Source of the DNA: Flavobacteriales bacterium | Lineage (GTDB): Bacteria; Bacteroidota; Bacteroidia; Flavobacteriales_D; UBA2798 | DNA length: 64,000 bases | Direction: 5' to 3' | Assembly (NCBI GenBank): GCA_037443205.1 | Contig: JBBIOU010000015.1 | Location: forward strand, 9,800-73,799 | In this document: positions 1 to 64,000 of the stretch, in pieces | Position numbering within the stretch: the stretch's first letter is position 1 | How the letters are laid out: each line of letters begins with the position of its first letter | Notes under the pieces: generated by a model | The model's database searches: none | What the model saw: the letters and a program-made list of their open reading frames with translations, nothing else | Told to the model about the DNA's origin: nothing | Made by a program: the position numbers and the translations under genes

Positions 1-1
1 A

Positions 2-1345
2 ATTTAACGGAGTTGACCACTTAGTCCAGCTATCATCTAAACGTCTGCTCATAAAAATATCCATATCGCCAAATCCCGGATGCCCGTTAGAAGCAAAATA
101 CAGGGTTTTACCATCACCGGCAATAAAGGGGCCTGTTTCATTGCCGAAGGAGTTTATTTCTGTTCCTGCATTAATAGGTTCTGACCATGAACCATCCGGA
201 TTTTGTTTAGATACATAGATATCTTTTCCTCCATGTGTGTCGTCACGTTGAGCAGTAAATAACAAAACTTTTCCATCGGGGCTAACAGTTGCTTCTGTGT
301 ATTTGGAGTTATTATAGTAATTAGGAACAATAATTTTTTGTGGTACATTCCAGCCTTTGGCGTTACGTTGCGTAATCGAAAAACCTTGTCCTTCATACTC
401 GCCTGATTGATCGTAATGATGTTTAACAAATGCAGTATTATGGTCAGATGTGAGGGCAATAATGGTATTATGGCCTGAATTGTTGAGCGGTTTACCTATA
501 TTTTGTGCCTCAGTCCATTGACCTAAATTATCAAGTGTTGTGTACCAGATATCATCATTTTCGGGATTGCCGGTGTTATTAGGATCGCCTGATCTGACAA
601 AATAAAGTGTTTTTCCGTCATGTGTAATAAGCGGAGATTTTTCGTAATGAATTGTATTTACTTTGGTGCCCAAATTTTCTTTTTTAGCATTGGTAAATGC
701 ATCCTGTACGAGATTTATTTTGCCTCTGTCTTGCAAAAGTTGTAAATTATCTATTTGCACATGACCTTTGTTTTGAAAATGGAAGCCCGCATATCTGTCG
801 TATTCGGGCAACAGGGGTGCGGATTGTGCAACAAGTTCGTTATTTATACTATAATAAAACTGTTTATTGCTTTTATTGTATTTTATACTTAGTGTTACAT
901 AGGTATTTTTTACCATTTTATGTTTAACGCCTGTCCATTTAACCAAATATTCTGAATTTCCTTCGATAGTTTTTTTTACGGCAATTTTGCCGCTGGCATC
1001 CCATAAAAATGTGCAGGAATTATTTATATTTTTATAATTCCATACCAATCCGAAAATAAAATTATTTTCAAACCATTCGGGTTTAAACCGTGTAATTAAA
1101 ATAAAATCGTTTTCTGTATCAATCAATACTTTATTAACCGATTGCCAAAGCCAGCCATCAATTTTATGGTTTACCTGGTAGTGCCCTTGCGATATTTCAC
1201 ACGCAACATTATCAACAGATTTTTCATACCAACGATTTCTTTTGTTATTAAAATCCTCAAAATATACAGTTTGTGTTTGAGCTGAAGTATAAATAAACAA
1301 AAAAGAAATAGGTACACAGAAAATTACATTAATATATCTATACAT
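2..1345 (-). CDS. Secreted PD40/TolB-like beta-propeller repeat protein, N-terminal part (3' end runs off the window; probably an OmpA/PD40-type envelope protein)
   Basis: Absent from the ORF track because there is no stop in the window. Hand translation of the minus strand from ATG 1345-1343 is open to position 2. It begins MYRYINVIFCVPISFLFIYTSAQTQ (signal peptide), then an unknown ~200-aa domain. PD40-like repeat units follow, e.g. TVSPDGKVLLFTAQRDDTHGGKDIYVSKQNPDGSWSEPINAGTEINSFGNETGPFIAGDGKTLYFASN. Confidence 0.65.
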   Translation of the reverse strand, partial: MYRYINVIFCVPISFLFIYTSAQTQTVYFEDFNNKRNRWYEKSVDNVACEISQGHYQVNHKIDGWLWQSVNKVLIDTENDFILITRFKPEWFENNFIFGLVWNYKNINNSCTFLWDASGKIAVKKTIEGNSEYLVKWTGVKHKMVKNTYVTLSIKYNKSNKQFYYSINNELVAQSAPLLPEYDRYAGFHFQNKGHVQIDNLQLLQDRGKINLVQDAFTNAKKENLGTKVNTIHYEKSPLITHDGKTLYFVRSGDPNNTGNPENDDIWYTTLDNLGQWTEAQNIGKPLNNSGHNTIIALTSDHNTAFVKHHYDQSGEYEGQGFSITQRNAKGWNVPQKIIVPNYYNNSKYTEATVSPDGKVLLFTAQRDDTHGGKDIYVSKQNPDGSWSEPINAGTEINSFGNETGPFIAGDGKTLYFASNGHPGFGDMDIFMSRRLDDSWTKWSTPLN

Positions 1346-1365
1346 GATATCAGAAAAGCAATTTA

Positions 1366-4300
1366 TTATTTCTTTTTACCTAAAAGCGGTATATTTATTT
1401 TACCAAAAAAATCGAGGGTTTTCTTTAACAAATCAAAATATAGCGTAATAATTAATACTCCTGTCATGCACCAAATCACAATTAGGTTTGCCCAAAAGGT
1501 ATCAATGTATCTGCCAAAAAACAATTTTCTGGGCGCATAAAAATGTGCTGATAAAAATCCTTTGTCGTAAGGGTCTCTGTATATTAAGTTTTTCTTTTGT
1601 ATTAAGCGACCTTTATCTTCGATTATAAATTCAAAACTGTTTTTATTGGTTGCAAAACTTTCAAGACTTTCATTGGTGTACTTATCTTTAAGTGTAAAAT
1701 AAGCTGCTCTACCCTCCTCTGTTTTTGTCATTTCGCGGGTTATGCTATCTATTTCGTTTGTTCTGTCGTTTACATTTTTTTTGTAATGTCTTTTAAGGAT
1801 TTCAAAATATTGTTGTGTAGCTGCAATGGTTTTACTATCCAATTTTTCTAAGGTTAAATTATCTATGTTGGGTGCGGGTATTTTTTTGTTTTGTAAAAAT
1901 TTTTGTTCCAGTTTAATTTCGTTTCTCAACACCAATAGCCTGCGTTCATTTTCTTGTTTTTTGTCGGGGTTTTGAAATTCGAGTATAACATCTTGTAATC
2001 GGGTTTCTAATTCTTTAAGCCAATAGTCTTTTTTCCAAAGAGAAAATTGTTTTACTTTTTCGTATTTATAAAATATTTTATTAAACTTATTGTCTTTAAA
2101 GGTTGTTACGGCCATGGCTTCGTATGCCCAGCGGGAAGCCATCACATTTCCGATAACGGGCACTTCGCTTTGCGAGGCAAACCATGGATGTAGCTTATCG
2201 AATTTAACGATTACACCACTAAACAATAATTGCGGAATGATTAAAATAGGGATAAGTATATAAATTACCTTGGCCGAATTAAAACTGGCCGATATGTTTA
2301 AACCTAAAATATTGGCAAAGCAGGAGGTAGAAAATAATACCATCCAGTGTGCAAAGGTCATTCCTTTTACTTCTAAAATATAGTTACCTACCACAACGTA
2401 TAAAAACATTTGTATGGCCGATATAACAAACATGATTGATATTTTAGAAAAGAGATAACTGCCTTTACTTAAATTCAAAAATTTTTCTCTTCTGAGAATT
2501 TTTTGGTCTTTGATAATTTCTTCGGCTGATACGGTTAATCCTAAAAACAAAGCTACTACAACCGAAATAAATATAAATTGCGGGAAGTTTTCGCTGAGTC
2601 TGAATATGTAATCCCCGGTTTTTCCGCTTTGGCTGTCAAAAAACTTAACAAAAAATGCAAGAATTAATGCCAGTGCCGGTGCTTCCAGGGCATTAATTAA
2701 TACATATTGTTTATTGGTAAGCTTAGATAATACATCGCGTATGGTATATACATAAAATTGTTTGAATTTATTGGGTATTTTAAAGCCGCTTGCGGGAATT
2801 TCTTTGTAATCAGGAGCATTATTAATGCCGGTGGCAAGGTTTTGTAAATAAAACTCATTCCATTCTTTGGGTGATATTTTTCTGTTGGGTGTTAAGTTAC
2901 CATACTCGTCTACTACTTTACTTTCTATGATATTAAAAATCTGTTCGGGATTCACATTACCGCAGGTAATACATTCGCTTTCATCGGCATTTACGTGGTT
3001 CACCAGTCGTTTAAAGTAAATAACTGCATCCACCGGGTTGCCGTAATAAATAGGGTAACCGCCTGTATCTAAAATCAACAGTTTATCGAACATTTTAAAA
3101 ATATCGCTGGAAGGCTGGTGTATTACTACAAATACCAATTTCCCTTTCAGGGCTAGTTCTTTGAGTAAGTCCATGATATTTTCAGAGTCTCTTGAAGATA
3201 AGCCCGATGTAGGCTCATCAACAAAAAGTACGGCCGGTTCACGAATCAATTCCAAACCTATATTTAAGCGTTTTCTTTGTCCTCCTGAAATGGTTTTATC
3301 TAAGGGGCTGCCAACGCGCAAATCTTTTCTTTCATAAAGCCCTAAGGCATTTAATACATTTAATACCAATTTGGTTATTTCGGTATCGTTTAAATTACCG
3401 AAGCAAAGTTTTGCATTATAAAACAGATTTTGAAATACGGTAAGTTCTTCAATCAATAAATCGTCTTGCGATACGTAGCCAATTACGCCTTCAATTTTAT
3501 TAGCCTGCCTATGTATATCTATTCCGTTGATAGTAACACTGCCGTGTGTAGGGGTATAATTTCCGTTAAGCACATTTAACAAGGTTGATTTACCTGCCCC
3601 GCTGGCTCCCATAATTCCTAATAATTTACCTGATTCTTCAGCAAAGGAAAGTGGATGTAAACCTATGTTACCGGCTTTAAAATGGTATTGGATATCATTA
3701 ACCTTAAATACAATTTTTTGCGCGGATGAGTCGCTTAAAAAATGGCTGATGATATCACTGTAATAAATAGGTTGTACGCGCGAACTGCGTATAGATGATC
3801 CCTGATTGAGTATATATACCCTTCCCGGGGTTATGTTTAACCCGTTTAAATATAGTTCGGCTGTTCCATAATATTTTAATACGTATATACCCACACTTTG
3901 CAGTCGTAATACGCGTATATGACCTTGAATACCTTCTGAATAAATATGATGTGCCGCTGTATATTTTTTTTCTTTGTTGCTATCAATGTATAATAGCATT
4001 GGATGATCTTCGATATCGTGCTCTTTACTGTCTACAAGTCCGCGACAACGTGCAAACTCATCTTCGCTGATATTAAATGTTTCGGCCACTGTTTTGGCAA
4101 ATTCCAGTTCCTGCTCGGTAACTGCAGCATTTGCATTTACAAATTCCAGAATGCGGATGATTACGATGAGTTTTTGCTTTTGTGCGAGTTCTTCGTTAAT
4201 TTGGGTACATATTCTAAGTACTTTAACCGAATTAACCGATGTGCGCTTTTTAGCACCGTCTTTTTTTGCTGATTTACCCTGGTGTTGTTCTAAAAACTCA

Positions 4301-4482
4301 TCAAAAAGTTGCAGGTATTCATCTACAAGTTCCTGGTTAAGTTGCGATTTTAAAAAAACCTCTACAATTCTTCGGCCTCCTCCGTGTCCTGAACCATGGC
4401 CGGCTTCCGGTCCATCTTCGTCTTCAACCCTTGCAATAATAGCAAAAAGTTGCATCAAGGCTTTTAATATCCGCTCACTCAT
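1366..4482 (-). CDS. ABC transporter, fused ATPase + ABC-2/ABCG-type permease with ~300-aa N-terminal extension
   Basis: Walker A GASGAGKST, signature ISGGQRKRLNIG, Walker B LFVDEPTSGL and H-loop VIHQPS, followed by multiple hydrophobic helices. The N-terminal extension is helical then beta-rich (FHA-like ...YLNGLNITPGRVYILNQGSSIR). Confidence 0.85.
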   Translation of the reverse strand: MSERILKALMQLFAIIARVEDEDGPEAGHGSGHGGGRRIVEVFLKSQLNQELVDEYLQLFDEFLEQHQGKSAKKDGAKKRTSVNSVKVLRICTQINEELAQKQKLIVIIRILEFVNANAAVTEQELEFAKTVAETFNISEDEFARCRGLVDSKEHDIEDHPMLLYIDSNKEKKYTAAHHIYSEGIQGHIRVLRLQSVGIYVLKYYGTAELYLNGLNITPGRVYILNQGSSIRSSRVQPIYYSDIISHFLSDSSAQKIVFKVNDIQYHFKAGNIGLHPLSFAEESGKLLGIMGASGAGKSTLLNVLNGNYTPTHGSVTINGIDIHRQANKIEGVIGYVSQDDLLIEELTVFQNLFYNAKLCFGNLNDTEITKLVLNVLNALGLYERKDLRVGSPLDKTISGGQRKRLNIGLELIREPAVLFVDEPTSGLSSRDSENIMDLLKELALKGKLVFVVIHQPSSDIFKMFDKLLILDTGGYPIYYGNPVDAVIYFKRLVNHVNADESECITCGNVNPEQIFNIIESKVVDEYGNLTPNRKISPKEWNEFYLQNLATGINNAPDYKEIPASGFKIPNKFKQFYVYTIRDVLSKLTNKQYVLINALEAPALALILAFFVKFFDSQSGKTGDYIFRLSENFPQFIFISVVVALFLGLTVSAEEIIKDQKILRREKFLNLSKGSYLFSKISIMFVISAIQMFLYVVVGNYILEVKGMTFAHWMVLFSTSCFANILGLNISASFNSAKVIYILIPILIIPQLLFSGVIVKFDKLHPWFASQSEVPVIGNVMASRWAYEAMAVTTFKDNKFNKIFYKYEKVKQFSLWKKDYWLKELETRLQDVILEFQNPDKKQENERRLLVLRNEIKLEQKFLQNKKIPAPNIDNLTLEKLDSKTIAATQQYFEILKRHYKKNVNDRTNEIDSITREMTKTEEGRAAYFTLKDKYTNESLESFATNKNSFEFIIEDKGRLIQKKNLIYRDPYDKGFLSAHFYAPRKLFFGRYIDTFWANLIVIWCMTGVLIITLYFDLLKKTLDFFGKINIPLLGKKK

Positions 4483-4516
4483 GTTTTAAAGTTATGTTGC
4501 TAATTGTTTAGCGTAA

Positions 4517-4975
4517 TTATTTTCTGTTCTTTTGTTTAAATCCAATCAATAAAACTGTACAGCCTGAAGATTTTTTATTTGAGTCGAGTCTTGCCTCAAT
4601 TCTAATATCAATTGTTGATTCAACTTTAAAATCCCAATAAGGAGCATTTTTATAATCAATGTTGCTAAACAGCAAATGGTTTTCTTTATCGTAGATTTCA
4701 AAAATTACATAATTGTCTTTTGTTCCGGCCGATGCTGCCACCCTATATGTAGAGCCTCCATAAAAAGTGGTTGTAAATTCGGCTGTCTGGTCCTCATCCA
4801 AAAAGGCCCTGTAAGTTTGTCCATCAGAAATAAACACTGATTTACTGTCATTTTTAGCCGGTGTATTCAAATAGCTCTTACATATACTGGCCAATGAATC
4901 GCAACTTTGTGAAAACGCATGTTCAGTGCTAAGCACTGCAATAACTAAAAGTGTTAAAAGTTTTATGTTTTTCAT
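4517..4975 (-). CDS. Hypothetical secreted protein
   Basis: Signal peptide MKNIKLLTLLVIAVLSTEHAFSQ. Lies 34 nt upstream of the ABC gene on the same strand. Confidence 0.55.
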   Translation of the reverse strand: MKNIKLLTLLVIAVLSTEHAFSQSCDSLASICKSYLNTPAKNDSKSVFISDGQTYRAFLDEDQTAEFTTTFYGGSTYRVAASAGTKDNYVIFEIYDKENHLLFSNIDYKNAPYWDFKVESTIDIRIEARLDSNKKSSGCTVLLIGFKQKNRK

Positions 4976-4990
4976 GATGTTGAAATGATG

Positions 4991-5905
4991 CTATAGTGTT
5001 GAGTTTACAATTTTTTCGCGAATTGCTTTCACTTTTTCGCTTATGGTTTTTAAGTTTTCTTCGGTTAAATTTACTTTTGTTTTACTTTTAAATGTAGTAA
5101 TCTGATTGTTGGCATCTGTAACCGGTTCAGCATATTCGTAAGTAAATTCTATCCCGTCAAACTCATGGTATAAATCTATCAGTTCATCCACCAGAATACT
5201 GTAGCTTTCTTCGTTTCTGAAATTTTCCAGTAATTCTATTAAATTAGAGAGTGTTGTTTTCTGTTCTCCGATGCGGTTAATTATTTCATTATCTTTTTTA
5301 TGATTCAATGTATTTGACGAAAAATATAAAGCTTCTATCCAGCCACCGGTAAGTATAAGGCCTGCGACATCATGTCGGTCATTATTCTTGAGGTATTCAT
5401 CACCGCTTCGGTAAGCATCACTCACAATTACCAGCATAGAATCGCGATTGCCGAGATTGTTACTAAAACGGTCAATAATTTCTTTACTGAATGCTCCTCC
5501 TAAATCTAATTCGTCTGATAATTTTTGCACCGAATTAAGAAATGAAAGCGCATCATTGGTATTATCATACATGGTAACATAGCCTAAATCAGCACCGTAA
5601 ATCCCTAAATTCAAGGCTTTATGGAAACGACTTGAGTAAGAAGTAACACTATTGGGTGGATTGAGCATTTGCGAATTATAAGGTGCTCCTGAATTTTTGA
5701 TTAATTCGGCTGTTTGGAAGGGTGAAGGAATACTGAAAATTTTACCTTTTAAACTAACCGTAAGATTTTGTGTGGTATCTAACAGGTTATCGTCAATTTT
5801 AGTAATGTCCGGATCACCACTGTTGGTCGAATCTCCGCAAGCAGCAATACTTAAAACAACGGCTGTTGCTGCCAAATAAACGAATTGATTAATTTTTTTA
5901 CTCAT
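4991..5905 (-). CDS. Hypothetical lipoprotein
   Basis: Internal start MSKKINQFVYLAATAVVLSIAACGDS gives a lipobox (A-A-C). The ORF-track start at 5941 adds 12 non-signal residues. Confidence 0.55.
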   Translation of the reverse strand: MSKKINQFVYLAATAVVLSIAACGDSTNSGDPDITKIDDNLLDTTQNLTVSLKGKIFSIPSPFQTAELIKNSGAPYNSQMLNPPNSVTSYSSRFHKALNLGIYGADLGYVTMYDNTNDALSFLNSVQKLSDELDLGGAFSKEIIDRFSNNLGNRDSMLVIVSDAYRSGDEYLKNNDRHDVAGLILTGGWIEALYFSSNTLNHKKDNEIINRIGEQKTTLSNLIELLENFRNEESYSILVDELIDLYHEFDGIEFTYEYAEPVTDANNQITTFKSKTKVNLTEENLKTISEKVKAIREKIVNSTL

Positions 5906-6143
5906 ATTTATTGCGCATGTACTTTTAAAAACAAGGTGCAAGTAATAAAAATTATATCAATTCTCAAAATAAATAATTTACGACCAAAAATACTTTTTAA
6001 TAGTTAAGTCGGTGTTTAGGGCTGTTTAACAGCTAATGTATAATCTTTAATTGTACACTTTTAATATCCAAAATTATGTTTTTTAGATACTCTGTTTTAA
6101 ATCAAGGGGAATAACTTATATAACAAGTACAACACAACATACT

Positions 6144-6181
6144 CAGTATGAGAGACTTGAACTATTAAATCTCTCATACTG
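6144..6181 (-). terminator. Perfect 12-bp-stem hairpin downstream of the 6198-7022 lipoprotein gene
   Basis: cagtatgagaga (6144-6155) and tctctcatactg (6170-6181) are exact reverse complements with a 14-nt loop. The hairpin lies 17 nt past the stop of the minus-strand gene. Confidence 0.45.
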
Positions 6182-6197
6182 CATTCAACTTTATAAA

Positions 6198-7022
6198 TTA
6201 AGGCAGAGTAATATTATAAGTATTACCGTTTATTGTAACGGTGGCTTGATTATCGCATGTACCCGAACCATAGTCAATCAAGCGGTCTGATTTACCTTGG
6301 GGCGAAATTTTAATGGCACCGCTTACAATGTTCCAACAATTTAATTTAACCTTAAGAGGAGAAGTTATAGTAATAACAAATGTGTTGCCGTTAGCCTGTG
6401 TACCATTTGCGCTTCCGGTAATTAAATATTCATCATCCAACCAGTTGAACAGGGTGTTTTCACCGCTAATCCATACGCGTTGACGAGTAGAGTTCCAGGA
6501 AACAGTACCTCCGTTATTCGCTTTAATTATCGTACCGTTTACTGATATTTCATACCATAGGTTTCCATTGTTGTTTCTACCCTTGTTAGTAACAATTTTC
6601 TGACCGGTTATCTGATTATCATTTACAAAATAATTTTGTGGTATATGAGTAATTACAGTTCCAGAATCTCTGTACATACCGGTATAGGTAATAATAATTT
6701 TACCTCTGCGTGTTTTATTGTCATTACAAAGGCAATTGGTAGCGCCAAAATCTACCGTAATTGTTTTGGGAGTTGCTAACGTATCTCTTATAACTGTTGC
6801 GCAGCCAAAAACCAAGGTATCCTGGGTACTTTTATAAAGGGATAAAGTTCCTGAATATGCCTGGTCGGCAATGGTTTTTATTTCATTAAAAAACCGCTCG
6901 GCCATAGCATTATCAGATGCCGGAGTAGTGTCTTTATCAATTTCTTTGGGTTCTCGTTTACAGGCTGTTATTAATAACACAGCAATTGCTGTTAAGCTGA
7001 TGGTGATTTGTATTTTTTTCAT
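6198..7022 (-). CDS. Hypothetical lipoprotein
   Basis: MKKIQITISLTAIAVLLITACKREP is a signal peptide with a lipobox Cys. The mature part is beta-rich and Asn/Thr/Gly-rich. Confidence 0.55.
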   Translation of the reverse strand: MKKIQITISLTAIAVLLITACKREPKEIDKDTTPASDNAMAERFFNEIKTIADQAYSGTLSLYKSTQDTLVFGCATVIRDTLATPKTITVDFGATNCLCNDNKTRRGKIIITYTGMYRDSGTVITHIPQNYFVNDNQITGQKIVTNKGRNNNGNLWYEISVNGTIIKANNGGTVSWNSTRQRVWISGENTLFNWLDDEYLITGSANGTQANGNTFVITITSPLKVKLNCWNIVSGAIKISPQGKSDRLIDYGSGTCDNQATVTINGNTYNITLP

Positions 7023-7036
7023 AAATTATTCTGGTT

Positions 7037-7044
7037 TATTTTTG
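7037..7044 (+). promoter_or_regulatory. Bacteroidota -7 box (TAnnTTTG) upstream of 7074 ORF
   Basis: tatttttg at 7037-7044, 30 nt upstream of ATG 7074. Confidence 0.4.
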
Positions 7045-7073
7045 AATACCAAATTTTATACCAATTTAAATAG

Positions 7074-8954
7074 ATGCAACCTCTAGCCCCTAAAAATCGT
7101 CCATTTAAAAATTCAGTATTTATGCAATTCATAAAACTTGTTTATATTCTGCTTTTTGCAGCAATTCATACACTAGCCACTCCTCAACAGCATCAACATA
7201 CAACTGAAGGTTTCATTCAAATTAACCGAAATTTGGATTTAGGCTCACAGGCAGAACAACTTATTAATACCCATTTTAGTTATTCAGTTGTATTAGAAAA
7301 ACTTAGTGTTTTAAGTGGTGATCCTATCGAGAAGATACAATCAGAATATGATGACTTTATTAAAACAAAGTTGAATATATTTAAGCGAAAATTTGTGTGT
7401 GATTACAAAAACGGATTATACCCAACAGACCACGATATAGAAAAATTCATTATCAAATCCTCTATGAAAATGTTGGAAATTTATAGAATATTAAAAAATG
7501 GCGATTATAATAGTTTTAATGAGAATAAACTCCATAAAGAAAATAACCTGACATTAAAAGCAGCTAATGGTCCATGCCTGAATCCTGACATGGAGACCTG
7601 CGATTTTACCGACTGGGATTTAACTACCGGTACCCATGACGGTAGTGCACCTTTTGCTTATGCATTTGTAACTCCAACTACATCCTGGAGCGTTTTTTCG
7701 GGAACCAGTTCATCCGATCAGCATTACATTGTTAATGCCGCCAGTGGTAATGATCAGTTTGGGTTCCCTATGCTAAACCCCGATGGGGGTGTGTGCTCAG
7801 CCATGTTGGGCGATTATACCGGAACAGGTGCACTTGCATCGAGTATGCGTAAAACATTTTTAGTTTCGGGTAATAACTCGGTTTTTGTTATAAATTATGC
7901 AGCGGTTTTAGAAAATCCATCAGGCCATTTACCCAACGAAATGCCTTATTTCAGAATAAGGGTATATGACCAAAACAACAACGAGCTTTCTTGCGGTACG
8001 GTAAACGTATATTCGGGCGATGGTCAACCCGGCTGGAATGTATCAGGTTCGGGAGGGATACAATGGAAACCCTGGACTACTTTATTTGTGCCTCTCACCG
8101 GCTATCAAAATCAAAATGTAACAGTTGAATTTACAGTTGGTGATTGTTCACTTAGCGGACATTATGGTTATGCTTATGTTGAAGCTTCGTGCCAACCTGC
8201 CATGATACAACTGGCAGCCGGAAGCACCGTATGCTCTGATAGTGTAGTGGTTACCGGGCCTCCGGGTGCTGCAGGCTATTTATGGAATACCGGAGATACC
8301 ACCCAGCAAATTACCATCACCCAATCAGGATATTACGCAGTAACTGTTACCCCGCTTACGGGGGCAAATTGTACAGTTACTCTTGATACCAATATTTATA
8401 TTAACACTGCCCCGCCTGTATCATCGTTTACTCATAATGCACCGCAATGCTTAGGTCGGGGAGCTGTTAGTTTTTATAACCAATCATATCCGGGCGATAC
8501 AGCTATGCCAATCATAAACTGGGTTTGGGATTTTGGAGACGGTAATATCATTACTGATACTGCACAACTTAATCATGATCACATCTATGCCGATTCAGGC
8601 AACTACGAAGTATCGCTGATTGTAACTGCTTTAAACGGTTGTAAAGACACCTTAAATACCAGTATATATATTGAAGAACCTTATAAACTTTTTATACCCA
8701 ATGTATTTTCTCCTAATAGCGACAATGTAAATGACTATTTTAAAGTATTAACCGGATGCATCAATGAACTGGTAGTTGATATTTACGACCGTTGGGGAAA
8801 TTACGTGTATGGGTACAATGATAAAAATGGTAAATGGGATGGCTTGAGGGATAATAAGAAGGCAGATGATGGTGTATATTATTACATTGTTAAAGTAACC
8901 GACAGAGATAATGTGATGCAGGTTTATACCGGCACGGTAACCTTAATTCGTTAA
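7074..8954 (+). CDS. T9SS type-B C-terminal-domain (gliding-motility CTD) surface protein with PKD-like domain
   Basis: The C-terminus FIPNVFSPNSDNVNDYFKV...DIYDRWGNYVY...WDG...DDGVYYYIVKV...GTVTLIR is the type-B CTD signature. A PKD-like segment reads WVWDFGDGN...HIYADSGNYEVSLIVTALNGC. An alternative start is ATG 7122 (MQFIKLVYILLFAAIHTLA). Confidence 0.8.
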   Translation: MQPLAPKNRPFKNSVFMQFIKLVYILLFAAIHTLATPQQHQHTTEGFIQINRNLDLGSQAEQLINTHFSYSVVLEKLSVLSGDPIEKIQSEYDDFIKTKLNIFKRKFVCDYKNGLYPTDHDIEKFIIKSSMKMLEIYRILKNGDYNSFNENKLHKENNLTLKAANGPCLNPDMETCDFTDWDLTTGTHDGSAPFAYAFVTPTTSWSVFSGTSSSDQHYIVNAASGNDQFGFPMLNPDGGVCSAMLGDYTGTGALASSMRKTFLVSGNNSVFVINYAAVLENPSGHLPNEMPYFRIRVYDQNNNELSCGTVNVYSGDGQPGWNVSGSGGIQWKPWTTLFVPLTGYQNQNVTVEFTVGDCSLSGHYGYAYVEASCQPAMIQLAAGSTVCSDSVVVTGPPGAAGYLWNTGDTTQQITITQSGYYAVTVTPLTGANCTVTLDTNIYINTAPPVSSFTHNAPQCLGRGAVSFYNQSYPGDTAMPIINWVWDFGDGNIITDTAQLNHDHIYADSGNYEVSLIVTALNGCKDTLNTSIYIEEPYKLFIPNVFSPNSDNVNDYFKVLTGCINELVVDIYDRWGNYVYGYNDKNGKWDGLRDNKKADDGVYYYIVKVTDRDNVMQVYTGTVTLIR

Positions 8955-9118
8955 CCCTCTACTACAAATCAGTAAGTTTACCCTAAAATTGTTCAGGCTT
9001 TTTCATAGCAAGTTGAACCTGTGTTAATCGCAAAATTGTCATTTGCCAACGAATTTTTCGTAGGCAGATGCAAGTGTTTAAGAATGTGGGCGGTATGGGG
9101 GTTAATACGCCCCTCCAT

Positions 9119-9135
9119 CTCCCCCAAAGGGGGAG
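9119..9135. other. GC-rich hairpin (7-bp stem, 3-nt loop) between convergent genes
   Basis: ctccccc-aaa-gggggag. A second imperfect GC hairpin (tggggg...cccctcca) lies immediately upstream. No T-run follows on either strand. Confidence 0.3.
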
Positions 9136-9194
9136 AGCATATAAAATATTAGACATCCGGCTTGCCGGGAAAAAAGTGTAATGACTTTTTGGGG

Positions 9195-10229
9195 TTAATA
9201 CTGTTTGAGTATTTGCAGTAACTTTAAATTCTCCTCCATGGTACCAATGGTTATTCTAAGACAATTTTCGCATAGAGGTGTTTTTGTTCTGTTTCTGACA
9301 ATTATACCATGGCGCATCAAATCGGCAAAAATTTTATGCGCATCTTTAAATTTAACGAGTAAAAAATTAGCATCACTGGGATAAACTTTTTCAACTATAG
9401 AATACGTCTTTAAAATATTTTCTACCACTTGTTTTTGAGCTAAAACAGCTTTCACCCAACTGTCTTTTTGTGCCACATTATTGATAGCCTCAATAGCAAT
9501 TTTTTGTGTAAGTTGATTTATATTATAAGGTGGTTTTATTTGATGCAAAATTTTGATAATTTCTTCAGATGCAGACAACATACCCAGCCTGATTGCAGCC
9601 AAACCCCATGCCTTAGAAAATGTTTGCAATACAATAAGATTAGGACACGAATTTAACTGCAATAGATAACTGCTATGCGAGGAAAAGTCTGCATAAGCTT
9701 CATCTATAACTACTATACCTTCGAAATTTTGAAGTATAAAATTAATTTTAATACTGCTGTAAGCATTGCCGGTAGGGTTATTGGGCGAACATAAAAAAAT
9801 TAATTTAGTGTTGTTATCTATGGCTTTAAAAATAGCTTCCGTATCGGGTTGAAAATCGTCTTTCAATAAAACAGATTTAACTGCCACATCATTAATTTGA
9901 GCTGATACTTTATACATGCCATAGGTTGGCTCAACGATGAGCACATTATCTTTACCGGGATTGCAAAATGTGCGATAAATGAGATCTATTGCCTCATCAC
10001 TGCCATTTGTAAGCAAAATATTTTCTGGCTGAATGCCTTTAATTGCCGAAACTTTAATTTTTAATTCCTTATGATGAGGGTCGGGATAACGGTTTAATCC
10101 GGTATTAAATGGGCTCTCGTTAGCATCTAAATAAATATCTGCCTTGCCTTGATACTCATCGCGTGCCGTAGAGTAAGGAACGATTGCTTTAATATTTTTT
10201 CGCAGTACTTTTTCTAAATTAAAACCCAT
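9195..10229 (-). CDS. hisC: Histidinol-phosphate aminotransferase
   Basis: Motifs YLDANESPF, NRYPDP and PLP-lysine TFSKAWGLAAIRLG. Follows hisD in the operon. Confidence 0.9.
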   Translation of the reverse strand: MGFNLEKVLRKNIKAIVPYSTARDEYQGKADIYLDANESPFNTGLNRYPDPHHKELKIKVSAIKGIQPENILLTNGSDEAIDLIYRTFCNPGKDNVLIVEPTYGMYKVSAQINDVAVKSVLLKDDFQPDTEAIFKAIDNNTKLIFLCSPNNPTGNAYSSIKINFILQNFEGIVVIDEAYADFSSHSSYLLQLNSCPNLIVLQTFSKAWGLAAIRLGMLSASEEIIKILHQIKPPYNINQLTQKIAIEAINNVAQKDSWVKAVLAQKQVVENILKTYSIVEKVYPSDANFLLVKFKDAHKIFADLMRHGIIVRNRTKTPLCENCLRITIGTMEENLKLLQILKQY

Positions 10230-10288
10230 GCATTACACAAATAAAAAGCCTAAGATAAAGAAATATGCCGGTTAATTCGCATGAGCGG

Positions 10289-11584
10289 TTAATTTCGGTT
10301 TATCTTATTTAAACGGATACTGACAGCGTTTTTATGTGCTGTAAGATTTTCGGCTGCTGCCATAGTTTCGATAGTTTGCCCGAGCGATTGCAAACCTTTT
10401 GGACTAATACGTTGATAAGTTATTTTTTTTACAAAACTATCTAATGATACTCCGCTATATGCTTTAGCAAAACCATTGGTAGGTAAAGTATGATTCGTTC
10501 CTGATGCGTAGTCACCGGCACTTTCGGGAGTGTAAATCCCTAAAAACACACTGCCTGCATTAACTATTTCTTCGAGATAATCACCTTCGTCATTTACCAT
10601 AATTATTAAATGTTCGGGAGCGTATTCATTAACAAAAGCTATAGCTTGTTCTTTATTTTGAAACACTACTGCAAAACTATTTTTCAGTGATTTTTCTATG
10701 ATTTCTCTACGTTCTAAGATTTGGAGTTGCTGTTTTATAGCTGCATTAACCTGATTGACCATTTTTTCATTAAATGTAACCAATACACACTGGCTGTCGG
10801 TTCCGTGTTCGGCTTGGGCAAGCAAATCGGCAGCAATAAATTCAGCATCAGCGCTGTCATCTGCCAGAACCAATACTTCTGAAGGACCTGCCGGTAAATC
10901 AATAGCTACACCTTTACGTTGAGCATATTGTTTTGCTGCGGTTACATATTGATTACCCGGACCAAAAATTTTACTTACTGCCGGAATACTTTCGGTACCG
11001 TAGGTTAAAGCTGCTATGGCCTGTATTCCACCTGCTTTTACTATTTTTTTTATTCCGCAAAGTTCGGCTGAATACAGAATGGCCGGATGAATATTTTTTT
11101 CTTTATCAGCCGGAGTAGTTAAAATCACCTCTTTACAACCTGCTATTTTTGCCGGTATCCCGAGCATTAATACAGTTGAAAATAATGGCGCTGTTCCTCC
11201 CGGAATGTATAATCCTACCTTTTCTATTGCTTTGCTTTCGCGCCAACAGCTTACACCGGGGATAACTTCTACCTGTTTTAATCTTTCTTTTTGTGATGCA
11301 TGAAACTTTTCAATGTTATTATAAGCAACATCTATGGCATTTTTAAGTTGTCTGTTAAGTTTAGACGAAGCATTTTTTACTTCTTCTGCCGATACGAATA
11401 ACTCTTCTATTTCTATACCTTCATAGCGCTTTATGTTTTTTTTAACCGCACGGTCGCCCATAGATTTTACTTCATTAAATATAATCGAAACCGTATCTTC
11501 TAATTGTGTATTTTCTGTTTCCGGACGCGCACATAACTCTTTCCATTTGCTTTCTGCCGGGTTAACAATCATTCTAATCATCAC
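10289..11584 (-). CDS. hisD: Histidinol dehydrogenase
   Basis: Motifs GPGNQYVTAAK, AGPSEVLV, AQAEHG and SGTNHTLPT. Lies between hisG and hisC. Confidence 0.9.
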   Translation of the reverse strand: MMIRMIVNPAESKWKELCARPETENTQLEDTVSIIFNEVKSMGDRAVKKNIKRYEGIEIEELFVSAEEVKNASSKLNRQLKNAIDVAYNNIEKFHASQKERLKQVEVIPGVSCWRESKAIEKVGLYIPGGTAPLFSTVLMLGIPAKIAGCKEVILTTPADKEKNIHPAILYSAELCGIKKIVKAGGIQAIAALTYGTESIPAVSKIFGPGNQYVTAAKQYAQRKGVAIDLPAGPSEVLVLADDSADAEFIAADLLAQAEHGTDSQCVLVTFNEKMVNQVNAAIKQQLQILERREIIEKSLKNSFAVVFQNKEQAIAFVNEYAPEHLIIMVNDEGDYLEEIVNAGSVFLGIYTPESAGDYASGTNHTLPTNGFAKAYSGVSLDSFVKKITYQRISPKGLQSLGQTIETMAAAENLTAHKNAVSIRLNKINRN

Positions 11585-11684
11585 TGTAAAATTTTAAATT
11601 TCTTACTCATTTCGGATTGCAAAGCTACATCTTAGAAAATAATCTTCAAATATTAAATGATAGGTATAAACAAAAAACTTGACA

Positions 11685-12536
11685 TCATAAAACCATTTTT
11701 TCGATAGGAACAATTAATATTCCCTGTGCGCCTGCCTCTTTTAATTTATCAATTATTTCCCAAAATTGATCTTCCTGAATAACCGAATGTACAGAGCTCC
11801 ATCCTTCAATAGCCAAGGGCAAAACCGTAGGGCTTTTCATTCCGGGTAAGATGGCAAAAATATCCTGCAATTTATGGTTAGGAGCATTCAACAGTACGTA
11901 TTTATTACTTTCTGCGTTTATTACTGCTTTTATACGAAAAAGCAGTTTTTCTATCAGGATACTTTTTTCGGGGTTTATTTGTTTACTGCCTATCAGTGCC
12001 GCCTGCGATTGGAATACCTTTTCTACTTCTATTAATCCGTTGCTGAATAAGGTGCTGCCTGAACTTACAATATCACAAATACCTTCGGCTAAACCTATAC
12101 CCGGTGCAATTTCTACCGATCCGCTGATTTCGTGTATCTGCGCCTTGATGCCATTTTTTTTCAAAAAATCACTTAATATCACCGGATATGAGGTAGCTAT
12201 TCGCTTACCCTGAAAATAACTAAGCCCTGTATAATTTTCGTTTTTAGCGATAGCAAGCGACAAACGGCATTTGCCAAAACCTAATGGCAGCAGCTGCGTA
12301 ACATTTTTTTGTTTTTCGGCAATTACATTTTGCCCAACAATGCCAATATCGGCCACGCCATCTTGTACATATTCAGGTATATCGTCATCACGTAAAAAAA
12401 GTACTTCCATATCAAAATTTTGGGCTGCGCTTTTAAGTACATTGTTTCCGTTGTTAACTTTTATACCACATTGCTCCAGGAGTTCGAGCGACTTTTCGCT
12501 GAGTCTGCCGGATTTTTGGATAGCTAATCGTATCAT
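11685..12536 (-). CDS. hisG: ATP phosphoribosyltransferase (long form)
   Basis: MIRLAIQKSGRLSEKSLELL..., DDIPEYVQDGVADIGIVG and SGSTL motifs. At 283 aa it includes the C-terminal regulatory domain. Confidence 0.9.
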   Translation of the reverse strand: MIRLAIQKSGRLSEKSLELLEQCGIKVNNGNNVLKSAAQNFDMEVLFLRDDDIPEYVQDGVADIGIVGQNVIAEKQKNVTQLLPLGFGKCRLSLAIAKNENYTGLSYFQGKRIATSYPVILSDFLKKNGIKAQIHEISGSVEIAPGIGLAEGICDIVSSGSTLFSNGLIEVEKVFQSQAALIGSKQINPEKSILIEKLLFRIKAVINAESNKYVLLNAPNHKLQDIFAILPGMKSPTVLPLAIEGWSSVHSVIQEDQFWEIIDKLKEAGAQGILIVPIEKMVL

Positions 12537-12563
12537 AATTACATTTTATTATCAGGTTGTTAA

Positions 12564-12594
12564 ACAAAAAACCCCCTGCTGTTTGAGCAGAGGG
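12564..12594 (-). terminator. Intrinsic terminator of the his attenuator
   Basis: On the minus strand, CCCUCUGCU-caaac-AGCAGGGGG forms 9 bp including one G-U, followed by UUUUUUG. It lies 28 nt upstream of the hisG ATG. Confidence 0.6.
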
Positions 12595-12634
12595 TTAAAA
12601 AATATCATTTGATTAAAACAAAAACCGCCACTGC

Positions 12635-12679
12635 TCACAAGGTGAGTTTAAAATAATGGTGATGTTTTTGCATAATCAT
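12635..12679 (-). CDS. his operon leader peptide (MIMQKHHHYFKLTL)
   Basis: A 14-codon ORF with three consecutive His codons (CAT CAC CAT). It sits between a TAnnTTTG box and the terminator hairpin upstream of hisG. Confidence 0.55.
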   Translation of the reverse strand: MIMQKHHHYFKLTL

Positions 12680-12683
12680 AGTG

Positions 12684-12691
12684 CAAAAATA
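12684..12691 (-). promoter_or_regulatory. -7 box (TAnnTTTG) for his leader/hisGDC
   Basis: The minus strand reads tatttttg, 5 nt upstream of the first leader ATG. This implies a leaderless or very short-leader transcript. Confidence 0.4.
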
Positions 12692-12763
12692 ATAAAAAAT
12701 TATTTGCTGGTTAAGGTTTTGATACACTATTTATCTCTATTCATCGTTTGTTTATAGTTTTAT

Positions 12764-12771
12764 TACATTTG
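12764..12771 (+). promoter_or_regulatory. -7 box (TAnnTTTG) upstream of TonB-dependent receptor
   Basis: tacatttg followed by aaccc. Only 6 nt lie before the GTG start called by the ORF track. Confidence 0.4.
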
Positions 12772-12776
12772 AACCC

Positions 12777-15341
12777 GTGTTTAACATTTTCCGGATATTT
12801 TTTTTACCAGTATTAATTTTACTCTTGCAGGCTTATGTATTATTTTCTCAAAATACTGCTACCCTTAAAGGCATTGTATTTAGCGAACTTAAAGAGCCGG
12901 TAAAACAAGCAGCCATAGGAATAGAAAAAAATAAAGCCATAACATTTACAGATAGCAGCGGGTATTTTACAATAAAAGTACCGGCTAATAAAAAAATAAC
13001 ACTTTATATTTCTCACCCTTCGTACGAAAACAAGCAATTAAATTATTTGCTCAAAGAAAATGATGTGTTAGAAACAAAAATTGAATTGAGCATAAAAACA
13101 CTACAAGATATTGATGTGTATGGGAAAAAGAAAGATGTTTTTAGCGGGGAAGATTATTTTAAAATTGATCCCCGTACGGCACCGATGCTTATACCCGGAG
13201 TAGAATCAATTATTAAAACAGCCGGGTTAGGCGTACGCTCTAATAACGAAATGAGTTCACAATACTCGGTTAGAGGAGGTAATTTTGACGAAAACCTGGT
13301 TTATGTAAACGGGATAGAGATATACAGACCATTTTTGGTTAGGGCCGGCCAACAAGAAGGTTTAAGTTTTATTAACCCTGATATGGTTGAACAAGTTTTC
13401 TTTTCGGCAGGTGGCTTTGAAGCACGTTATGGCGATAAATTATCATCGGTTTTAGATATTCAGTATAAACGGCCTACCGAAAAAATATCCGGTTCAGCAT
13501 CCCTTGGTTTAATGGATGGTTCTTTGCATCTGGCCGGAAAAACAAAAAACAACAGGTTTACACACCTTACAGGTATACGTTACAGAAACAATTCATATAT
13601 TTTAAATTCATTGCCTACAAAAGGTGACTACCGACCTATATTTGCCGATGCCCAAACTTTGCTTACCTACTCTCTCAGCGATAGTTGGGATGTCAGCTTA
13701 TTGGCTCATTACTCGGATAACATCTTTCGCTTTGTGCCCCAAACACGCGAAAGCGAATTTGGCACAATTAATCAGGCTCTAAAACTTATAGTTTATTACG
13801 AGGGTCAGGAAATTACCCGATACAAAAATTATACAACAGCCATCAGTACCAATATCAAAAAGAAAAAATACACTCTTAATTTCAATACTTCTTTTTTTAG
13901 AAGCATAGAGCAAGAATATTTTGATATTTTAGGCCAATACCGTTTAGCCGAGTTAAACCGCGATTTAGGTTCGGATGAGTTTGGAGAAATATTATTTATC
14001 AGAGGCATCGGCACTTATCTGAACCATGCCCGAAACAAATTGGACGCTTTGATATACAACGCCTCACATAACGGCACCTATTTACTTAAAAAAGGGAGTT
14101 TACTTTGGGGAGTAAAATATCAGGCAGAAATTATTAACGACCGGCTAAGCGAATGGAATTTTATAGACTCTGCCGGTTTTTCAATTCCTCAGCAACCCGC
14201 TGATCAAATTATCTTACAAGACGTAATAAAATCTAACGTTAAACTGCAATCATACAGAATAAGCGAATACCTGCAATATAAACGCACAAAATTTATACAA
14301 CAAGTTAAATCTTACAACGACTCAATATTCAATTCACAAGGCTCGATAGATTTTCATGTAGGTGTAAGAGGTCATTACTGGAGTTTAAACAATCAATTTG
14401 TTATTGCGCCAAGGGCGGGTATTGTATTTATTCCAAATTGGTATAAACGAAGTATAGATACCATTAAAAGAATTAATACTGTATTGCGATTAACGGGCGG
14501 TTATTACTACCAACCCCCGTTTTACAGAGAATTAAGAGATTTTTCGGGTAACCTAAATAAAAATTTATTGGCACAACGCTCTATACACTTTATTGCCGGT
14601 GGAGATATTTATTTTAATTTATGGGAACGCACTTTTAAATTTACCTCAGAGATATACTACAAACACTTAAATTTTGTTGTACCCTACGAAGTAGACAATG
14701 TACGTTTACGTTATTTTGCCAACAATGATGCAAGGGGATACGCAGCCGGCTGGGATTTTAAAATAAACGGAGAATTTATTAAAGGAATAGAGTCGTGGGC
14801 TACTCTATCCTTTTTACAAACACGTGAAGACATAAAAAACGATTCTTATACACATTATTATAATTCGGACGGAGAAAGAATTATTCCCGGATATACCTTT
14901 AATAATGTCGCGGTAGATTCTGCAACATTTTATCCGGGCTATATTCCCCGACCAACCGACCAATTGTTTTCTTTTAATTTATTTTTTCAGGATGAAATGC
15001 CCGGATTAGAACAATTTAAAGTACATCTAAATATGCAATTTGCCAGCGGACTACCCTTTGGACCACCCGACCATCTGCGTTATAAAGACACCTTGCGCAC
15101 AACCTGGTACCGAAGAGTTGATATTGGTTTCAGTTATCAATTTTTTAGTAAACGCGATAAAACAAAAATGCACGAATATAAAATTAAAGATCTGTGGCTT
15201 AGTTTGGAAGTGTTTAATTTATTGGGTATATTTAATACCATATCATACAACTGGATAGAAGATGCTGCCGGGTTAAGTTATGCCGTTCCTAATTATCTTA
15301 CCGCCAGAAGAATTAACTTAAAAATGATAGTAAAATTTTAA
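12777..15341 (+). CDS. TonB-dependent receptor with N-terminal carboxypeptidase-regulatory-like domain
   Basis: Signal peptide, then a CarbopepD_reg-like segment (LKGIVFSE...PVKQAAIGIEKNKAITFTDSSGYFTIKVP), a plug region (QYSVRGGNFDENLVYVNGIEIYRP) and a long beta-barrel ending in an aromatic residue (...KMIVKF). Confidence 0.8.
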   Translation: MFNIFRIFFLPVLILLLQAYVLFSQNTATLKGIVFSELKEPVKQAAIGIEKNKAITFTDSSGYFTIKVPANKKITLYISHPSYENKQLNYLLKENDVLETKIELSIKTLQDIDVYGKKKDVFSGEDYFKIDPRTAPMLIPGVESIIKTAGLGVRSNNEMSSQYSVRGGNFDENLVYVNGIEIYRPFLVRAGQQEGLSFINPDMVEQVFFSAGGFEARYGDKLSSVLDIQYKRPTEKISGSASLGLMDGSLHLAGKTKNNRFTHLTGIRYRNNSYILNSLPTKGDYRPIFADAQTLLTYSLSDSWDVSLLAHYSDNIFRFVPQTRESEFGTINQALKLIVYYEGQEITRYKNYTTAISTNIKKKKYTLNFNTSFFRSIEQEYFDILGQYRLAELNRDLGSDEFGEILFIRGIGTYLNHARNKLDALIYNASHNGTYLLKKGSLLWGVKYQAEIINDRLSEWNFIDSAGFSIPQQPADQIILQDVIKSNVKLQSYRISEYLQYKRTKFIQQVKSYNDSIFNSQGSIDFHVGVRGHYWSLNNQFVIAPRAGIVFIPNWYKRSIDTIKRINTVLRLTGGYYYQPPFYRELRDFSGNLNKNLLAQRSIHFIAGGDIYFNLWERTFKFTSEIYYKHLNFVVPYEVDNVRLRYFANNDARGYAAGWDFKINGEFIKGIESWATLSFLQTREDIKNDSYTHYYNSDGERIIPGYTFNNVAVDSATFYPGYIPRPTDQLFSFNLFFQDEMPGLEQFKVHLNMQFASGLPFGPPDHLRYKDTLRTTWYRRVDIGFSYQFFSKRDKTKMHEYKIKDLWLSLEVFNLLGIFNTISYNWIEDAAGLSYAVPNYLTARRINLKMIVKF

Positions 15342-15398
15342 CCCACCTAATTATCTGTTAATATTCTTACGCATAAAACTTTAACCTGCTAATTTTCC

Positions 15399-15406
15399 TA
15401 TATTTG
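15399..15406 (+). promoter_or_regulatory. -7 box (TAnnTTTG) upstream of YfhO-like gene
   Basis: tatatttg followed by aaccc, 26 nt upstream of ATG 15432. Confidence 0.45.
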
Positions 15407-15431
15407 AACCCCTCTATCTAAAATAATTCTA

Positions 15432-18119
15432 ATGAAAAACATTAATTGGAAAAAATTTATTCCGCACCTTACTGCAATAGCAATTTTTTGGCTGCTTACT
15501 GCCGTCTATTTTTCACCCTTGTTCGAGGGCTACGAACTACGCCAGGGCGATGTAGTAAACTACAAAGGAATGGCCAAAGAAATTATAGAATACCGCAAAC
15601 AATTTGCTAAAGACCCATTATGGACAAATGCTATGTTTGGAGGTATGCCTGCTTATCAAATAGATATTAATAATGATATACCCATACGTTATATTGATAA
15701 AATATTAATGTTGGGCTTTTCGGGTGTGATTGGGTACTTTTTCTTGTTGTTTGTGGGATTTTATATACTCATGCTCAGTTTAAAAATAAGTCCCTGGCTG
15801 GGTATTGCCGGAGCGGTTGCTTTTGCATTTTCAACTTATTTTATAACTATTGTAGAAGCAGGACATAACACAAAAGTTCATGCCATAGCCTATATGCCCG
15901 CTGTACTGGGAGGATTATTGCTTACCTTAAGAGGAAATAAATGGTGTGGTGCAGCAATTTTTTCTCTGTCATTTGCTTTGCAGATAATGAGCAACCACCC
16001 GCAAATAACTTACTACATGTTTATGCTTTTTATCTTTATAGTAATTGGCGAAATTATTTTTGCTTTTATACCTAATCAAAGTTTGATTGGTCAAACAACA
16101 GAAAAAAATAAATTAAAATCATTGCTTTCGCGCTTTGCTCTGCTGGGAGTGGGCACCGCACTGGCAATAATGGCAAATTCGGTAAGTTTATGGAGCACTT
16201 ATGAATATGGCAAAGACACTACGCGCGGCTCATCCGAACTAACTATAAACCCCGATGGCAGCACCAAACAAGCTGAAAAAGGCTTGGATGCAGATTATAT
16301 TACCAATTGGAGCTATGGTAAAGATGAAACATTTACGTTTTTGATACCCGGTGCTAAAGGCGGTGCCAGCGGATATTTAAAACAAACGTATCCTGATATT
16401 CTCTCTCAGGTAGAAAATCCTACCTTCAGGCAAGTTTTGTCGGCCAATGATTTTAATTCATATTGGGGAGATCAGCCTTTTACTTCCGGTCCTTTTTATA
16501 TGGGTTCCATCATAGTATTTTTATTTATAATGAGTTTCATTTTTGTAAAAGATAAAATCAAATGGCCTATACTTTTAGCAACCATAGTGATGATATTGTT
16601 AAGCTGGGGTAAAAACTATATGGGATTTACGCAGTTTTTTCTGGATAATTTTCCGGCATACAATAAGTTTCGTGCAGTAACCATGATACTGGTTATTGTT
16701 TCGTTGCTGATGCCTTTTATGGCCGTGTTATTTTTACAACAACTCGAAGCAGAAAAGGAAAATAAACAATTCGCTAAAAAATTCATAACATCCTCTTTGG
16801 TATTTGCCGGCATCATGTTGTTGATAATCACAACCCCCAGGTCGTTTATCGGTTTTATAAGCCAGCAAGAAGCAGAAATGCTTAGCCCAAAAACAAACAA
16901 TCCGGAACAAATAGCTTTTTACGAAGAAATAAAAAACGGATTACAAGATTTGCGTGTCTATATTTTCAGACAAGATGCATGGCGAAGCCTGGCCTTTATA
17001 TTATCTGCTGCAGGATTAATTTATATTTATCTGCGCGGAAATATTAAAAATAAAATTGTATTATACAGCTCACTTGCAGTTTTAATAACAATTGATTTAT
17101 GGGTAGTTGATAAGCGTTTTTTGAATAACGAAGAAAATAATAACGGATATATATCCTGGCAAAAAAAAGGAACTGCTGCGTACAATGCAACCAAAGCTGA
17201 CTATGAAATTCTGACTATGGAAGCAAGCGCAAATCCCGAACTGGCAAAACAAATTCAAGAAAACACACAATTAAATACTAATCCGGGTGAAAAACCAAGT
17301 CAGGAACAAATTGATGATGCGGTATTTTACACCCTTAATTTTAATACCAATTATCGCGTTTTAGAATTAGGCAACCCTTTTAACAGTTCTAAAGTATCTT
17401 ATTTTCATAAATCAATTGGTGGATATCACGGAGCAAAACTTAAACGTTATCAGGAACTGATAGAATTTTATATCAACAAAGAACACCAGTTTATTATTGA
17501 ACAGTTACAAAACGGACTTACACCCGAAAAATTAGATTCTGTGTTAACAAACATACCAATATTAAATATGCTTAACACAAAATATATTATCTATAACCCT
17601 AATGCAACTCCTTTACAAAACAAAAATATATATGGAAACGCCTGGTTTGTAAACAATATCAAATGGGTAAACAATGCAAATGAAGAAATTACAGAATTGG
17701 GTAAAAATAATTTAAGAGAAACAGCCATTGCAAATAATCAATTTAAAAAAATCATCAATAAAGACGAATATACTGTTGATAGCACCGCAACTATTTCACT
17801 CTTATCATACCTTCCAAACCATTTGATATACGAAAGCAACAACTCACAAGACGGATTTGCCGTGTTTTCTGAAATATATTACAACAAAGGCTGGAAAGCC
17901 TACATAGACAACATAGCTGCCGAACACATTAATGTAAATTATGTATTAAGAGGCATGGCAATACCTTCGGGTAAACATGTCATCGAATTTAAATTTGAAC
18001 CCGATAGTTATACAAAAGCTAAAAATATTACATGGGCTTCTAATTTTATTTTACTGATTTTGGTAATATCATTAAGCTGGCTGGGCATAAAAAGCAAAAA
18101 AAACATCAAGCATGAATAA
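15432..18119 (+). CDS. YfhO-family polytopic membrane protein (putative glycan/lipid-linked sugar transferase)
   Basis: 895 aa with more than 10 predicted TM helices in the N-terminal two-thirds and a large C-terminal soluble domain. The N-terminus resembles Bacteroidota YfhO-family proteins as I recall them. Overlaps the downstream GT2 gene by 8 nt. Confidence 0.5.
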   Translation: MKNINWKKFIPHLTAIAIFWLLTAVYFSPLFEGYELRQGDVVNYKGMAKEIIEYRKQFAKDPLWTNAMFGGMPAYQIDINNDIPIRYIDKILMLGFSGVIGYFFLLFVGFYILMLSLKISPWLGIAGAVAFAFSTYFITIVEAGHNTKVHAIAYMPAVLGGLLLTLRGNKWCGAAIFSLSFALQIMSNHPQITYYMFMLFIFIVIGEIIFAFIPNQSLIGQTTEKNKLKSLLSRFALLGVGTALAIMANSVSLWSTYEYGKDTTRGSSELTINPDGSTKQAEKGLDADYITNWSYGKDETFTFLIPGAKGGASGYLKQTYPDILSQVENPTFRQVLSANDFNSYWGDQPFTSGPFYMGSIIVFLFIMSFIFVKDKIKWPILLATIVMILLSWGKNYMGFTQFFLDNFPAYNKFRAVTMILVIVSLLMPFMAVLFLQQLEAEKENKQFAKKFITSSLVFAGIMLLIITTPRSFIGFISQQEAEMLSPKTNNPEQIAFYEEIKNGLQDLRVYIFRQDAWRSLAFILSAAGLIYIYLRGNIKNKIVLYSSLAVLITIDLWVVDKRFLNNEENNNGYISWQKKGTAAYNATKADYEILTMEASANPELAKQIQENTQLNTNPGEKPSQEQIDDAVFYTLNFNTNYRVLELGNPFNSSKVSYFHKSIGGYHGAKLKRYQELIEFYINKEHQFIIEQLQNGLTPEKLDSVLTNIPILNMLNTKYIIYNPNATPLQNKNIYGNAWFVNNIKWVNNANEEITELGKNNLRETAIANNQFKKIINKDEYTVDSTATISLLSYLPNHLIYESNNSQDGFAVFSEIYYNKGWKAYIDNIAAEHINVNYVLRGMAIPSGKHVIEFKFEPDSYTKAKNITWASNFILLILVISLSWLGIKSKKNIKHE

Positions 18120-19029
18120 CGATTGTTATTTGTCGGTAGTGGTATGCACTTATAATCGTGAAAGATTTATTTTAGACGCTCTGCAAAGTCTGGTAGAACA
18201 GCATTTACACCCTGATAATTTTGAGATAATTATAGTTGACAATAATTGTACCGATAATACCCGAAAAATTTGTGAAGAATTTATTTCAAAGAATCGTTTA
18301 CACAGCTTTAAATATATTACAGAAAGCAACCAAGGACTTTCATTTGCCCGCAACCGAGGTTATAAAGAAGCAAAAGGTGATGTAGTATTGTATTTAGACG
18401 ATGATGCCGTTGCAGAAAAGAATTACCTGCAAACCGCCAAAAATTTTTTAGACAATAATCCCGATGTAAGCGCCATTGGCGGAAAAATATTTCCGCGTTA
18501 TGTAGATGGCGAACCTAAATGGATGACTAAATACAATGGCGGACTGGTAGGATATATTGACCATGGTAATAAACAAAAAGAATATGATTTAGATAATTAT
18601 CCGCCCGGCTCTAACATGATAATCAGAAAAAAAATGCTCGAAGAACTTGGCGGATTTAATACCGAAATCGGCAGAATAGGTGATAAAAAATTAGGCGGAG
18701 AAGAACGTGATTTTTTTTTACGATTAAGAAGAACCTATAATAAAAAAGTTATCTATTTACCCGATTTGATAGTACACCATGTTGTAGAAAAAGAAAGATT
18801 AACTCCGGCATTTATTAAAAAAATAAGTCATGGCATAGGTGCCAGCGAACGCATTCGTTTTAAAAATGAAAAACTTATGTTATTTGCCAAATTAATAGAA
18901 TACACTGCTAAATTATTCGCTTCGTTTGTTTTATTTTTTGTTTTTTTGTTGCAATTAAAACCCGCTAAAGGATGGTGGCTCATAAAAGTACGTTGTTGGG
19001 TAATACAAGGATTTTTATTTGGAATATAA
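18112..19029 (+). CDS. Family 2 glycosyltransferase
   Basis: LSVVVCTYNRERFILDALQSL...IIVDNNCTDNT and YLDDD (DxD) motifs. Confidence 0.85.
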   Translation: MNNDCYLSVVVCTYNRERFILDALQSLVEQHLHPDNFEIIIVDNNCTDNTRKICEEFISKNRLHSFKYITESNQGLSFARNRGYKEAKGDVVLYLDDDAVAEKNYLQTAKNFLDNNPDVSAIGGKIFPRYVDGEPKWMTKYNGGLVGYIDHGNKQKEYDLDNYPPGSNMIIRKKMLEELGGFNTEIGRIGDKKLGGEERDFFLRLRRTYNKKVIYLPDLIVHHVVEKERLTPAFIKKISHGIGASERIRFKNEKLMLFAKLIEYTAKLFASFVLFFVFLLQLKPAKGWWLIKVRCWVIQGFLFGI

Positions 19030-19038
19030 GTTGCATAT

Positions 19039-19863
19039 ATGTTTAACAGTTTTTTATCTATTTTAAAAATTATCTTAAAATCTGCCTGGGTTGTAAAATT
19101 ACCCCGTACCAATGTTTCGCATTTATATATCTTAGCAAACGGACCCTCACTGAATGAATCGCTGAATAAACACGCTGAAAAATTTATTAAAGCTCATACA
19201 CTCTGCGTTAACAACTTTGCTTTTTCAGATTGGTTTATGAAAATACAACCAAAGTATTACGTAATAAATGCACCCGAATATTATTTACCCGAACCTCCCA
19301 CGCAAATACATAAAGAATATCGCGAAAATTTATTTAAGGCTTTGAAAAATGTAAACTGGGAGATGATATTTTTTGTTCCCTATGCTGCCCAAAAATCAAG
19401 TTATTGGAAAAAAATAAAAAACCAGTTACCCTCAAACATCCGCATAATATATTTTAACCAAACCCCTGTAGAAGGGAATATTGCAATTTCGCATTTTCTT
19501 TTTCGACACAATCTGGGCATTCCTCGTCCGCACAATGTACTTATCCCTTCCCTAATGCTTGCCATCAACATGTCGTATAAAAAAATAATGCTTTATGGTG
19601 CCGACCATTCCTGGCACGAAGATTTAAAAATAACTACCCATAATCAAATAGAGGTTAACCATACTCATTTTTACGACAAGGAAAAAGTTATTATGCCAAT
19701 GTATAAATTAGACGGGAAACCATTTTTTATACATGAAATTTTACGTAAATTATACTTAGCCTTTCAGGCTTATCATACCATAAAAAAATATGCCGACAGC
19801 CGCCAAACAACAATTATTAATTGCAGCGAAAAAAGCTATATAGATGCTTTTAAAAAAAACTAA
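19039..19863 (+). CDS. Hypothetical protein, possibly DUF115/MptE-like glycosylation accessory enzyme
   Basis: LYILANGPSLNESL resembles the GPSL motif of DUF115-type proteins. Starts 9 nt after the GT2 gene. The assignment is weak. Confidence 0.35.
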   Translation: MFNSFLSILKIILKSAWVVKLPRTNVSHLYILANGPSLNESLNKHAEKFIKAHTLCVNNFAFSDWFMKIQPKYYVINAPEYYLPEPPTQIHKEYRENLFKALKNVNWEMIFFVPYAAQKSSYWKKIKNQLPSNIRIIYFNQTPVEGNIAISHFLFRHNLGIPRPHNVLIPSLMLAINMSYKKIMLYGADHSWHEDLKITTHNQIEVNHTHFYDKEKVIMPMYKLDGKPFFIHEILRKLYLAFQAYHTIKKYADSRQTTIINCSEKSYIDAFKKN

Positions 19864-19926
19864 CATCTGCAAAGCGGCTTAATTATTGTTTATTATTTTT
19901 TGTTTAACTTTATGTAAAAGTTTTTA

Positions 19927-20562
19927 GTGAATATTTTTTTTAAAATATCAAGCACTATAATTATTTTTTGGGCAACCTCATCTTTTATAAATTATAAAGA
20001 ACAATATGCTACACCTGTATTTGCAATATCTTTAAACTATAGTGCCAACAGCACCTTTGGTACTTTTGCCATTGTTAAAGTTGCCGGAAACCGAATTGTT
20101 TTTACCAAACAAATTACCCTTGATCAATTTTTGCTATATATGTCGGGTACGCAATTATGCGAAGCTAATACCCAACTAAAAAATCTGTTTACCGAAAACA
20201 ATATAAAATATTGCCAACCCTATTTTGACACTATAAGGAGTAAAAAATTTTGCTACGACCCCGAAACTGCCAAAAGTAAAAGATGCGATGATATTAAATT
20301 AAAATATGCGGGGTTCGACTGCCCCTTGATACAAAACCTATGGAGGGTACGTTATAAACGCAATCCAGTTGCCGCAGATACCAGAGACGACTCGGGGTGG
20401 GCAAAATTATATTATCGCCCCTCTCCCAAACAAATGGAATATTTAATAAACAGATACCATCTCAAATCATTTACCGACTATATTTACGGAGAAAATCTTT
20501 ATCGCTTTTTACAAGATATTGGTGATTCTACCTGGATTGAAGAATATAAAAACATGGAATAA
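19927..20562 (+). CDS. Hypothetical protein (N-terminal hydrophobic anchor/signal)
   Basis: Open frame with coding-like composition and no recognisable motif. Confidence 0.45.
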   Translation: MNIFFKISSTIIIFWATSSFINYKEQYATPVFAISLNYSANSTFGTFAIVKVAGNRIVFTKQITLDQFLLYMSGTQLCEANTQLKNLFTENNIKYCQPYFDTIRSKKFCYDPETAKSKRCDDIKLKYAGFDCPLIQNLWRVRYKRNPVAADTRDDSGWAKLYYRPSPKQMEYLINRYHLKSFTDYIYGENLYRFLQDIGDSTWIEEYKNME

Positions 20563-21594
20563 TTGACACCTGAACACACACATATAAATCCCGACTTTAA
20601 ACTAAACCGAACGAATAACACCGATATAAAAAAGTTATTTGCCGGTATAAAAGAGCATGACACCCTTTCATTAAGCAAAGCTATTACCCTGATTGAAAGT
20701 AATAACAAAAAGCACCGCAGTATAGCAAGCGAATTAATTAAATTGTGCTTACCCCTATCGGGAAAATCATGGCGCATAGGCATAACCGGCACCCCCGGTG
20801 CAGGAAAAAGCACCTTGATTGAAGCATTAGGTAATTATTATTGCGAGCTAGGAAAAAAAATAGCCGTATTGGCTATAGACCCTTCCAGTACAATTACTAA
20901 AGGAAGCATTTTAGGCGATAAAACGCGCATGGAAAAACTTTCAGTTAATCCCCGGGCATTTATCAGACCCAGCGCTTCGGCAGGTACTTTAGGGGGAGTA
21001 GCACGCGCCACCAGCGAAGCTATACTGCTATGCGAAGCCGCAGGCTATGAAATAATTATGATTGAAACTGTAGGGGTAGGCCAATCCGAAACTGAAGTGC
21101 ATAATATGGTTGACCTGTTTATTTTACTTACCGGACCGGCCGCTGGTGACGAACTGCAAGGAATAAAAAGAGGAATAATGGAAATGGCTGATATAATTCT
21201 GGTAAACAAATATGACGGTGATTTAAAAACAGCAGCCAAAAACTCCCTCAACCAAATCAAAAATGCCTTACACCTGTTTCCTCCCAGAGCCGATAACTGG
21301 ATGGTAAAAGCAGCCCTTGTTTCCGCTTTGTATAACGAAGGAATAGAAAACATAAGCAAAATTATTGATAATTACTTCCTGCACCAGCAAGCCTATAACA
21401 GTATTGAAGAAAAAAGAAAAAAACAAGAACTGTACCGGCTTAATAAATACATTGAACAATCCCTTTTTAACCATTTTATAAATTCAGAAAAAGCTAAAAA
21501 ATTATTGGATGAAGCTAAAAAAAGCATTTTATTACAAAAATCCAATGCCTATTTAGAGGCTGATAAAATTTTAAACAGTATTTTAAAATTTTGA
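20563..21594 (+). CDS. meaB: Methylmalonyl-CoA mutase-associated GTPase MeaB/ArgK
   Basis: P-loop GITGTPGAGKST, plus LAIDPSS and GSILGDKTRM motifs. A TTG start abuts the upstream stop. Confidence 0.8.
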   Translation: MTPEHTHINPDFKLNRTNNTDIKKLFAGIKEHDTLSLSKAITLIESNNKKHRSIASELIKLCLPLSGKSWRIGITGTPGAGKSTLIEALGNYYCELGKKIAVLAIDPSSTITKGSILGDKTRMEKLSVNPRAFIRPSASAGTLGGVARATSEAILLCEAAGYEIIMIETVGVGQSETEVHNMVDLFILLTGPAAGDELQGIKRGIMEMADIILVNKYDGDLKTAAKNSLNQIKNALHLFPPRADNWMVKAALVSALYNEGIENISKIIDNYFLHQQAYNSIEEKRKKQELYRLNKYIEQSLFNHFINSEKAKKLLDEAKKSILLQKSNAYLEADKILNSILKF

Positions 21595-21725
21595 ATATCA
21601 AATATTTATCTTTTATCAACTTATTTTTCGTAATATTTTAACAACTTTTACTGCTCATAAAAAAACAGAAATACTTAACTTCAAGCTCCCTAAAATGAGG
21701 GGGGTGTAATTAAATTTTAATAATA

Positions 21726-22739
21726 ATGAATTTTACAGGGAAGAAAATTCCGGGGTTTATTGTTTTATTATTAACCTTTCTTTATGGTACCCTGGCCAAT
21801 GCTCAGGGGGGAGAAATGATAGAAGGGAAAGAAATAATAGACACCATTAAAATGAACAATACCAGTGTTATACTTTTTGCCGATCGCACCTGGATGTATG
21901 TTCCCCGCACCGATTTTGACGGCAATCTGTATCCTGAAATACACCGGCAGGTTTCAGATACCTCAGTTAACTTTAAGTTACACTGGCTGAATGATATATG
22001 TTTTACTTATGATAATGACATAAGTAAATTAAAAGACAGTATTTGGCTTTGTACCGTAGATGATAATCATCGTGATTTTTGCATACCTGTTCCCGGTGCT
22101 GTTATCTCTAACTTTAAATACAGAGGTTCCAGGTTTCACCACGGTGTAGATATAGATTTAAATGTGGGAGATACGGTTTTAGCAGCTTTTAACGGTGTAG
22201 TGCGCTATGCACAATATAACAAAGGTGGCTTTGGAAATTTGGTCATCATTCGTCATTACAATGGTTTAGAAACCTACTATGCTCATCTTTCAAAAATTGA
22301 AGTAGAAGTAAATCAGGAAGTTAGAGCCGGACAGTTGATTGGATTAGGTGGAAAAACAGGCAGAGCTTACGGTCCTCATTTACACTTTGAAGTTCGTTTT
22401 TACGACCACGCCTTTGATCCCTATGAAGTTATTGACTTTGAAAACAAAAAACTTAAAGACGAAAATTTATTTATCCATCCCGGAATGTTTGATTATAAAA
22501 TAGTATCCAGAAAAAACTACATACAAACACATCAATCAAACAGCAAACATATACATTCATCCCATAATGCAGTAGTAAAACCCGCCACTAAAGACACTAA
22601 GTATTACACCGTTAAAAGTGGCGATACACTGTCGGGCATAGCAAGCCGCTACGGAACATCCGTAAAAAAACTTTGCACACTAAACGGTATATCTCAAAAT
22701 AAAACCCTACAAATCGGTCAAAAACTTAGAATTAATTAG
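21726..22739 (+). CDS. M23 family metallopeptidase with C-terminal LysM domain
   Basis: HHGVDIDL, ...[22 protein letters not shown] and GPHLHFEVR motifs. LysM segment: [30 protein letters not shown]. Confidence 0.85.
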
Positions 22740-24126
22740 TTTTTGCTAATTGCTTGATTTCCAGCATAATTTTTTGAGCTAATGCGTTAGCCGATTGTTC
22801 TGACCGGCTTTCGGCATATATACGAATAATGGGTTCTGTATTACTTTTTCTAAGATGTACCCATTCATTATCAAACTCTATTTTCAAACCATCCGTTTCG
22901 TTATAGGGATGAGACTTAAATTTCTCCTTCATGGATTTTAGTATATTCTCAACGTCTACAGAGGGTGTGAGTTCAATTTTATTTTTCGAAATATGATAGT
23001 TTGGATAAGTATTGCGCAACTCGCTTGCACTTTTATGGCTCAGTGCCAAATGCGATAAAAACAATGCTATACCAACCAAAGCATCTCGACCATAATGTAA
23101 ATCCGGGTAAATAATACCACCGTTACCCTCCCCTCCTATTACGGCATTAACTTTTTTCATCATTGCTACCACGTTAACTTCTCCTACGGCCGAAGCAAAA
23201 TAAGTGCCCCCGTGTTTTTCGGTAACATCGCGTAAAGCACGGGTTGATGACAAATTAGATACTGTATTTCCTTTCTGATGTTTTAATACATAATCAGCAA
23301 CGGCTACCAGTGTATATTCTTCGCCAAACATATCTCCATTTTCGCATACCAAAGCCAACCTGTCAACATCAGGATCTACCACTATGCCTAAATCAGCTTT
23401 TAATTTTTTAATTTCATTAGATATATCGGTTAAATGCTCGGGTAAAGGTTCGGGGTTGTGCGGAAAATGGCCATTAACATTGCAATATAGTTTGGTAATT
23501 TTTTTTACGCCCAGTGCTTCCAGCAGCATAGGCACAGCAATTCCTCCGGTAGAGTTTACACAATCGCACACAATATGAAAATTTTTTTGTTCAATAGCCG
23601 ATATATTTACCAAGGGTAGCTTGCAAATGCTTTCTATGTGCTTTTTCAGGTAGTTATCATCGTACCTAACATTGCCCAATTCATTTATCTCTACAAACTC
23701 AATGTTTTCGTTTGTTGCAATTTTTAAAACTTCGGCTCCCCATTGTTCCGAAATAAATTCTCCTTTTTCATTTAACAACTTTAATGCATTCCATTGAGCA
23801 GGATTATGACTGGCTGTAAGTATAATTCCTGCCTGTGCATTTTCTAATGGAACAGCCATCTCAACAGTGGGCGTGGTAGATAAACCTAAATCTAATACCT
23901 CTATTCCTAAACCAATCAAAGTATTTACTACCAAATTATTTATCATTTCTCCGGAAATACGGGCATCGCGACCTATTACGATTTTAATTTTTTGATTCGG
24001 ATATTTTTGCTTAATTAGATATCCAAAAGCTGCCGAAAATTTAACAGTATCAATAGGTGTGAGGCCTTCTGAGGGTTTTCCCCCGATAGTGCCTCTAATT
24101 CCGGATATGGATTTGATTAACGTCAT
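22732..24126 (-). CDS. glmM: Phosphoglucosamine mutase
   Basis: Active-site loop [13 protein letters not shown] and a Mg-binding DPDVDR motif. Confidence 0.8.
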
Positions 24127-24165
24127 AAAGAAAAAATTTGCGAAAAATAATGAAATATTAAGTGC

Positions 24166-25203
24166 TTACACAAAACCCAAACGTTTTTGCATTTCGGGAC
24201 TTAGTTCGGGTAATTTTCTGCGTTCTATCAAAAAACTGGTAAGCGCTGCTATTTCTTTAAATATATAATGTTTATCTAATGCTCCTTTTAAATATTCTTT
24301 GCCTGTACTGCCACCGGTGCCGGTTCGCAACCCTATTATGCGGTGCACCATATTCATGTGCCTGAAACGCCAGGTAGAAAGTTGTTCATCCGTTTCCAAT
24401 AAATTATTTAATAATCTGAAAGGAAGTTGTAAGATAGGATATCCTCTGTATAACATGATAAATAATGCCGCTCTGGATGCCTTTGCAGATAATGACCTTT
24501 CGGCATTGTTTTCAAAAAATATTTCATCAAAAAGTTTTATGTTTTGTTTTTCTCCTTCTACCAGACTTTGTTCGTATTCTTTCCTATAGTCGCTCCAAAA
24601 AACATGCATCTTTTCATTGTAGGGATATTTGGATTTAAAATTTTTCCAGTTTTCCGGCTCATCAAAAAACGGCATACGCTCTAACCAAGCATTTATTAAC
24701 TCTAAAAGCGTGGGTTGTTTTTCTATATTTTTAATCATTTCGCGTTGAGCTTCTCGTAGTTGAGAAACATAATATTCTTGTCCGTAACGATGCTGATATC
24801 GTAATCCCAATTTTGCTTCGGTAATCTTAAACTGCCAACTCTGAAAACCAGATGCAGGTCTGAGCAAATCGCGAAAATCGAGAAAATCCATGGGTGTCAT
24901 CGTTTCCATAATATCAATTTGATGTACCAAAACTTTTAAGATTGTGTTTATCCTATCGGTTCTGTGCACAACTGTTTGTAATTCGGGCGAATTGTCATTT
25001 ACCGGTTTAGACATAATGGCTGCTATCGAATCTATTTCGTAAATAATTTGTTTAAACCATAATTCGTATGCCTGATGAATAATGATAAACAGCATTTCAT
25101 CGTGTGCGTTAATCTTTGCCAAATCGCTTTCGGGTTGTTGGGCGTTTAAAATTTTATCCAGTTGCAGGTAATCACTGTAATGTACTTCATGTTTTGTTGA
25201 CAT
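24166..25203 (-). CDS. kynA: Tryptophan 2,3-dioxygenase
   Basis: YSDYLQLDKILNAQ...HDEMLFIIIHQAYELWFKQ and the ...FRHMNMVHRIIG... pattern of TDO. Confidence 0.8.
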   Translation of the reverse strand: MSTKHEVHYSDYLQLDKILNAQQPESDLAKINAHDEMLFIIIHQAYELWFKQIIYEIDSIAAIMSKPVNDNSPELQTVVHRTDRINTILKVLVHQIDIMETMTPMDFLDFRDLLRPASGFQSWQFKITEAKLGLRYQHRYGQEYYVSQLREAQREMIKNIEKQPTLLELINAWLERMPFFDEPENWKNFKSKYPYNEKMHVFWSDYRKEYEQSLVEGEKQNIKLFDEIFFENNAERSLSAKASRAALFIMLYRGYPILQLPFRLLNNLLETDEQLSTWRFRHMNMVHRIIGLRTGTGGSTGKEYLKGALDKHYIFKEIAALTSFLIERRKLPELSPEMQKRLGFV

Positions 25204-25266
25204 AATATTAATTTTCGGTAAAGTAAATAAAAAATGGGTTTTTTGAGATATGATTTACATCATAAA

Positions 25267-25410
25267 CCCAAATTCAGCATTAGAAATTTGAATTTATTTC
25301 AAATTTTCGGCCAGAGGCGGACTGAGTGTGTTGAGTGTCGTGTGGGATTTGGGTTATCTGCCATCAGGCGAACATTACCCATTAGCATGCGTAATGTGTG
25401 ATAAAAAACA
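25267..25410 (+). repeat. Copy 1 of ~143-bp structured intergenic repeat
   Basis: Aligns by eye with 29119-29261. The first ~62 nt differ at 3 positions. Contains the AT hairpin gaaatttgaa/ttcaaattt and a long-range cccaaat/atttggg pairing. Confidence 0.7.
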
Positions 25411-25428
25411 TCTTGTTTTATATAATAA

Positions 25429-26475
25429 TTACAAATAGATTGCTCCGCTAATACTGTTGCTTTTTGCACCGGTATAACTTTTTTGTATATTTTCCTTTGC
25501 TAAAAATCGTAATAAACCCAGCCAGGCAAAAACCAGGGCTTCTTTATAATCAACAATAATTTTATCAGGTACAACAACTTTACCGGAAAAATGAGATTTA
25601 ATCTTTTCCATTAAATAGAGGTTATGTGCGCCACCCCCGGTTACCAGCATTAGTCCTTGTTTATTACAAACAGCCGAAATTTGCATGGCAATATGATGGC
25701 AAACCGTTGCCAGTTTATCTTCAACAGATATTTTACTTTGGTCTAAAAGAGGTTTGAATGTTGACTCAAACCATTCTCTTGCCAAAGACTTAGGAGCAGG
25801 TAAACTATAATAATGTAATTTATTTAATTGATTTAAAAGTTTATTATAAACCATCCCCTTAGCTGCAAGCATACCGTTTTTGTCGTAAGCAAGTTTTTTT
25901 TGATTAGCCAGATAATTTAAGGCCATGTTCACAGGGCAAATATCAAAAGCTTTTCTTTGTTTTTTTTCTTTATAAGACACATTGGCTATACCTCCTAAAT
26001 TGAGGCAATAATCGTAAGCAGCAAATAAGTCTTCATCACCTTGCGGAACCAAGGGCGCTCCCTGCCCGCCTAAAGCCACATCCACCGAACGAAAGTCACA
26101 AACCACCGGTACCCCGGTTTCGGCTGCTAACACAGCGCCCGAGCCTATTTGCAGGGTAATTTTTTTTTCGGGTTGATGAAAAACGGTATGCCCATGCGAA
26201 GCTATTAAATCAACTTTGCATTTATATTTCTTAAAAAATAAATTTATCCGTTCTGCCATAAAACAGGCAAACTCATTGTGTAATATTCCCAGCTCGAGCG
26301 CTGACAAATGATGAGCATTGCGCAACTTTTTAGTTAGTACGTTGTTATATTTGAAAGTTTGTGCATGCAGAATATGAAAATTATTTTTTTTATTGACATT
26401 AAACTTACACAAGGCTACATCCAAGCCATCCAGCGAAGTGCCTGACATTAAACCTAAAACATGATATATGGACAT
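25429..26475 (-). CDS. anmK: Anhydro-N-acetylmuramic acid kinase
   Basis: N-terminal GLMSGTSLDGLDVAL and the ...GGGAHN... motif. Confidence 0.85.
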   Translation of the reverse strand: MSIYHVLGLMSGTSLDGLDVALCKFNVNKKNNFHILHAQTFKYNNVLTKKLRNAHHLSALELGILHNEFACFMAERINLFFKKYKCKVDLIASHGHTVFHQPEKKITLQIGSGAVLAAETGVPVVCDFRSVDVALGGQGAPLVPQGDEDLFAAYDYCLNLGGIANVSYKEKKQRKAFDICPVNMALNYLANQKKLAYDKNGMLAAKGMVYNKLLNQLNKLHYYSLPAPKSLAREWFESTFKPLLDQSKISVEDKLATVCHHIAMQISAVCNKQGLMLVTGGGAHNLYLMEKIKSHFSGKVVVPDKIIVDYKEALVFAWLGLLRFLAKENIQKSYTGAKSNSISGAIYL

Positions 26476-26502
26476 AAATTAGTATAAAACCGCATAAAAT
26501 TA

Positions 26503-26510
26503 TACATTTG
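26503..26510 (+). promoter_or_regulatory. -7 box (TAnnTTTG) upstream of acyl-CoA dehydrogenase
   Basis: tacatttg, 27 nt upstream of ATG 26537. Confidence 0.45.
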
Positions 26511-26536
26511 CCAGCCAAATAAAAATTTTAAAGTAT

Positions 26537-27679
26537 ATGAATTTTCAGCTAACAGAAGAACATCTTGCCGTGCGCAATGCAGCCCGCGATTTTGCACAAA
26601 ATGTTTTAAAACCCGGAGTTATTGAGCGTGATACACATCAGCGATTTCCGGCTGACGAAATAAAACAATTGGCAGAACTTGGTTTTATGGGCATGATGGT
26701 TGACCCAAAATATGGGGGCAGCGGCATGGATACAATTTCTTATGTATTGGCCATGGAAGAAATTTCTAAAATAGATGCTTCTACCTCGGTGTGTATGAGT
26801 GTAAATAATTCATTAGTGTGTTGGGGCTTAGAAGCTTTTGGCACCGAAGAACAAAAACAAAAATATTTGGTTCCCTTAGCAAAAGGCGAAAAAATTGGCG
26901 CATTTTGCTTATCAGAACCCGAAGCAGGTAGCGATGCTACTTCGCAAAAAACTACAGCCATAGATAAAGGTGATTATTATTTGCTTAACGGCACTAAAAA
27001 CTGGATTACCAATGGCAGCAGCGCCTCTGTTTACCTGGTTATTGCACAAACAAATCCCGAAAAAGGACATAAAGGCATTAACGCGCTTATTGTAGAACGT
27101 GGTATGGAAGGATTTATCGTAGGAGCTAAAGAAGATAAAATGGGCATCAGAGGCTCAGATACCCACACATTGATTTTTAATGATGTAAAAGTACCTAAAC
27201 AAAATCGTATTGGCGAAGATGGCTTTGGATTTAAGTTTGCTATGAAAACCTTATCGGGCGGAAGAATAGGTATTGCTTCGCAAGCTTTAGGAATAGCTTC
27301 GGGTGCTTATGAACTTGCTCTTGCTTATTCAAAAGAAAGAAAAGCTTTTGGAAAAACTATTTCTCAACACCAGGCCATACAATTTAAATTAGCAGATATG
27401 GCTACCGAAATAGAGGCCGCCCGAGCACTTTGTTTAAAAGCCGCCTGGTTAAAAGACCAACATAAAAACTACGATTTAGCCGGTAGTATGGCTAAACTTT
27501 ATGCCTCGCGTGTAGCCATGTGGGTTACCACTGAGGCCGTGCAAATTCACGGAGGATATGGCTACGTTAAAGAATATCACGTTGAACGATTGATGCGTGA
27601 TGCTAAAATTACTCAAATTTATGAAGGTACCAGCGAAGTGCAAAAAATTGTTATTTCTAGAAGTTTATTAAAAGATTAA
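26537..27679 (+). CDS. Acyl-CoA dehydrogenase (short/medium-chain type)
   Basis: GAFCLSEPEAGSDA, WITNG and IYEGTSEVQ motifs. The 380-aa length is typical. Confidence 0.9.
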   Translation: MNFQLTEEHLAVRNAARDFAQNVLKPGVIERDTHQRFPADEIKQLAELGFMGMMVDPKYGGSGMDTISYVLAMEEISKIDASTSVCMSVNNSLVCWGLEAFGTEEQKQKYLVPLAKGEKIGAFCLSEPEAGSDATSQKTTAIDKGDYYLLNGTKNWITNGSSASVYLVIAQTNPEKGHKGINALIVERGMEGFIVGAKEDKMGIRGSDTHTLIFNDVKVPKQNRIGEDGFGFKFAMKTLSGGRIGIASQALGIASGAYELALAYSKERKAFGKTISQHQAIQFKLADMATEIEAARALCLKAAWLKDQHKNYDLAGSMAKLYASRVAMWVTTEAVQIHGGYGYVKEYHVERLMRDAKITQIYEGTSEVQKIVISRSLLKD

Positions 27680-28280
27680 TTTGCTTTTGTAAATATACCG
27701 CTAAAAATACAAATAGAGGTGCCGCTAACACATCTATGGTATAGTGTACATGTTGTAATATTAATAAAAAACCTATCATTGCTGCGAACATATAAAAAAT
27801 GATTTTGAGTGTTTTATTTCTAAAACAAACACCAAACATACATACGGTAGCAGTATGACCTGAAAAAAATAAATCTTTTAAAACAGTTGTGTTTTGATAA
27901 AATGTATTTTCCAAAAAAAAATCTTTAAGCGGAATGATACTAGCAGGTGCTTCAAGAGGCAACAAATACATGGTAAACATACGCAGTAAAAGTATGCCTG
28001 TGTACACTTGTAAGATCTGTACAAATAAAACAGGTTTTTGTAATACCAGTATTATACCTGTTATTGAAACAACATAGGTTAAAACAAAGATATACATCGA
28101 AACATCTATGGGAGTAAACAAACTTAAAACCGGATCATTAAAATCATACCCTCTTCTGCTTTCATTAAATATAAGAAAATAAGTAAAACAATAAAGCACT
28201 ATTACCAGCAATGTAAGAGTGAAAAAAAACACTACAGTATTTTTACCTTTACTGAAATATAATTTCCAGGCAATTATCAT
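27657..28280 (-). CDS. PAP2_C/sphingomyelin-synthase-like membrane protein
   Basis: Six hydrophobic helices with SGHT...HYTIDV motifs. Its 3' end overlaps the convergent acd gene by 23 nt. Confidence 0.5.
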   Translation of the reverse strand: MIIAWKLYFSKGKNTVVFFFTLTLLVIVLYCFTYFLIFNESRRGYDFNDPVLSLFTPIDVSMYIFVLTYVVSITGIILVLQKPVLFVQILQVYTGILLLRMFTMYLLPLEAPASIIPLKDFFLENTFYQNTTVLKDLFFSGHTATVCMFGVCFRNKTLKIIFYMFAAMIGFLLILQHVHYTIDVLAAPLFVFLAVYLQKQINLLINF

Positions 28281-28308
28281 TTAAGCAGGATAAGTATAAA
28301 AAAAACAA

Positions 28309-28878
28309 TTAAACCCGTAAAGATGCACGAAAGCCTCTGGCTGCGTAGTAAGACTCTGCACCGTTGTGGTAAACAAACACCTTACCATACCGATAGTCAC
28401 CAAAAATGGCACCTCCCAGTTTTCTGATATCATCGGGCGTTTTTAACCAACTGGATGTTTTTGTATCAAATTTATCCAAGGTTTGCAAATAGCGGTATTC
28501 CTCTTCATTGAGTATTTCAACACCTATAGATTTTGCGAAGCCTAACGCACTGTTCTTAGGTTTATTTTCTTTACGCGAATTTAGAGCAGCTTCATCATAA
28601 CAAAAACTTCTGCGTCCGACAGGACTTTCAATTGAACAATCGTAAAAAAAATATTCACCGGATTTTTTATCATATATCACTACATCAGGTTCACCACCTG
28701 TATTCTCCATTTGGTAAAGTGAAAAAAGTTTATCGGGGTTAGATAATAATTTTGATTCTACCTTAGTCCAGTCTATTGCCTTATGCCTATGCATATTTTT
28801 TTCAAAACGAACTTTTAAGTTTTTTAAAAATTCTACTTTTAGTTTAGCAGTAAATTCTTTATTAATTTTTTGTACCAT
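28309..28878 (-). CDS. DUF4256-like protein
   Basis: 189 aa. The pattern ...MENTGGEPDVV...FYDCS.ESP.GRRS.CYD matches my recollection of DUF4256. Function unknown. Confidence 0.45.
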   Translation of the reverse strand: MVQKINKEFTAKLKVEFLKNLKVRFEKNMHRHKAIDWTKVESKLLSNPDKLFSLYQMENTGGEPDVVIYDKKSGEYFFYDCSIESPVGRRSFCYDEAALNSRKENKPKNSALGFAKSIGVEILNEEEYRYLQTLDKFDTKTSSWLKTPDDIRKLGGAIFGDYRYGKVFVYHNGAESYYAARGFRASLRV

Positions 28879-29118
28879 ACTATTCTAATTATAGTGTTCT
28901 AAAAATAGTTTCAAAAATAAATTTTACAGGCATTTGCCAATTTATAAAATTTTAAGCGGGATAATACCATTGTATAATGTCTTATTATCTTAAAGCTTAT
29001 TTTTATTGTTATAAATCAAGATATCTAATGATAAACTCAATTCAATAAAATGTAACACATATTGTTTGTATTGCTTAATGCCGGTTAATTTTTTTCATCA
29101 AATTTAGTTCATTATTAT

Positions 29119-29261
29119 CCCAAATTCAGCATTAGAAATTTGGATTTATTTCAAATTTTCCGCAAGAGGCGGACTGAGTGCTTTGACAAAGGGGCGGGAT
29201 TTGGGTTATCCGCTCTCAGGCGAGCATTACGTATACTAATGCATAATGTAGGAAAAAAACA
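29119..29261 (+). repeat. Copy 2 of ~143-bp structured intergenic repeat
   Basis: See copy 1. Same orientation, ending 134 nt upstream of the SMC-like operon ATG. Confidence 0.7.
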
Positions 29262-29365
29262 GGTTATCAACAAAATGCTAAAACTTGTTCATATCCTTTA
29301 ACAAGTTGTAAGGAAGTGTTAAAAAATTACCTGATTTAAGATTAAACTGTACCCGGGGTGATGAC

Positions 29366-29373
29366 TATATTTG
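29366..29373 (+). promoter_or_regulatory. -7 box (TAnnTTTG) for the SMC-like operon
   Basis: tatatttg, 22 nt upstream of ATG 29395. It overlaps the TTG at 29371 used by the ORF track, which argues for ATG 29395 as the real start. Confidence 0.45.
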
Positions 29374-29394
29374 TTGTTTATAAAAATAAATAAA

Positions 29395-32049
29395 ATGCTT
29401 AGTAAAATTGCTGTATTAAACTCGCGCGTATACGGAAAAGCAGTGGTACGCGTAGATGATTGCGACTCGCTTCAGTTAGTTGGCCCGAACAACATCGGAA
29501 AAAGTACACTGATATATGCGCTGAACTTTCTCTTTATTATTGATGGTAATAAAATGTCATTCAGCGGTCAACGCAAAGGTGATAAAGAAACTATACATCA
29601 CTACTTCCCTACTCCCAACCAAAGTTATATCGTTTTTGAAATACATAAAATACGTACTTATTGCGTATTGGTAAAACGCGATACCGATGGTGAATTAGAA
29701 TATTACCGATTTGATAGTGAATATCGCGATGATTTTTTCTTTCGGGAAGACGGATCGCAGCAACGCCTGCTAAAGTTTGATGAAGTACAGGAAAAATTGG
29801 CCGCCAGCGGTTTAGAACTAACTCAGTTCAGAAATAAATCAGAAGTATTCAGTTATGTATATCAGCGCGGTACCGATAATGACGCAATAGTATGGTTAGA
29901 AGAAAACGTTAAATCGGATGGTTTGAGTAATAATTTCTCAAAAGTTTACCGTTATCTGATTAATTCTAAATTAATTACCAATAAATCGTTAAAAGAAGCC
30001 CTCATCATTGCTGATAACAGAGAAAATGAAGTATTGAACTTTTCGCAAAAAAACAAGAAAGACATTATAGATTTATTGCGACTAAACGATGAAATAAAAG
30101 CAATTAAAGCCGTTAAAGATGATTTCTATAAATTTCGTGAAATAGTAAACGAATACAATTCACGCAATCATATATTAGCAGAACTAACCTATGCATTTGA
30201 GGAATTATACAAAAAAAATCTGCCCGAACTTGATGAACGGATACATAAATTTTCAAAAGAAATAAGTGAAACACAAAGCCAGGTTCAGGATTTTCTTCGC
30301 CCGCGTGAACAAGAAAACAACCGCAGGCTGGGACAAAAAGAATCGGAACTTACCGCACATCTCAGAGCCATCGAAAAACAACAAAAAGAAATACACGAAA
30401 TACATCAATTAGAAGGCTTTGAATTTTTAACCGAAGCGCTCGAAAATTTAGAGCGAAAACGCAAAGAAATAGAAGCACAGATTACTACTGTTGAAGCTCG
30501 TAATTACACTCCCGGACAAATCCGTTCAAGATTAGACATAATTAACGCCTCGATACGCGAAAAAGAAAACCGTATCAATAATTTTAATAATCTGCTTATT
30601 CATAAAATTTCGAATGACGAGCATACACGAAAATTATTAAACACCGTACTTTCCGAAAAAATAACCGGATTGCCTGCCGATAAAATACTCAGCAAAATAA
30701 GCAAAGCTACCCGCGACCTGAAAATATTTGACGGTGAAATAGACATCAGCGGCATTGAATTAAAAGATTTTACCACCGTTGAAGAAATGACAGCCGAGCT
30801 GGAAGAACTGAAAAAAGAAAAAGAACATTACGAAAACTTATTAAATACCATAACCGACAGCGAAACAGTTCAACAAGAATTAACGCTCATCAAACAAGAA
30901 ATTGACGATACCAAAGAAAAAATTAAAAAAATACGCTCGCTGCCCGAACTGGAACAAAACCTAAGTAAACTGCGCCTGGAATACGAAGAAACGCGCGAAG
31001 AAAAAGAAACCATCGAAGCCGAACTGAAAGACATTGCCGAAGATATACATCAAAAAGAATTACGCTTAGGCTTATTGAGAGAAGAAAAGAAAAAAGCCGA
31101 AGAAAAATTAAATGAATTGCGCGAACGCAAACAAGAAGTTGACTTTTTGAATCTGCAACCAATACCCTGCGAATTAACTGAAAGCATAGAACAAGTTTAT
31201 AATAAATTAAAAAAATATTATGGCGAACGACTGGAACTAAAATCACAAAAAGATAAAGCTTTCGATAATTTACGCTACCACCTAAAAAGCTCTATTGCCG
31301 ATGAAGACAGCTTTATTCACTATTTTGAAGAAGAAATAGCCTGCCTTGCAGATAAAGAAAAAAGTATTGACGGCCTCTTGCAAAGCATCTCTACACAATT
31401 TGCAAACCCCGCATACACACTTATTAAACGCTATGAAGAATTTAAACAATTTATTTACAATAAATTCAATCAAAAACTTGCACAAACCCGTATATCCGAT
31501 ATAGAATCTTTACAAATTGAGTTAATTGATAACAAACGAGTACTCAATGACATAAAAATGATAAGTTCTATCCAGGAACTAAACGGACAAATGATGCTCG
31601 AGTTCGACCAAAGCGAAAACCTGTCTATCTTAAATAATTATCTGGATAGTTCTAAACGCGTATATTTTGACGAATTATTTGACATTGAACTACATCTTAC
31701 ACTTAAAGGACATGTAAAAAAAGTTGACCTTGCCAATCAGGTAGAATCAGACGGAACAGACCGTATGATACGTTTGGTTATCATCATGTCTATTATTAAC
31801 CGCCTGGCCGTAAACCACGAGTTAAACCGCATAACACTCTTTATAGACGAAGTAGCAACCATAGACAAACACAATCGTCCGGAGTTGGTTAAATTTTGCC
31901 GCGAACACAACTTTATACCAATTTTTGCCGCCCCGGACCCTGTACCCGGATTTGGCAAATATTACTTTATCTATCCTTCAAAAGGAAAGATAAACATCAA
32001 CGAAAAACTAAATGCAGTTTACAGCGAACCTTTAGCCGAAACAAACTAA
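29395..32049 (+). CDS. SMC/MukB/JetC-like ABC ATPase with short coiled-coil arms
   Basis: Walker A GPNNIGKST (29482-29508). Two long heptad-rich Glu/Lys/Leu segments flank a non-coiled middle region. The C-terminal head has the signature-like ESDGTDRMIRLVIIMSIINRL (SDGT at 31747-31758) and Walker B LFIDEV (31837-31854) about 30 aa later. Confidence 0.75.
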   Translation: MLSKIAVLNSRVYGKAVVRVDDCDSLQLVGPNNIGKSTLIYALNFLFIIDGNKMSFSGQRKGDKETIHHYFPTPNQSYIVFEIHKIRTYCVLVKRDTDGELEYYRFDSEYRDDFFFREDGSQQRLLKFDEVQEKLAASGLELTQFRNKSEVFSYVYQRGTDNDAIVWLEENVKSDGLSNNFSKVYRYLINSKLITNKSLKEALIIADNRENEVLNFSQKNKKDIIDLLRLNDEIKAIKAVKDDFYKFREIVNEYNSRNHILAELTYAFEELYKKNLPELDERIHKFSKEISETQSQVQDFLRPREQENNRRLGQKESELTAHLRAIEKQQKEIHEIHQLEGFEFLTEALENLERKRKEIEAQITTVEARNYTPGQIRSRLDIINASIREKENRINNFNNLLIHKISNDEHTRKLLNTVLSEKITGLPADKILSKISKATRDLKIFDGEIDISGIELKDFTTVEEMTAELEELKKEKEHYENLLNTITDSETVQQELTLIKQEIDDTKEKIKKIRSLPELEQNLSKLRLEYEETREEKETIEAELKDIAEDIHQKELRLGLLREEKKKAEEKLNELRERKQEVDFLNLQPIPCELTESIEQVYNKLKKYYGERLELKSQKDKAFDNLRYHLKSSIADEDSFIHYFEEEIACLADKEKSIDGLLQSISTQFANPAYTLIKRYEEFKQFIYNKFNQKLAQTRISDIESLQIELIDNKRVLNDIKMISSIQELNGQMMLEFDQSENLSILNNYLDSSKRVYFDELFDIELHLTLKGHVKKVDLANQVESDGTDRMIRLVIIMSIINRLAVNHELNRITLFIDEVATIDKHNRPELVKFCREHNFIPIFAAPDPVPGFGKYYFIYPSKGKININEKLNAVYSEPLAETN

Positions 32050-32052
32050 AAC

Positions 32053-33246
32053 ATGAAAGCAGAAGCACGCACCATACTTTACTTCCTGTGGAATCACTTC
32101 GACTTGCTGAATGAGCTGTTTGAAGAACAAATGCAAAAAGGATATTTGCGCAGAGAATCGCTGGCAAATATTTTAAAAAAATACGAACATGATGTGTCGG
32201 ATAAACTACACGAATACAAAATACTTCGAAGCATAAACGAAGATTTTGAAATACGCCCTGTATTTTTTAATCTGGTTGAATTTGTACAAAACGAATTTAA
32301 ACCCGTATTGCCCGAAACCATAGAAAAATACGGATTTTCTATAACCAACTTATTTAAAAAAATAAAAGAAGGCATTAATGGCGATAAAGAAATTTTAATC
32401 AAACGTATAGAAGATGTGCTGTCGGAAGTGCGACACTTTGTTGAGTCAATAGAAAAAAATACCACCAAACTATTACAGGAAACACGCGCTTTAAAATCGA
32501 ATATAGAAAAAATAGATTATCGGGAAAAAGTACACCGCGCATCCGGGTGGATTGAGCATTACATTGTTCCTTTAAACGAGATACTCGATGTAAATCAACA
32601 TGGTTCACTAACCAACCAATTACACGAAGTAGCTTATTTTGTTAATCTTAAACGCTTAGATTTTCATGACGAGAATGTAAGAGCTCAGTTTGAAAAATTA
32701 TATTCGTTTTTAATCCAAACCAATGACGACCTGTTAAGACAATCTAAAATTCTTACCAATGAATTACTGCCGCTCATTGAACGAATTAAAACCGAGTCGC
32801 TGATACTTTCGGGGTGGATTGAATTTTTGCGCAGGCCATATCATACCGAAGTTCCCCGATTATTCAAAACATCCAGAGAAAACACCTATCAACGTAACTT
32901 CTACTTGGTAGCAAAAGAATATCTGGAGCAATTTTTAGTAGATGAGCCTGTAATGGTAGAAGAAGTTACTGCCTTTCAACAACGCTGGATTTTTAACCGC
33001 GATTTATACAAGGCCAAACTCGAAGCAAAACTTCCTATAGAAGATTTTTTTGAATGGTGTGGAAAAACAGCAAAGAAAGATTTTCATGAATTAAATCAGG
33101 AAAAATTCTTTTCGCTGGTGAGTTTAATTTTTGAAGATGATATGATTCTGGAAGCCGATAAAAATGCTCCACACACCCAACTACAATTAGAAGATGCTAT
33201 CCTACACGTACCTAAAGTAAAAATTGATAAACATGGAATATCCTAA
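32053..33246 (+). CDS. All-helical kleisin-like (MukF/MksF/JetA-like) subunit candidate
   Basis: Starts 3 nt after the ATPase stop. 397 aa, predicted helical throughout. Assigned from its position between the SMC-like ATPase and the MukE-like protein; no diagnostic motif was seen. Confidence 0.45.
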   Translation: MKAEARTILYFLWNHFDLLNELFEEQMQKGYLRRESLANILKKYEHDVSDKLHEYKILRSINEDFEIRPVFFNLVEFVQNEFKPVLPETIEKYGFSITNLFKKIKEGINGDKEILIKRIEDVLSEVRHFVESIEKNTTKLLQETRALKSNIEKIDYREKVHRASGWIEHYIVPLNEILDVNQHGSLTNQLHEVAYFVNLKRLDFHDENVRAQFEKLYSFLIQTNDDLLRQSKILTNELLPLIERIKTESLILSGWIEFLRRPYHTEVPRLFKTSRENTYQRNFYLVAKEYLEQFLVDEPVMVEEVTAFQQRWIFNRDLYKAKLEAKLPIEDFFEWCGKTAKKDFHELNQEKFFSLVSLIFEDDMILEADKNAPHTQLQLEDAILHVPKVKIDKHGIS

Positions 33247-33763
33247 ATCACACAAACACATCGTAAAAGAATTGTTAGACGGGAAATTTATGCTGCACAG
33301 CGACCCGCTCTATCAAATATTAAAAGATAACCGCGATTTTTACGAACAATTTTTTAAAGAATCGTTTAATTATGAACTCCGGTTTAACAACGATTTTGCG
33401 TTTTTATTATCAACCGAAACCAACGAAACACTTTCAAGAGATATATGTATTTTCTTTGCTTTATTAAGTTATGAAATAGACCGAGACGGGCGAAATTTTA
33501 TTGAAGAAATACAATATTCGGAATGGGATATGGAACGTATTAATCAATATTTTGACAATACTACATATATTGAATTAGTACATAGCAATAAACAACTGCG
33601 CGACCACGACTCCAGAGCTACCTTTATCAATGCCCTTAGCAGGCGAAACATCATCGAAAAAACCACCGAAGGAAGATTTATTTTTACGGCTGCATACAAA
33701 GTATTTATTGATTTTGCAGCAGAACTTGCAAAAAATAAAGTAAAAGAAGGAATGATTGATTAA
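33233..33763 (+). CDS. MukE/MksE/JetB-like (KITE-type) subunit candidate
   Basis: ATG 33233 overlaps the upstream stop by 14 nt (alternative TTG at 33224). HIVKELLDGKFMLHSDPLYQILKDNRDFYEQFFKESFNYELRFNNDFAFLLS resembles the N-terminal 'LLkG.l......w..L......i..yf..iGleL..de..gyAfL' pattern of DUF4194/MukE-like proteins. The C-terminal ...GRFIFTAAYKVFIDFAAEL resembles their C-terminal helix. Confidence 0.5.
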   Translation: MEYPKSHKHIVKELLDGKFMLHSDPLYQILKDNRDFYEQFFKESFNYELRFNNDFAFLLSTETNETLSRDICIFFALLSYEIDRDGRNFIEEIQYSEWDMERINQYFDNTTYIELVHSNKQLRDHDSRATFINALSRRNIIEKTTEGRFIFTAAYKVFIDFAAELAKNKVKEGMID

Positions 33764-33786
33764 GTGCTTAACAGTAATTATTAAGT

Positions 33787-36054
33787 TTACCATTTTATTG
33801 CAAAGCGATTAAATAATACATATCCCACATTAAATGCAAAACTAATCGGTTGCTCTTGTTCGGGGTAATAATTTAGCCATACGGCAATAGGTCCGATCGG
33901 GCTATGATATACGGCCGAACCACTGGCCACATAATAGCGCCTGCTAAGTGGTTTGCTGTAATAAGCCAGGTTGTTTTCATCCGACCGAATGTTAAACGTA
34001 GGCTGAAACACATATCCCTCTATTCTGAAATCAATATTTTTTTTGAAATGAACTATTGTTTGAATGCCGGCCGAGATGTATTGATGCGCTCTGAAGTCGG
34101 GCATAAATCTTGTTTTCATCTCCGGCAATGGCTGGTAAACAGGAGCCTCTAAAATGGTTGATGTATAGTTATTATAAAATGCTTGCGTAGAAAATACTCC
34201 TTCTGCATGAAATCCTAAACGTATAGCACCTTTTTCAACAAAATAATTTTGAAATTCTAATTTTGCCGTAATATAATTATGATATTTATCCGAAGTATCT
34301 CTTATTAATGAAGTTGAACCCGGTATGGTATATTCATGCGCATAAACATACCTTGCACCTAAAAAAAAGTATCTGCCTTGATTGGCAAACATCTTTTTAT
34401 TGAGTGAACTCCTTTCAAAATATAATCCCGGTGAATAGGCGTAAATGCGCGTTTTATCGGCAGTGTCTGTGGTACGAAATTGCTCGGTTTGATAATATTC
34501 ATGTAATATGTCAGCATACCTAAGGTTTAAAATAATCTTACTTTTATTGGTTACCGAAAAGCCGGTGTTTAAACCTGAGTATTGTTCTGTTTGTATTAAA
34601 TAGGATGGTTTAACATCTTCAAAAAAAGTTGCAAAACTTTTAAAATAGTCCCAGCGATGAATTACATATTCGGGTTCAAAATAATAAGGATTTCTGGAAG
34701 CGGGTTCAAATCTTAACGAGGCATATCCGCCCGCATAAAATTTACCAAACCACGAACGCAAAGTTAAGGTATAGGCTGCTTTATCAAGCAAGTGATATTG
34801 GACACCAATGTATCCGGTATTTACAGGTCGTGAAGAAAAGTTACCGCCAAATTCTGTACTTATTTCCTTGCCTTTTTTTACTTGTACCTGAAATTTGTAT
34901 TTTTTTGTAATACTATCAAATTCGGCTATGGGATACATAAATCCTATCTTATCATCGTTATACAATCGCATATATCTTTTTTCAATGTCAGTTAATGTAG
35001 TGTTTTTTTCTTTGCCCTTTTGTAATAATCGTCTTACATATACCTGCTGCTTAGAGTTTAAACCGCTTACTTCTATTTTATTAAAAACGAGCGGATAGAA
35101 TTTCTTTTTAAAATTTTCTCTTTTTAGTCTGATTTCTTCGGCACTGACTCTTCTATCGCCTATCAATAATTTAATTGAGTCTATCAATAAAAGCGCTTGA
35201 CGATAACCTCTCTCTATAGCTTCTTCGGCCTGATCAAAATCAAAGGTAGTCATATCGCGGGTATCGGGTTTAATAAGCACGCTATACTTACAATTTAAAG
35301 TAAAATCCTGCTGATGAACAATCATGTTTTTAATTTGTGAGAATACATTATCTTCTTCGGGCGGACGAGTATTACCGGACACATTGCTTCCAATCATAAC
35401 ATCAGGCAAAAAAGCATCATACATAACATCTGCCGGAAAATTATTATACAATCCTCCGTCAAACAAAAGTTTACCATTTATTTTAATAGGTTTTAAATAT
35501 AAAGGATAAGACATGGATGCTCTAACTGCCTGGTGCAGGTAACCGGACGAAAACACGATAGACTTTTTATCTACAATATCTGATGCCACACATCTGAAAG
35601 GCACCATCAGACTGTCGAAATTATAGTTTGCAGCCGCTGCTGCCATACTTAATCCTTTCATCATTTCAAAATCCATAAGTGCTGGCGAAACAAAATATGA
35701 GGGCAGCACAGATTGTTTTAATGAGTCTTTCTTAAATCTAAAAGTTACCCAGGAAGGAGTATTTTCAAATTGCTTGATATAATATTTATGTTTGGCATCC
35801 ATTTCGCCCTTGCTCATTTTTAAAAAAAGTTCTGACTTTACCATCGCCTCAATCTCTGCCGGACTATAGCCCGCAGCATACATGCTACCTACCAAAGCTC
35901 CGGCAGATGTACCGGTTATAAAGTCTATGGGTATTCCGTGTTCTTCAAGCGCTTTTAAAACACCTATATGTGCCATACCTGCTGCTCCGCCTCCGCTAAG
36001 TACCAGACCAACTTTTTGAGCTGACACAGGTATGCTCAACAGCAAAAAAAACAA
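33787..36054 (-). CDS. Patatin-like phospholipase fused to an Omp85/surface-antigen-type beta-barrel
   Basis: Oxyanion GLVLSGGGAAG and nucleophile GTSAG motifs, a DGG catalytic Asp region (LFDGGLYNNFP), and a long C-terminal beta-rich region ending in an aromatic residue (...FAIKW). Confidence 0.8.
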   Translation of the reverse strand: MFFLLLSIPVSAQKVGLVLSGGGAAGMAHIGVLKALEEHGIPIDFITGTSAGALVGSMYAAGYSPAEIEAMVKSELFLKMSKGEMDAKHKYYIKQFENTPSWVTFRFKKDSLKQSVLPSYFVSPALMDFEMMKGLSMAAAAANYNFDSLMVPFRCVASDIVDKKSIVFSSGYLHQAVRASMSYPLYLKPIKINGKLLFDGGLYNNFPADVMYDAFLPDVMIGSNVSGNTRPPEEDNVFSQIKNMIVHQQDFTLNCKYSVLIKPDTRDMTTFDFDQAEEAIERGYRQALLLIDSIKLLIGDRRVSAEEIRLKRENFKKKFYPLVFNKIEVSGLNSKQQVYVRRLLQKGKEKNTTLTDIEKRYMRLYNDDKIGFMYPIAEFDSITKKYKFQVQVKKGKEISTEFGGNFSSRPVNTGYIGVQYHLLDKAAYTLTLRSWFGKFYAGGYASLRFEPASRNPYYFEPEYVIHRWDYFKSFATFFEDVKPSYLIQTEQYSGLNTGFSVTNKSKIILNLRYADILHEYYQTEQFRTTDTADKTRIYAYSPGLYFERSSLNKKMFANQGRYFFLGARYVYAHEYTIPGSTSLIRDTSDKYHNYITAKLEFQNYFVEKGAIRLGFHAEGVFSTQAFYNNYTSTILEAPVYQPLPEMKTRFMPDFRAHQYISAGIQTIVHFKKNIDFRIEGYVFQPTFNIRSDENNLAYYSKPLSRRYYVASGSAVYHSPIGPIAVWLNYYPEQEQPISFAFNVGYVLFNRFAIKW

Positions 36055-36157
36055 TATATAAACAAATGATCTGATAATACTTAAATTTAATCTTTTTACA
36101 AATTTACATATAACGTTGAATGTATTTTATTTATTTTAGCGGCTAATTAGTATTTTA

Positions 36158-37561
36158 ATGATAAAAATTTGTTTACGACTTGCTTTTATTTTTATACTTC
36201 TGGCAATATTAACGTGGGTGCTGGGGTTTATTAATTCTAAAAACCAACCTAAACACATCCATTATTTACCCGATAGCAGTAAATTATTATTTGTAATAAA
36301 TACCAAATCTTTTGCTAATAATATTATGCAAATTGCTTGTTTTAATCAAAAAGATTTTCAAAGTCTCATATCAGAAGAAGCTGAGGGTGAAAATATATTG
36401 TTAAAGGAAGGAAACCCGGGCATTGATTTAAACAGTAAAGCAACTATATTAATTGATGATAAACAAATATATTTATTTGCTGATTTAAAAAACAAATTAA
36501 ATTTTGAAAAGTTTTTACAGAAAAAATCATTTGTAATTCAAAACAGAGCTCCCTATTTTTTTGCTTCAAATAATCACCAGCAAATACTTTATAACAATGA
36601 AATACTTATTTGCCAACTAAACAAGACTGACTCGGATACGGAGAAAAAAATGGCCTCATGGTTAGCACAAAAAAATACGCTATCAGAAAAAATTATTGCT
36701 GACATATATGAATCAGAAAAACAACTGGAATTATACTATTTAGAAGATAACAATCATGTATTTGATGTGGGTGTAGTTTTTGATAAAGATGCCATTACCA
36801 TAAACGCTTGTTTGACATATACCGGTAATATAAACAATGAAATAATATGCACAGGGGATATTTCGTTTTTTGAAAAAAATAATTTTGCCATCTATTCCTC
36901 TCAAGGTTTATTATCAGTAAAAATAGAGGAACTGCTGCCAAAGGAAGTCAGTAGCATATACATTTTAAAAAAATTATTCCAAACACATAATAAACAATCA
37001 GTATATGCTTACGCAAATGATGTAGTTTCAAGCCATATATATCTTACTAAAAGTGATAAAACTGTTTCTGATTACAAAAAACTTCCATTTTACATGCCTG
37101 TTTTGCGGCTGGCATATTCCATAGATTCAAAAGAATTAATAATGCAAGATTTAAACGCTTATTTAAACGACACTGTGCTTATAAAACACGCAAACTACTA
37201 TCAACTCATGCTGCCGGGCGATTATTCATTGTATTTTAAAATATTTGATAAACATCTGGCTATTTCGGTTGATACAAATTTTATAACTCAAATACCACGC
37301 CCCGAAGAAACAGGCTTCAGCTACTTTTACTATTCCAGTTTAGAAAATTACACCAATGCAATTCCCACATTTTCTCCGGATGGTTTTATGATAAAAAGTT
37401 TTTTAGAGATGAAATCAACCATCAATCGCATCTATATTTACGCTACACACCGCGACAACAATAAAATATATTTTACCGGAAAAATATTTATAGGAGACGA
37501 GCAATATCATAGCCTGATAGAAACCATTAAAATACTGCAAAGTAATTTATCGCTACTTTAG
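36158..37561 (+). CDS. Hypothetical membrane-anchored protein
   Basis: N-terminal TM helix (LAFIFILLAILTWVLGF). No motif recognised. Confidence 0.5.
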   Translation: MIKICLRLAFIFILLAILTWVLGFINSKNQPKHIHYLPDSSKLLFVINTKSFANNIMQIACFNQKDFQSLISEEAEGENILLKEGNPGIDLNSKATILIDDKQIYLFADLKNKLNFEKFLQKKSFVIQNRAPYFFASNNHQQILYNNEILICQLNKTDSDTEKKMASWLAQKNTLSEKIIADIYESEKQLELYYLEDNNHVFDVGVVFDKDAITINACLTYTGNINNEIICTGDISFFEKNNFAIYSSQGLLSVKIEELLPKEVSSIYILKKLFQTHNKQSVYAYANDVVSSHIYLTKSDKTVSDYKKLPFYMPVLRLAYSIDSKELIMQDLNAYLNDTVLIKHANYYQLMLPGDYSLYFKIFDKHLAISVDTNFITQIPRPEETGFSYFYYSSLENYTNAIPTFSPDGFMIKSFLEMKSTINRIYIYATHRDNNKIYFTGKIFIGDEQYHSLIETIKILQSNLSLL

Positions 37562-38271
37562 AAAATAATCAGATAGTCTTTTAGTAATGATTTATAGTTT
37601 GGGGTATAATTTCCATTTGTATCTCTGATAATTATTTGTTGTTTTACCGGTTCATGCTCACTAAATGCAAATTGCAATACAGCCCTGGAAGGAGTTGTAT
37701 TGGGTTTAGAAAATATTTCAACTTTCCTGATAAGGTTCAATTGATTAGTTTTTGCAAAATGCACAAAGTCATTTACACGTGTTTGCGGAACAATAATACT
37801 AACCATGCCAGTATCGGTAAGCAATCGGGCTACGCAATTAAAAAATATTTCTGCCGTAAGCATATTATCATGTTTAGCTATTGCCCGATTTATATTTTCG
37901 GGTTTTAAAGAATTTTTAAAAAAAGGTGGATTAGAAAACACACAATCATATTTAAGCGGTGCAACATAATCCTGTAAAGATGTGTGTACAGCGGCAAGTC
38001 TGTTTTTCCAGGGCGACCGGTTAAAATTATAAAGTGCCTCAGCAACACAGTTTGCATCAATGTCAATAGCCGTAATCTGTGCTTGCTCATTTTGCTGAGC
38101 CAACATAAGCGATATAACACCGCAACCCGTACCGATTTCTAATAAATATTTATGGTTATAGGTGTTTGTTAATGCGCCTAAAAGTACGGCATCGGTATTT
38201 ACTTTAAGGGCACTTAACTTATGTTGTACCGTAAATTTCTTAAAACGAAAAAAATCCGGGTTACTCATCAT
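37558..38271 (-). CDS. tRNA1(Val) (adenine37-N6)-methyltransferase-like SAM MTase
   Basis: SAM-binding LEIGTGCGVISLMLAQ and catalytic NPPFF motifs. N-terminal FKKFTVQH...LKVNTDAVLLGA is typical of the YfiC/TrmN6 family. Confidence 0.7.
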   Translation of the reverse strand: MMSNPDFFRFKKFTVQHKLSALKVNTDAVLLGALTNTYNHKYLLEIGTGCGVISLMLAQQNEQAQITAIDIDANCVAEALYNFNRSPWKNRLAAVHTSLQDYVAPLKYDCVFSNPPFFKNSLKPENINRAIAKHDNMLTAEIFFNCVARLLTDTGMVSIIVPQTRVNDFVHFAKTNQLNLIRKVEIFSKPNTTPSRAVLQFAFSEHEPVKQQIIIRDTNGNYTPNYKSLLKDYLIIF

Positions 38272-38797
38272 TAAGATATACCTCTAATAAACCTTGCGGT
38301 AAATCCATTATCAGTGTTTTTTCGACACGGTTTATTTCTGTAATAAATTGTTTAGCTGCCGGTATTAATATTTCTTTGTTATTTTTGATAACCTGTATAA
38401 GTCTATTCGAAGGTATGTCAAACACATCGTTTACATATCCTACTTCGCCCGATTGTACATCAATTAACTTAAAACCGATTATTTCCTGCGAATAAAATTC
38501 ATGGGCTGTTAGTTCGGGTAAGTATTCAAAGGGTATCCACAGGGCATAGCCTTTTATTTTTTGTGCCTCATCAATGGTATTAATTCCCTCTATTTTAATT
38601 AATAGCTGATTGTTTTTTATTTTTCTGCAATTAGCAATAACATACGGATACAGGGAAGAATCAAAATTTTCCAGGAAAATATTTTTAGATGATAAATTAA
38701 GCTGATGAGGCAAGGTATTGCTAAAAACCACTACTTCGCCATGAATGCCGTGTACACGTATAATCTTCCCAAGGTTAAAGCATTTTTCTTTATCCAT
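38261..38797 (-). CDS. rimM: 16S rRNA processing protein RimM
   Basis: G(K/R)I...HGIHGEVVV N-terminal motif and a PRC-barrel C-terminus. Lies downstream of rpsP. Confidence 0.8.
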   Translation of the reverse strand: MDKEKCFNLGKIIRVHGIHGEVVVFSNTLPHQLNLSSKNIFLENFDSSLYPYVIANCRKIKNNQLLIKIEGINTIDEAQKIKGYALWIPFEYLPELTAHEFYSQEIIGFKLIDVQSGEVGYVNDVFDIPSNRLIQVIKNNKEILIPAAKQFITEINRVEKTLIMDLPQGLLEVYLNDE

Positions 38798-38812
38798 GGG
38801 GACAAGAATAAA

Positions 38813-39313
38813 TTATTCTGCGTTTTCGGCAGGTGTTTCTGCTTCGGCTGAATTAGCGGCAGTAGCAGCAGCTATTTTAGCTGCTTTTTCAGCACGCGAT
38901 TTAGATTCAGCCTCCTGGCGTTTCTTAGCGTTTTGAGCTTTTTCGTTTGCAAGACGGTCTTTTTTACCTTGTATTTTGGCTTCTTTTTCTTGCAACCACT
39001 TATCAAATTTAGCTTGAGCCTGTTCTTCGGTAAGGGCACCTTTTGCCACGCCTTTTGATAAATGGTTTCGATATAACACCCCTTTGTATGATAAGATTGC
39101 CCGGCAAGTGTCTGTAGGTTGTGCTCCTAATCCAAGCCAATGCAATGCTCTGTCAAAGTTTAATTCTATGCTTGCAGGATTACTGATGGGATTGTAAATA
39201 CCCAGTTTTTCAATAAACTTACCATCTCTGGGCGAGCGGCTGTCTGCCACAACAATGTGAAAAAATGGTTTGCCTTTTTTTCCGTGGCGTTGTAATCTGA
39301 TTTTTGTTGCCAT
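38813..39313 (-). CDS. rpsP: 30S ribosomal protein S16 with Lys/Ala/Glu-rich C-terminal extension
   Basis: MATKIRLQRHGKKGKPFFHIVVADSRSPRDGKFIEKLGIYNP. Confidence 0.9.
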   Translation of the reverse strand: MATKIRLQRHGKKGKPFFHIVVADSRSPRDGKFIEKLGIYNPISNPASIELNFDRALHWLGLGAQPTDTCRAILSYKGVLYRNHLSKGVAKGALTEEQAQAKFDKWLQEKEAKIQGKKDRLANEKAQNAKKRQEAESKSRAEKAAKIAAATAANSAEAETPAENAE

Positions 39314-39363
39314 ATTTATTAATTGTTTAAGGGTCCGAAACCCGGTTAATTAATTTCGGGCTG

Positions 39364-39371
39364 CAAATATA
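39364..39371 (-). promoter_or_regulatory. -7 box (TAnnTTTG) upstream of rpsP
   Basis: The minus strand reads tatatttgcagccc, ~50 nt upstream of the rpsP ATG. Confidence 0.45.
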
Positions 39372-39452
39372 CGATTTTTTTGCATAAGTATATGTTTTTT
39401 AATAAAAAAATATTTTTATGCTCTATTCCCGGTTAAATGTATAATTCTGACC

Positions 39453-39460
39453 TATCTTTG
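39453..39460 (+). promoter_or_regulatory. -7 box (TAnnTTTG) upstream of 39482 ORF
   Basis: tatctttg, 22 nt upstream of ATG 39482. Confidence 0.4.
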
Positions 39461-39481
39461 TGCTGTTACGTTCAATAATTA

Positions 39482-39847
39482 ATGTCTAAAAAACTTTATC
39501 TGAAATATTCCCCGCCAATTTATTTGTTTATTGTTAGTCTATTATTTTTATATTTTGTTATAGAAGGTAAATCCTTATGTGATAAAGCTAACGAATGTAA
39601 AGTTAACACACAAACTGCAAGTATAATTTCTGCTGATGATTACAACCATCCATTGGCAAAAGAAACAAATGAAACGCATAATTTATGTAATTCTTTATCT
39701 ACCTATTCTCATCTGTTTTTCATATTATTTCTATTACTTTATTTTAGTAATGTTTGCTATTATTTATATACGCAAGATCATCGTAAACACAGCGGTTATT
39801 TTTTGCAAAGAAAAATATATCTCTCTGTAAGAAATTTCAGAATTTGA
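39482..39847 (+). CDS. Hypothetical small membrane protein
   Basis: Two hydrophobic segments and a well-placed -7 box. Composition is very AT-rich, so the coding status is uncertain. Confidence 0.35.
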   Translation: MSKKLYLKYSPPIYLFIVSLLFLYFVIEGKSLCDKANECKVNTQTASIISADDYNHPLAKETNETHNLCNSLSTYSHLFFILFLLLYFSNVCYYLYTQDHRKHSGYFLQRKIYLSVRNFRI

Positions 39848-39948
39848 TTTTTGTACTTCCACTGAATTAAATGCGTGATGCATTTAGTAATTTGACAGAA
39901 TCTGACTGTCAATATGATATACATTTATTAATATTAAATACAAAAATC

Positions 39949-41208
39949 ATGAAATTAAAAATCAAAATCGTGTTTTTATTGTTTGCATTATTTATACCTG
40001 TAGTGCTTATGGCGAATATGCAAACTAAAGCAGAAATTGCAGGAATAAAAATAGAGTTTATCTTATTTGGTTTAACTTTATTGGGAATTGTTGTTTTTCA
40101 CAAAGAAGCTTTCTTAGTAGCAATAACAGGCTTAATATTGATAACAGCCTGTAAACTGTCTTTATATCCAAATTTCAGTTTGGCGGAACATATTACCGGT
40201 AATAATTTCGGTGAAGGTGAATGGAAAACTTTGCTTAATTTATTTTTGCTGCTACCGGGCTTTGCTGTGCTGGCAAAAATTTTTGAAACAAGTAATGTGC
40301 CGCAAGTATTGCCCAAAATTTTACCGGATAATTGGCTGGGAGGATTTTATTTATTATTAATTATCCTGATTCTATCTTCATTTTTAGACAATATTGCGGC
40401 TGCACTGATAGGCGGCACAATAGCTGCAGGAGTTTATCAAAACAAAGTACATATAATGTATATTGTTTCTATTATTGCCGCAAGTAATGCCGGTGGAGCA
40501 GGTAGCATCATTGGTGATACCACTACTACGATGATGTGGATTGATGGCATATCACCTCTTACAGTATTACCTGCCTATATTGCATCTATAGGGTCGTTTA
40601 TATCTTTTGCTTTTATTGCTTCTTATATTCAGCAAAAACACCAGCCTATTCAAAAAGATGTATTACCCGGAGTTGAAATTAAAACCCAAAAATTGCTCTC
40701 GGTTGTAATAATTATTTTTTTAACCATTGCAGGTAATTATGCATTAGATTTTCCCTCAATAGGTGTTTGGTCAGGAATAATTATTTCGGGCATTTATACT
40801 AGCATACCGTATAAAGAGTCGTTAAAAATGATTAAAAGCACCTTATTTTTATTATGCCTTGTTTTTTCGGCCTCGCTTATGCCTATCGAAGACTTACCCC
40901 AGCCATCGGTAATAAGCACCTTTTCTTTTGGGTTTATATCGGCATTTTTTGATAACATTCCGCTTACTAAATTATGTCTTGAACAAAGCAACTACGATTG
41001 GGCATTATTAGCCTTTGCCGTAGGTTTTGGAGGCTCTATGATTTGGTTTGGTTCCTCAGCCGGTGTAGCCTTAACCAACCAATTTCCCGAGAGCCAGTCT
41101 GCTATCAAATATTTAAAAAATTCCTGGCATGTAATAATAGCCTACATCGTTGGCTATATACTGCTGTATTTAATTATGGGTTGGAACCCTGTAAATCACA
41201 AATTATAA
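39949..41208 (+). CDS. ArsB/NhaD-superfamily (CitMHS-like) ion/anion permease
   Basis: About 11-12 TM helices, with SSFLDNIAAALIGG and FFDNIPLT repeat motifs typical of this superfamily. Start moved to ATG 39949 (MKLKIKIVFLLF...). Confidence 0.6.
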   Translation: MKLKIKIVFLLFALFIPVVLMANMQTKAEIAGIKIEFILFGLTLLGIVVFHKEAFLVAITGLILITACKLSLYPNFSLAEHITGNNFGEGEWKTLLNLFLLLPGFAVLAKIFETSNVPQVLPKILPDNWLGGFYLLLIILILSSFLDNIAAALIGGTIAAGVYQNKVHIMYIVSIIAASNAGGAGSIIGDTTTTMMWIDGISPLTVLPAYIASIGSFISFAFIASYIQQKHQPIQKDVLPGVEIKTQKLLSVVIIIFLTIAGNYALDFPSIGVWSGIIISGIYTSIPYKESLKMIKSTLFLLCLVFSASLMPIEDLPQPSVISTFSFGFISAFFDNIPLTKLCLEQSNYDWALLAFAVGFGGSMIWFGSSAGVALTNQFPESQSAIKYLKNSWHVIIAYIVGYILLYLIMGWNPVNHKL

Positions 41209-41515
41209 CTATCATTAATTTAAACCATATGAAATCAAAACCTAAATATACATTTTTTCATTTTTTGGCAATTTACATCATTATCAGTATTATATTCATA
41301 ATACTAATAAACATGATTATGAAATAATTAATAAACCAAATTTGTCGTTAGCCAGGCATGGAGCGGTAATGTGTATGTGTGCGGTATTTGGATAAACCCT
41401 GCTCTAGATTTTGTTAGTATTTATATACTTAAGTAATAAAAAAATATAAGAAAATATTAAATATTCGGTTTGAAAGAAAAATGTGTAATGACTTTTTTGG
41501 GTTTAAGTAAAGCGC

Positions 41516-41523
41516 TACCTTTG
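41516..41523 (+). promoter_or_regulatory. -7 box (TAnnTTTG) upstream of CBS-domain synthase gene
   Basis: tacctttg, 17 nt upstream of ATG 41540. Confidence 0.45.
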
Positions 41524-41539
41524 TGTCAAAGATGCAAAA

Positions 41540-42907
41540 ATGAACTATTACGAAAATATATTGCAATGTATTGGAAATACACCCCTTGTAAAACTAAATA
41601 AAATTACCCGCGCAATACCGGCTAGCGTACTGGCAAAAGTTGAGACCTTTAATCCGGGTAATTCTATCAAAGACCGCATGGCCTTAAAAATGATAGAAGA
41701 TGCCGAAAAACAAGGATTGCTAAAACCGGGCGGAACAATTATTGAAGGCACCAGCGGCAATACCGGAATGGGATTAGCCATTGCCGCAATTATTAAAGGA
41801 TATAAGTGCATTTTTACCACTACCGATAAACAATCTAAAGAAAAAATTGATGCGCTTAAAGCTTTTGGTGCAGAAGTAATTGTTTGCCCTACCGATGTTG
41901 AACCCGAAGACCCACGTTCGTATTATTCCGTTTCGTCCAGATTAGAAAAAGAAATACCCAACTCATGGAAAGCCAACCAATACGATAATCCTTCTAATGC
42001 ACGGGCACACTATGAAACCACCGGACCCGAAATATGGCAGCAAACCGATGGAAAAATAACTCATTTGGTGGTAGGCGTTGGAACCGGTGGAACCATTTGC
42101 GGTACCGGAAAATATTTAAAAGAAAAAAATCCGGCCATACAAATTTTAGGAATTGATACCTATGGTTCAGTATTTAAAAAATATAAAGAAACCGGAATAT
42201 TCGATAAAAATGAAATTTATCCATACATAACCGAAGGTATTGGCGAAGATTTTTTACCACAAAATGTAGATTTTAATATCATTGACCATTTTGAAAAAGT
42301 AACAGATAAAGATGCTGCCATTTATACCCGCGAAATAGTAAAACAAGAAGGTATATGGGCAGGTAACTCGGCAGGTGCAGCCATTGCAGGTATTTTGCAA
42401 ATGAAAGAACGATTTAAAAAAGAGGATGTGGTTGTGGTAATATTTCACGATCATGGTTCTCGCTATGTAGGCAAAATGTTTAACGATGAATGGATGCGCG
42501 AAAAAGGATTTTTTGATAAATCAGGCTTAACCGCCAAAGATTTGGTAAACACCGGAAAAAGTTCAGAACTGATTACTGTGGCTGCTGACGATAAGGTTGA
42601 ATTTGCCATTAAACTGATGATAGAAAAAGATATTTCGCAAATACCGGTATCGCAAAACGGCAGAATTGTTGGCTCACTTAACGAAAACAACTTATTTAAA
42701 CAAATTATCAGTAATGTAGATATCAAACAAAAACCGGTTAGCGAAGTAATGGGGGCTGCTTTTCCGTTTGTAGATATTTCTACTCCTTTAGATTCACTAA
42801 AAGATATGCTTACTGCCGAAAACCCTGCTGTGTTGGTTCGCGATTTTAAAACTGATAAATCATACATCATTACCCGACATGATATTATGAATGTTTTAGC
42901 CAAATAA
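41540..42907 (+). CDS. PLP-dependent cystathionine beta-synthase/cysteine synthase with C-terminal CBS pair
   Basis: PLP-lysine motif NPGNSIKDRMAL and glycine loop GTSGNTG(M)G. The C-terminal ~130 aa has two CBS-like repeats. Confidence 0.8.
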   Translation: MNYYENILQCIGNTPLVKLNKITRAIPASVLAKVETFNPGNSIKDRMALKMIEDAEKQGLLKPGGTIIEGTSGNTGMGLAIAAIIKGYKCIFTTTDKQSKEKIDALKAFGAEVIVCPTDVEPEDPRSYYSVSSRLEKEIPNSWKANQYDNPSNARAHYETTGPEIWQQTDGKITHLVVGVGTGGTICGTGKYLKEKNPAIQILGIDTYGSVFKKYKETGIFDKNEIYPYITEGIGEDFLPQNVDFNIIDHFEKVTDKDAAIYTREIVKQEGIWAGNSAGAAIAGILQMKERFKKEDVVVVIFHDHGSRYVGKMFNDEWMREKGFFDKSGLTAKDLVNTGKSSELITVAADDKVEFAIKLMIEKDISQIPVSQNGRIVGSLNENNLFKQIISNVDIKQKPVSEVMGAAFPFVDISTPLDSLKDMLTAENPAVLVRDFKTDKSYIITRHDIMNVLAK

Positions 42908-42910
42908 AAC

Positions 42911-43693
42911 ATGAAGTTAACCGACCAAACCGGGCATTATATAGAATTAAACCAAACTCCCTCGCGCATTGTTTCCTTAGTACCTTCGCAAACCGAATTA
43001 TTATACCATCTGCGACTTGAAGATAAAATAGTTGGAATCACAAAATTCTGTGTTCATCCTGCTCACTGGTATAAAAACAAAGTTCATGTTGGCGGAACAA
43101 AAAAATTAAATCATCAAAAAATTGCCGCCTTAAAACCCGATTTAATTATTGCCAACAAAGAAGAAAACAGCCAATCGGATATTGAACTTTTACAAACGCA
43201 ATACCCGGTTTATATAAGCAACATCCGCAATTTATCAGAAGCATTACATATGATTGCACAGCTAGGTATCTTAACTCAAACTGAGATGAATGCTACAAAT
43301 CTAATCCGTAAAATTGAGCAAGCTTTTGCAAGCATTCCCTCTAAAAAAAAACATAAAGCCCTTTACCTGATTTGGAAAAATCCTTATATGGCTGCAGGCA
43401 AAGACACTTTTATAAATGATATGATGAACTATGCAGGTTATTTTAATTGTATAGAAAAAAACCGCTACCCCACATTAACATTGACAGAGATAATAAGACT
43501 ACAACCCGAATATATCTTGCTCTCTTCAGAACCCTATCCTTTTAAATATAAGCATCAGGAAGAATTAAAAAAAATATTGCCCCACACTAAAATTTTGCTG
43601 GTTGACGGAGAAATGTTTTCCTGGTACGGAAGCCGCTTACTTAAAGCTGCCGAATATTTTACTAAGAACCTGCCTGCATCAGAACCTGCATAA
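42911..43693 (+). CDS. BtuF-like helical-backbone periplasmic binding protein (cobalamin/metal-chelate)
   Basis: RIVSLVPSQTELLYHL...IVGITKFCVHP and ...LKPDLIIANKEEN motifs. No signal peptide is apparent. Confidence 0.65.
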   Translation: MKLTDQTGHYIELNQTPSRIVSLVPSQTELLYHLRLEDKIVGITKFCVHPAHWYKNKVHVGGTKKLNHQKIAALKPDLIIANKEENSQSDIELLQTQYPVYISNIRNLSEALHMIAQLGILTQTEMNATNLIRKIEQAFASIPSKKKHKALYLIWKNPYMAAGKDTFINDMMNYAGYFNCIEKNRYPTLTLTEIIRLQPEYILLSSEPYPFKYKHQEELKKILPHTKILLVDGEMFSWYGSRLLKAAEYFTKNLPASEPA

Positions 43694-43756
43694 TCGCAAA
43701 TTAAACCCAAATTACGAATTAGAAAAATCGTAATCGGTAAGTGTATATCAATAAAA

Positions 43757-44809
43757 TTATTCGCTGTAAATTCTGCTGTTGTTTCTACGTTTAAAAATTG
43801 CGCCCTTCAGGTTGTGATATTTTAAAGATACTTCAAGTCCTCCGCGCATATTGGTTGCAGTTTTTAAGGTAGAAATATTCATGTCGTAACTTAATCCGAC
43901 TGCGAAAGACGTAAATCTGTATTCAAAAGTAGGAATAATTGCATCACCGTATCGGTATTGAACACCGGCATATAAAGCCGACTCATTTAATAAACCGGTA
44001 ATTTTTGTACCGGGTGTTAAATCAAACCTCATCATTAAACCGATATTAATTTCCTGCTGAGTTGCTTGTTTAAAAAATGTAAAAAAAGGCAATACACCTA
44101 ACTCGGTATTGGGTATATCAAATAAAGCCGAGCCATGTGCTACCAACTTCATATATAACTGTTCGTTGCTGCCTGAATGATATTTTATATTAGGCTGATT
44201 GATATGAAACATAGCTACACCCAAATTAATGTATTTAACATCAAATCCTTTAATATGGCTGCTTTTGTTTCTGTATTCGTAGCGCAAACCGCCTGAAAAA
44301 TCCATATATCCGTGCGAAGCAAGCATGTTGCCTTCGTAAGAGGGTAACGTTGGATCAAATTCCTGACCGTTGAATTGAGTGGCCCATCTTAGTTTATCAA
44401 GTTGTACTACCCTTTGAGCATAACCTGTTTGGATGCCGGCTACAAATTTGCTGTTTTTATCTACTTTTACAATGCCCGCTAAAGAAAGATTTCCTTGGTT
44501 TGAACCCATTTTAGCATCACCGGCTTTATCGCTGAAAAAATTAATTCCTAAACCTAAGTGCGATTTGTTTTTAAATATCCCCTGAAAGAGGGGCATATCA
44601 AATGAAAATCCTAAAGTATTATAAGGTGCATTGGCTGCCGACCATTGTGTGCGATAATTCATTACCAACCGTTCATACCCTTCGTAGCCTCCTGTTTCGG
44701 CAGGATTGATATGCAGCGGATTATTCAATACCTGAGAAAAATGAACATCTTGTGAGTAGGATGTTTTTGTACAGGCGATAATTGCCATGATAGTAATAAA
44801 CTTTTTCAT
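43757..44809 (-). CDS. PorP/SprF-family type IX secretion membrane protein
   Basis: N-terminal signal followed by QDVHFSQVLNNPLHINPAETG, the family hallmark. Lies 5 nt downstream of a type-B CTD cargo gene. Confidence 0.85.
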   Translation of the reverse strand: MKKFITIMAIIACTKTSYSQDVHFSQVLNNPLHINPAETGGYEGYERLVMNYRTQWSAANAPYNTLGFSFDMPLFQGIFKNKSHLGLGINFFSDKAGDAKMGSNQGNLSLAGIVKVDKNSKFVAGIQTGYAQRVVQLDKLRWATQFNGQEFDPTLPSYEGNMLASHGYMDFSGGLRYEYRNKSSHIKGFDVKYINLGVAMFHINQPNIKYHSGSNEQLYMKLVAHGSALFDIPNTELGVLPFFTFFKQATQQEINIGLMMRFDLTPGTKITGLLNESALYAGVQYRYGDAIIPTFEYRFTSFAVGLSYDMNISTLKTATNMRGGLEVSLKYHNLKGAIFKRRNNSRIYSE

Positions 44810-44814
44810 ATTAA

Positions 44815-47289
44815 TTATCGCATTAAAGTTATGTTTCCGCTTTGGTTAATTTCTGAACCGTCACTCAATATCGCGTAAAGTTTGTATGTATAAACTCCGC
44901 TGTTTAATTTTTGTCCTTTGTATGTACCATCCCAACCTACGCTTTGACTGGTAGTATTAAATATTTTTTCGCCCCAGCGATTATAAATGGTAAAGTTCAA
45001 TCCGATTATGTTTTCGCCTAAAACATATAAAACATCGTTAATACCATCTCCGTTAGGCGAAAATGCATTGGGTATGGCTGCTCCGGCCGGTTGTTTAAAA
45101 TGTGCTATAATTACATCATTGGCAGCAAAGGTAGTGCTAATGGAAGAATCTTTATCGCTGGGAGTAGGTGTGCTTGCCATTTCCCAATAATCAAATTCCC
45201 ACCCGCCATAAGCATCAGCTTTTAGTAAGGTTTCAATGCCTCCGTAGTAGGTTCCATACCATGGAAAAGTTTCAATGTGTACGGAATTTATGTCAACTGT
45301 TCCTGAATTGGGTGGATCAACCAGCACGGTAATATTGTATGGTCCGGTTAAATTGTAGCAATCTATCATGGCTTGCGAAAATGCTGCACAACGTTGATTA
45401 ATAAAATCTCTGATTAATTGCACATTGCTTTGCCACGTTGCATAAGAACCACCCCAGCGGGTAATATGCGCTTGCATTTCGGGGTCTATCACTGCCACCA
45501 TGCTATCTAACACATGAAGCATATGAGGACATGAGAAAGTTGTATTTGCCAAATCGGCATATCGGGAAATATAGTATTGTTTAAAAATAGGATTTTCCAT
45601 TAATTTAGAGATAATGTCCGTATGACCTTGACCACCCGGATTAGGAAGATTCTCTGGGTCGCAAGGACCTGCAGTTGGGGAAGAATTGGGGATTCCCGTA
45701 AAATTCACATAATGTCCAAAGGTTGCATCTAAATCCCACAATATATATCTCCATTTCTTTTTATCTCCTAAAGGATTCAATCCCCTCCACCAGCCGGTGT
45801 TCCAATTAAGCCAATCTTTATTTACCGTATATGAATTTATACAGAAATAATCTACCAGACTTTGCCAGTTTAGCAAGCTGTCTACATAGTTCCAGTTAGC
45901 GGGTATGGAACAATCGTTCGACATAATAAATGTTCTTAGAGTATTCCAGTCGGTTGAGGCTGCTGCACCTCCATACTCATTCCACGTACCACCCCAGGTT
46001 TTAATAAACTGGATGTATTCCGGAGAGCCGTTATATTTTTCGTCCTGATCATAATAATACGAAGTATAATCTTTATCATCTACTTTTTCACGTAAATCGT
46101 AAACACCCCAGTATTGACCATTTGCATACAACACACAAAACAGCGAGGTTCTTTCGTCCAGTTTTAAATTTCCGATATCTGAAAGCGTGTGTATATAAGC
46201 GTCTCTGATATGAGCACCGTTACCGGGTGCAAAGGGGTAATTATCGCAAGCTCCCGCTTTTAGTATAATGCGCTGAAATGTTTGCCTGTTTTTAGAATTA
46301 AAAAATTTATGTTTCAGTGCATAGCTGTAGCCATGTTGATCTCTGGTTATAAAGTCTATTCCTCTTTGTCCGTATGCCCAGGAATCGTTGCCGTGTTTAT
46401 TAGCTTCTCCAACGGCTTCGGTTTTAAATTGTTTATCTGCACCAAAATATTCAATACCTGCATCCGGGGTAATTTGGCTGCCACCTAAAAGTGTACCGAT
46501 TTGGTCGCCAAATATAGAAACTACAGGCACAGTATGGTTTACGTTTATAAAATACGTATTACTTTCTGTAAAACTTGCCGGTGTACCGGCTAAAAATGCC
46601 TTTGCGCGTAAAACTGTGGTTGTGGCAATATTTACGGGAGCGGTATAAAGCGTAGAAGCTGCCGTTGGCTCACTGCCATTGGTGGTGTATCGAATTTCAG
46701 CACCGGGTGTGGCACAGGTAATACTTACATTTTGTGCCGATGAGTAAAATCCTGCATTGATGCTCATAACGGGGCGGGCAACGTAATCCGGTTGTGCGTT
46801 TATGTTTGCGGCTCCGGGAGTTGGCGTTATAAACAAACTCCAACTCGTTGCACCATCTGTTGTTCTGCCGCGGGAATGATCTTTTTGTGTTGGATTTAAA
46901 GTAATATTTTCCAAAATTGTTCCCGAAGGATCTGAAAATACCAGATTTTCGGGTTGTGTTTGGTTTAACCTGAAATTTGTATGCACACCGGGGGCAATAA
47001 CCGCATCGCGACCACTGCAAAAAACCAGCAAATATCCATTAGCCGGCACACTTGTTCCTGCAGGGAATTGCCATTTGGTGGGATTGTTGGCTTTATCACT
47101 AAAATAATAACCTGTTAAATTTACCGCTGTGCTGCCCGGATTATAAAATTCTACCCAATCATCTCTGTCTCCGGCCGACTGAATACCATTGAGATTCGCA
47201 CAAGAATACTCGTTTATTACTACCTGTGCATATAAGTTTTCAGTAAATAATAAAGTTAAAATGAAGAATGAACGGTAAATAAATTTCAT
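44815..47289 (-). CDS. T9SS cargo: lamin-tail-domain + CotH-like domain + type-B C-terminal domain protein
   Basis: LTD: VVINEYSCAN...DWVEFYNPGSTAVNLTGYYFSD. The central region is CotH-like. The C-terminus IPNAFSPNGDGINDVLYV...IYNRWGEKIF...WDGTYKGQKLNSGVYTYKL...GNITLMR is a type-B CTD. Confidence 0.75.
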   Translation of the reverse strand: MKFIYRSFFILTLLFTENLYAQVVINEYSCANLNGIQSAGDRDDWVEFYNPGSTAVNLTGYYFSDKANNPTKWQFPAGTSVPANGYLLVFCSGRDAVIAPGVHTNFRLNQTQPENLVFSDPSGTILENITLNPTQKDHSRGRTTDGATSWSLFITPTPGAANINAQPDYVARPVMSINAGFYSSAQNVSITCATPGAEIRYTTNGSEPTAASTLYTAPVNIATTTVLRAKAFLAGTPASFTESNTYFINVNHTVPVVSIFGDQIGTLLGGSQITPDAGIEYFGADKQFKTEAVGEANKHGNDSWAYGQRGIDFITRDQHGYSYALKHKFFNSKNRQTFQRIILKAGACDNYPFAPGNGAHIRDAYIHTLSDIGNLKLDERTSLFCVLYANGQYWGVYDLREKVDDKDYTSYYYDQDEKYNGSPEYIQFIKTWGGTWNEYGGAAASTDWNTLRTFIMSNDCSIPANWNYVDSLLNWQSLVDYFCINSYTVNKDWLNWNTGWWRGLNPLGDKKKWRYILWDLDATFGHYVNFTGIPNSSPTAGPCDPENLPNPGGQGHTDIISKLMENPIFKQYYISRYADLANTTFSCPHMLHVLDSMVAVIDPEMQAHITRWGGSYATWQSNVQLIRDFINQRCAAFSQAMIDCYNLTGPYNITVLVDPPNSGTVDINSVHIETFPWYGTYYGGIETLLKADAYGGWEFDYWEMASTPTPSDKDSSISTTFAANDVIIAHFKQPAGAAIPNAFSPNGDGINDVLYVLGENIIGLNFTIYNRWGEKIFNTTSQSVGWDGTYKGQKLNSGVYTYKLYAILSDGSEINQSGNITLMR

Positions 47290-47519
47290 AAAATTAACAT
47301 TAAATTAACCCCTAATTTACTATTTTTTTAAATACCAAACACATCTGTTGCAGAATAATTATTTAACGTAAACAGGTTAAAAAAATCAGGCTACTTACAG
47401 GCAGATTAAGTATGAACTTCTCATCCAAACAAATATAGTCCGGATTATTTAATTCGGCTAAAAATGCTTAATTACAAAACCGAAGTTAATTCAGGTTAAA
47501 ACAAATATACCTACGGCTA

Positions 47520-48011
47520 TTATTGCTCGATAAGTTTATTAGCTCTTGAAATTAATTCTTCGGTTTTTTTTGCTTGCCCGGGGGTTTTATCTTTTGAGAT
47601 GGATAATGCTTTGGTTGCTGTATTTACTGCCTTTATTGCTGTAGGAGCCTTGGTTCTGGGATTGATGTTTTTTGCTGTTTCGAGCATGTCTTTGGCTTTG
47701 TTATCTAAATCAGCTATTTTGTCGGGGCGTGATTTTACCTCGTTTTGTATGTGATAGAGCCTTTTTAATATTTCCGCATCGCTTTTAATTTTATGTCCTT
47801 CGTTTTCCATTTTTTCTAATTCTTTTTCGATAGCTGCTAAGTCTTTCTCGGTTTTAAGGGTTGGTTCGTAAACGTCAAAACTTTGACCAACAAAGCCATC
47901 TATACCGCTTTCGCCAACAGCTCCGGGGCGTTTCAGTTCTTTTTCTGTTTCCTGCGAAATGGCCATACCGGCAACCAATAAGAATGCTAGTGATAAGGTT
48001 AAATTTTTCAT
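47520..48011 (-). CDS. Hypothetical secreted helical protein
   Basis: Signal peptide MKNLTLSLAFLLVAGMAISQ. Lys/Glu-rich. Confidence 0.5.
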   Translation of the reverse strand: MKNLTLSLAFLLVAGMAISQETEKELKRPGAVGESGIDGFVGQSFDVYEPTLKTEKDLAAIEKELEKMENEGHKIKSDAEILKRLYHIQNEVKSRPDKIADLDNKAKDMLETAKNINPRTKAPTAIKAVNTATKALSISKDKTPGQAKKTEELISRANKLIEQ

Positions 48012-48163
48012 AATCTTTATTTATTAATTAATTAATTGAGTATTTAAAAATTGTTTTATAATTGGCTAAGATATAAAATTATCTGATAAGCAAATATTTA
48101 ACATTCGTATTTTGTTGCTATACAGAAAAATTGCACATTTGTCCCAAAGCAATAAATAAAATT

Positions 48164-48976
48164 ATGGCACAAGATCTTTTAAAAGGAAAAAGAGGCATTA
48201 TAACCGGAGCGCTTGACGAAAACTCTATTGCCTGGAAAGTAGCCGAAAGGGCACACCAACAAGGAGCAAAATTTACATTAACCAACGCACCCATTGCTAT
48301 GCGTATGGGGCAAATAAATAAACTGGCCGAAACAACAGGTTCAAGTGTAATACCCGCTGACGCTACCAACATAGAAGACATAAAAAATCTGTATGAAAAA
48401 AGCATGGAGGTTTTAGGCGGTAAAATTGATTTTGTTTTACACTCTATCGGTATGTCGCCTAATGTGCGTAAAAATATTCCATATACAGAATTAAACTATG
48501 ATTTTTACAACAAAAGCATAGATGTTAGTGCTATTTCTTTACATAAAATGTTAAGCGTGGCTTATAAAATGGATGCATTAAATCAGGAAGCCAGTGTAGT
48601 AGCGCTATCATACATTGCTGCACAAAGAGCCTACCCGTTCTACAACGATATGGCCGAAGCAAAAGCCATGCTCGAATCCATTGTAAGAAGTTTTGGTTAT
48701 CACTACGGAAAAGCTAAAAAAGTACGTATAAATTCAGTTTCGCAATCGCCTACCAAAACTACTGCAGGAACAGGTATAAAAGGGTTTGACGATTTTTTTC
48801 ATTTTGCCGAATCACTTTCGCCTTTGGGTAATGCAAGTGCAGAAAGTTGCGCAGATTTTTGCGTTGTTTTATTTTCTGACCTTTGCAAAATGGTTACCAT
48901 GCAAAACATTTACCATGATGGTGGCTATTCAACTACCGGTGTAAGTATGGAGGCAATAGAAAAATTTAAAGGTTAA
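48164..48976 (+). CDS. fabI: Enoyl-[acyl-carrier-protein] reductase (NADH)
   Basis: MAQDLLKGKRGIITGALDENSIAW and the SxxAxxAxPxYNxMxxAK catalytic Tyr/Lys region (SYIAAQRAYPFYNDMAEAK). Confidence 0.85.
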   Translation: MAQDLLKGKRGIITGALDENSIAWKVAERAHQQGAKFTLTNAPIAMRMGQINKLAETTGSSVIPADATNIEDIKNLYEKSMEVLGGKIDFVLHSIGMSPNVRKNIPYTELNYDFYNKSIDVSAISLHKMLSVAYKMDALNQEASVVALSYIAAQRAYPFYNDMAEAKAMLESIVRSFGYHYGKAKKVRINSVSQSPTKTTAGTGIKGFDDFFHFAESLSPLGNASAESCADFCVVLFSDLCKMVTMQNIYHDGGYSTTGVSMEAIEKFKG

Positions 48977-49029
48977 ATAATTCAGTTCTTTATACTTATT
49001 CGTTAAATAACCATATTAACTTGCTACAT

Positions 49030-49046
49030 TGAGGGGTTACCCCTCA
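49030..49046 (+). terminator. Possible fabI terminator hairpin
   Basis: tgagggg-tta-cccctca followed by tgcccccattttt, 54 nt past the fabI stop. Confidence 0.35.
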
Positions 49047-49068
49047 TGCCCCCATTTTTGATACTCAG

Positions 49069-49076
49069 TAAATTTG
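49069..49076 (+). promoter_or_regulatory. -7 box (TAnnTTTG) upstream of SprB-repeat adhesin gene
   Basis: taaatttg, 18 nt upstream of ATG 49094. It lies downstream of the ORF-track start at 49046, which favours 49094. Confidence 0.45.
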
Positions 49077-49093
49077 CAGTAAACTGCCCGAGT

Positions 49094-52000
49094 ATGAAAA
49101 AAAATTTATTCTTCCTGTTTTTAATATTTACCGGCTTATTAAGTGCTCAGAATATACAAAAAACAAATAAAAGCTGGAAAGCAGATTTTGGCGATGTAAA
49201 ATGCTTTATCGAAAACCGCGGACAATTTAAAGTATCAGACAATAAAGAATTAAACGCTCAAATAAAATTTGCTTTTGACGGTCATAACGAGCGGTATTTG
49301 TTTACGCCTCAGGGAGTAGTAATAGAATTAATCAACAAAGAAAAAATCATTAAAACCCCCGAAGAAAGAGCTGCCAGAAAAGAAAGAAAAAAACAAGGTT
49401 TTTCATCCGATAAAGAATTTTATGAATATGAAACTGGCGAAAAGTTAAAGACCATCGCGAATATTTGTTTGCAAACTGGATTGACGCCAACCCGCAAGTA
49501 GAAATTATTGCCGAGCAAAAAAACACTTATTATCACAGTTACTGCATCGAAAACGAATCAGGCGATGAAATAAACATCAATTACATTCCCTCTTACAATA
49601 AATTAATTTATAAAAATATTTACCCGAATATTGATGTAATATACGAATTCCATCCGGTTAAAGGATTAAAATATTCGCTGGTAGTAAAACCTGGCGCTGA
49701 ACTAAGCCGTGTAAAACTTCAGTATTCAAAAAACTGTAAATTACTGTTAAACGGAACTATAGAAACACCCACAAAATTCGGAGATATAATTGACCATAAA
49801 CCGGTAACATTTTATGCAAACAATAAAAACAAAATTATATCCTCGGCATACGAATTAAAAGATGGGATAATCAGTTTTAAAATTGGTGATTACGATCAAA
49901 GCAAAACCATTATCATAGACCCTTGGACCCAAACGCCAAATTTTCCGAATACCAACTGGGACAGCGTTTGGGAATGTGAAAGAGACGGTGCCGGGAATGT
50001 ATATATTATAGGCGGTACATCACCTTTAGAATTAAGAAAATACAATGCGGCAGGAGTACAACAATGGATTTATAACACTACTTACGATACAACAGAATGG
50101 TTAGGAACATTTGCAACCGACTTAAACGGAATCTCATACGTAGCCAATGGTTCACCTGCAAGAATACGAAGTGTTAGTACGGCCGGAGCAACTATCTGGA
50201 ACAATAATAATCCGGGCGGTATTTTTACTTCTACCGAATTTTGGAATATTACTTTTAACTGCGATCAAACACAATTGGTTATTGCAGGAACAGGGGGCGT
50301 ACTTCCTCCGCTGCCTTACATTTACCGTATAAACATGACTAATGGAAATGTAATAAACAGCCAGCAGGTATGCGGAAGTTCTATAACACCTACCGGTACA
50401 CAAGAAGTACGTTCTATTACCCCCTGCAACAATGGTAAATATTATTTTTTAACCCATGATACCATTGGTTATATCCACCAAAGTTTAAGCAGTTGCTTAC
50501 AAGGCGGACAACCTTTTCATGTTAACAACGGAATAGATTTGGGTTATAAATGCGAAAATTTCAGATATAACAATACCGGGATTATGGCTTTGGCTTATTA
50601 TAACGGTTTTGTATTTGTACATAGAGGGAATCAATTACAAAAAAGAGATTTTAACACTGCAGCAGTTGTAGCAACAGCAAATATTCCCGGAGGTGTGTTT
50701 AACAATGTATTCTTAAGCGGAAATGAAGTTGGATGCAGCGGAATTGATATAGATGACTGCGGAAATATTTATGTAGGCTCTACAAATGGTGTATATAGAT
50801 TTAATCAATCATTAACACAAACCGGTTCTTTTGCCACTTCGTTTAATGTGTATGATGTTGAGGTAAATTCGGGGGGCGAAGTAATTGCCTGCGGTTCTAC
50901 CGGTAACCAAAACTCTGCCACACGCACCGGTAGCATTCAATCGTTTGCGGCTTCTGCCTGTAACCCGCAAGCCATAGTTTGCTGCGATGCAACCATTTGT
51001 AATGCCGGGCCACTATGTACTACCGATCCGGCTATAAATCTTACCGTAATGACACCCGGAGGAACCTGGTCGGCATCTTGCGGTACTTGTATTAATTCAG
51101 CAGGTACCTTTAATCCCTCAACTGCAGGAGCAGGTACACATACAATCATATATACACTAGGTTGCGGTGCCGACTCCATACAAATTACCGTAAACAACTG
51201 CTCTCCGCTATCTGTATGTGTAGAACAAAACGGCACCCTCACCGTAAGCGGAGGAACAGGGCCGTATACCTGGAGCCAATGGAATCCGGGAGGATCAACG
51301 CCTATTACTAATCAAACGCAATGTCTTTCTTGTAACCCCTCTTACACATGGCTTGCTTTTCCTCCACCCGGGCAATGTTTAAATGGCGTTATACCGGTTA
51401 ATACATGCAATGTACCTGCCGGTTATCAAACCTACGCTACCGGCAGCAATGCTCCCGCACCTACTCAATTTCCTGCTCAGGTGCAAGATAATACCGGGCA
51501 AACATTTACCATCAATAATTTAGGTTCACTACCTAACTGCACCTCTTGCCCAACTATCACCGTAAGCACAAGTTCTATCAACCAACCCGCCTGCAACGGA
51601 GGCACAGGCTCAGCAACAGTAAATGCCAGCGGAGGTACAGGACCCTATACCTACTTGTGGACACCGGGAAATTTAAACGGAGCTACACAAAACAATTTAT
51701 TGCCGGGTACTTATACCGTTACAGCTACCGATAATAACAACTGTACAGGTACAACAACCGTAGTTATTAATAACCCTCCTGCCATAAATATTAATGTAAC
51801 CAACAATACACCTGCTACTTGTGGAAATAGCAACGGCAGCATAACGGTAAGTGCCAGTGGCGGTACCGGAACATTGTCTTATTCGTGGAGCCCAAGCGGG
51901 CAAACCGGACCAACAGCCAATAACTTGCCGGGAGGACCCCATACGGTTACCGTTACCGATGCCAATGGATGTACGGCTAACCAAAACATAACTGTAAGCA

Positions 52001-53436
52001 GCACCGGAGGACCAACATTAAGCATCCAATCGCAAAACAATGTAAGTTGTTTTGGAGGCAATGATGGTTCGGCTACCATATCTGCCTCGGGTGGACAAAC
52101 GCCATACAGCTACTCCTGGAGCCCGAGTGGCGGAAACAATCCTGTTGGAACCAATCTTAGCGCAGGAACCTACACAGTGACTGTAACCGATGCTGCGGGA
52201 TGTGTTTCAACCATTGATGTTACCATCACGCAACCGGCAAGCGCCTTAACTGTAAGCACTACTACTACCAACAGTTCGTGTACAGCCAATACCGGAACTG
52301 CTACTGCCAACCCTACTGGCGGCACAGGCCCATACTCCTACAGTTGGAACACTTCACCGATTCAAAATACACAAACAGCCAATAATTTAGGTTTAGGTAC
52401 CTATGTAGTTACCGTAACCGATGCCAACGGCTGTCAAGCTACTGATACAGCCATAGTAACCAATCCAAACGCTCCAAGCATTTCATTGGTATCTCAAAGC
52501 AACGTTACCTGTAACGGAAATACTAATGGTAGCGCAACCGTTAGCGCCAGCGGAGGTACCGGAACACTCTCTATTACCTGGAATACTACCCCGGTGCAAA
52601 CAGGAACCACAGCCAGTAATCTGCCTGCGGGAACCTATGTAGCTACAGTTACCGACCAAAACAGTTGTTCTGCAACAGTAAGCATTACTATTACTGAACC
52701 TGCACCACTTACGGTAAGTATCAGCACGAGTCCTTCTAACTGTGCAGCCTCTGACGGTACTGCCACTGCTAATGCAAGCGGTGGAACAGGTCCCTACACT
52801 TACTCCTGGAGCAATACAGCCACCACACAAACAGTAAATAACTTACCTGCAGGACCCATCAGTGTAAATATTACCGATGCCAATGGATGTACTGCAAATG
52901 CTACGGCAAATATTACAACTATCAACACTGCAAACATTAATGCTGTTCCCCCGTTTGTTACTATCACACAAGGTGAAAGTACAACCTTAACCGCTACCGG
53001 TGGAGTAACTTATACCTGGACACCCGCCAGCGGATTAAGTTGCACGAACTGCCCCAACCCTACAGCCAGCCCTTCGCAAACTACCGTATATTACGTAAGC
53101 GGAGTTGATGCCAACGGCTGTTTTGGAACAGATAGTGTTATTGTATATGTAGATTTACCCTGTGGTGAAATATTTGTGCCTAATGCCTTTTCGCCCAATA
53201 ATGACGGGCAAAATGATAAATTATGTATCTTGGGTGGTTGTTTCCTGTCATTAGATTTTATGATTTTTGACCGATGGGGTGAAAAAGTATTTGAAGCAAC
53301 AAGCACCTCACTATGCTGGGATGGAATATTCAGAGGCAAGCCCATGAATCCCGCTGTATTTTACTACATTCTGAAAGCCACCCTTACTACCGGTGAAACC
53401 ATCGAAAAAAAGGGCAACATCACTTTAATCAGGTAA
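49094..53436 (+). pseudogene. Large SprB-repeat T9SS adhesin-like gene (type-B CTD), split by an apparent 1-nt frameshift near 49440
   Basis: ORF 49094-49501 carries the signal peptide (MKKNLFFLFLIFTGLLSAQN) and the start of the conserved N-terminal domain. ORF 49465-53436 continues that domain (LFANWIDANPQVEI...) in the +1 frame, which opens only at 49432. The C-terminus FVPNAFSPNNDGQNDKLCI...IFDRWGEKVF...WDGIFRGKPMNPAVFYYIL...GNITLIR is a type-B CTD. Confidence 0.7.
51547..52925 (+). repeat. Six tandem ~75-78-aa SprB-type repeats (coding)
   Basis: The recurring unit is C.G..(N/D)G(S/T)AT(V/A)(N/S)ASGG(T/Q)GP(Y/L)(T/S)YSW(S/T/N)....G.T..NL..G.Y.VTVTD.NGC. Confidence 0.8.
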
Positions 53437-53456
53437 TAATTAATTATTGAATTGAT

Positions 53457-54500
53457 ATGACTATGAAAAAAATTATTTGCATAATAATCATCAACTTGGC
53501 TGTGCTAAGTCTTAAAGCACAAGATATACATTTTAGTATGTTTCATTTTTCTCCTTTAAATATCAATCCTGCAAATTGCGGAGTTGAAAATGATTTACGT
53601 GTTGCTTTAAATTATCGCAATCAATGGCGCTCGGTTGCCAATCCTTACAGCACCATTGCCGGAAGCTACGACATGCGCTTATCTAAATCAAAATCAGGAA
53701 TTTTTGCCATGGGTATAAATTTTTACAACGACCGCGCGGGCGATTCTAAAATGGGTATTACACAAGCTAATCTTGCTGCGGCATATCATCTTATTTTAAA
53801 CAGAGAACAAACCATCGGCTTAGGTATTAATACCGGTTTCGCGCAACGTTCATTAACTGGGGGTAGTGCATTGATGTGGGGAAATCAATATGACGGTACT
53901 AATTACAACCCCGCTTTGCCAACGGGTGAACCATTTGGAAACTCCTTTAGCACAAGTTATTTAGATGCTGCTGCAGGCATTATCTATTCATACAGGCAGG
54001 AAGAAAAATACATTACAGGAAATGATCACTTTGCAGCAAATGTTGGATTTTCTGTGTCTCATGTGCATCAGCCTAACATATCCTTTTACGGAGCTAAAGA
54101 ACTGCTTTACAGAAAATACATTTTTCACACCAATGCTATCATAGGAGTACCCAACTCAAGAGTATCCTTTACTCCCGGTATAATGTACGCGCTGCAAGGA
54201 CCTGCGCGCGAGCTATTGTTTGGTACTGCATTGCGTTATCGCCTGCAGGAAGACGCTAAATATACCGGCTTTATTACAGGCGCTGCCATGTCTTTAGGAA
54301 TATGGTACAGAAATCGCGATGCAGTGAGTTTAACCACCCTGTTACAATGGGGAGGATATAGCATTGGTTTTGCTTATGATATTAATATTTCTGACCTGAG
54401 CAAAGCCAGCAGTGGCAGAGGCGGTTTTGAATTGCACGGGAGATATGTTTTACCTAATCCACAATCTATCCGCAAAAGCGGATCCACGCGTTTTTTATAA
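53457..54500 (+). CDS. PorP/SprF-family type IX secretion membrane protein
   Basis: AQDIHFSMFHFSPLNINPANCG hallmark. Starts 21 nt downstream of the adhesin gene. Confidence 0.85.
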   Translation: MTMKKIICIIIINLAVLSLKAQDIHFSMFHFSPLNINPANCGVENDLRVALNYRNQWRSVANPYSTIAGSYDMRLSKSKSGIFAMGINFYNDRAGDSKMGITQANLAAAYHLILNREQTIGLGINTGFAQRSLTGGSALMWGNQYDGTNYNPALPTGEPFGNSFSTSYLDAAAGIIYSYRQEEKYITGNDHFAANVGFSVSHVHQPNISFYGAKELLYRKYIFHTNAIIGVPNSRVSFTPGIMYALQGPARELLFGTALRYRLQEDAKYTGFITGAAMSLGIWYRNRDAVSLTTLLQWGGYSIGFAYDINISDLSKASSGRGGFELHGRYVLPNPQSIRKSGSTRFL

Positions 54501-54583
54501 ACACGATATACCCGCTTATGATTGACTTTTACTACTTGATTTCGCAACTCAGAAAAATGTTGTGAAAGATGAGCGTATAGAGT

Positions 54584-55354
54584 TTAATCTTTTGCAGTTT
54601 CTAAAAACTGTGTTAAATATATAAAATCATCTACACTTAATTGCTCCGGACGTTTATCTAACAGCCAATGTTCTTTTTTGTTTGTGTTAATAGATTTGAT
54701 GGAATTTCTGAGAGTTTTTCTGCGTTGATTAAATGCTGTTTTCACCAATGTAAAAAACAATTCTTCCTTGCAGGGCAATGCTGTTCTTATTCTTTGTAAG
54801 CGTATAACACCTGATTTAACTTTTGGCGGAGGCAAAAACACTGTTTCGTTAACCGTAAATAAATACTCTACCTGATAATAAGCCTGTGTTAATACACTTA
54901 AAATACCGTAGGTTTTGCTGCCCGGCTTTTCGCATATACGCTGTGCTACTTCTTTCTGAAACATACCTGCCATTTCGGGTATGAAACATCTGTTTGCTAA
55001 AATTTTAAATACGATTTGTGTAGAAATGTTGTAAGGAAAATTACCAATAACAGCAAATTGTTCACCGGTAAAAATTTCTGATAAATTACTCTTTAAAAAA
55101 TCGGTTTCGATGATATGTATGTTATTGTTGCTAAAGTGATGGCGCAAATACGTTACCGATTCTTTGTCTATTTCGATTAATTTAAGTTTATAGGGTAATT
55201 TAATTAAGTATTGAGTAAGCGCACCGGTACCCGGACCTATTTCTAATAAATTATTGTATGCACCATATCCTGTTAAGGTATTTGCTATTTTTTGTGCAGT
55301 ATTTTTATCGTGCAAAAAATGTTGTCCTAAATATTTTTTGGGTTTAACCGGCAT
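54584..55354 (-). CDS. rsmA: 16S rRNA (adenine1518/1519-N6)-dimethyltransferase
   Basis: [21 protein letters not shown] and GNFPYNIST motifs. Confidence 0.9.
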
Positions 55355-55672
55355 TTATTTGTTACTGTCAATATGAACCACTTCCAGTAAAGTTCTAAAT
55401 GCTCCAAACTTACCTGCATATCTCAAGGCATGTTGTTCTCTTAACTGCGGAGCATATTCCAACTCATATTTTTTAAATGTAGGCATATCTTTACATAGAT
55501 ATTGTATAGAATAACTTATTCCGCCTTGTTCTTCTGCAAGTATGCGGCATATTTTATTTTCTATAAACATGCCTGTTTTCATCACATCGGGTATGTGCAC
55601 CTCTTTCATCCATTTAAGCCACTCATCGTGCACATCAGCATCAATATTGATGGTTATATTGTATAAAATCAT
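55355..55672 (-). CDS. DUF4286-like protein
   Basis: MILYNITINIDADVHDEWLKWMKEVHIPDVMKTGMF matches my recollection of DUF4286. Abuts rsmA. Confidence 0.5.
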   Translation of the reverse strand: MILYNITINIDADVHDEWLKWMKEVHIPDVMKTGMFIENKICRILAEEQGGISYSIQYLCKDMPTFKKYELEYAPQLREQHALRYAGKFGAFRTLLEVVHIDSNK

Positions 55673-57519
55673 TGTTTGATTTCTTTATTAAAATTATTGT
55701 TGTTATAAATTTTATCATCTCCTCTAAGCTCGCGGTATATTCTTCTTGCTTCAACAACGTAAAGGCTGCCGGGATAATCAAATATTATTTTTTTATATAG
55801 TTCGGCAGCTTTTTGATTGTTTTTATAGTAATATAATTCTAATTCGGCAAGATTAAAGAGTGCATCATCTGCTAAAATATCCTGCGAATGTTCATCAATT
55901 ATTTTTTTTAGCTGAGCTGCTGCTGCATCATAATCACCTTTTTTCTTGGCAATTTCGTAGCGTAAATAATGTACATCATCTTTTAATGAGTGCCAGGGAT
56001 ATTTGCCGGTTAAGGTGTCTAATACTTGTTCTGCTTCCTGTATTTTGTTTTGAAATTTTAATAAATCGGCACGGGCAAAATAAGTCAGCGGCTCCACAAG
56101 CGAATCCATTCCTATATTATCTGTAATTAATAATGACAAATACATGGCATCGTTACTTATAAGTTTGGATGTTGCATTTTTCAATACATCTAATTGTGCT
56201 TTTGCCCAGTTAAAATCGCTGGTATAAAATGAAATCTTTGCGTTTCTGAATTTTGCTTCGTGCCCGATCGGTTCATTTTTATTTGCTTTTTCAACTTGCG
56301 AGTAAAGCAGTGAGGCATCCCAAATTTCTCCTTTTATAAGCATCAAATCGGCATATTCGAGTTTTATTTCCGATTTGGTTTTGGGGTTTATGCCCGGCAT
56401 TAATAACAGATCATTTAAAAGGTTAGTTGCTCCTTCAATATCATGGGTATAAAAAGCTTTAACCTTTGCCCAGGAGCGTATTAAATTTACTGTTGAAGTG
56501 TTTTTTCCTAATTCTTGCAGGGTTAATTCATAATTTTTTTCCAGTAGTATAAGTTCTTCATTCGAATAAATTCCTTTGCCAACTATTTTTTTATAAAGCA
56601 CTTCAAGTAATTGCACCTTGCTGTCGTTGTAAAACGGATAAGAATCTCCTTTTTCTACCACATATTCGAAGGCTTTAACAGCTATATCTAATTGTTCATT
56701 ATCTAAGCAACTAATGCCAAACTCAAACATGGCTTGTCCGTCAGCCTTGGTACGTTTATCAATGGCTTTTAGTTGAGTGTAGGCGGATGCAAAATCACCT
56801 TTTTGTTTATAGAACCATATTAACATATCATTATAAACAAAGCTGTTGGGGCTTTTTTGCAGTCGTTTAATGATTTCGGTTCTTAATATTTCCGTTTTTT
56901 CATTGTCTGCCTGTTCAAAAGGGATGACGTATGATAAATTGTTTTGTATGGTATTTAAATATCCTTCACTGATATCTAACAAGTTTAAATATTCATCAAT
57001 CATACGTTGCGAATCACCTTTAACAGCATATACTTCGGCCTTTTGCAGGTTGTAAGTATTTTGCGAATTTATTTTATATGCTTTTTCATAGGTTTTTAAA
57101 GCATAGTCGTATTCTTCTTTTTCTTTAAATGCGTTTGCCAGATTAATTGATTGGTTATAATCTCCGTTTAATTCTTTGATGGCGTTTTCGTATTCTTTTT
57201 TTGCTTTTGATATATCGTTTTGTAACTTATATAAATAACCTAAATCAACATAAAATTTAAGTTGTTCCGGAAATCGTTTATGTTGTTTTTTAATGAGTTT
57301 TTCTGCTTCTTTATAGTTTTTTAGTTCTATCAGGCATTTCAGGTAATAGTTGTAAAATATATCGTTAGGGTTTTTATCGTATAATTTCTCATAATAAAGT
57401 GCTGCTTTATCAAACTCTCCGTTCTGAAAATATTGTACAGCCAATTGCTGATCGGTGTTGGGCTGAGCCGATAATTTACAAGGGATACAAAGTAATATGA
57501 TAAAAAAGTATTTTGTCAA
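55669..57519 (-). CDS. Tetratricopeptide-repeat protein (secreted)
   Basis: Signal peptide and many A..YY/..G.Y..A TPR-like helical repeats. Confidence 0.7.
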   Translation of the reverse strand: MTKYFFIILLCIPCKLSAQPNTDQQLAVQYFQNGEFDKAALYYEKLYDKNPNDIFYNYYLKCLIELKNYKEAEKLIKKQHKRFPEQLKFYVDLGYLYKLQNDISKAKKEYENAIKELNGDYNQSINLANAFKEKEEYDYALKTYEKAYKINSQNTYNLQKAEVYAVKGDSQRMIDEYLNLLDISEGYLNTIQNNLSYVIPFEQADNEKTEILRTEIIKRLQKSPNSFVYNDMLIWFYKQKGDFASAYTQLKAIDKRTKADGQAMFEFGISCLDNEQLDIAVKAFEYVVEKGDSYPFYNDSKVQLLEVLYKKIVGKGIYSNEELILLEKNYELTLQELGKNTSTVNLIRSWAKVKAFYTHDIEGATNLLNDLLLMPGINPKTKSEIKLEYADLMLIKGEIWDASLLYSQVEKANKNEPIGHEAKFRNAKISFYTSDFNWAKAQLDVLKNATSKLISNDAMYLSLLITDNIGMDSLVEPLTYFARADLLKFQNKIQEAEQVLDTLTGKYPWHSLKDDVHYLRYEIAKKKGDYDAAAAQLKKIIDEHSQDILADDALFNLAELELYYYKNNQKAAELYKKIIFDYPGSLYVVEARRIYRELRGDDKIYNNNNFNKEIKQ

Positions 57520-57522
57520 TGT

Positions 57523-58086
57523 TTATTTTATTTTTTTAATACTGTCTAAATACTCAATTTTTTTTAAGAGCAAGGCATTTACCGAATCAAAAGTTTGATA
57601 GTATTGAGGTAAGGTTTGGCTCATACTTTCGAACATTTTTATTACCTGTACACTTGCATCTTTTTCCAGTTCATAATAATAACGCACCGAGTCTTTATTT
57701 ATGATATTATTATTCAAATCGGCCGATAGATTTTTAAGCTGTAGTTGGCAGTAGAGCATTTCTTCTTTTATCTGTAAAAATCTGCGGTAGAAATCAATAT
57801 CAGCTTTTCTGTAGTCTTTGTAAATGGTCATTATCCGTCCTAATTCCTGATCGATTGTATCCGGCACTATTTCTTTTAAACGCGATGTATTATTTCTGGC
57901 TTTAAGTGCAACTTGGTGTAAATTATCCAAATCAAGTGTTTCATATTTTTTCAAACATAGATTAATTTCGTTTGCTAAGCTGTCTATGGTTTTTATTTCT
58001 TGTTTATAACTGTTTCCGCACGAAATAACCGTAAAACACAGCAATATCTGTAAGAGGGTATTTTTCTTCATGTTTTGTTTACTCAA
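57523..58086 (-). CDS. Hypothetical lipoprotein
   Basis: LLQILLCFTVISCGNS lipobox. Overlaps the serS 3' end by 8 nt. Confidence 0.5.
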   Translation of the reverse strand: MSKQNMKKNTLLQILLCFTVISCGNSYKQEIKTIDSLANEINLCLKKYETLDLDNLHQVALKARNNTSRLKEIVPDTIDQELGRIMTIYKDYRKADIDFYRRFLQIKEEMLYCQLQLKNLSADLNNNIINKDSVRYYYELEKDASVQVIKMFESMSQTLPQYYQTFDSVNALLLKKIEYLDSIKKIK

Positions 58087-59350
58087 TGGTTTTAAATCCG
58101 GTGTATTGATGTAATATTTCAGGGATATTTATTCCGTGAGGTGTTTGGTTGTTTTCCAGAATTGCCGCAATTACTCTGGGTAATGCCAGTGCGCTGCCGT
58201 TTAGGGTGTGGGCTAATTTTATTTTTCCATCTTTGTCTTTGTACCTAAGTTTGAGGCGATTTGCCTGAAAGGTTTCGAAATTGGAGGTAGAACTTACTTC
58301 GAGCCATTTTTGTTGTGCTGCGCTAAATACTTCAAAATCGTAAGTTAGTGCCGAGGTAAAACCCATATCGCCACCGCAAAGACGCATGATGCGGAAAGGT
58401 AATTCCAGTTTTATTAATAATTGCTTTACGTGTTCTACCATTGCATCCAGTGTTTGATAAGATTTATCGGGATGTTCTATTTGTACAATTTCTACCTTAT
58501 CGAATTGATGCAAACGATTCAGTCCGCGTACATCTTTGCCGTAGCTGCCTGCTTCTCTTCTAAAACAGGGTGTATAGCCGGTAATTTTTATGGGAAAATC
58601 TTCTTCTTTTAATACCACGTCTCTATACAGATTAGTAAGAGGCACCTCGGCTGTGGGTATCAAATACAGGTTGTCTTGGGTAATATGATACATTTGCCCT
58701 TCTTTATCGGGTAATTGACCGGTACCGTATCCGGATGCTTCGTTTACCAAATGCGGAGGCATGGTTTCTTCGTATCCGGCACGGGTAGCTTCATCTAAAA
58801 AAAAGTTAATCAGTGCGCGCTGTAATTTTGCGCCTTTGTTTCGATATACCGGAAAACCTGCTCCTGAAATTTTTACTCCCAGTTCAAAATCTATCAGATT
58901 GTATTTATGGGCTAATTCCCAATGTGGAACGGCATCTTTGTGTAAAACCGGTATTGCTCCGTGTTTATATACTTCCTGATTATCTTCGGCCGATTTACCT
59001 TGTGGCACAAGCTCGTGAGGAGTATTGGGTATGCTATAAAGCAATTGTTGCTGCTGATGTTCTAGTGATGATAATTTATCTTTTAATTCCTGGGTTGAAG
59101 ATTTAAGCAGGGATGTTTTTTCTTTGGCGGCTTCGGCTTCGGCTTTATTGCCTTGTTGCATAAGTTTTCCGATTTCTTTCGAAATACGGTTTAGCTCCGC
59201 CAATTGAGCATCCAGTTCATTTTGTGTTTTTCTGCGTTGTGCATCAATGTCTATTATATTATTTATTGTTTCTGTGTATAGACCATTGCGTTTGCTGAGT
59301 TTTTTTAAAACTTCGTCTTTTCTCTCTCTGAGTACCTGTATTTCGAGCAT
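58079..59350 (-). CDS. serS: Seryl-tRNA synthetase
   Basis: N-terminal coiled-coil arm and class II motifs (FRREAGSYGKDVRGLNRLHQFDKVE; GSALALPR). Confidence 0.9.
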   Translation of the reverse strand: MLEIQVLRERKDEVLKKLSKRNGLYTETINNIIDIDAQRRKTQNELDAQLAELNRISKEIGKLMQQGNKAEAEAAKEKTSLLKSSTQELKDKLSSLEHQQQQLLYSIPNTPHELVPQGKSAEDNQEVYKHGAIPVLHKDAVPHWELAHKYNLIDFELGVKISGAGFPVYRNKGAKLQRALINFFLDEATRAGYEETMPPHLVNEASGYGTGQLPDKEGQMYHITQDNLYLIPTAEVPLTNLYRDVVLKEEDFPIKITGYTPCFRREAGSYGKDVRGLNRLHQFDKVEIVQIEHPDKSYQTLDAMVEHVKQLLIKLELPFRIMRLCGGDMGFTSALTYDFEVFSAAQQKWLEVSSTSNFETFQANRLKLRYKDKDGKIKLAHTLNGSALALPRVIAAILENNQTPHGINIPEILHQYTGFKTIE

Positions 59351-59368
59351 TGTTGTTATTTTTTTGGT

Positions 59369-59403
59369 AAAAATAAAAAACCCTTTCTACATAGAAAGGG
59401 TTT
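59369..59403 (-). terminator. Intrinsic terminator downstream of rpmA
   Basis: On the minus strand, CCCUUUCU-augu-AGAAAGGG (8 bp) is followed by UUUUUUAUUUUU, 25 nt past the rpmA stop. Confidence 0.65.
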
Positions 59404-59427
59404 AAACCATGAAAACAAATGATTAGG

Positions 59428-59679
59428 CTATGCAATAACTGACACTATTGATTTGCCTTCTTTTTTCTTTTCAAATTTTACAACACCGTCTATCAAGGCA
59501 AATAAAGTGTGGTCTTTGCCCATACCTACATTTTTACCCGGATGGTGTTGTGTTCCTCTTTGGCGTACGATGATGTTGCCGGCAATAGCTTTTTGCCCGC
59601 CATATATTTTTACGCCTAAACGTTTAGATTCCGATTCGCGGCCGTTTTTTACTTTACCTTCGCCTTTCTTGTGTGCCAT
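59428..59679 (-). CDS. rpmA: 50S ribosomal protein L27
   Basis: [29 protein letters not shown]. Confidence 0.9.
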
Positions 59680-59711
59680 ATCTTATAATTTTTATTATAA
59701 ATTTCTAAAAA

Positions 59712-60023
59712 TTAAGCTTTTATGTTTTCAATTTGTATTTGTGTTAAATGCTGGCGATGACCATTTTTAACCTTATAACCTTTTCTTCTTTTCTTTTTAA
59801 ATACTATTATTTTATCGTCTTTCAGGTGTTTTAAAATTTTTCCGGTTACTTTAGCACCTGCGATGGCCGGTGCACCCACCTCAACTTTACCATCATTATC
59901 TAACAATAAAACACGGTCAAATTCTACACTATCGCCTTCCTGGCCCGCTAAACGGTGCACATAAAGGCGTTGATTTTTAGCTACTTTAAATTGCTGCCCG
60001 GCTATTTCAACTATTGCATACAT
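59712..60023 (-). CDS. rplU: 50S ribosomal protein L21
   Basis: MYAIVEIAGQQFKV from ATG 60023. The ORF-track start at 60056 lies inside the predicted promoter. Confidence 0.9.
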   Translation of the reverse strand: MYAIVEIAGQQFKVAKNQRLYVHRLAGQEGDSVEFDRVLLLDNDGKVEVGAPAIAGAKVTGKILKHLKDDKIIVFKKKRRKGYKVKNGHRQHLTQIQIENIKA

Positions 60024-60053
60024 GGTATTGCGTTTTTTGTTTTTAAAGGGCTG

Positions 60054-60061
60054 CAAAGGTA
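60054..60061 (-). promoter_or_regulatory. -7 box (TAnnTTTG) upstream of rplU
   Basis: The minus strand reads tacctttgcagccc, 31 nt upstream of ATG 60023. Confidence 0.45.
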
Positions 60062-60202
60062 TATATTCCTTTGATAAAAAACAAAATCTTATTTAGGATT
60101 TATTTTCAGAATTATGGATCTTCTTTCGCTTGTTAATTTAGCCAATAAATAAGCTGCTTATAACTATCTGAAATACAGTTTTTTAAATATTTTTTAATGC
60201 TA

Positions 60203-60757
60203 TTAAATTACAACTTTATATTTTTCGAAAAAGCTTTCCCAACTCCAGATAAAATTATTCATAATTTCATTCATTCGTTTTAGAAAAATGGGGTTGGGTG
60301 TATTAAGATTTCTAAAGTATTCAACCTGGTGTTTATTCAGGTCATACTTAAAAAAAACAGCTTTACTCATCGAATATAGTATGTTTTTTGAAGGATGATT
60401 CACACGGTTCATAAATTCACAATATTCCTTATACAGTTTAATAAAACTTTGTTTATCGGTATTAAAAACTTCTGCGCACTTTTCAAATATATCTTCGGTA
60501 AGTGGTTTTTCAAGTTCGGGTTCAAAGCTATCGCCTATCATTTTAATATTACCGGCTAATACCAGCATCAGGAAGTGTTCATAATCATGCGCTGACAGGC
60601 GGGGTTTGGTAACAAAGTCCGGATCGTTGTTAATTAGTTCGGCAACTTCGGGAAATCCTCTTTCTACAGATTCTACCAAAGAATTAACAAAAGCGCTTGC
60701 TAACTTTTGTTCGCTGATGCGTTTACGGGTGATAAAAGTGAGTAGTGCCATTTTCAA
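60203..60757 (-). CDS. Hypothetical cytoplasmic protein
   Basis: 184-aa open frame. No motif recognised. Confidence 0.45.
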   Translation of the reverse strand: MKMALLTFITRKRISEQKLASAFVNSLVESVERGFPEVAELINNDPDFVTKPRLSAHDYEHFLMLVLAGNIKMIGDSFEPELEKPLTEDIFEKCAEVFNTDKQSFIKLYKEYCEFMNRVNHPSKNILYSMSKAVFFKYDLNKHQVEYFRNLNTPNPIFLKRMNEIMNNFIWSWESFFEKYKVVI

Positions 60758-61024
60758 TGGAATGCTTTAACATTCATTGCATACAAAGTTACCTTAATTA
60801 TGCAGGGCATAAAAATATGACTACACGACTGTTATCAACAAAGTTATTAACTTGTTTTAATGTAAACCCAAATTAATCAATTATACGGCTCGTGCCTTGC
60901 CTGCTACTGATTAATCCGGGTTAAATATACTTCCATAATAGTCATAACCTGTCTTTAGAAAATATATGCTAAATAGAAAATGCAGGTAAATTAACGTCCA
61001 AAGACTCCGTTCATGGACGACTTT

Positions 61025-61048
61025 TGCCAATCATAAAACATATTGGCA
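61025..61048. promoter_or_regulatory. Inverted repeat TGCCAAT-N10-ATTGGCA, candidate operator upstream of RND operon
   Basis: Perfect 7-bp arms, immediately upstream of a near-consensus -7-like box cacttttg (61051-61058) and 51 nt from ATG 61099. Confidence 0.35.
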
Positions 61049-61098
61049 GTCACTTTTGTAAATACAATTATTTTAGCCCCCCGAAAATGATATAATAA

Positions 61099-62232
61099 AT
61101 GAAGACTCGCCAAATAATTATACTATGTCTAGTGTCATTGCTATTGTTTGTGTTTATAATAACACGATTAAGTAACAATGCAAAAAAATTTGATATCCCC
61201 GAAAAAGAGCAAACAACGGAACTAAACAAGTATGTTAAGGTTGCAAAAGTAAAAAATGACACGAACCATATTATTATTGAAGGAACCGGCAGAATAATAT
61301 CATCGCGTAAAATAGATGTTAGTGCCGAGGTTCAGGGGCAACTTATTAATACAGGTGTTACGCTTAAAGCAGGTACTGCTTTTAAACAAGGGCAAATTAT
61401 ATTTGGCATAAAAGATACTGAAGCCCGACTTGCCCTGCAGGCACGTAAAAGTATTTTTATGAACCTGGTTGCAAATATTTTACCTGACATTAAAATAGAT
61501 TTTTCCGAAAGCTATGATAAATGGAAAAATTTTTTTGAACAGATAGAACCCGAAAAAACACTTCCCGAAATACCAATTATTAATAACGTAAAAGAACGTA
61601 CATTTATTTCAGTTAAAAATATTTTTAGTGAATATTACACAATTCGTGCAGAAGAAGAAAGATTAAAAAAATATTTTTTTGTTGCTCCTTTTAATGGCTC
61701 TATTACCGATGTATATGCCGAAACAGGCGCAATAGTTAACCCCGGTACTCGCGTTGCTACCATCATAAAAACTGAAGAACTGGAAATGGAAATGGCCGTA
61801 GATGCCAACAACATAGCTTATGTTTCTAGTGGTATGCCGGTAAAATTATTTATCAATGGCTTAAATAAAAACTTAACCGGTAAAGTTATAAGAGTTGGCA
61901 ACCACATCAATACACAAACACAGTCTGTACCTGTATATATAAAAATTGACGACACAAAATCCATTAATCTTTATAACGGTATGTATTTATCAGCTCAAAT
62001 AAGTGCCGGTGTAATAAACAATTGCTTTAAATTGCCTCGCAGAGCATTAAATAGCAGAGATGTATTTTATGTTGAAGACAGTATCCTGAAAAAAACCACC
62101 ATTGATATTGTTTTTACAAGCTCTGAGCATGTATATGTAAAAGGATTGCAAGATAACACACTCATAGCCGTTGAGCCCATAGGCAGCAACATTGCATTAG
62201 GTAATAAAGTAACACCCGAATTAGTAAAATGA
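61099..62232 (+). CDS. RND efflux periplasmic adaptor (HlyD/MFP family)
   Basis: N-terminal TM anchor and a beta-barrel/lipoyl-like pattern (G.I.....V..G..V..GQ.L...D). Translationally coupled to the RND pump: ATG 62229 overlaps the stop. Confidence 0.75.
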   Translation: MKTRQIIILCLVSLLLFVFIITRLSNNAKKFDIPEKEQTTELNKYVKVAKVKNDTNHIIIEGTGRIISSRKIDVSAEVQGQLINTGVTLKAGTAFKQGQIIFGIKDTEARLALQARKSIFMNLVANILPDIKIDFSESYDKWKNFFEQIEPEKTLPEIPIINNVKERTFISVKNIFSEYYTIRAEEERLKKYFFVAPFNGSITDVYAETGAIVNPGTRVATIIKTEELEMEMAVDANNIAYVSSGMPVKLFINGLNKNLTGKVIRVGNHINTQTQSVPVYIKIDDTKSINLYNGMYLSAQISAGVINNCFKLPRRALNSRDVFYVEDSILKKTTIDIVFTSSEHVYVKGLQDNTLIAVEPIGSNIALGNKVTPELVK

Positions 62233-64000
62233 GAAAACTAATAGCATTTTTTATTCAAAATCCAATTTGGGGTAATGCCATAATTTTTTTAACGGCAATT
62301 TTCGGAATATTAAGTTTGCTTACCATGCGTTCGAGTTTCTTCCCCGAAATGGAACCGAAAACAATTTATGTAAATGTAGTATATCCGGGCGCATCACCCT
62401 TAGAAGTAGAAGAAGGAATTACTACAAAAATAGAGCAGGCACTGGAAGGAATAAAAGGAGTAAAAGAAATTACATCTACCTCTAACGAGAATTTAGCCAA
62501 TATACGCGTTGAAGGCTTAGAAGATGCCGATATGGACGACCTGCTTTCGGATGTGGAAAATGCCGTAAACAGCATCAGTAGTTTTCCGGCAGGTGCCGAA
62601 AAACCGGTTATCACTAAAGTAAAAACCAGCGGCATGTCGGGTACCGCGGCCTTTGTTTCATTGCTCGGACCTAACGATATTATGAAACTAAAGACAATAG
62701 CGGATGAAATAAAAGATGATTTATTAAATACCAAAGCAATCTCGCAAATTGAAGTATTCGGCTACCCGGCATTAGAATTTTCAATCGAAGTATCGGAAGA
62801 AAATTTATTGCGCTATAATTTACGTTTTGATCAGGTTGTAAACGCTATCAGAACCGGCAATATAGACTTAACCGGAGGCACAATAAAAACCAGCGAAGAA
62901 GAATATATTATACGATTACGGTCAAAAAAAAATACTGCACAAGAAATAAAAAACATTGTATTACGCGCTGCACCCGGAGGAGATATAATTACCATAGGTC
63001 AGGTTGCAGAAGTAAAATTTCAATTTAGCGAAACACCCAACTACTCCTTTTTAAACAATAAACGCAACATTACTTTTTTTATTAAAAAACTACCCGAAGA
63101 AGATTTAAGCAGCATTGCAAACGAAGTAAGAAAATATGTTAACGAGTTTAACCGGAAAAATAAAGAATATGAATTAAAAATACTATTTCAGTTCGAAGAT
63201 ATGCTTCAGGAACGCATAGATCTTTTGGTATCGAACGGCTGGATAGGATTAATTTTAGTATTGGTTTGTTTAGGTTTTTTCTTGAGTTTACGCTTATCAA
63301 CCTGGGTAGCATTTGGCATTCCCTTTTCATTTTTAGGAATGTTTGCATTTGGCGCTTTATACGGCATAACCATAAATATGATTTCACTGTTTGGGATGAT
63401 ATTGGTTGTGGGCATATTGGTAGATGACGGTATTGTTATTGCCGAAAACGTATATACACATTTTCAAAAAGGCAAATCGCCTATACGCGCAGCCTATGAT
63501 GGCACGGTAGAAGTAATGTCTTCTATTATAACTTCTGTATTAACAACCGTTGTTGCATTTGTATTATTGATGTTTGCCGGTGGAGAACTTAAAATGATGC
63601 GCGAAATGGCATTTTCGGTGTCGGCTTGTTTATTGTTTTCGATGGTAGAAGCATTTTTGGTGTTACCCTCACACCTGGCACACAGTTATGTTTTAAAACC
63701 GGTTAAAATAAACTGGTATCAGAAATTCAGAAATTTTACCGATAAAGTTTTAACATATTTAAGAGATGCTTATGCCTCTGTTTTAAAAACATCAGTTAAA
63801 TACTACCGCTTTTCTGTTTTTATTCCTCTGCTCTTTATTATTTTTATTATTGGCTTAATCGCTACAGGACTTATAAAACTTACATTTTTTCCGAATATTC
63901 CATTCGAAGACATTAAAATAGAAGTTGCATTTAAACCCGGAGAAAGAGAAGAAAAAACTGAAGCATTTTTAAGATATTGTCAGGAAAAAGTTTACGAAGT
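62229..64000 (+). CDS. RND efflux permease (AcrB/HAE1-like), 5' part; runs off the window
   Basis: Absent from the ORF track because there is no stop in the window. Hand translation: MRKLIAFFIQNPIWGNAIIFLTAIFGILSLLTMRSSFFPEMEPKTIYVNVVYPGASPLEVEEGITTKIEQAL...GMILVVGILVDDGIVIAENV. Confidence 0.85.
   Translation, partial: MRKLIAFFIQNPIWGNAIIFLTAIFGILSLLTMRSSFFPEMEPKTIYVNVVYPGASPLEVEEGITTKIEQALEGIKGVKEITSTSNENLANIRVEGLEDADMDDLLSDVENAVNSISSFPAGAEKPVITKVKTSGMSGTAAFVSLLGPNDIMKLKTIADEIKDDLLNTKAISQIEVFGYPALEFSIEVSEENLLRYNLRFDQVVNAIRTGNIDLTGGTIKTSEEEYIIRLRSKKNTAQEIKNIVLRAAPGGDIITIGQVAEVKFQFSETPNYSFLNNKRNITFFIKKLPEEDLSSIANEVRKYVNEFNRKNKEYELKILFQFEDMLQERIDLLVSNGWIGLILVLVCLGFFLSLRLSTWVAFGIPFSFLGMFAFGALYGITINMISLFGMILVVGILVDDGIVIAENVYTHFQKGKSPIRAAYDGTVEVMSSIITSVLTTVVAFVLLMFAGGELKMMREMAFSVSACLLFSMVEAFLVLPSHLAHSYVLKPVKINWYQKFRNFTDKVLTYLRDAYASVLKTSVKYYRFSVFIPLLFIIFIIGLIATGLIKLTFFPNIPFEDIKIEVAFKPGEREEKTEAFLRYCQEKVYE

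What the first reader, a model, noticed from the sequence alone, without database searches (positions are those of the whole stretch)
29395..33763. Compact three-gene SMC/kleisin/KITE-like operon with ATPase-first order and no associated nuclease: candidate novel condensin-like (Wadjet/Mks/ABC-3C-related) system
Three genes are packed as one transcription unit behind their own TAnnTTTG box (29366-29373). The gaps are 3 nt and then a 14-nt overlap. Gene 1 (884 aa) is an ABC ATPase split by coiled coils. Gene 2 (397 aa) is entirely helical. Gene 3 (~176 aa) shows the N-terminal and C-terminal sequence pattern I associate with MukE/MksE/JetB (DUF4194-type) proteins. The combination of SMC-like ATPase, kleisin-sized helical protein and small winged-helix partner is the logic of MukBEF/MksBEF and of the anti-plasmid Wadjet system JetABC(D). 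It is also the logic of the ABC ATPase-centred three-component conflict systems described by comparative genomics, as I recall. This locus differs from those in four ways. First, the ATPase gene comes first, not last. Second, all three proteins are markedly smaller than typical MukB/JetC (>1000 aa), MukF/JetA (~450-500 aa) and MukE/JetB (~200-240 aa). Third, there is no JetD/MksG-type Toprim nuclease and no other recognisable effector (HNH, PD-(D/E)xK, TIR and so on) within the operon or next to it. Fourth, it is wedged between unrelated housekeeping-type genes, with a dispersed repeat copy just upstream and no mobility genes. It could be a minimal DNA-sensing or loop-extruding module acting in plasmid/phage restriction with an unlinked effector. 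Alternatively it could be a lineage-specific auxiliary chromosome-organisation complex.
Basis: partly seen in the sequence, partly recalled or inferred. Interest (0 to 1): 0.85.

Follow-up and report, generated by a model that had tools for sequence, protein, structure and literature searches.

The report
Nuclease-less mini Wadjet/MksBEF SMC operon
This three-gene operon encodes a small DNA-handling SMC complex of the known MksBEF/Wadjet kind, and close relatives still carry a plasmid-cutting nuclease gene that this lineage has lost, so it is a compact new branch of a known system and not a new kind of machine.

Summary
Three tightly packed genes (29395-32049, 32053-33246, 33233-33763) encode three proteins. 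The first is an SMC-like ABC ATPase of 884 aa. The second is a 397-aa protein whose predicted fold best matches the JetA and MukF kleisins. The third is a 176-aa protein that matches Pfam MksE (E 6e-23).

The same trio, in the same order, is present in all 80 related loci examined, all from uncultured Bacteroidota. 271 species genomes matched in total.

The key new result concerns a fourth gene. In 9 of 78 of these loci, and in a more distant relative, a 261-aa gene lies between genes 1 and 2. Its fold best matches the Wadjet nucleases JetD and MksG. One relative keeps only the 3' end of that gene, and others show clean deletions.

The window therefore carries a nuclease-less derivative of a compact Wadjet lineage with gene order C-D-A-B. 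The trio remains under strong purifying selection (dN/dS about 0.02-0.05). Most neighbouring genes are housekeeping genes.

Nuclease-free MksBEF complexes, and their proposed origin from Wadjet by loss of JetD, are already described in the literature. I rate this a new variant of a known kind, of moderate interest. Its main value is as a natural series for testing how a defence system becomes domesticated.

The parts
29366..29373 (+). TATATTTG, a possible Bacteroidota -7 promoter box 22 nt upstream of the G1 start codon
   Evidence: The sequence was read directly. The motif is not enriched in the window (94 found, 107.6 expected), so the assignment rests on position only.
29395..32049 (+). G1: MksB/JetC-like SMC-family ABC ATPase, 884 aa. 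It has N- and C-terminal head halves, two coiled-coil arms of about 170-180 aa each, and a small central hinge-like block at about 400-460.
   Evidence: Pfam AAA_21 and AAA_29. Weak PADLOC JetC matches (8.5e-5 to 4e-3). Among family members, AAA_29 matches 25/25, DUF3584 2/25 (1e-13) and MukB_N 2/25. The G1 of the outgroup L086 carries PF12128 DUF3584. Walker A, Walker B, the signature-like motif and the H-loop are invariant. The conservation profile shows conserved heads and centre and variable arms.
32053..33246 (+). G2: MksF/JetA/MukF-type kleisin, 397 aa. The model shows an N-terminal winged helix, a helical bundle, a disordered linker (270-311) and a C-terminal winged helix.
   Evidence: AF2 model with pLDDT 72. 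The five best Foldseek PDB matches are JetA 8q72_E (E 8.7e-4), MukF 3rpu_B, 3euh_B and 1t98_A, and JetA 8dk2_A. There is no Pfam family, even for distant relatives. The family is small: 132 hits among 1.84 billion representatives.
33233..33763 (+). G3: MksE-type KITE subunit, 176 aa
   Evidence: Pfam PF21980 MksE, E 6.3e-23, 82 bits, covering 2-161 of 163 profile positions. NCBI names the L001 orthologue 'condensin complex protein MksE'.

Best explanation
The operon encodes a compact MksBEF-type SMC complex. G1 is the SMC-like ATPase (MksB/JetC), G2 is the kleisin that bridges the ATPase heads (MksF/JetA), and G3 is the KITE subunit that sits on the kleisin (MksE/JetB).

It belongs to a divergent branch of the Wadjet family found here only in uncultured Bacteroidota. 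The ancestral operon of this branch was ATPase, Toprim nuclease, kleisin, KITE (C-D-A-B). The nuclease gene has been deleted repeatedly. The window's lineage, together with its four closest sampled relatives, lost it long ago.

By inference, the remaining trio still works as an ATP-driven, DNA-entrapping or loop-extruding motor without a cutting subunit. The most likely role is a domesticated auxiliary condensin acting on the host chromosome, like MksBEF of P. aeruginosa. A less likely role is nuclease-independent restraint of plasmids.

What is shown: subunit identities, operon conservation, the nuclease in relatives, the deletions, and purifying selection. What is inferred: complex formation, loop extrusion, and the cellular role.
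For: The trio is present in the same order in all 80 loci.

A fourth gene lies between G1 and G2 in 9 of 78 loci. Its AF2 model has pLDDT 85. The best PDB matches are JetD 7til_B (probability 0.99), JetD 7til_A and MksG 8b7f_A, followed by topoisomerase IV/VI Toprim domains. Residues E143, D186-x-D188 and E255 are conserved in all or nearly all members. Their spacing matches MksG E236, D279 and E349/351.

The outgroup L086/L087, at 43-47% identity, has the four-gene C-D-A-B order, with DUF3584 on G1 and MksE on G3.

Four-gene loci are scattered across the G2 tree. Fitch parsimony places the gene at the root.

L013 keeps the last approximately 160 bp of the nuclease gene at 96% identity to L011. 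L009 and L017 show clean deletions.

dN/dS is 0.014-0.054 for G1-G3, both in three-gene pairs and in four-gene pairs.

Downstream synteny (chorismate synthase and an M43 peptidase) is shared by about 21 loci. Flanking genes are mostly housekeeping. There are no viral-contig or plasmid matches.

The literature already proposes that MksBEF arose from Wadjet by loss of JetD.
Against: G1, G2 and the fourth gene have no significant sequence-level link to solved JetABCD/MukBEF chains or to E. coli MukF and MukE by hhalign.

The kleisin call rests on one medium-confidence model with low global TM-scores (0.23-0.28).

G1 and G3 were not modelled.

A JetD-like gene elsewhere in the genome cannot be excluded from a 64-kb window.

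I could not test whether the host also has Smc-ScpAB.

Some relatives lie next to defence-type genes, and one lineage shows a decayed operon. The system is therefore not universally indispensable.

The tree is a simple neighbour-joining tree built from one protein.
Confidence: 0.8

Rival explanations
1. The trio is still an anti-plasmid or anti-phage Wadjet sensor that works with a nuclease or other effector encoded elsewhere in the genome.
For: The family is Wadjet-derived. A few relatives have defence-type neighbours such as PDC-S01, MADS, Shedu and AriA-like genes. The window covers only 64 kb.
Against: In every four-gene relative the nuclease gene sits inside the operon. Nuclease-less loci show simple deletions and no sign that the gene was moved. 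No relative of the nuclease is present in the window by tblastn or by HMM. The window neighbours are housekeeping genes.
Confidence: 0.12
2. The motor restrains mobile DNA without cutting it, for example by compaction, silencing or mis-segregation of plasmids. On this view the nuclease is an optional add-on.
For: The trio is under strong selection with or without the nuclease. The nuclease gene evolves several times faster than the trio, at 64% against 88% identity for the same pair. The review draws a parallel with nuclease-free SMC immunity by Smc5/6.
Against: There is no direct evidence. Purified Wadjet systems need JetD for restriction. Constraint this strong, and vertical synteny, suggest a host-directed function.
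Confidence: 0.2
3. The trio is a decaying remnant of a Wadjet system that became useless once the nuclease was lost.
For: One related lineage (L084/L085) has a split ATPase gene, a truncated kleisin gene, no KITE gene and an IS fragment nearby.
Against: In the window all three ORFs are intact and full length, with invariant ATPase motifs. dN/dS is 0.015-0.05 between pairs of three-gene loci. The nuclease-less state persists across the window/L001-L004 clade at 73-75% protein identity.
Confidence: 0.03
4. G1 is an SbcC/Rad50-type or Lamassu (LmuB, ABC-3C) ATPase, and genes 2 and 3 are unrelated accessory proteins.
For: JGI annotates G1 as 'SbcCD ATPase subunit'. There are weak PADLOC LmuB matches (1e-3) and an AriA match (5e-5).
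Against: No SbcD/Mre11 or LmuA-type effector gene was recognised in or beside the operon. There is no CxxC zinc hook in the centre of G1. G3 is a clear MksE. The best fold matches of G2 are kleisins. Family members match DUF3584 and MukB_N.
Confidence: 0.03

Closest known systems
MksBEF (MukBEF-like condensin without a nuclease, for example in Pseudomonas aeruginosa PAO1; Petrushenko 2011, Lioy 2020)
   Same: It is a three-subunit SMC/kleisin/KITE operon with no Toprim subunit. The KITE subunit falls in Pfam MksE. It coexists with housekeeping genes. It is thought to derive from Wadjet by loss of JetD (PMC10586767).
   Different: The gene order is B-F-E; the usual order is F-E-B. All subunits are smaller (884/397/176 aa). 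The kleisin has no Pfam family. It has been found only in uncultured Bacteroidota. Close relatives still carry the nuclease. Function is untested.
Wadjet / JetABCD / MksBEFG / EptABCD anti-plasmid system (types I-III)
   Same: The four-gene relatives have the same four roles: JetC-like ATPase (DUF3584 in some), JetA-like kleisin fold, KITE, and a JetD/MksG-like Toprim protein with the same spacing of catalytic acidic residues.
   Different: The window lacks the nuclease. The order is C-(D)-A-B. PADLOC JetA, JetB and JetD models and Pfam DUF3375, DUF4194, DUF2220 and DUF3322 do not match. The proteins are much shorter: the nuclease is 261 aa against about 370 resolved residues for JetD and MksG, and the ATPase is 884 aa against about 1100-1470 for the JetC profiles.
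MukBEF of E. coli
   Same: The overall SMC/kleisin/KITE logic is the same. MukF crystal structures are among the best fold matches of G2.
   Different: There is no detectable sequence similarity. MukF is 440 aa and MukE 234 aa, and MukB is far longer than G1. The order is F-E-B. MukBEF replaces Smc-ScpAB in its hosts; whether that is so here is unknown.
Lamassu (LmuABC) / ABC-3C systems
   Same: Both have a coiled-coil ABC ATPase in a small operon. LmuB profile matches are weak.
   Different: No LmuA-type effector was recognised here. By the review's definition, SMC-like proteins of the Rad50 class, to which LmuB is likened, have no kleisin or KITE partners, whereas this operon has both.

Membership tests
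MksBEF (nuclease-free MukBEF-like SMC complex) | SMC-like ABC ATPase with split heads, coiled-coil arms and a central dimerisation region | tested here: met
   Walker A, Walker B, the signature-like motif and the H-loop are invariant. Heads and centre are conserved and arms are variable. AAA_29 matches 25/25 members, and DUF3584 and MukB_N match some. The hinge fold itself was not modelled.
MksBEF (nuclease-free MukBEF-like SMC complex) | MukF/MksF-type kleisin (N-terminal winged helix, helical bundle, linker, C-terminal winged helix) | tested here: met
   The domain order of the AF2 model fits. The five best Foldseek PDB matches are JetA and MukF. This is fold-level evidence only; there is no sequence-level match.
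MksBEF (nuclease-free MukBEF-like SMC complex) | MksE/MukE-type KITE subunit | tested here: met
   Pfam PF21980 MksE, 82 bits against a cut-off of 27.
MksBEF (nuclease-free MukBEF-like SMC complex) | No MksG/JetD nuclease in the operon | tested here: met
   The G1-G2 gap is 3 nt. There is no relative of the nuclease in the window.
MksBEF (nuclease-free MukBEF-like SMC complex) | Acts on the host chromosome (organisation or segregation) | not testable with these tools
   Only indirect evidence is available: dN/dS of about 0.02-0.05, synteny within subclades and housekeeping neighbours.
Wadjet (JetABCD) | JetD/MksG Toprim nuclease encoded with the SMC genes | tested here: not met
   It is absent from the window. 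It is present in 9 of 78 related loci and in the outgroup.
Wadjet (JetABCD) | JetC (DUF3584) ATPase | tested here: inconclusive
   The window's G1 gives only weak PADLOC JetC matches (8.5e-5) and no DUF3584 match at E <= 1. Two of 25 family members and the L086 orthologue match DUF3584.
Wadjet (JetABCD) | JetA (DUF3375) and JetB (DUF4194) by sequence profile; operon order A-B-C-D | tested here: not met
   There are no Pfam or PADLOC JetA or JetB matches. The order is C-(D)-A-B.
Lamassu / ABC-3C | LmuA effector plus LmuB SMC-like ATPase (with or without LmuC) | tested here: not met
   No effector-type domain was recognised in the operon or in the immediate neighbours scanned. LmuB matches are weak (1e-3 to 4e-2). 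G2 and G3 are a kleisin and a KITE.
Smc-ScpAB | Canonical SMC (TIGR02168/02169) with ScpA and ScpB | tested here: not met
   NCBIfam SMC scores are about 22 bits against cut-offs of 567-729. There are no ScpA or ScpB matches.
SbcCD / Rad50-Mre11 | Zinc-hook ATPase paired with an Mre11/SbcD nuclease | tested here: not met
   The Rad50 score is 13 bits against a cut-off of 700. There is no CxxC in the centre of G1 (sequence). No SbcD/Mre11-type gene was recognised beside the operon.

The most novel reading that the evidence does not exclude
This Bacteroidota lineage may capture the proposed conversion of a Wadjet plasmid-defence system into a nuclease-free chromosomal SMC complex while it is still in progress. 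The motor trio would be selectively valuable on its own, either as a minimal MukBEF-like loop extruder for the host chromosome or as a non-cutting restraint on plasmids. The Toprim nuclease would be a dispensable, fast-evolving add-on that closely related species have lost independently many times.
Probability: 0.35. Interest if true: 0.65.

Novelty: new variant of a known kind. Interest (0 to 1): 0.5.

Why it matters
The literature speculates that MukBEF and MksBEF arose when Wadjet defence systems lost their nuclease and were taken over for chromosome maintenance. Known examples are ancient and lack intermediates.

Here, near-identical operons with and without the JetD-like gene coexist among sister species, along with a partly deleted copy. 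The trio stays under the same strong constraint in both states. That gives a natural paired series for asking what the motor does without the nuclease.

Apart from weak JetC matches, the PADLOC (2023) and Pfam Wadjet-type models tried here do not recognise it, so model-based surveys of this kind may miss Wadjet-type systems in Bacteroidota.

Tried and rejected
- phmmer and profile hmmsearch of G1, G2, G3 and the fourth gene against PDB sequences gave only coiled-coil noise.
- hhalign of the G2 and G3 family profiles against single E. coli MukF and MukE sequences gave nothing. Single-sequence targets are too weak for this test.
- PADLOC gave no JetA, JetB or JetD match for any subunit, including the four-gene relative L006.
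- Pfam scans of 10 distant kleisin relatives found no named family.
- tblastn of G3 against plasmids found nothing, and the kleisin scan of viral contigs found nothing.
- Rfam found nothing for the window or for the upstream repeat.
- The sigma-70 promoter and intrinsic-terminator scans were at chance level.
- I at first counted L050 as a four-gene locus. Alignment showed that its 206-aa insert is unrelated to the Toprim gene, so the count was corrected to 9 of 78.
- My 'gains-only' count is inflated because it includes two contigs of unknown state. I use only the Fitch result and the direct evidence of deletion.
- dS is saturated between the window and its closest relatives, so no dN/dS could be computed for the window's own branch.

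Full report
**Observation.** The + strand carries three packed ORFs. G1 runs from the ATG at 29395 to 32049 (884 aa). G2 is 32053-33246 (397 aa). G3 runs from the ATG at 33233 to 33763 (176 aa). There is a 3-nt gap and then a 14-nt overlap, as reported. The consensus of homologues supports both ATG starts. TATATTTG sits at 29366-29373. TAnnTTTG is no more frequent in the window than chance (94 against 107.6 expected), so the promoter assignment rests on position only. The upstream dispersed repeat is real (29110-29259 against 25258-25407).

**What the proteins are: G1.**
- G1 has invariant Walker A, Walker B, signature-like and H-loop residues. Its head halves are conserved and its arms are variable, with a small conserved centre at about 400-460.
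- It matches AAA_21 and AAA_29, and it matches PADLOC JetC models weakly.
- Within its family, AAA_29 matches 25 of 25 members. DUF3584 matches 2 of 25 (best E 1e-13), and so does MukB_N.
- Scores against canonical SMC and Rad50 models are far below their cut-offs.

**What the proteins are: G2.**
- G2 has no Pfam, NCBIfam or PADLOC family.
- Its AF2 model (pLDDT 72) has an N-terminal winged helix, a helical bundle, a disordered linker at 270-311 and a C-terminal winged helix.
- The five best Foldseek PDB matches are JetA (8q72_E, E 8.7e-4), MukF (3rpu_B, 3euh_B, 1t98_A) and JetA (8dk2_A).
- Global TM-scores are low (0.23-0.28), as expected for a flexible multi-domain protein.

**What the proteins are: G3.** G3 matches Pfam PF21980 MksE at 82 bits. 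The trio is therefore SMC plus kleisin plus KITE.

**Relatives.**
- A scan of one genome per species found 271 genomes with a G2 relative. The 80 loci retrieved are all Bacteroidota MAGs.
- All 80 keep the order G1-G2-G3, and none shares the window's flanking genes.
- The kleisin family is small, with 132 hits among 1.84 billion representatives. It has no named family even at its edges.
- There were no viral-contig or plasmid matches.

**The missing nuclease.**
- In 9 of 78 loci a gene of about 260-280 aa lies between G1 and G2.
- It has no Pfam or PADLOC match.
- Its AF2 model (pLDDT 85) best matches JetD of P. aeruginosa (7til_B, probability 0.99; 7til_A) and MksG of C. glutamicum (8b7f_A), followed by topoisomerase IV/VI Toprim domains.
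- E143, D186-x-D188 and E255 are conserved in all or nearly all members. Their spacing matches MksG E236, D279 and E349/E351 as given in PMC10123090.
- A more distant relative, L086/L087 (43-47% identity), has the same four-gene order, with DUF3584 on the ATPase and MksE on the KITE.
- Four-gene loci are scattered across the G2 tree, often next to near-identical three-gene loci. Fitch parsimony puts the gene at the root.
- Direct evidence of loss exists. L013 keeps only the last approximately 160 bp of the gene, at 96% identity to L011. L009 and L017 have clean deletions.
- The window's own subclade (window, L001-L004) lacks the gene throughout, and the window has no relative of it anywhere.

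**Is the trio still used?**
- dN/dS is 0.014-0.054 for all three genes. This holds between two three-gene loci and between two four-gene loci.
- The nuclease gene diverges much faster, for example 64% identity where G2 is at 88% for the same pair.
- About 21 loci share downstream chorismate synthase and an M43 peptidase, which points to vertical inheritance at a fixed site within a subclade.
- Of 98 flanking genes, most are housekeeping, and a minority match defence models.
- One lineage (L084/L085) shows a decayed operon beside an IS fragment, so the system can be lost.

**Mechanism.** What is shown is the subunit set, its conservation and the loss of the nuclease. By analogy with MukBEF and JetABC, I infer the following assembly: G1 dimerises through its centre, G2 bridges the neck and cap of the heads and may dimerise through its N-terminal winged helix, and G3 dimers sit on the G2 linker. 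The complex would then entrap and extrude DNA on ATP hydrolysis. Without the Toprim subunit it cannot cut DNA. The most likely role is an auxiliary chromosome-organising complex, as in P. aeruginosa MksBEF. Non-cutting restraint of plasmids is a live alternative. A partner nuclease elsewhere in the genome cannot be excluded from 64 kb of sequence.

**Comparison with what is known.**
- Reviews state that some MksBEF systems carry MksG and others do not. [quoted passage not shown]
- A 2025 preprint argues that loss of the nuclease may fix a former Wadjet system in a chromosomal role (10.1101/2025.03.10.642339).
- The canonical operon is mksFEBG/jetABCD. Here the order is C-(D)-A-B.
- All subunits are smaller than the references. 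JetC profiles are 1097-1473 positions long. JetA chains are 441-466 residues. E. coli JetB is 242 aa. JetD and MksG chains are 365-374 residues.
- NCBI already labels one orthologue of G3 as MksE.

**Verdict.** The feature is real and correctly recognised as a condensin-like trio. It is a nuclease-less member of a compact, previously unmodelled branch of Wadjet/Mks found here only in uncultured Bacteroidota. It is not a new kind of system. Its interest is moderate. It lies in the side-by-side three-gene and four-gene forms, which make the proposed domestication of a defence system directly testable.

Noticed in passing
window 25258-25407 and 29110-29259: This is a dispersed intergenic repeat of about 140 nt (81-86% identity). 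On the + strand it folds into a closing helix (CCCAAAU/AUUUGGG) with inner hairpins (z -2.2 and -1.5). It has no Rfam family. Independent assemblies of the same organism (L081, L082) end about 330 nt upstream of G1, near this repeat, so it is probably multi-copy in the genome. It could be a small RNA or a REP/MITE-like element.
   Followed up: partly
L050 7384-8004: An unrelated 206-aa ORF occupies the slot between the ATPase and kleisin genes where relatives carry the Toprim nuclease gene. The slot may accept other inserted genes.
   Followed up: partly
L084 5318-9580 and L085 1223-5485: This is a degraded copy of the operon. The ATPase gene is split (59 + 795 aa). The Toprim gene is intact. 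The kleisin is truncated at about 260 aa. There is no MksE gene. L085 has an rve integrase fragment just downstream.
   Followed up: partly
L011 6904-7193 (also L009, L013 and L017 upstream of G2): The spacer between the ATPase gene and the nuclease gene contains short, internally repeated sequence, seen as several overlapping blastn matches. This sequence persists in relatives that have deleted the nuclease gene. It might have mediated the deletions.
   Followed up: no
L086 5519-6502: In the distant four-gene relative, a Fic/RhuM-domain gene lies directly downstream of the operon. This context looks more like an accessory region than the window's does.
   Followed up: no
window 49465-53436: This 1323-aa protein has SprB repeats and a CHU_C type IX secretion signal. 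It accounts for the direct-repeat families at 51.8-52.9 kb and for the local rise in G+C at 50-54 kb. Several other T9SS cargo genes lie in the window (7074-8954, 44815-47289).
   Followed up: yes
window 28309-28878 (- strand): A DUF4256 protein (E 2e-85) of unknown function lies just upstream of the operon, beyond the repeat-bearing 490-nt intergenic region. It is not conserved next to the operon in any related locus.
   Followed up: partly

Follow-up and report, generated by a model that had tools for sequence, protein, structure and literature searches.

A short-armed, MukB-related SMC-like ATPase in a probable MksBEF-type operon of Flavobacteriales

Results

A three-gene operon of an ATPase, a kleisin-like subunit and MksE

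The window examined in this study is a 64-kb stretch (64,000 nucleotides) of a Flavobacteriales bacterium contig (JBBIOU010000015.1), and it was found to contain a tight three-gene operon in the order ATPase, kleisin-like subunit and MksE (B-F-E). The genes, the ATPase motifs and a candidate promoter are given below, all on the forward strand.

29366..29373, + strand: candidate operon promoter, -7 element TATATTTG (TAnnTTTG), 29 nt 5' of the ATPase ATG
29395..32049, + strand: SMC-like ATPase of the MksB/JetC type, 884 aa, from the ATG at 29395 to the stop at 32049
29482..29508, + strand: Walker A GPNNIGKST, residues 30-38; N32, G35 and K36 invariant in a 28-sequence alignment
30580..30777, + strand: small central hinge-like segment, residues 396-461; short helices only, low pLDDT at 432-453
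31744..31767, + strand: signature motif ESDGTDRM of the SxGT type, residues 784-791; S785 and G787 invariant; pairs with MukB LSTGE
31837..31866, + strand: Walker B LFIDEV (residues 815-820) and D-loop ATID (821-824); D818 and E819 invariant; pairs with MukB LLFLDEAARLD
31924..31950, + strand: FAAPDPVPG, residues 844-852, in the place of the H-loop; pairs with MukB QLIIAAPENISPEKG; A845 nearly invariant
32053..33246, + strand: kleisin-like subunit in the MksF/JetA role, 397 aa; begins 3 nt past the ATPase stop codon
33233..33763, + strand: MksE (KITE subunit), 176 aa; Pfam PF21980, E=6.7e-23, 2-161 of 163 profile positions

An alternative TTG start for the ATPase lies upstream at 29371, and it was considered unsupported because the ATPase homologues begin MLxRI. 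The start of MksE overlaps the end of the kleisin-like gene by 14 nt, and the same overlap was noted at locus L001. The TAnnTTTG consensus is the -7 promoter element of the Bacteroidota type. Of the 82 related loci, 44 carry it at a distance of 21-40 nt 5' of the ATPase start, with approximately 0.02 occurrences expected per 80 nt, and the copy in the window may serve as the operon promoter. A sigma-70 promoter scan of the upstream region scored no better than shuffles, and the sigma-70 model is ill-suited to Bacteroidota. Rfam and tRNA scans returned nothing in the window or in the 516-bp upstream region.

The ATPase head carries MukB-type motifs

The ATPase is laid out as an N-terminal head (residues 1 to ~217), an arm (218-395), a hinge (396-461), a second arm (462 to ~640) and a conserved neck with the C-terminal head (~640-884). 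The original prediction had named a Walker A, a signature motif, LFIDEV and ATID in this protein, and all were recovered where it had placed them. We assessed their conservation in an alignment of 28 ATPase sequences reaching down to 17% identity, in which K36, S785, G787, D818 and E819 never varied and T788 and A845 hardly did. Judged by this alignment, the motifs are conserved and are not chance matches. No conserved His was found after Walker B in the 28 sequences, and H838 was invariant among close relatives only.

The signature had been described as divergent and the His-switch as absent. Both descriptions are accurate, as ESDGTDRM is present and the alignment holds no conserved His, but neither feature can be kept as an oddity. 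The pairing of ESDGT with LSTGE and of IPIFAAPD with QLIIAAPE of MukB means that the unusual signature and the missing His-switch are common to MukB. The head is that of a MukB-type ABC ATPase, with the Walker A Lys, the signature Ser and Gly and the Walker B Asp-Glu pair intact.

Short arms surround a small hinge

In the AlphaFold2 model of the ATPase (mean pLDDT 71.9, pTM 0.36), long helices were found at residues 218-395 and 462-697, and residues 396-461 were short-helix or low-confidence; the signature helix region (780-805) had low pLDDT. These boundaries agree with those proposed earlier, in which residues 235-395 and 470-690 were the arms and 395-470 the middle. Shuffled sequences served as the reference for a crude heptad score, which exceeded their 95th percentile at residues 194-418, 428-588 and 593-672. 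The arms comprise approximately 175 residues each around a hinge of approximately 65 residues, and the description of an SMC-like ABC ATPase with a small hinge and arms about half the length of those of Smc or MukB proved right. The smaller DNA-entrapment lumen that had been suggested would be a reasonable consequence of such arms. The two arms probably pair in an antiparallel manner, given that Foldseek aligned the protein over its full length with chains of MukB and JetC.

The hinge-like segment possesses the conserved blocks NNLLIHKIS and FDGEIDIS, in which close relatives show no variation at N396, L401 or F445-D446-G447. The protein sequence contains no Cys between residues 91 and 591, so the hinge segment has no CxxC zinc hook. 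The short-armed size was found to be common to the whole ATPase family, whose full-length members span 860-950 aa, and a shorter coiled coil has already been reported for MksB (PMC4255302).

Homology searches place the ATPase next to MukB

The top Foldseek matches of the ATPase in the PDB were MukB chains, at 6e-16 to 7e-15 (9gm9_A, 6e-16; 7nyw_B, 2e-15). These were followed by Rad50 (7zr1_C, 1.8e-10), JetC and Smc5/6, and the type II Lamassu chain 9uxh_F was a weak match (0.011). Aligned with hhalign, the family profile of the ATPase matched E. coli MukB with a probability of 95.7% (E=9.5e-9, 343 columns), and the signature, Walker B, D-loop and AAP motifs were paired. MukB was also the sole match in a PDB search with a profile of the C-terminal head only (E 0.002 and 0.008). 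Full-length searches of the PDB, using either the single sequence or a 24-sequence profile, recovered coiled-coil noise only (Beclin, mS27 and designed coils).

Among curated models, the generic AAA_21 alone passed the Pfam gathering threshold on the ATPase (27.8 vs 27 bits, P-loop region 28-134) and no other model reached threshold, in a Pfam copy that was without PF28007 and PF28010. A precomputed PF28007 match was noted in 1 of the 120 close ATPase homologues (P0014). The Pfam models SMC_hinge, ScpA and ScpB gave no match and SMC_N only E=0.33, while TIGR02168 and TIGR02169 scored approximately 22 bits against cutoffs of 567-729. PADLOC returned partial, weak matches of the ATPase to JetC (E >= 8.5e-5), LmuB (E=0.0011) and AriA (E=5e-5), and no JetA or JetB matches in the operon.

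The original prediction had presented the protein as an unplaced oddity. This view was abandoned, given the MksE and kleisin-like partners, the MukB chains as best fold match and the alignment of the C-terminal head to E. coli MukB. The ATPase falls squarely inside a known family, that of the MukBEF-like MksBEF complexes and not LmuB or Rad50, the families that had been named for comparison.

The partner gene resembles a kleisin

The AlphaFold2 model of the 397-aa protein (pTM 0.43) has a winged helix at either end, and between the two a helical bundle followed by a disordered linker (269-311). MukF chains were among its best PDB matches in Foldseek, weakly (E 0.03-0.09, probability up to 0.96). 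Using hhalign, its family was matched over the full length to the first-gene products (PF28010) of the sister Mks operons described below, with a probability of 77.6% (E=1.9e-5), and showed no similarity to E. coli MukF. Pfam assigned no kleisin family to any of the 24 members of the 397-aa family.

The operon is widespread among Bacteroidota

The ATPase family was found to comprise 737 clusters at 90% identity, and clustering at 50% identity leaves 643 representatives. It is present in the genomes of at least 402 GTDB species, almost all of them Bacteroidota, a count that rests on two peptide patterns and is biased to close relatives. In 77 of 83 loci the next gene 3' of the ATPase is the kleisin-like gene, and MksE is kept in 76 of 83, and no conserved fourth gene was found around B-F-E in these 83 related loci. 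The flanks of the operon vary between loci and are mostly housekeeping, including GrpE-DnaJ, DnaB and Lgt, and the clade looks vertically conserved and not patchy. In Bacteroidota, the existing labels of the three genes are "hypothetical", "SbcCD ATPase" and "EcfA2". A convergent patatin phospholipase was considered as an effector partner and was dropped because it was not a neighbour in any of 75 related loci.

A distant sister clade possesses a fourth, Toprim-like gene

We identified a distant sister clade with four-gene operons of a kleisin (PF28010), MksE (PF21980), an ATPase (PF28007) and DUF7281, for which the Pfam assignments are precomputed. Its hosts include Bacteroidales, Fibrobacter and Gammaproteobacteria as well as proteobacterial plasmids, and the operons are often found on plasmids or near defense-type genes (AbiE-, PLD- and helicase-type). 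The window ATPase family profile matches the sister ATPases at approximately 1e-33 to 1e-41; these are of the same size class (910-935 aa) and share only about 17-20% identity with the window family. MksE is common to both clades and the kleisin of the sister clade is probably homologous to the kleisin-like protein of the window, whereas the order is kleisin-MksE-ATPase-Toprim in the sister clade and B-F-E in the window; the latter is a cyclic permutation (B-(G)-F-E vs F-E-B-G). Four sister-clade operons were examined and each of them had the fourth gene, and DUF7281 is Toprim-like with weak JetD matches.

A JetD-like gene was encountered exactly between B and F at only two of the 78 informative related loci (L074 and L075). 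Compared to close relatives, this insertion is a clean indel of approximately 817 bp, and the ATPase subunits are 98.7% identical between strains with and without the cassette. With a length of approximately 270-300 aa, the JetD-like protein is matched by the PADLOC JetD profiles (345-409 positions) in their C-terminal part only. Using an HMM built from the DUF7281 and JetD-like proteins, no JetD-like ORF was detected in the 64-kb window (best E=3.5).

Discussion

Comparison with known SMC-type systems

MksBEF are said to have been described as MukBEF-like SMC complexes by Petrushenko and colleagues in 2011. Compared with published descriptions of these complexes, including P. aeruginosa MksBEF, the window operon likewise encodes three subunits (the MukB-like ATPase, MksE (PF21980) and a probable kleisin), has no nuclease gene and is chromosomal. 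An ATPase coiled coil shorter than that of Smc or MukB is a further likeness (PMC4255302). The operon differs in its order, B-F-E as opposed to F-E-B (mksFEB / mukFEB), in an ATPase and kleisin-like protein too divergent for the Pfam, NCBIfam and PADLOC models, and in belonging to a clade that is found almost entirely in Bacteroidota and looks vertically conserved, not scattered.

With E. coli MukBEF, the ATPase has in common the SxG(E/T) signature, a Walker B that ends in DE and leads into an xxxD D-loop, and the AAP strand replacing the H-loop. Unlike the 1486-aa E. coli MukB, it comprises only 884 aa, its hinge is smaller and its arms reach about half the length. The KITE protein matches Pfam MksE, with Pfam MukE not among its matches, the gene order is permuted, and the kleisin-like protein is without detectable sequence similarity to MukF. 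The hallmarks of canonical Smc-ScpAB are missing: the signature reads ESDGT and not LSGGQ, there is no conserved H-loop His, and SMC_hinge, ScpA and ScpB are unmatched.

The core of SMC, KITE and probable kleisin is also that of Wadjet (JetABCD, MksBEFG or EptABCD), and JetC chains were strong Foldseek matches. A JetD gene is absent from the window and from 76 of the 78 informative loci, however, and PADLOC calls no JetA, JetB or JetC. The subunits are also smaller, with an ATPase of approximately 885 aa compared to the 1111 aa of C. glutamicum MksB (PMC10123090).

Alternative interpretations

An intriguing question is whether the operon could be a working anti-plasmid Wadjet of the JetABCD type, with its nuclease encoded elsewhere or with the ABC core alone restricting or silencing plasmids. 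Such a function would fit the sister clade, with its fourth Toprim-type gene, weak JetD matches and location on proteobacterial plasmids beside AbiE-, PLD- and helicase-type genes, and would also fit the JetD-like gene between B and F at two Bacteroidota loci. The missing JetD-like ORF in the window and in nearly all informative loci argues against it, as do the failure of PADLOC to recognise JetA and JetB, the housekeeping surroundings with varying flanks and no patatin neighbour, and the retention of the family across at least 402 species. We therefore consider an active plasmid-defense system unlikely.

The JGI label 'SbcCD ATPase subunit' would make the protein a DNA-end or repair sensor of the Rad50/SbcC or Lamassu LmuB type, which we regard as highly improbable. 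The Foldseek E-value of MukB is five orders better than that of Rad50 and the sequence profile finds MukB only, which outweighs the Rad50 match, the weak Lamassu match and the PADLOC LmuB hit. The apex has no CxxC zinc hook, the partners are kleisin-like and MksE and not Mre11/SbcD or LmuA/LmuC, and the ATPase retains the Walker B Glu that many LmuB proteins have not retained. One point of resemblance is that the coiled coils of LmuB are also short, at approximately 20 nm (PMC10586767). It is scarcely credible that the protein is a stand-alone ABC/AAA_21 ATPase (AbiEii/OLD-like) with a fortuitous helical linker and unrelated downstream genes. AAA_21 was the sole Pfam match at the gathering threshold and AriA was matched by PADLOC, yet the AAA_21 match is confined to the P-loop region, the full-length fold matches MukB and JetC, and the three genes show translational coupling and have stayed together in 77 of 83 loci.

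A proposed MksBEF-type complex

We propose, with a probability of roughly 0.8, that the ATPase is the MukB-related SMC-like motor (MksB/JetC-type) of an MksBEF-type complex encoded with its kleisin-like and MksE partners in one operon. It is a known kind of machine and an uncharacterised lineage member, in which the odd motifs and short arms are normal. The features first noticed are common to MukB or already reported for MksB, and they represent no new biology.

By analogy with the MukBEF and JetABC structures, two ATPase chains would dimerise at the hinge, and the heads would engage through ATP held between Walker A on one side and the SxG signature of the opposite head. The kleisin would link the two heads, contacting one at its cap and the other at its neck, and would probably itself dimerise via its N-terminal winged helix, with an MksE dimer seated on its middle region. 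The ring may then entrap or extrude DNA in ATP-driven cycles, and with arms of approximately 26 nm its compartment or step would be smaller than that of Smc or MukB. By analogy with P. aeruginosa MksBEF, the complex would most likely organise or segregate the chromosome independently of a nuclease. A role in defense is less likely but would fit the JetD-like genes of close relatives and the sister-clade operons on plasmids and beside defense-type genes.

The lineage seems to go back to a compact Wadjet-like ancestor with four genes, from which the Toprim nuclease has mostly been lost. It has been proposed that the housekeeping Muk and Mks complexes arose from defense systems by nuclease loss (PMC10586767). 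Tentatively, and as a possibility that we hold to be somewhat doubtful, the operon may represent a condensin that was taken over from a compact, Wadjet-like defense system and is now passed on vertically throughout Bacteroidota, with about the shortest arms (~26 nm) among known kleisin-KITE SMC complexes and with the transition still under way. The Toprim gene would mark this transition, being a clean presence/absence cassette between strains with 98.7%-identical ATPases.

Implications

In hundreds of Bacteroidota genomes, the annotation of the trio can be changed to that of an MksBEF-type SMC complex. It is likely a second SMC-type system in Bacteroidota, a phylum with little-studied chromosome organisation. 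As a kleisin-KITE complex with arms of about half the usual length, it is a small, naturally occurring system in which the dependence of DNA capture and loop extrusion on arm length can be tested. Near-identical cores that differ in whether they have the JetD-like cassette are relevant to the proposed origin of Muk and Mks from defense (PMC10586767). If the complex is indeed a condensin adopted from a Wadjet-like system, nature would have supplied in this family an experiment on the proposed route that leads from JetABCD to MksBEF and MukBEF, and on arm length setting loop-extrusion behaviour.

The operon and its first gene

The genes of interest lie consecutively on the forward strand as a three-gene operon and encode an MksB/JetC-type SMC-like ATPase (B), a kleisin-like protein (F) and MksE (E).

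29395-32049 (+): ATPase ORF, 884 codons
ATPase residues 30-38: Walker A, GPNNIGKST
ATPase residues 784-791: signature, ESDGTDRM
ATPase residues 815-820: Walker B, LFIDEV
ATPase residues 821-824: D-loop, ATID
ATPase residues 844-852: FAAPDPVPG
32053-33246 (+): 397-aa kleisin-like ORF, beginning 3 nt past the ATPase stop codon
33233-33763 (+): 176-aa MksE ORF, sharing 14 nt with the end of the 397-aa ORF

From a comparison of homologue N-termini, the ATG at 29395 was taken as the ATPase start instead of the upstream TTG at 29371, because the homologues begin MLxRI. A candidate Bacteroidota-type -7 element, TAnnTTTG, was found 29 nt upstream of this ATG. Of 82 related loci, 44 carry the motif 21-40 nt upstream of the ATPase gene, compared with a chance expectation of about 0.02 per 80 nt; this fits an operon that starts with the ATPase. 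It was also noted that the 516-bp intergenic region upstream of the ATPase, otherwise very A+T-rich, contains a G+C-rich patch (…ccgcaagaggcggactgagtgctttgacaaaggggcgggatttgggttatccgctctcaggcgagc…; 29160-29230, +), in which no tRNA and no meaningful Rfam match (psRNA2 only, E = 0.91) were found.

The ATPase has a MukB-type head and short predicted arms

The motifs named in the original prediction were all recovered at their residues in the ORF translation and are conserved. An alignment of 28 sequences, the most distant at 17% identity, showed K36, S785, G787, D818 and E819 to be invariant and T788 and A845 to be nearly invariant; it contained no conserved His after Walker B. An AlphaFold2 model built with 24 homologues as input (mean pLDDT 71.9, pTM 0.36) placed long helices at residues 218-395 and 462-697 and only short, low-confidence helices at 396-461, close to the arm and middle boundaries that had been drawn by eye. 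A crude heptad score likewise marked the middle of the protein as coiled-coil-like. The arms are modelled at about 175 residues each, with a hinge of about 65 residues. By our own estimate at ~0.15 nm per residue, each arm would measure ~26 nm, compared to ~50 nm for Smc and MukB (PMC4255302).

Among Pfam models, AAA_21 matched only the P-loop region (27.8 bits; cutoff 27), the ATPase scored far under the cutoffs of the NCBIfam SMC and Rad50 models, and PADLOC returned only partial JetC, LmuB and AriA matches. The top PDB matches of the structural model were MukB chains (Foldseek; 9gm9_A, 6e-16; 9gm6_B, 2e-15; 7nyw_B, 2e-15), followed by Rad50 (1.8e-10), JetC of Wadjet II and I (4e-9 to 2e-7), Smc5/6 and condensin. 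The family profile likewise aligned with E. coli MukB over 343 columns (hhalign; probability 95.7%, E = 9.5e-9), and MukB was the sole match of the C-terminal head profile among all PDB sequences (E = 0.002 and 0.008). In the profile alignments, ESDGT pairs with MukB LSTGE, LFIDEVATID with LFLDEAARLD and IPIFAAPD with QLIIAAPE. What had been flagged as a divergent signature and a missing His-switch are therefore traits common to this ATPase and MukB. The head is of the MukB ABC type and conserves every catalytic residue. Identity with Rad50/SbcC or LmuB is argued against by the retained Walker B Glu and by the absence of a CxxC zinc hook, there being no Cys between residues 91 and 591; the protein was classed as none of Rad50, LmuB, canonical Smc and RecN.

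The partner proteins

The third protein matches Pfam MksE (PF21980) over nearly the full profile (E = 6.7e-23), and the 397-aa protein had no match in Pfam, NCBIfam or PADLOC. In its predicted structure, a winged helix at each end encloses a helical bundle followed by a disordered linker (269-311), the arrangement known from the kleisins MukF and JetA. MukF chains were among its best PDB matches, although weakly (3rpu_B, 0.027; 3euh_A, 0.032; 1t98_A, 0.075, probability 0.96; 7nyw_C, 0.087). The best evidence for assigning it as the putative kleisin of an Mks-type operon is a full-length alignment of its family with PF28010-type proteins (hhalign; probability 77.6%, E = 1.9e-5).

Family distribution and genomic surroundings

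We found 737 ATPase relatives among 90%-identity clusters, and a family of comparable extent, 777, for the 397-aa protein. The 120 ATPase relatives listed are 872-911 aa long and 55-73% identical, and the named ones derive from Bacteroidota MAGs. Searching 1.84 billion representatives with a profile returned 643 proteins at E <= 0.001; all full-length members are 860-950 aa, so short arms characterise the family as a whole. The scan of GTDB species genomes gave at least 402 carriers. Among the 80 listed, nearly all are MAGs whose labels name Bacteroidota groups (a few carry an evidently incorrect taxon label), and one is a complete genome (CP012155.1).

The B-F-E order was kept in 77 of 83 loci, the remainder being truncated contigs. 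One locus has intact ATPase and MksE genes but, between them, only a fragment of the kleisin-like gene coding for 116 aa (L072:9605-9952); the operon may be decaying there, or the assembly may be at fault. No consistent fourth neighbour gene was found: the commonest flanking gene, whose example member is a UPF0004/radical-SAM enzyme by Pfam, occurs in 25 of 75 loci, and none of the window's own operon neighbours recurs among these 75. The flanks include housekeeping genes such as GrpE-DnaJ, DnaB and Lgt.

Other features of the window were also recorded.

33787-36054 (-): patatin-like phospholipase, 755 aa, convergent, 23 nt from the MksE stop codon
7074-8954 (+), 44815-47289 (-), 49465-53436 (+): large proteins ending in CHU_C type IX secretion signal domains
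12777-15341: TonB-dependent receptor
15432-18119 (+), 36158-37561 (+), 39871-41208 (+): ORFs of 895, 467 and 445 aa with no Pfam match at the thresholds used

The phospholipase (Pfam Patatin, 4e-33; weak CBASS-lipase and anti-phage-lipase matches) adjoins the operon in none of the 75 related loci and is therefore probably unrelated to it. One of the CHU_C proteins carries PKD domains, one six SprB repeats, and one CotH kinase, Lamin Tail and chitobiase C-terminal domains; together with the TonB-dependent receptor they mark the window (GC 35.7%) as Bacteroidota chromosome. The 467-aa ORF also had no NCBIfam or PADLOC match.

A sister clade and a JetD-like cassette

The most distant profile matches are ~17-20% identical. 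A search started from one of these (P0363), with four of its relatives looked up in their contigs, revealed four-gene operons in Bacteroidales, Fibrobacter and Gammaproteobacteria (L086:6173-11677; L087:4176-9625; L088:4149-9629; L089:4225-9599).

Gene 1: ~415 aa, kleisin-like, precomputed Pfam PF28010 "MksB"
Gene 2: ~195 aa, precomputed Pfam PF21980 MksE
Gene 3: ~920 aa, ATPase, precomputed Pfam PF28007 "MksF"
Gene 4: ~290 aa, precomputed Pfam DUF7281, a label that is weak or missing in some copies

The names of PF28010 and PF28007 are reversed relative to the literature, in which MksB is the ATPase (PMC10123090), and may have been swapped. Proteobacterial plasmids and megaplasmids carry relatives as well, all with a hypothetical annotation. 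The fourth protein bears Toprim-like VENQ and FPDYDxxG motifs, weak PADLOC JetD matches (1.2e-5 and 1.1e-4) and a faint Pfam Toprim_2 match. On the L086 operon, PADLOC gave weak matches for the ATPase, MksE and fourth gene only, and none for the kleisin. The sister clade looks like an unclassified compact Wadjet type.

With an HMM of the fourth protein, homologues (G) were detected in two of 78 related Bacteroidota loci, in both exactly between B and F.

L074:4034-4723: G gene, ~270 aa, DUF7281/JetD-like Toprim
L075:7460-8272: G gene, ~270 aa, DUF7281/JetD-like Toprim; PADLOC JetD1 match, 2.4e-5

The resulting B-G-F-E order is a cyclic permutation of F-E-B-G. The ATPases of L070 and L072 are 98.7% identical to that of L074, yet F directly follows B there, and the DNA alignment of L075 with L050 shows one ~817-bp indel corresponding to G, which is thus a clean presence/absence cassette. 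No G-like ORF was found in the window (best E = 3.5).

Classification and potential function

The operon resembles MksBEF in its MukB-type head, coiled-coil arm with small hinge and MksE gene, and its 397-aa product is a putative counterpart of the kleisin, on favourable evidence; it differs in its B-F-E order, as the canonical order is not kept. By analogy with the structures of MukBEF and JetABC and with published work on SMC complexes (PMC10586767; bioRxiv 10.1101/2022.10.04.510915), the ATPase would dimerise at the hinge and its two heads would engage on ATP binding, the kleisin would bridge head and neck, an MksE dimer would sit on the kleisin, and the complex would entrap and extrude DNA, working like MksBEF or MukBEF. 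Wadjet as defined was rejected, because JetD is absent and PADLOC makes no call. The complex lacks a nuclease gene in the window, is conserved phylum-wide and lies in housekeeping-gene surroundings. Its most likely role would be nuclease-independent organisation or segregation of the chromosome, as for P. aeruginosa MksBEF; a defence role, with the nuclease encoded elsewhere or with none, is possible.

A full-text literature search for MksBEF with Bacteroidota or Flavobacteria returned no description of the B-F-E clade. The G cassette, an evolutionary side observation, is of more interest than the ATPase features originally flagged. The operon belongs to an uncharacterised Bacteroidota subfamily of MksBEF-type complexes, in which the gene order is permuted and a JetD-like cassette is facultative.
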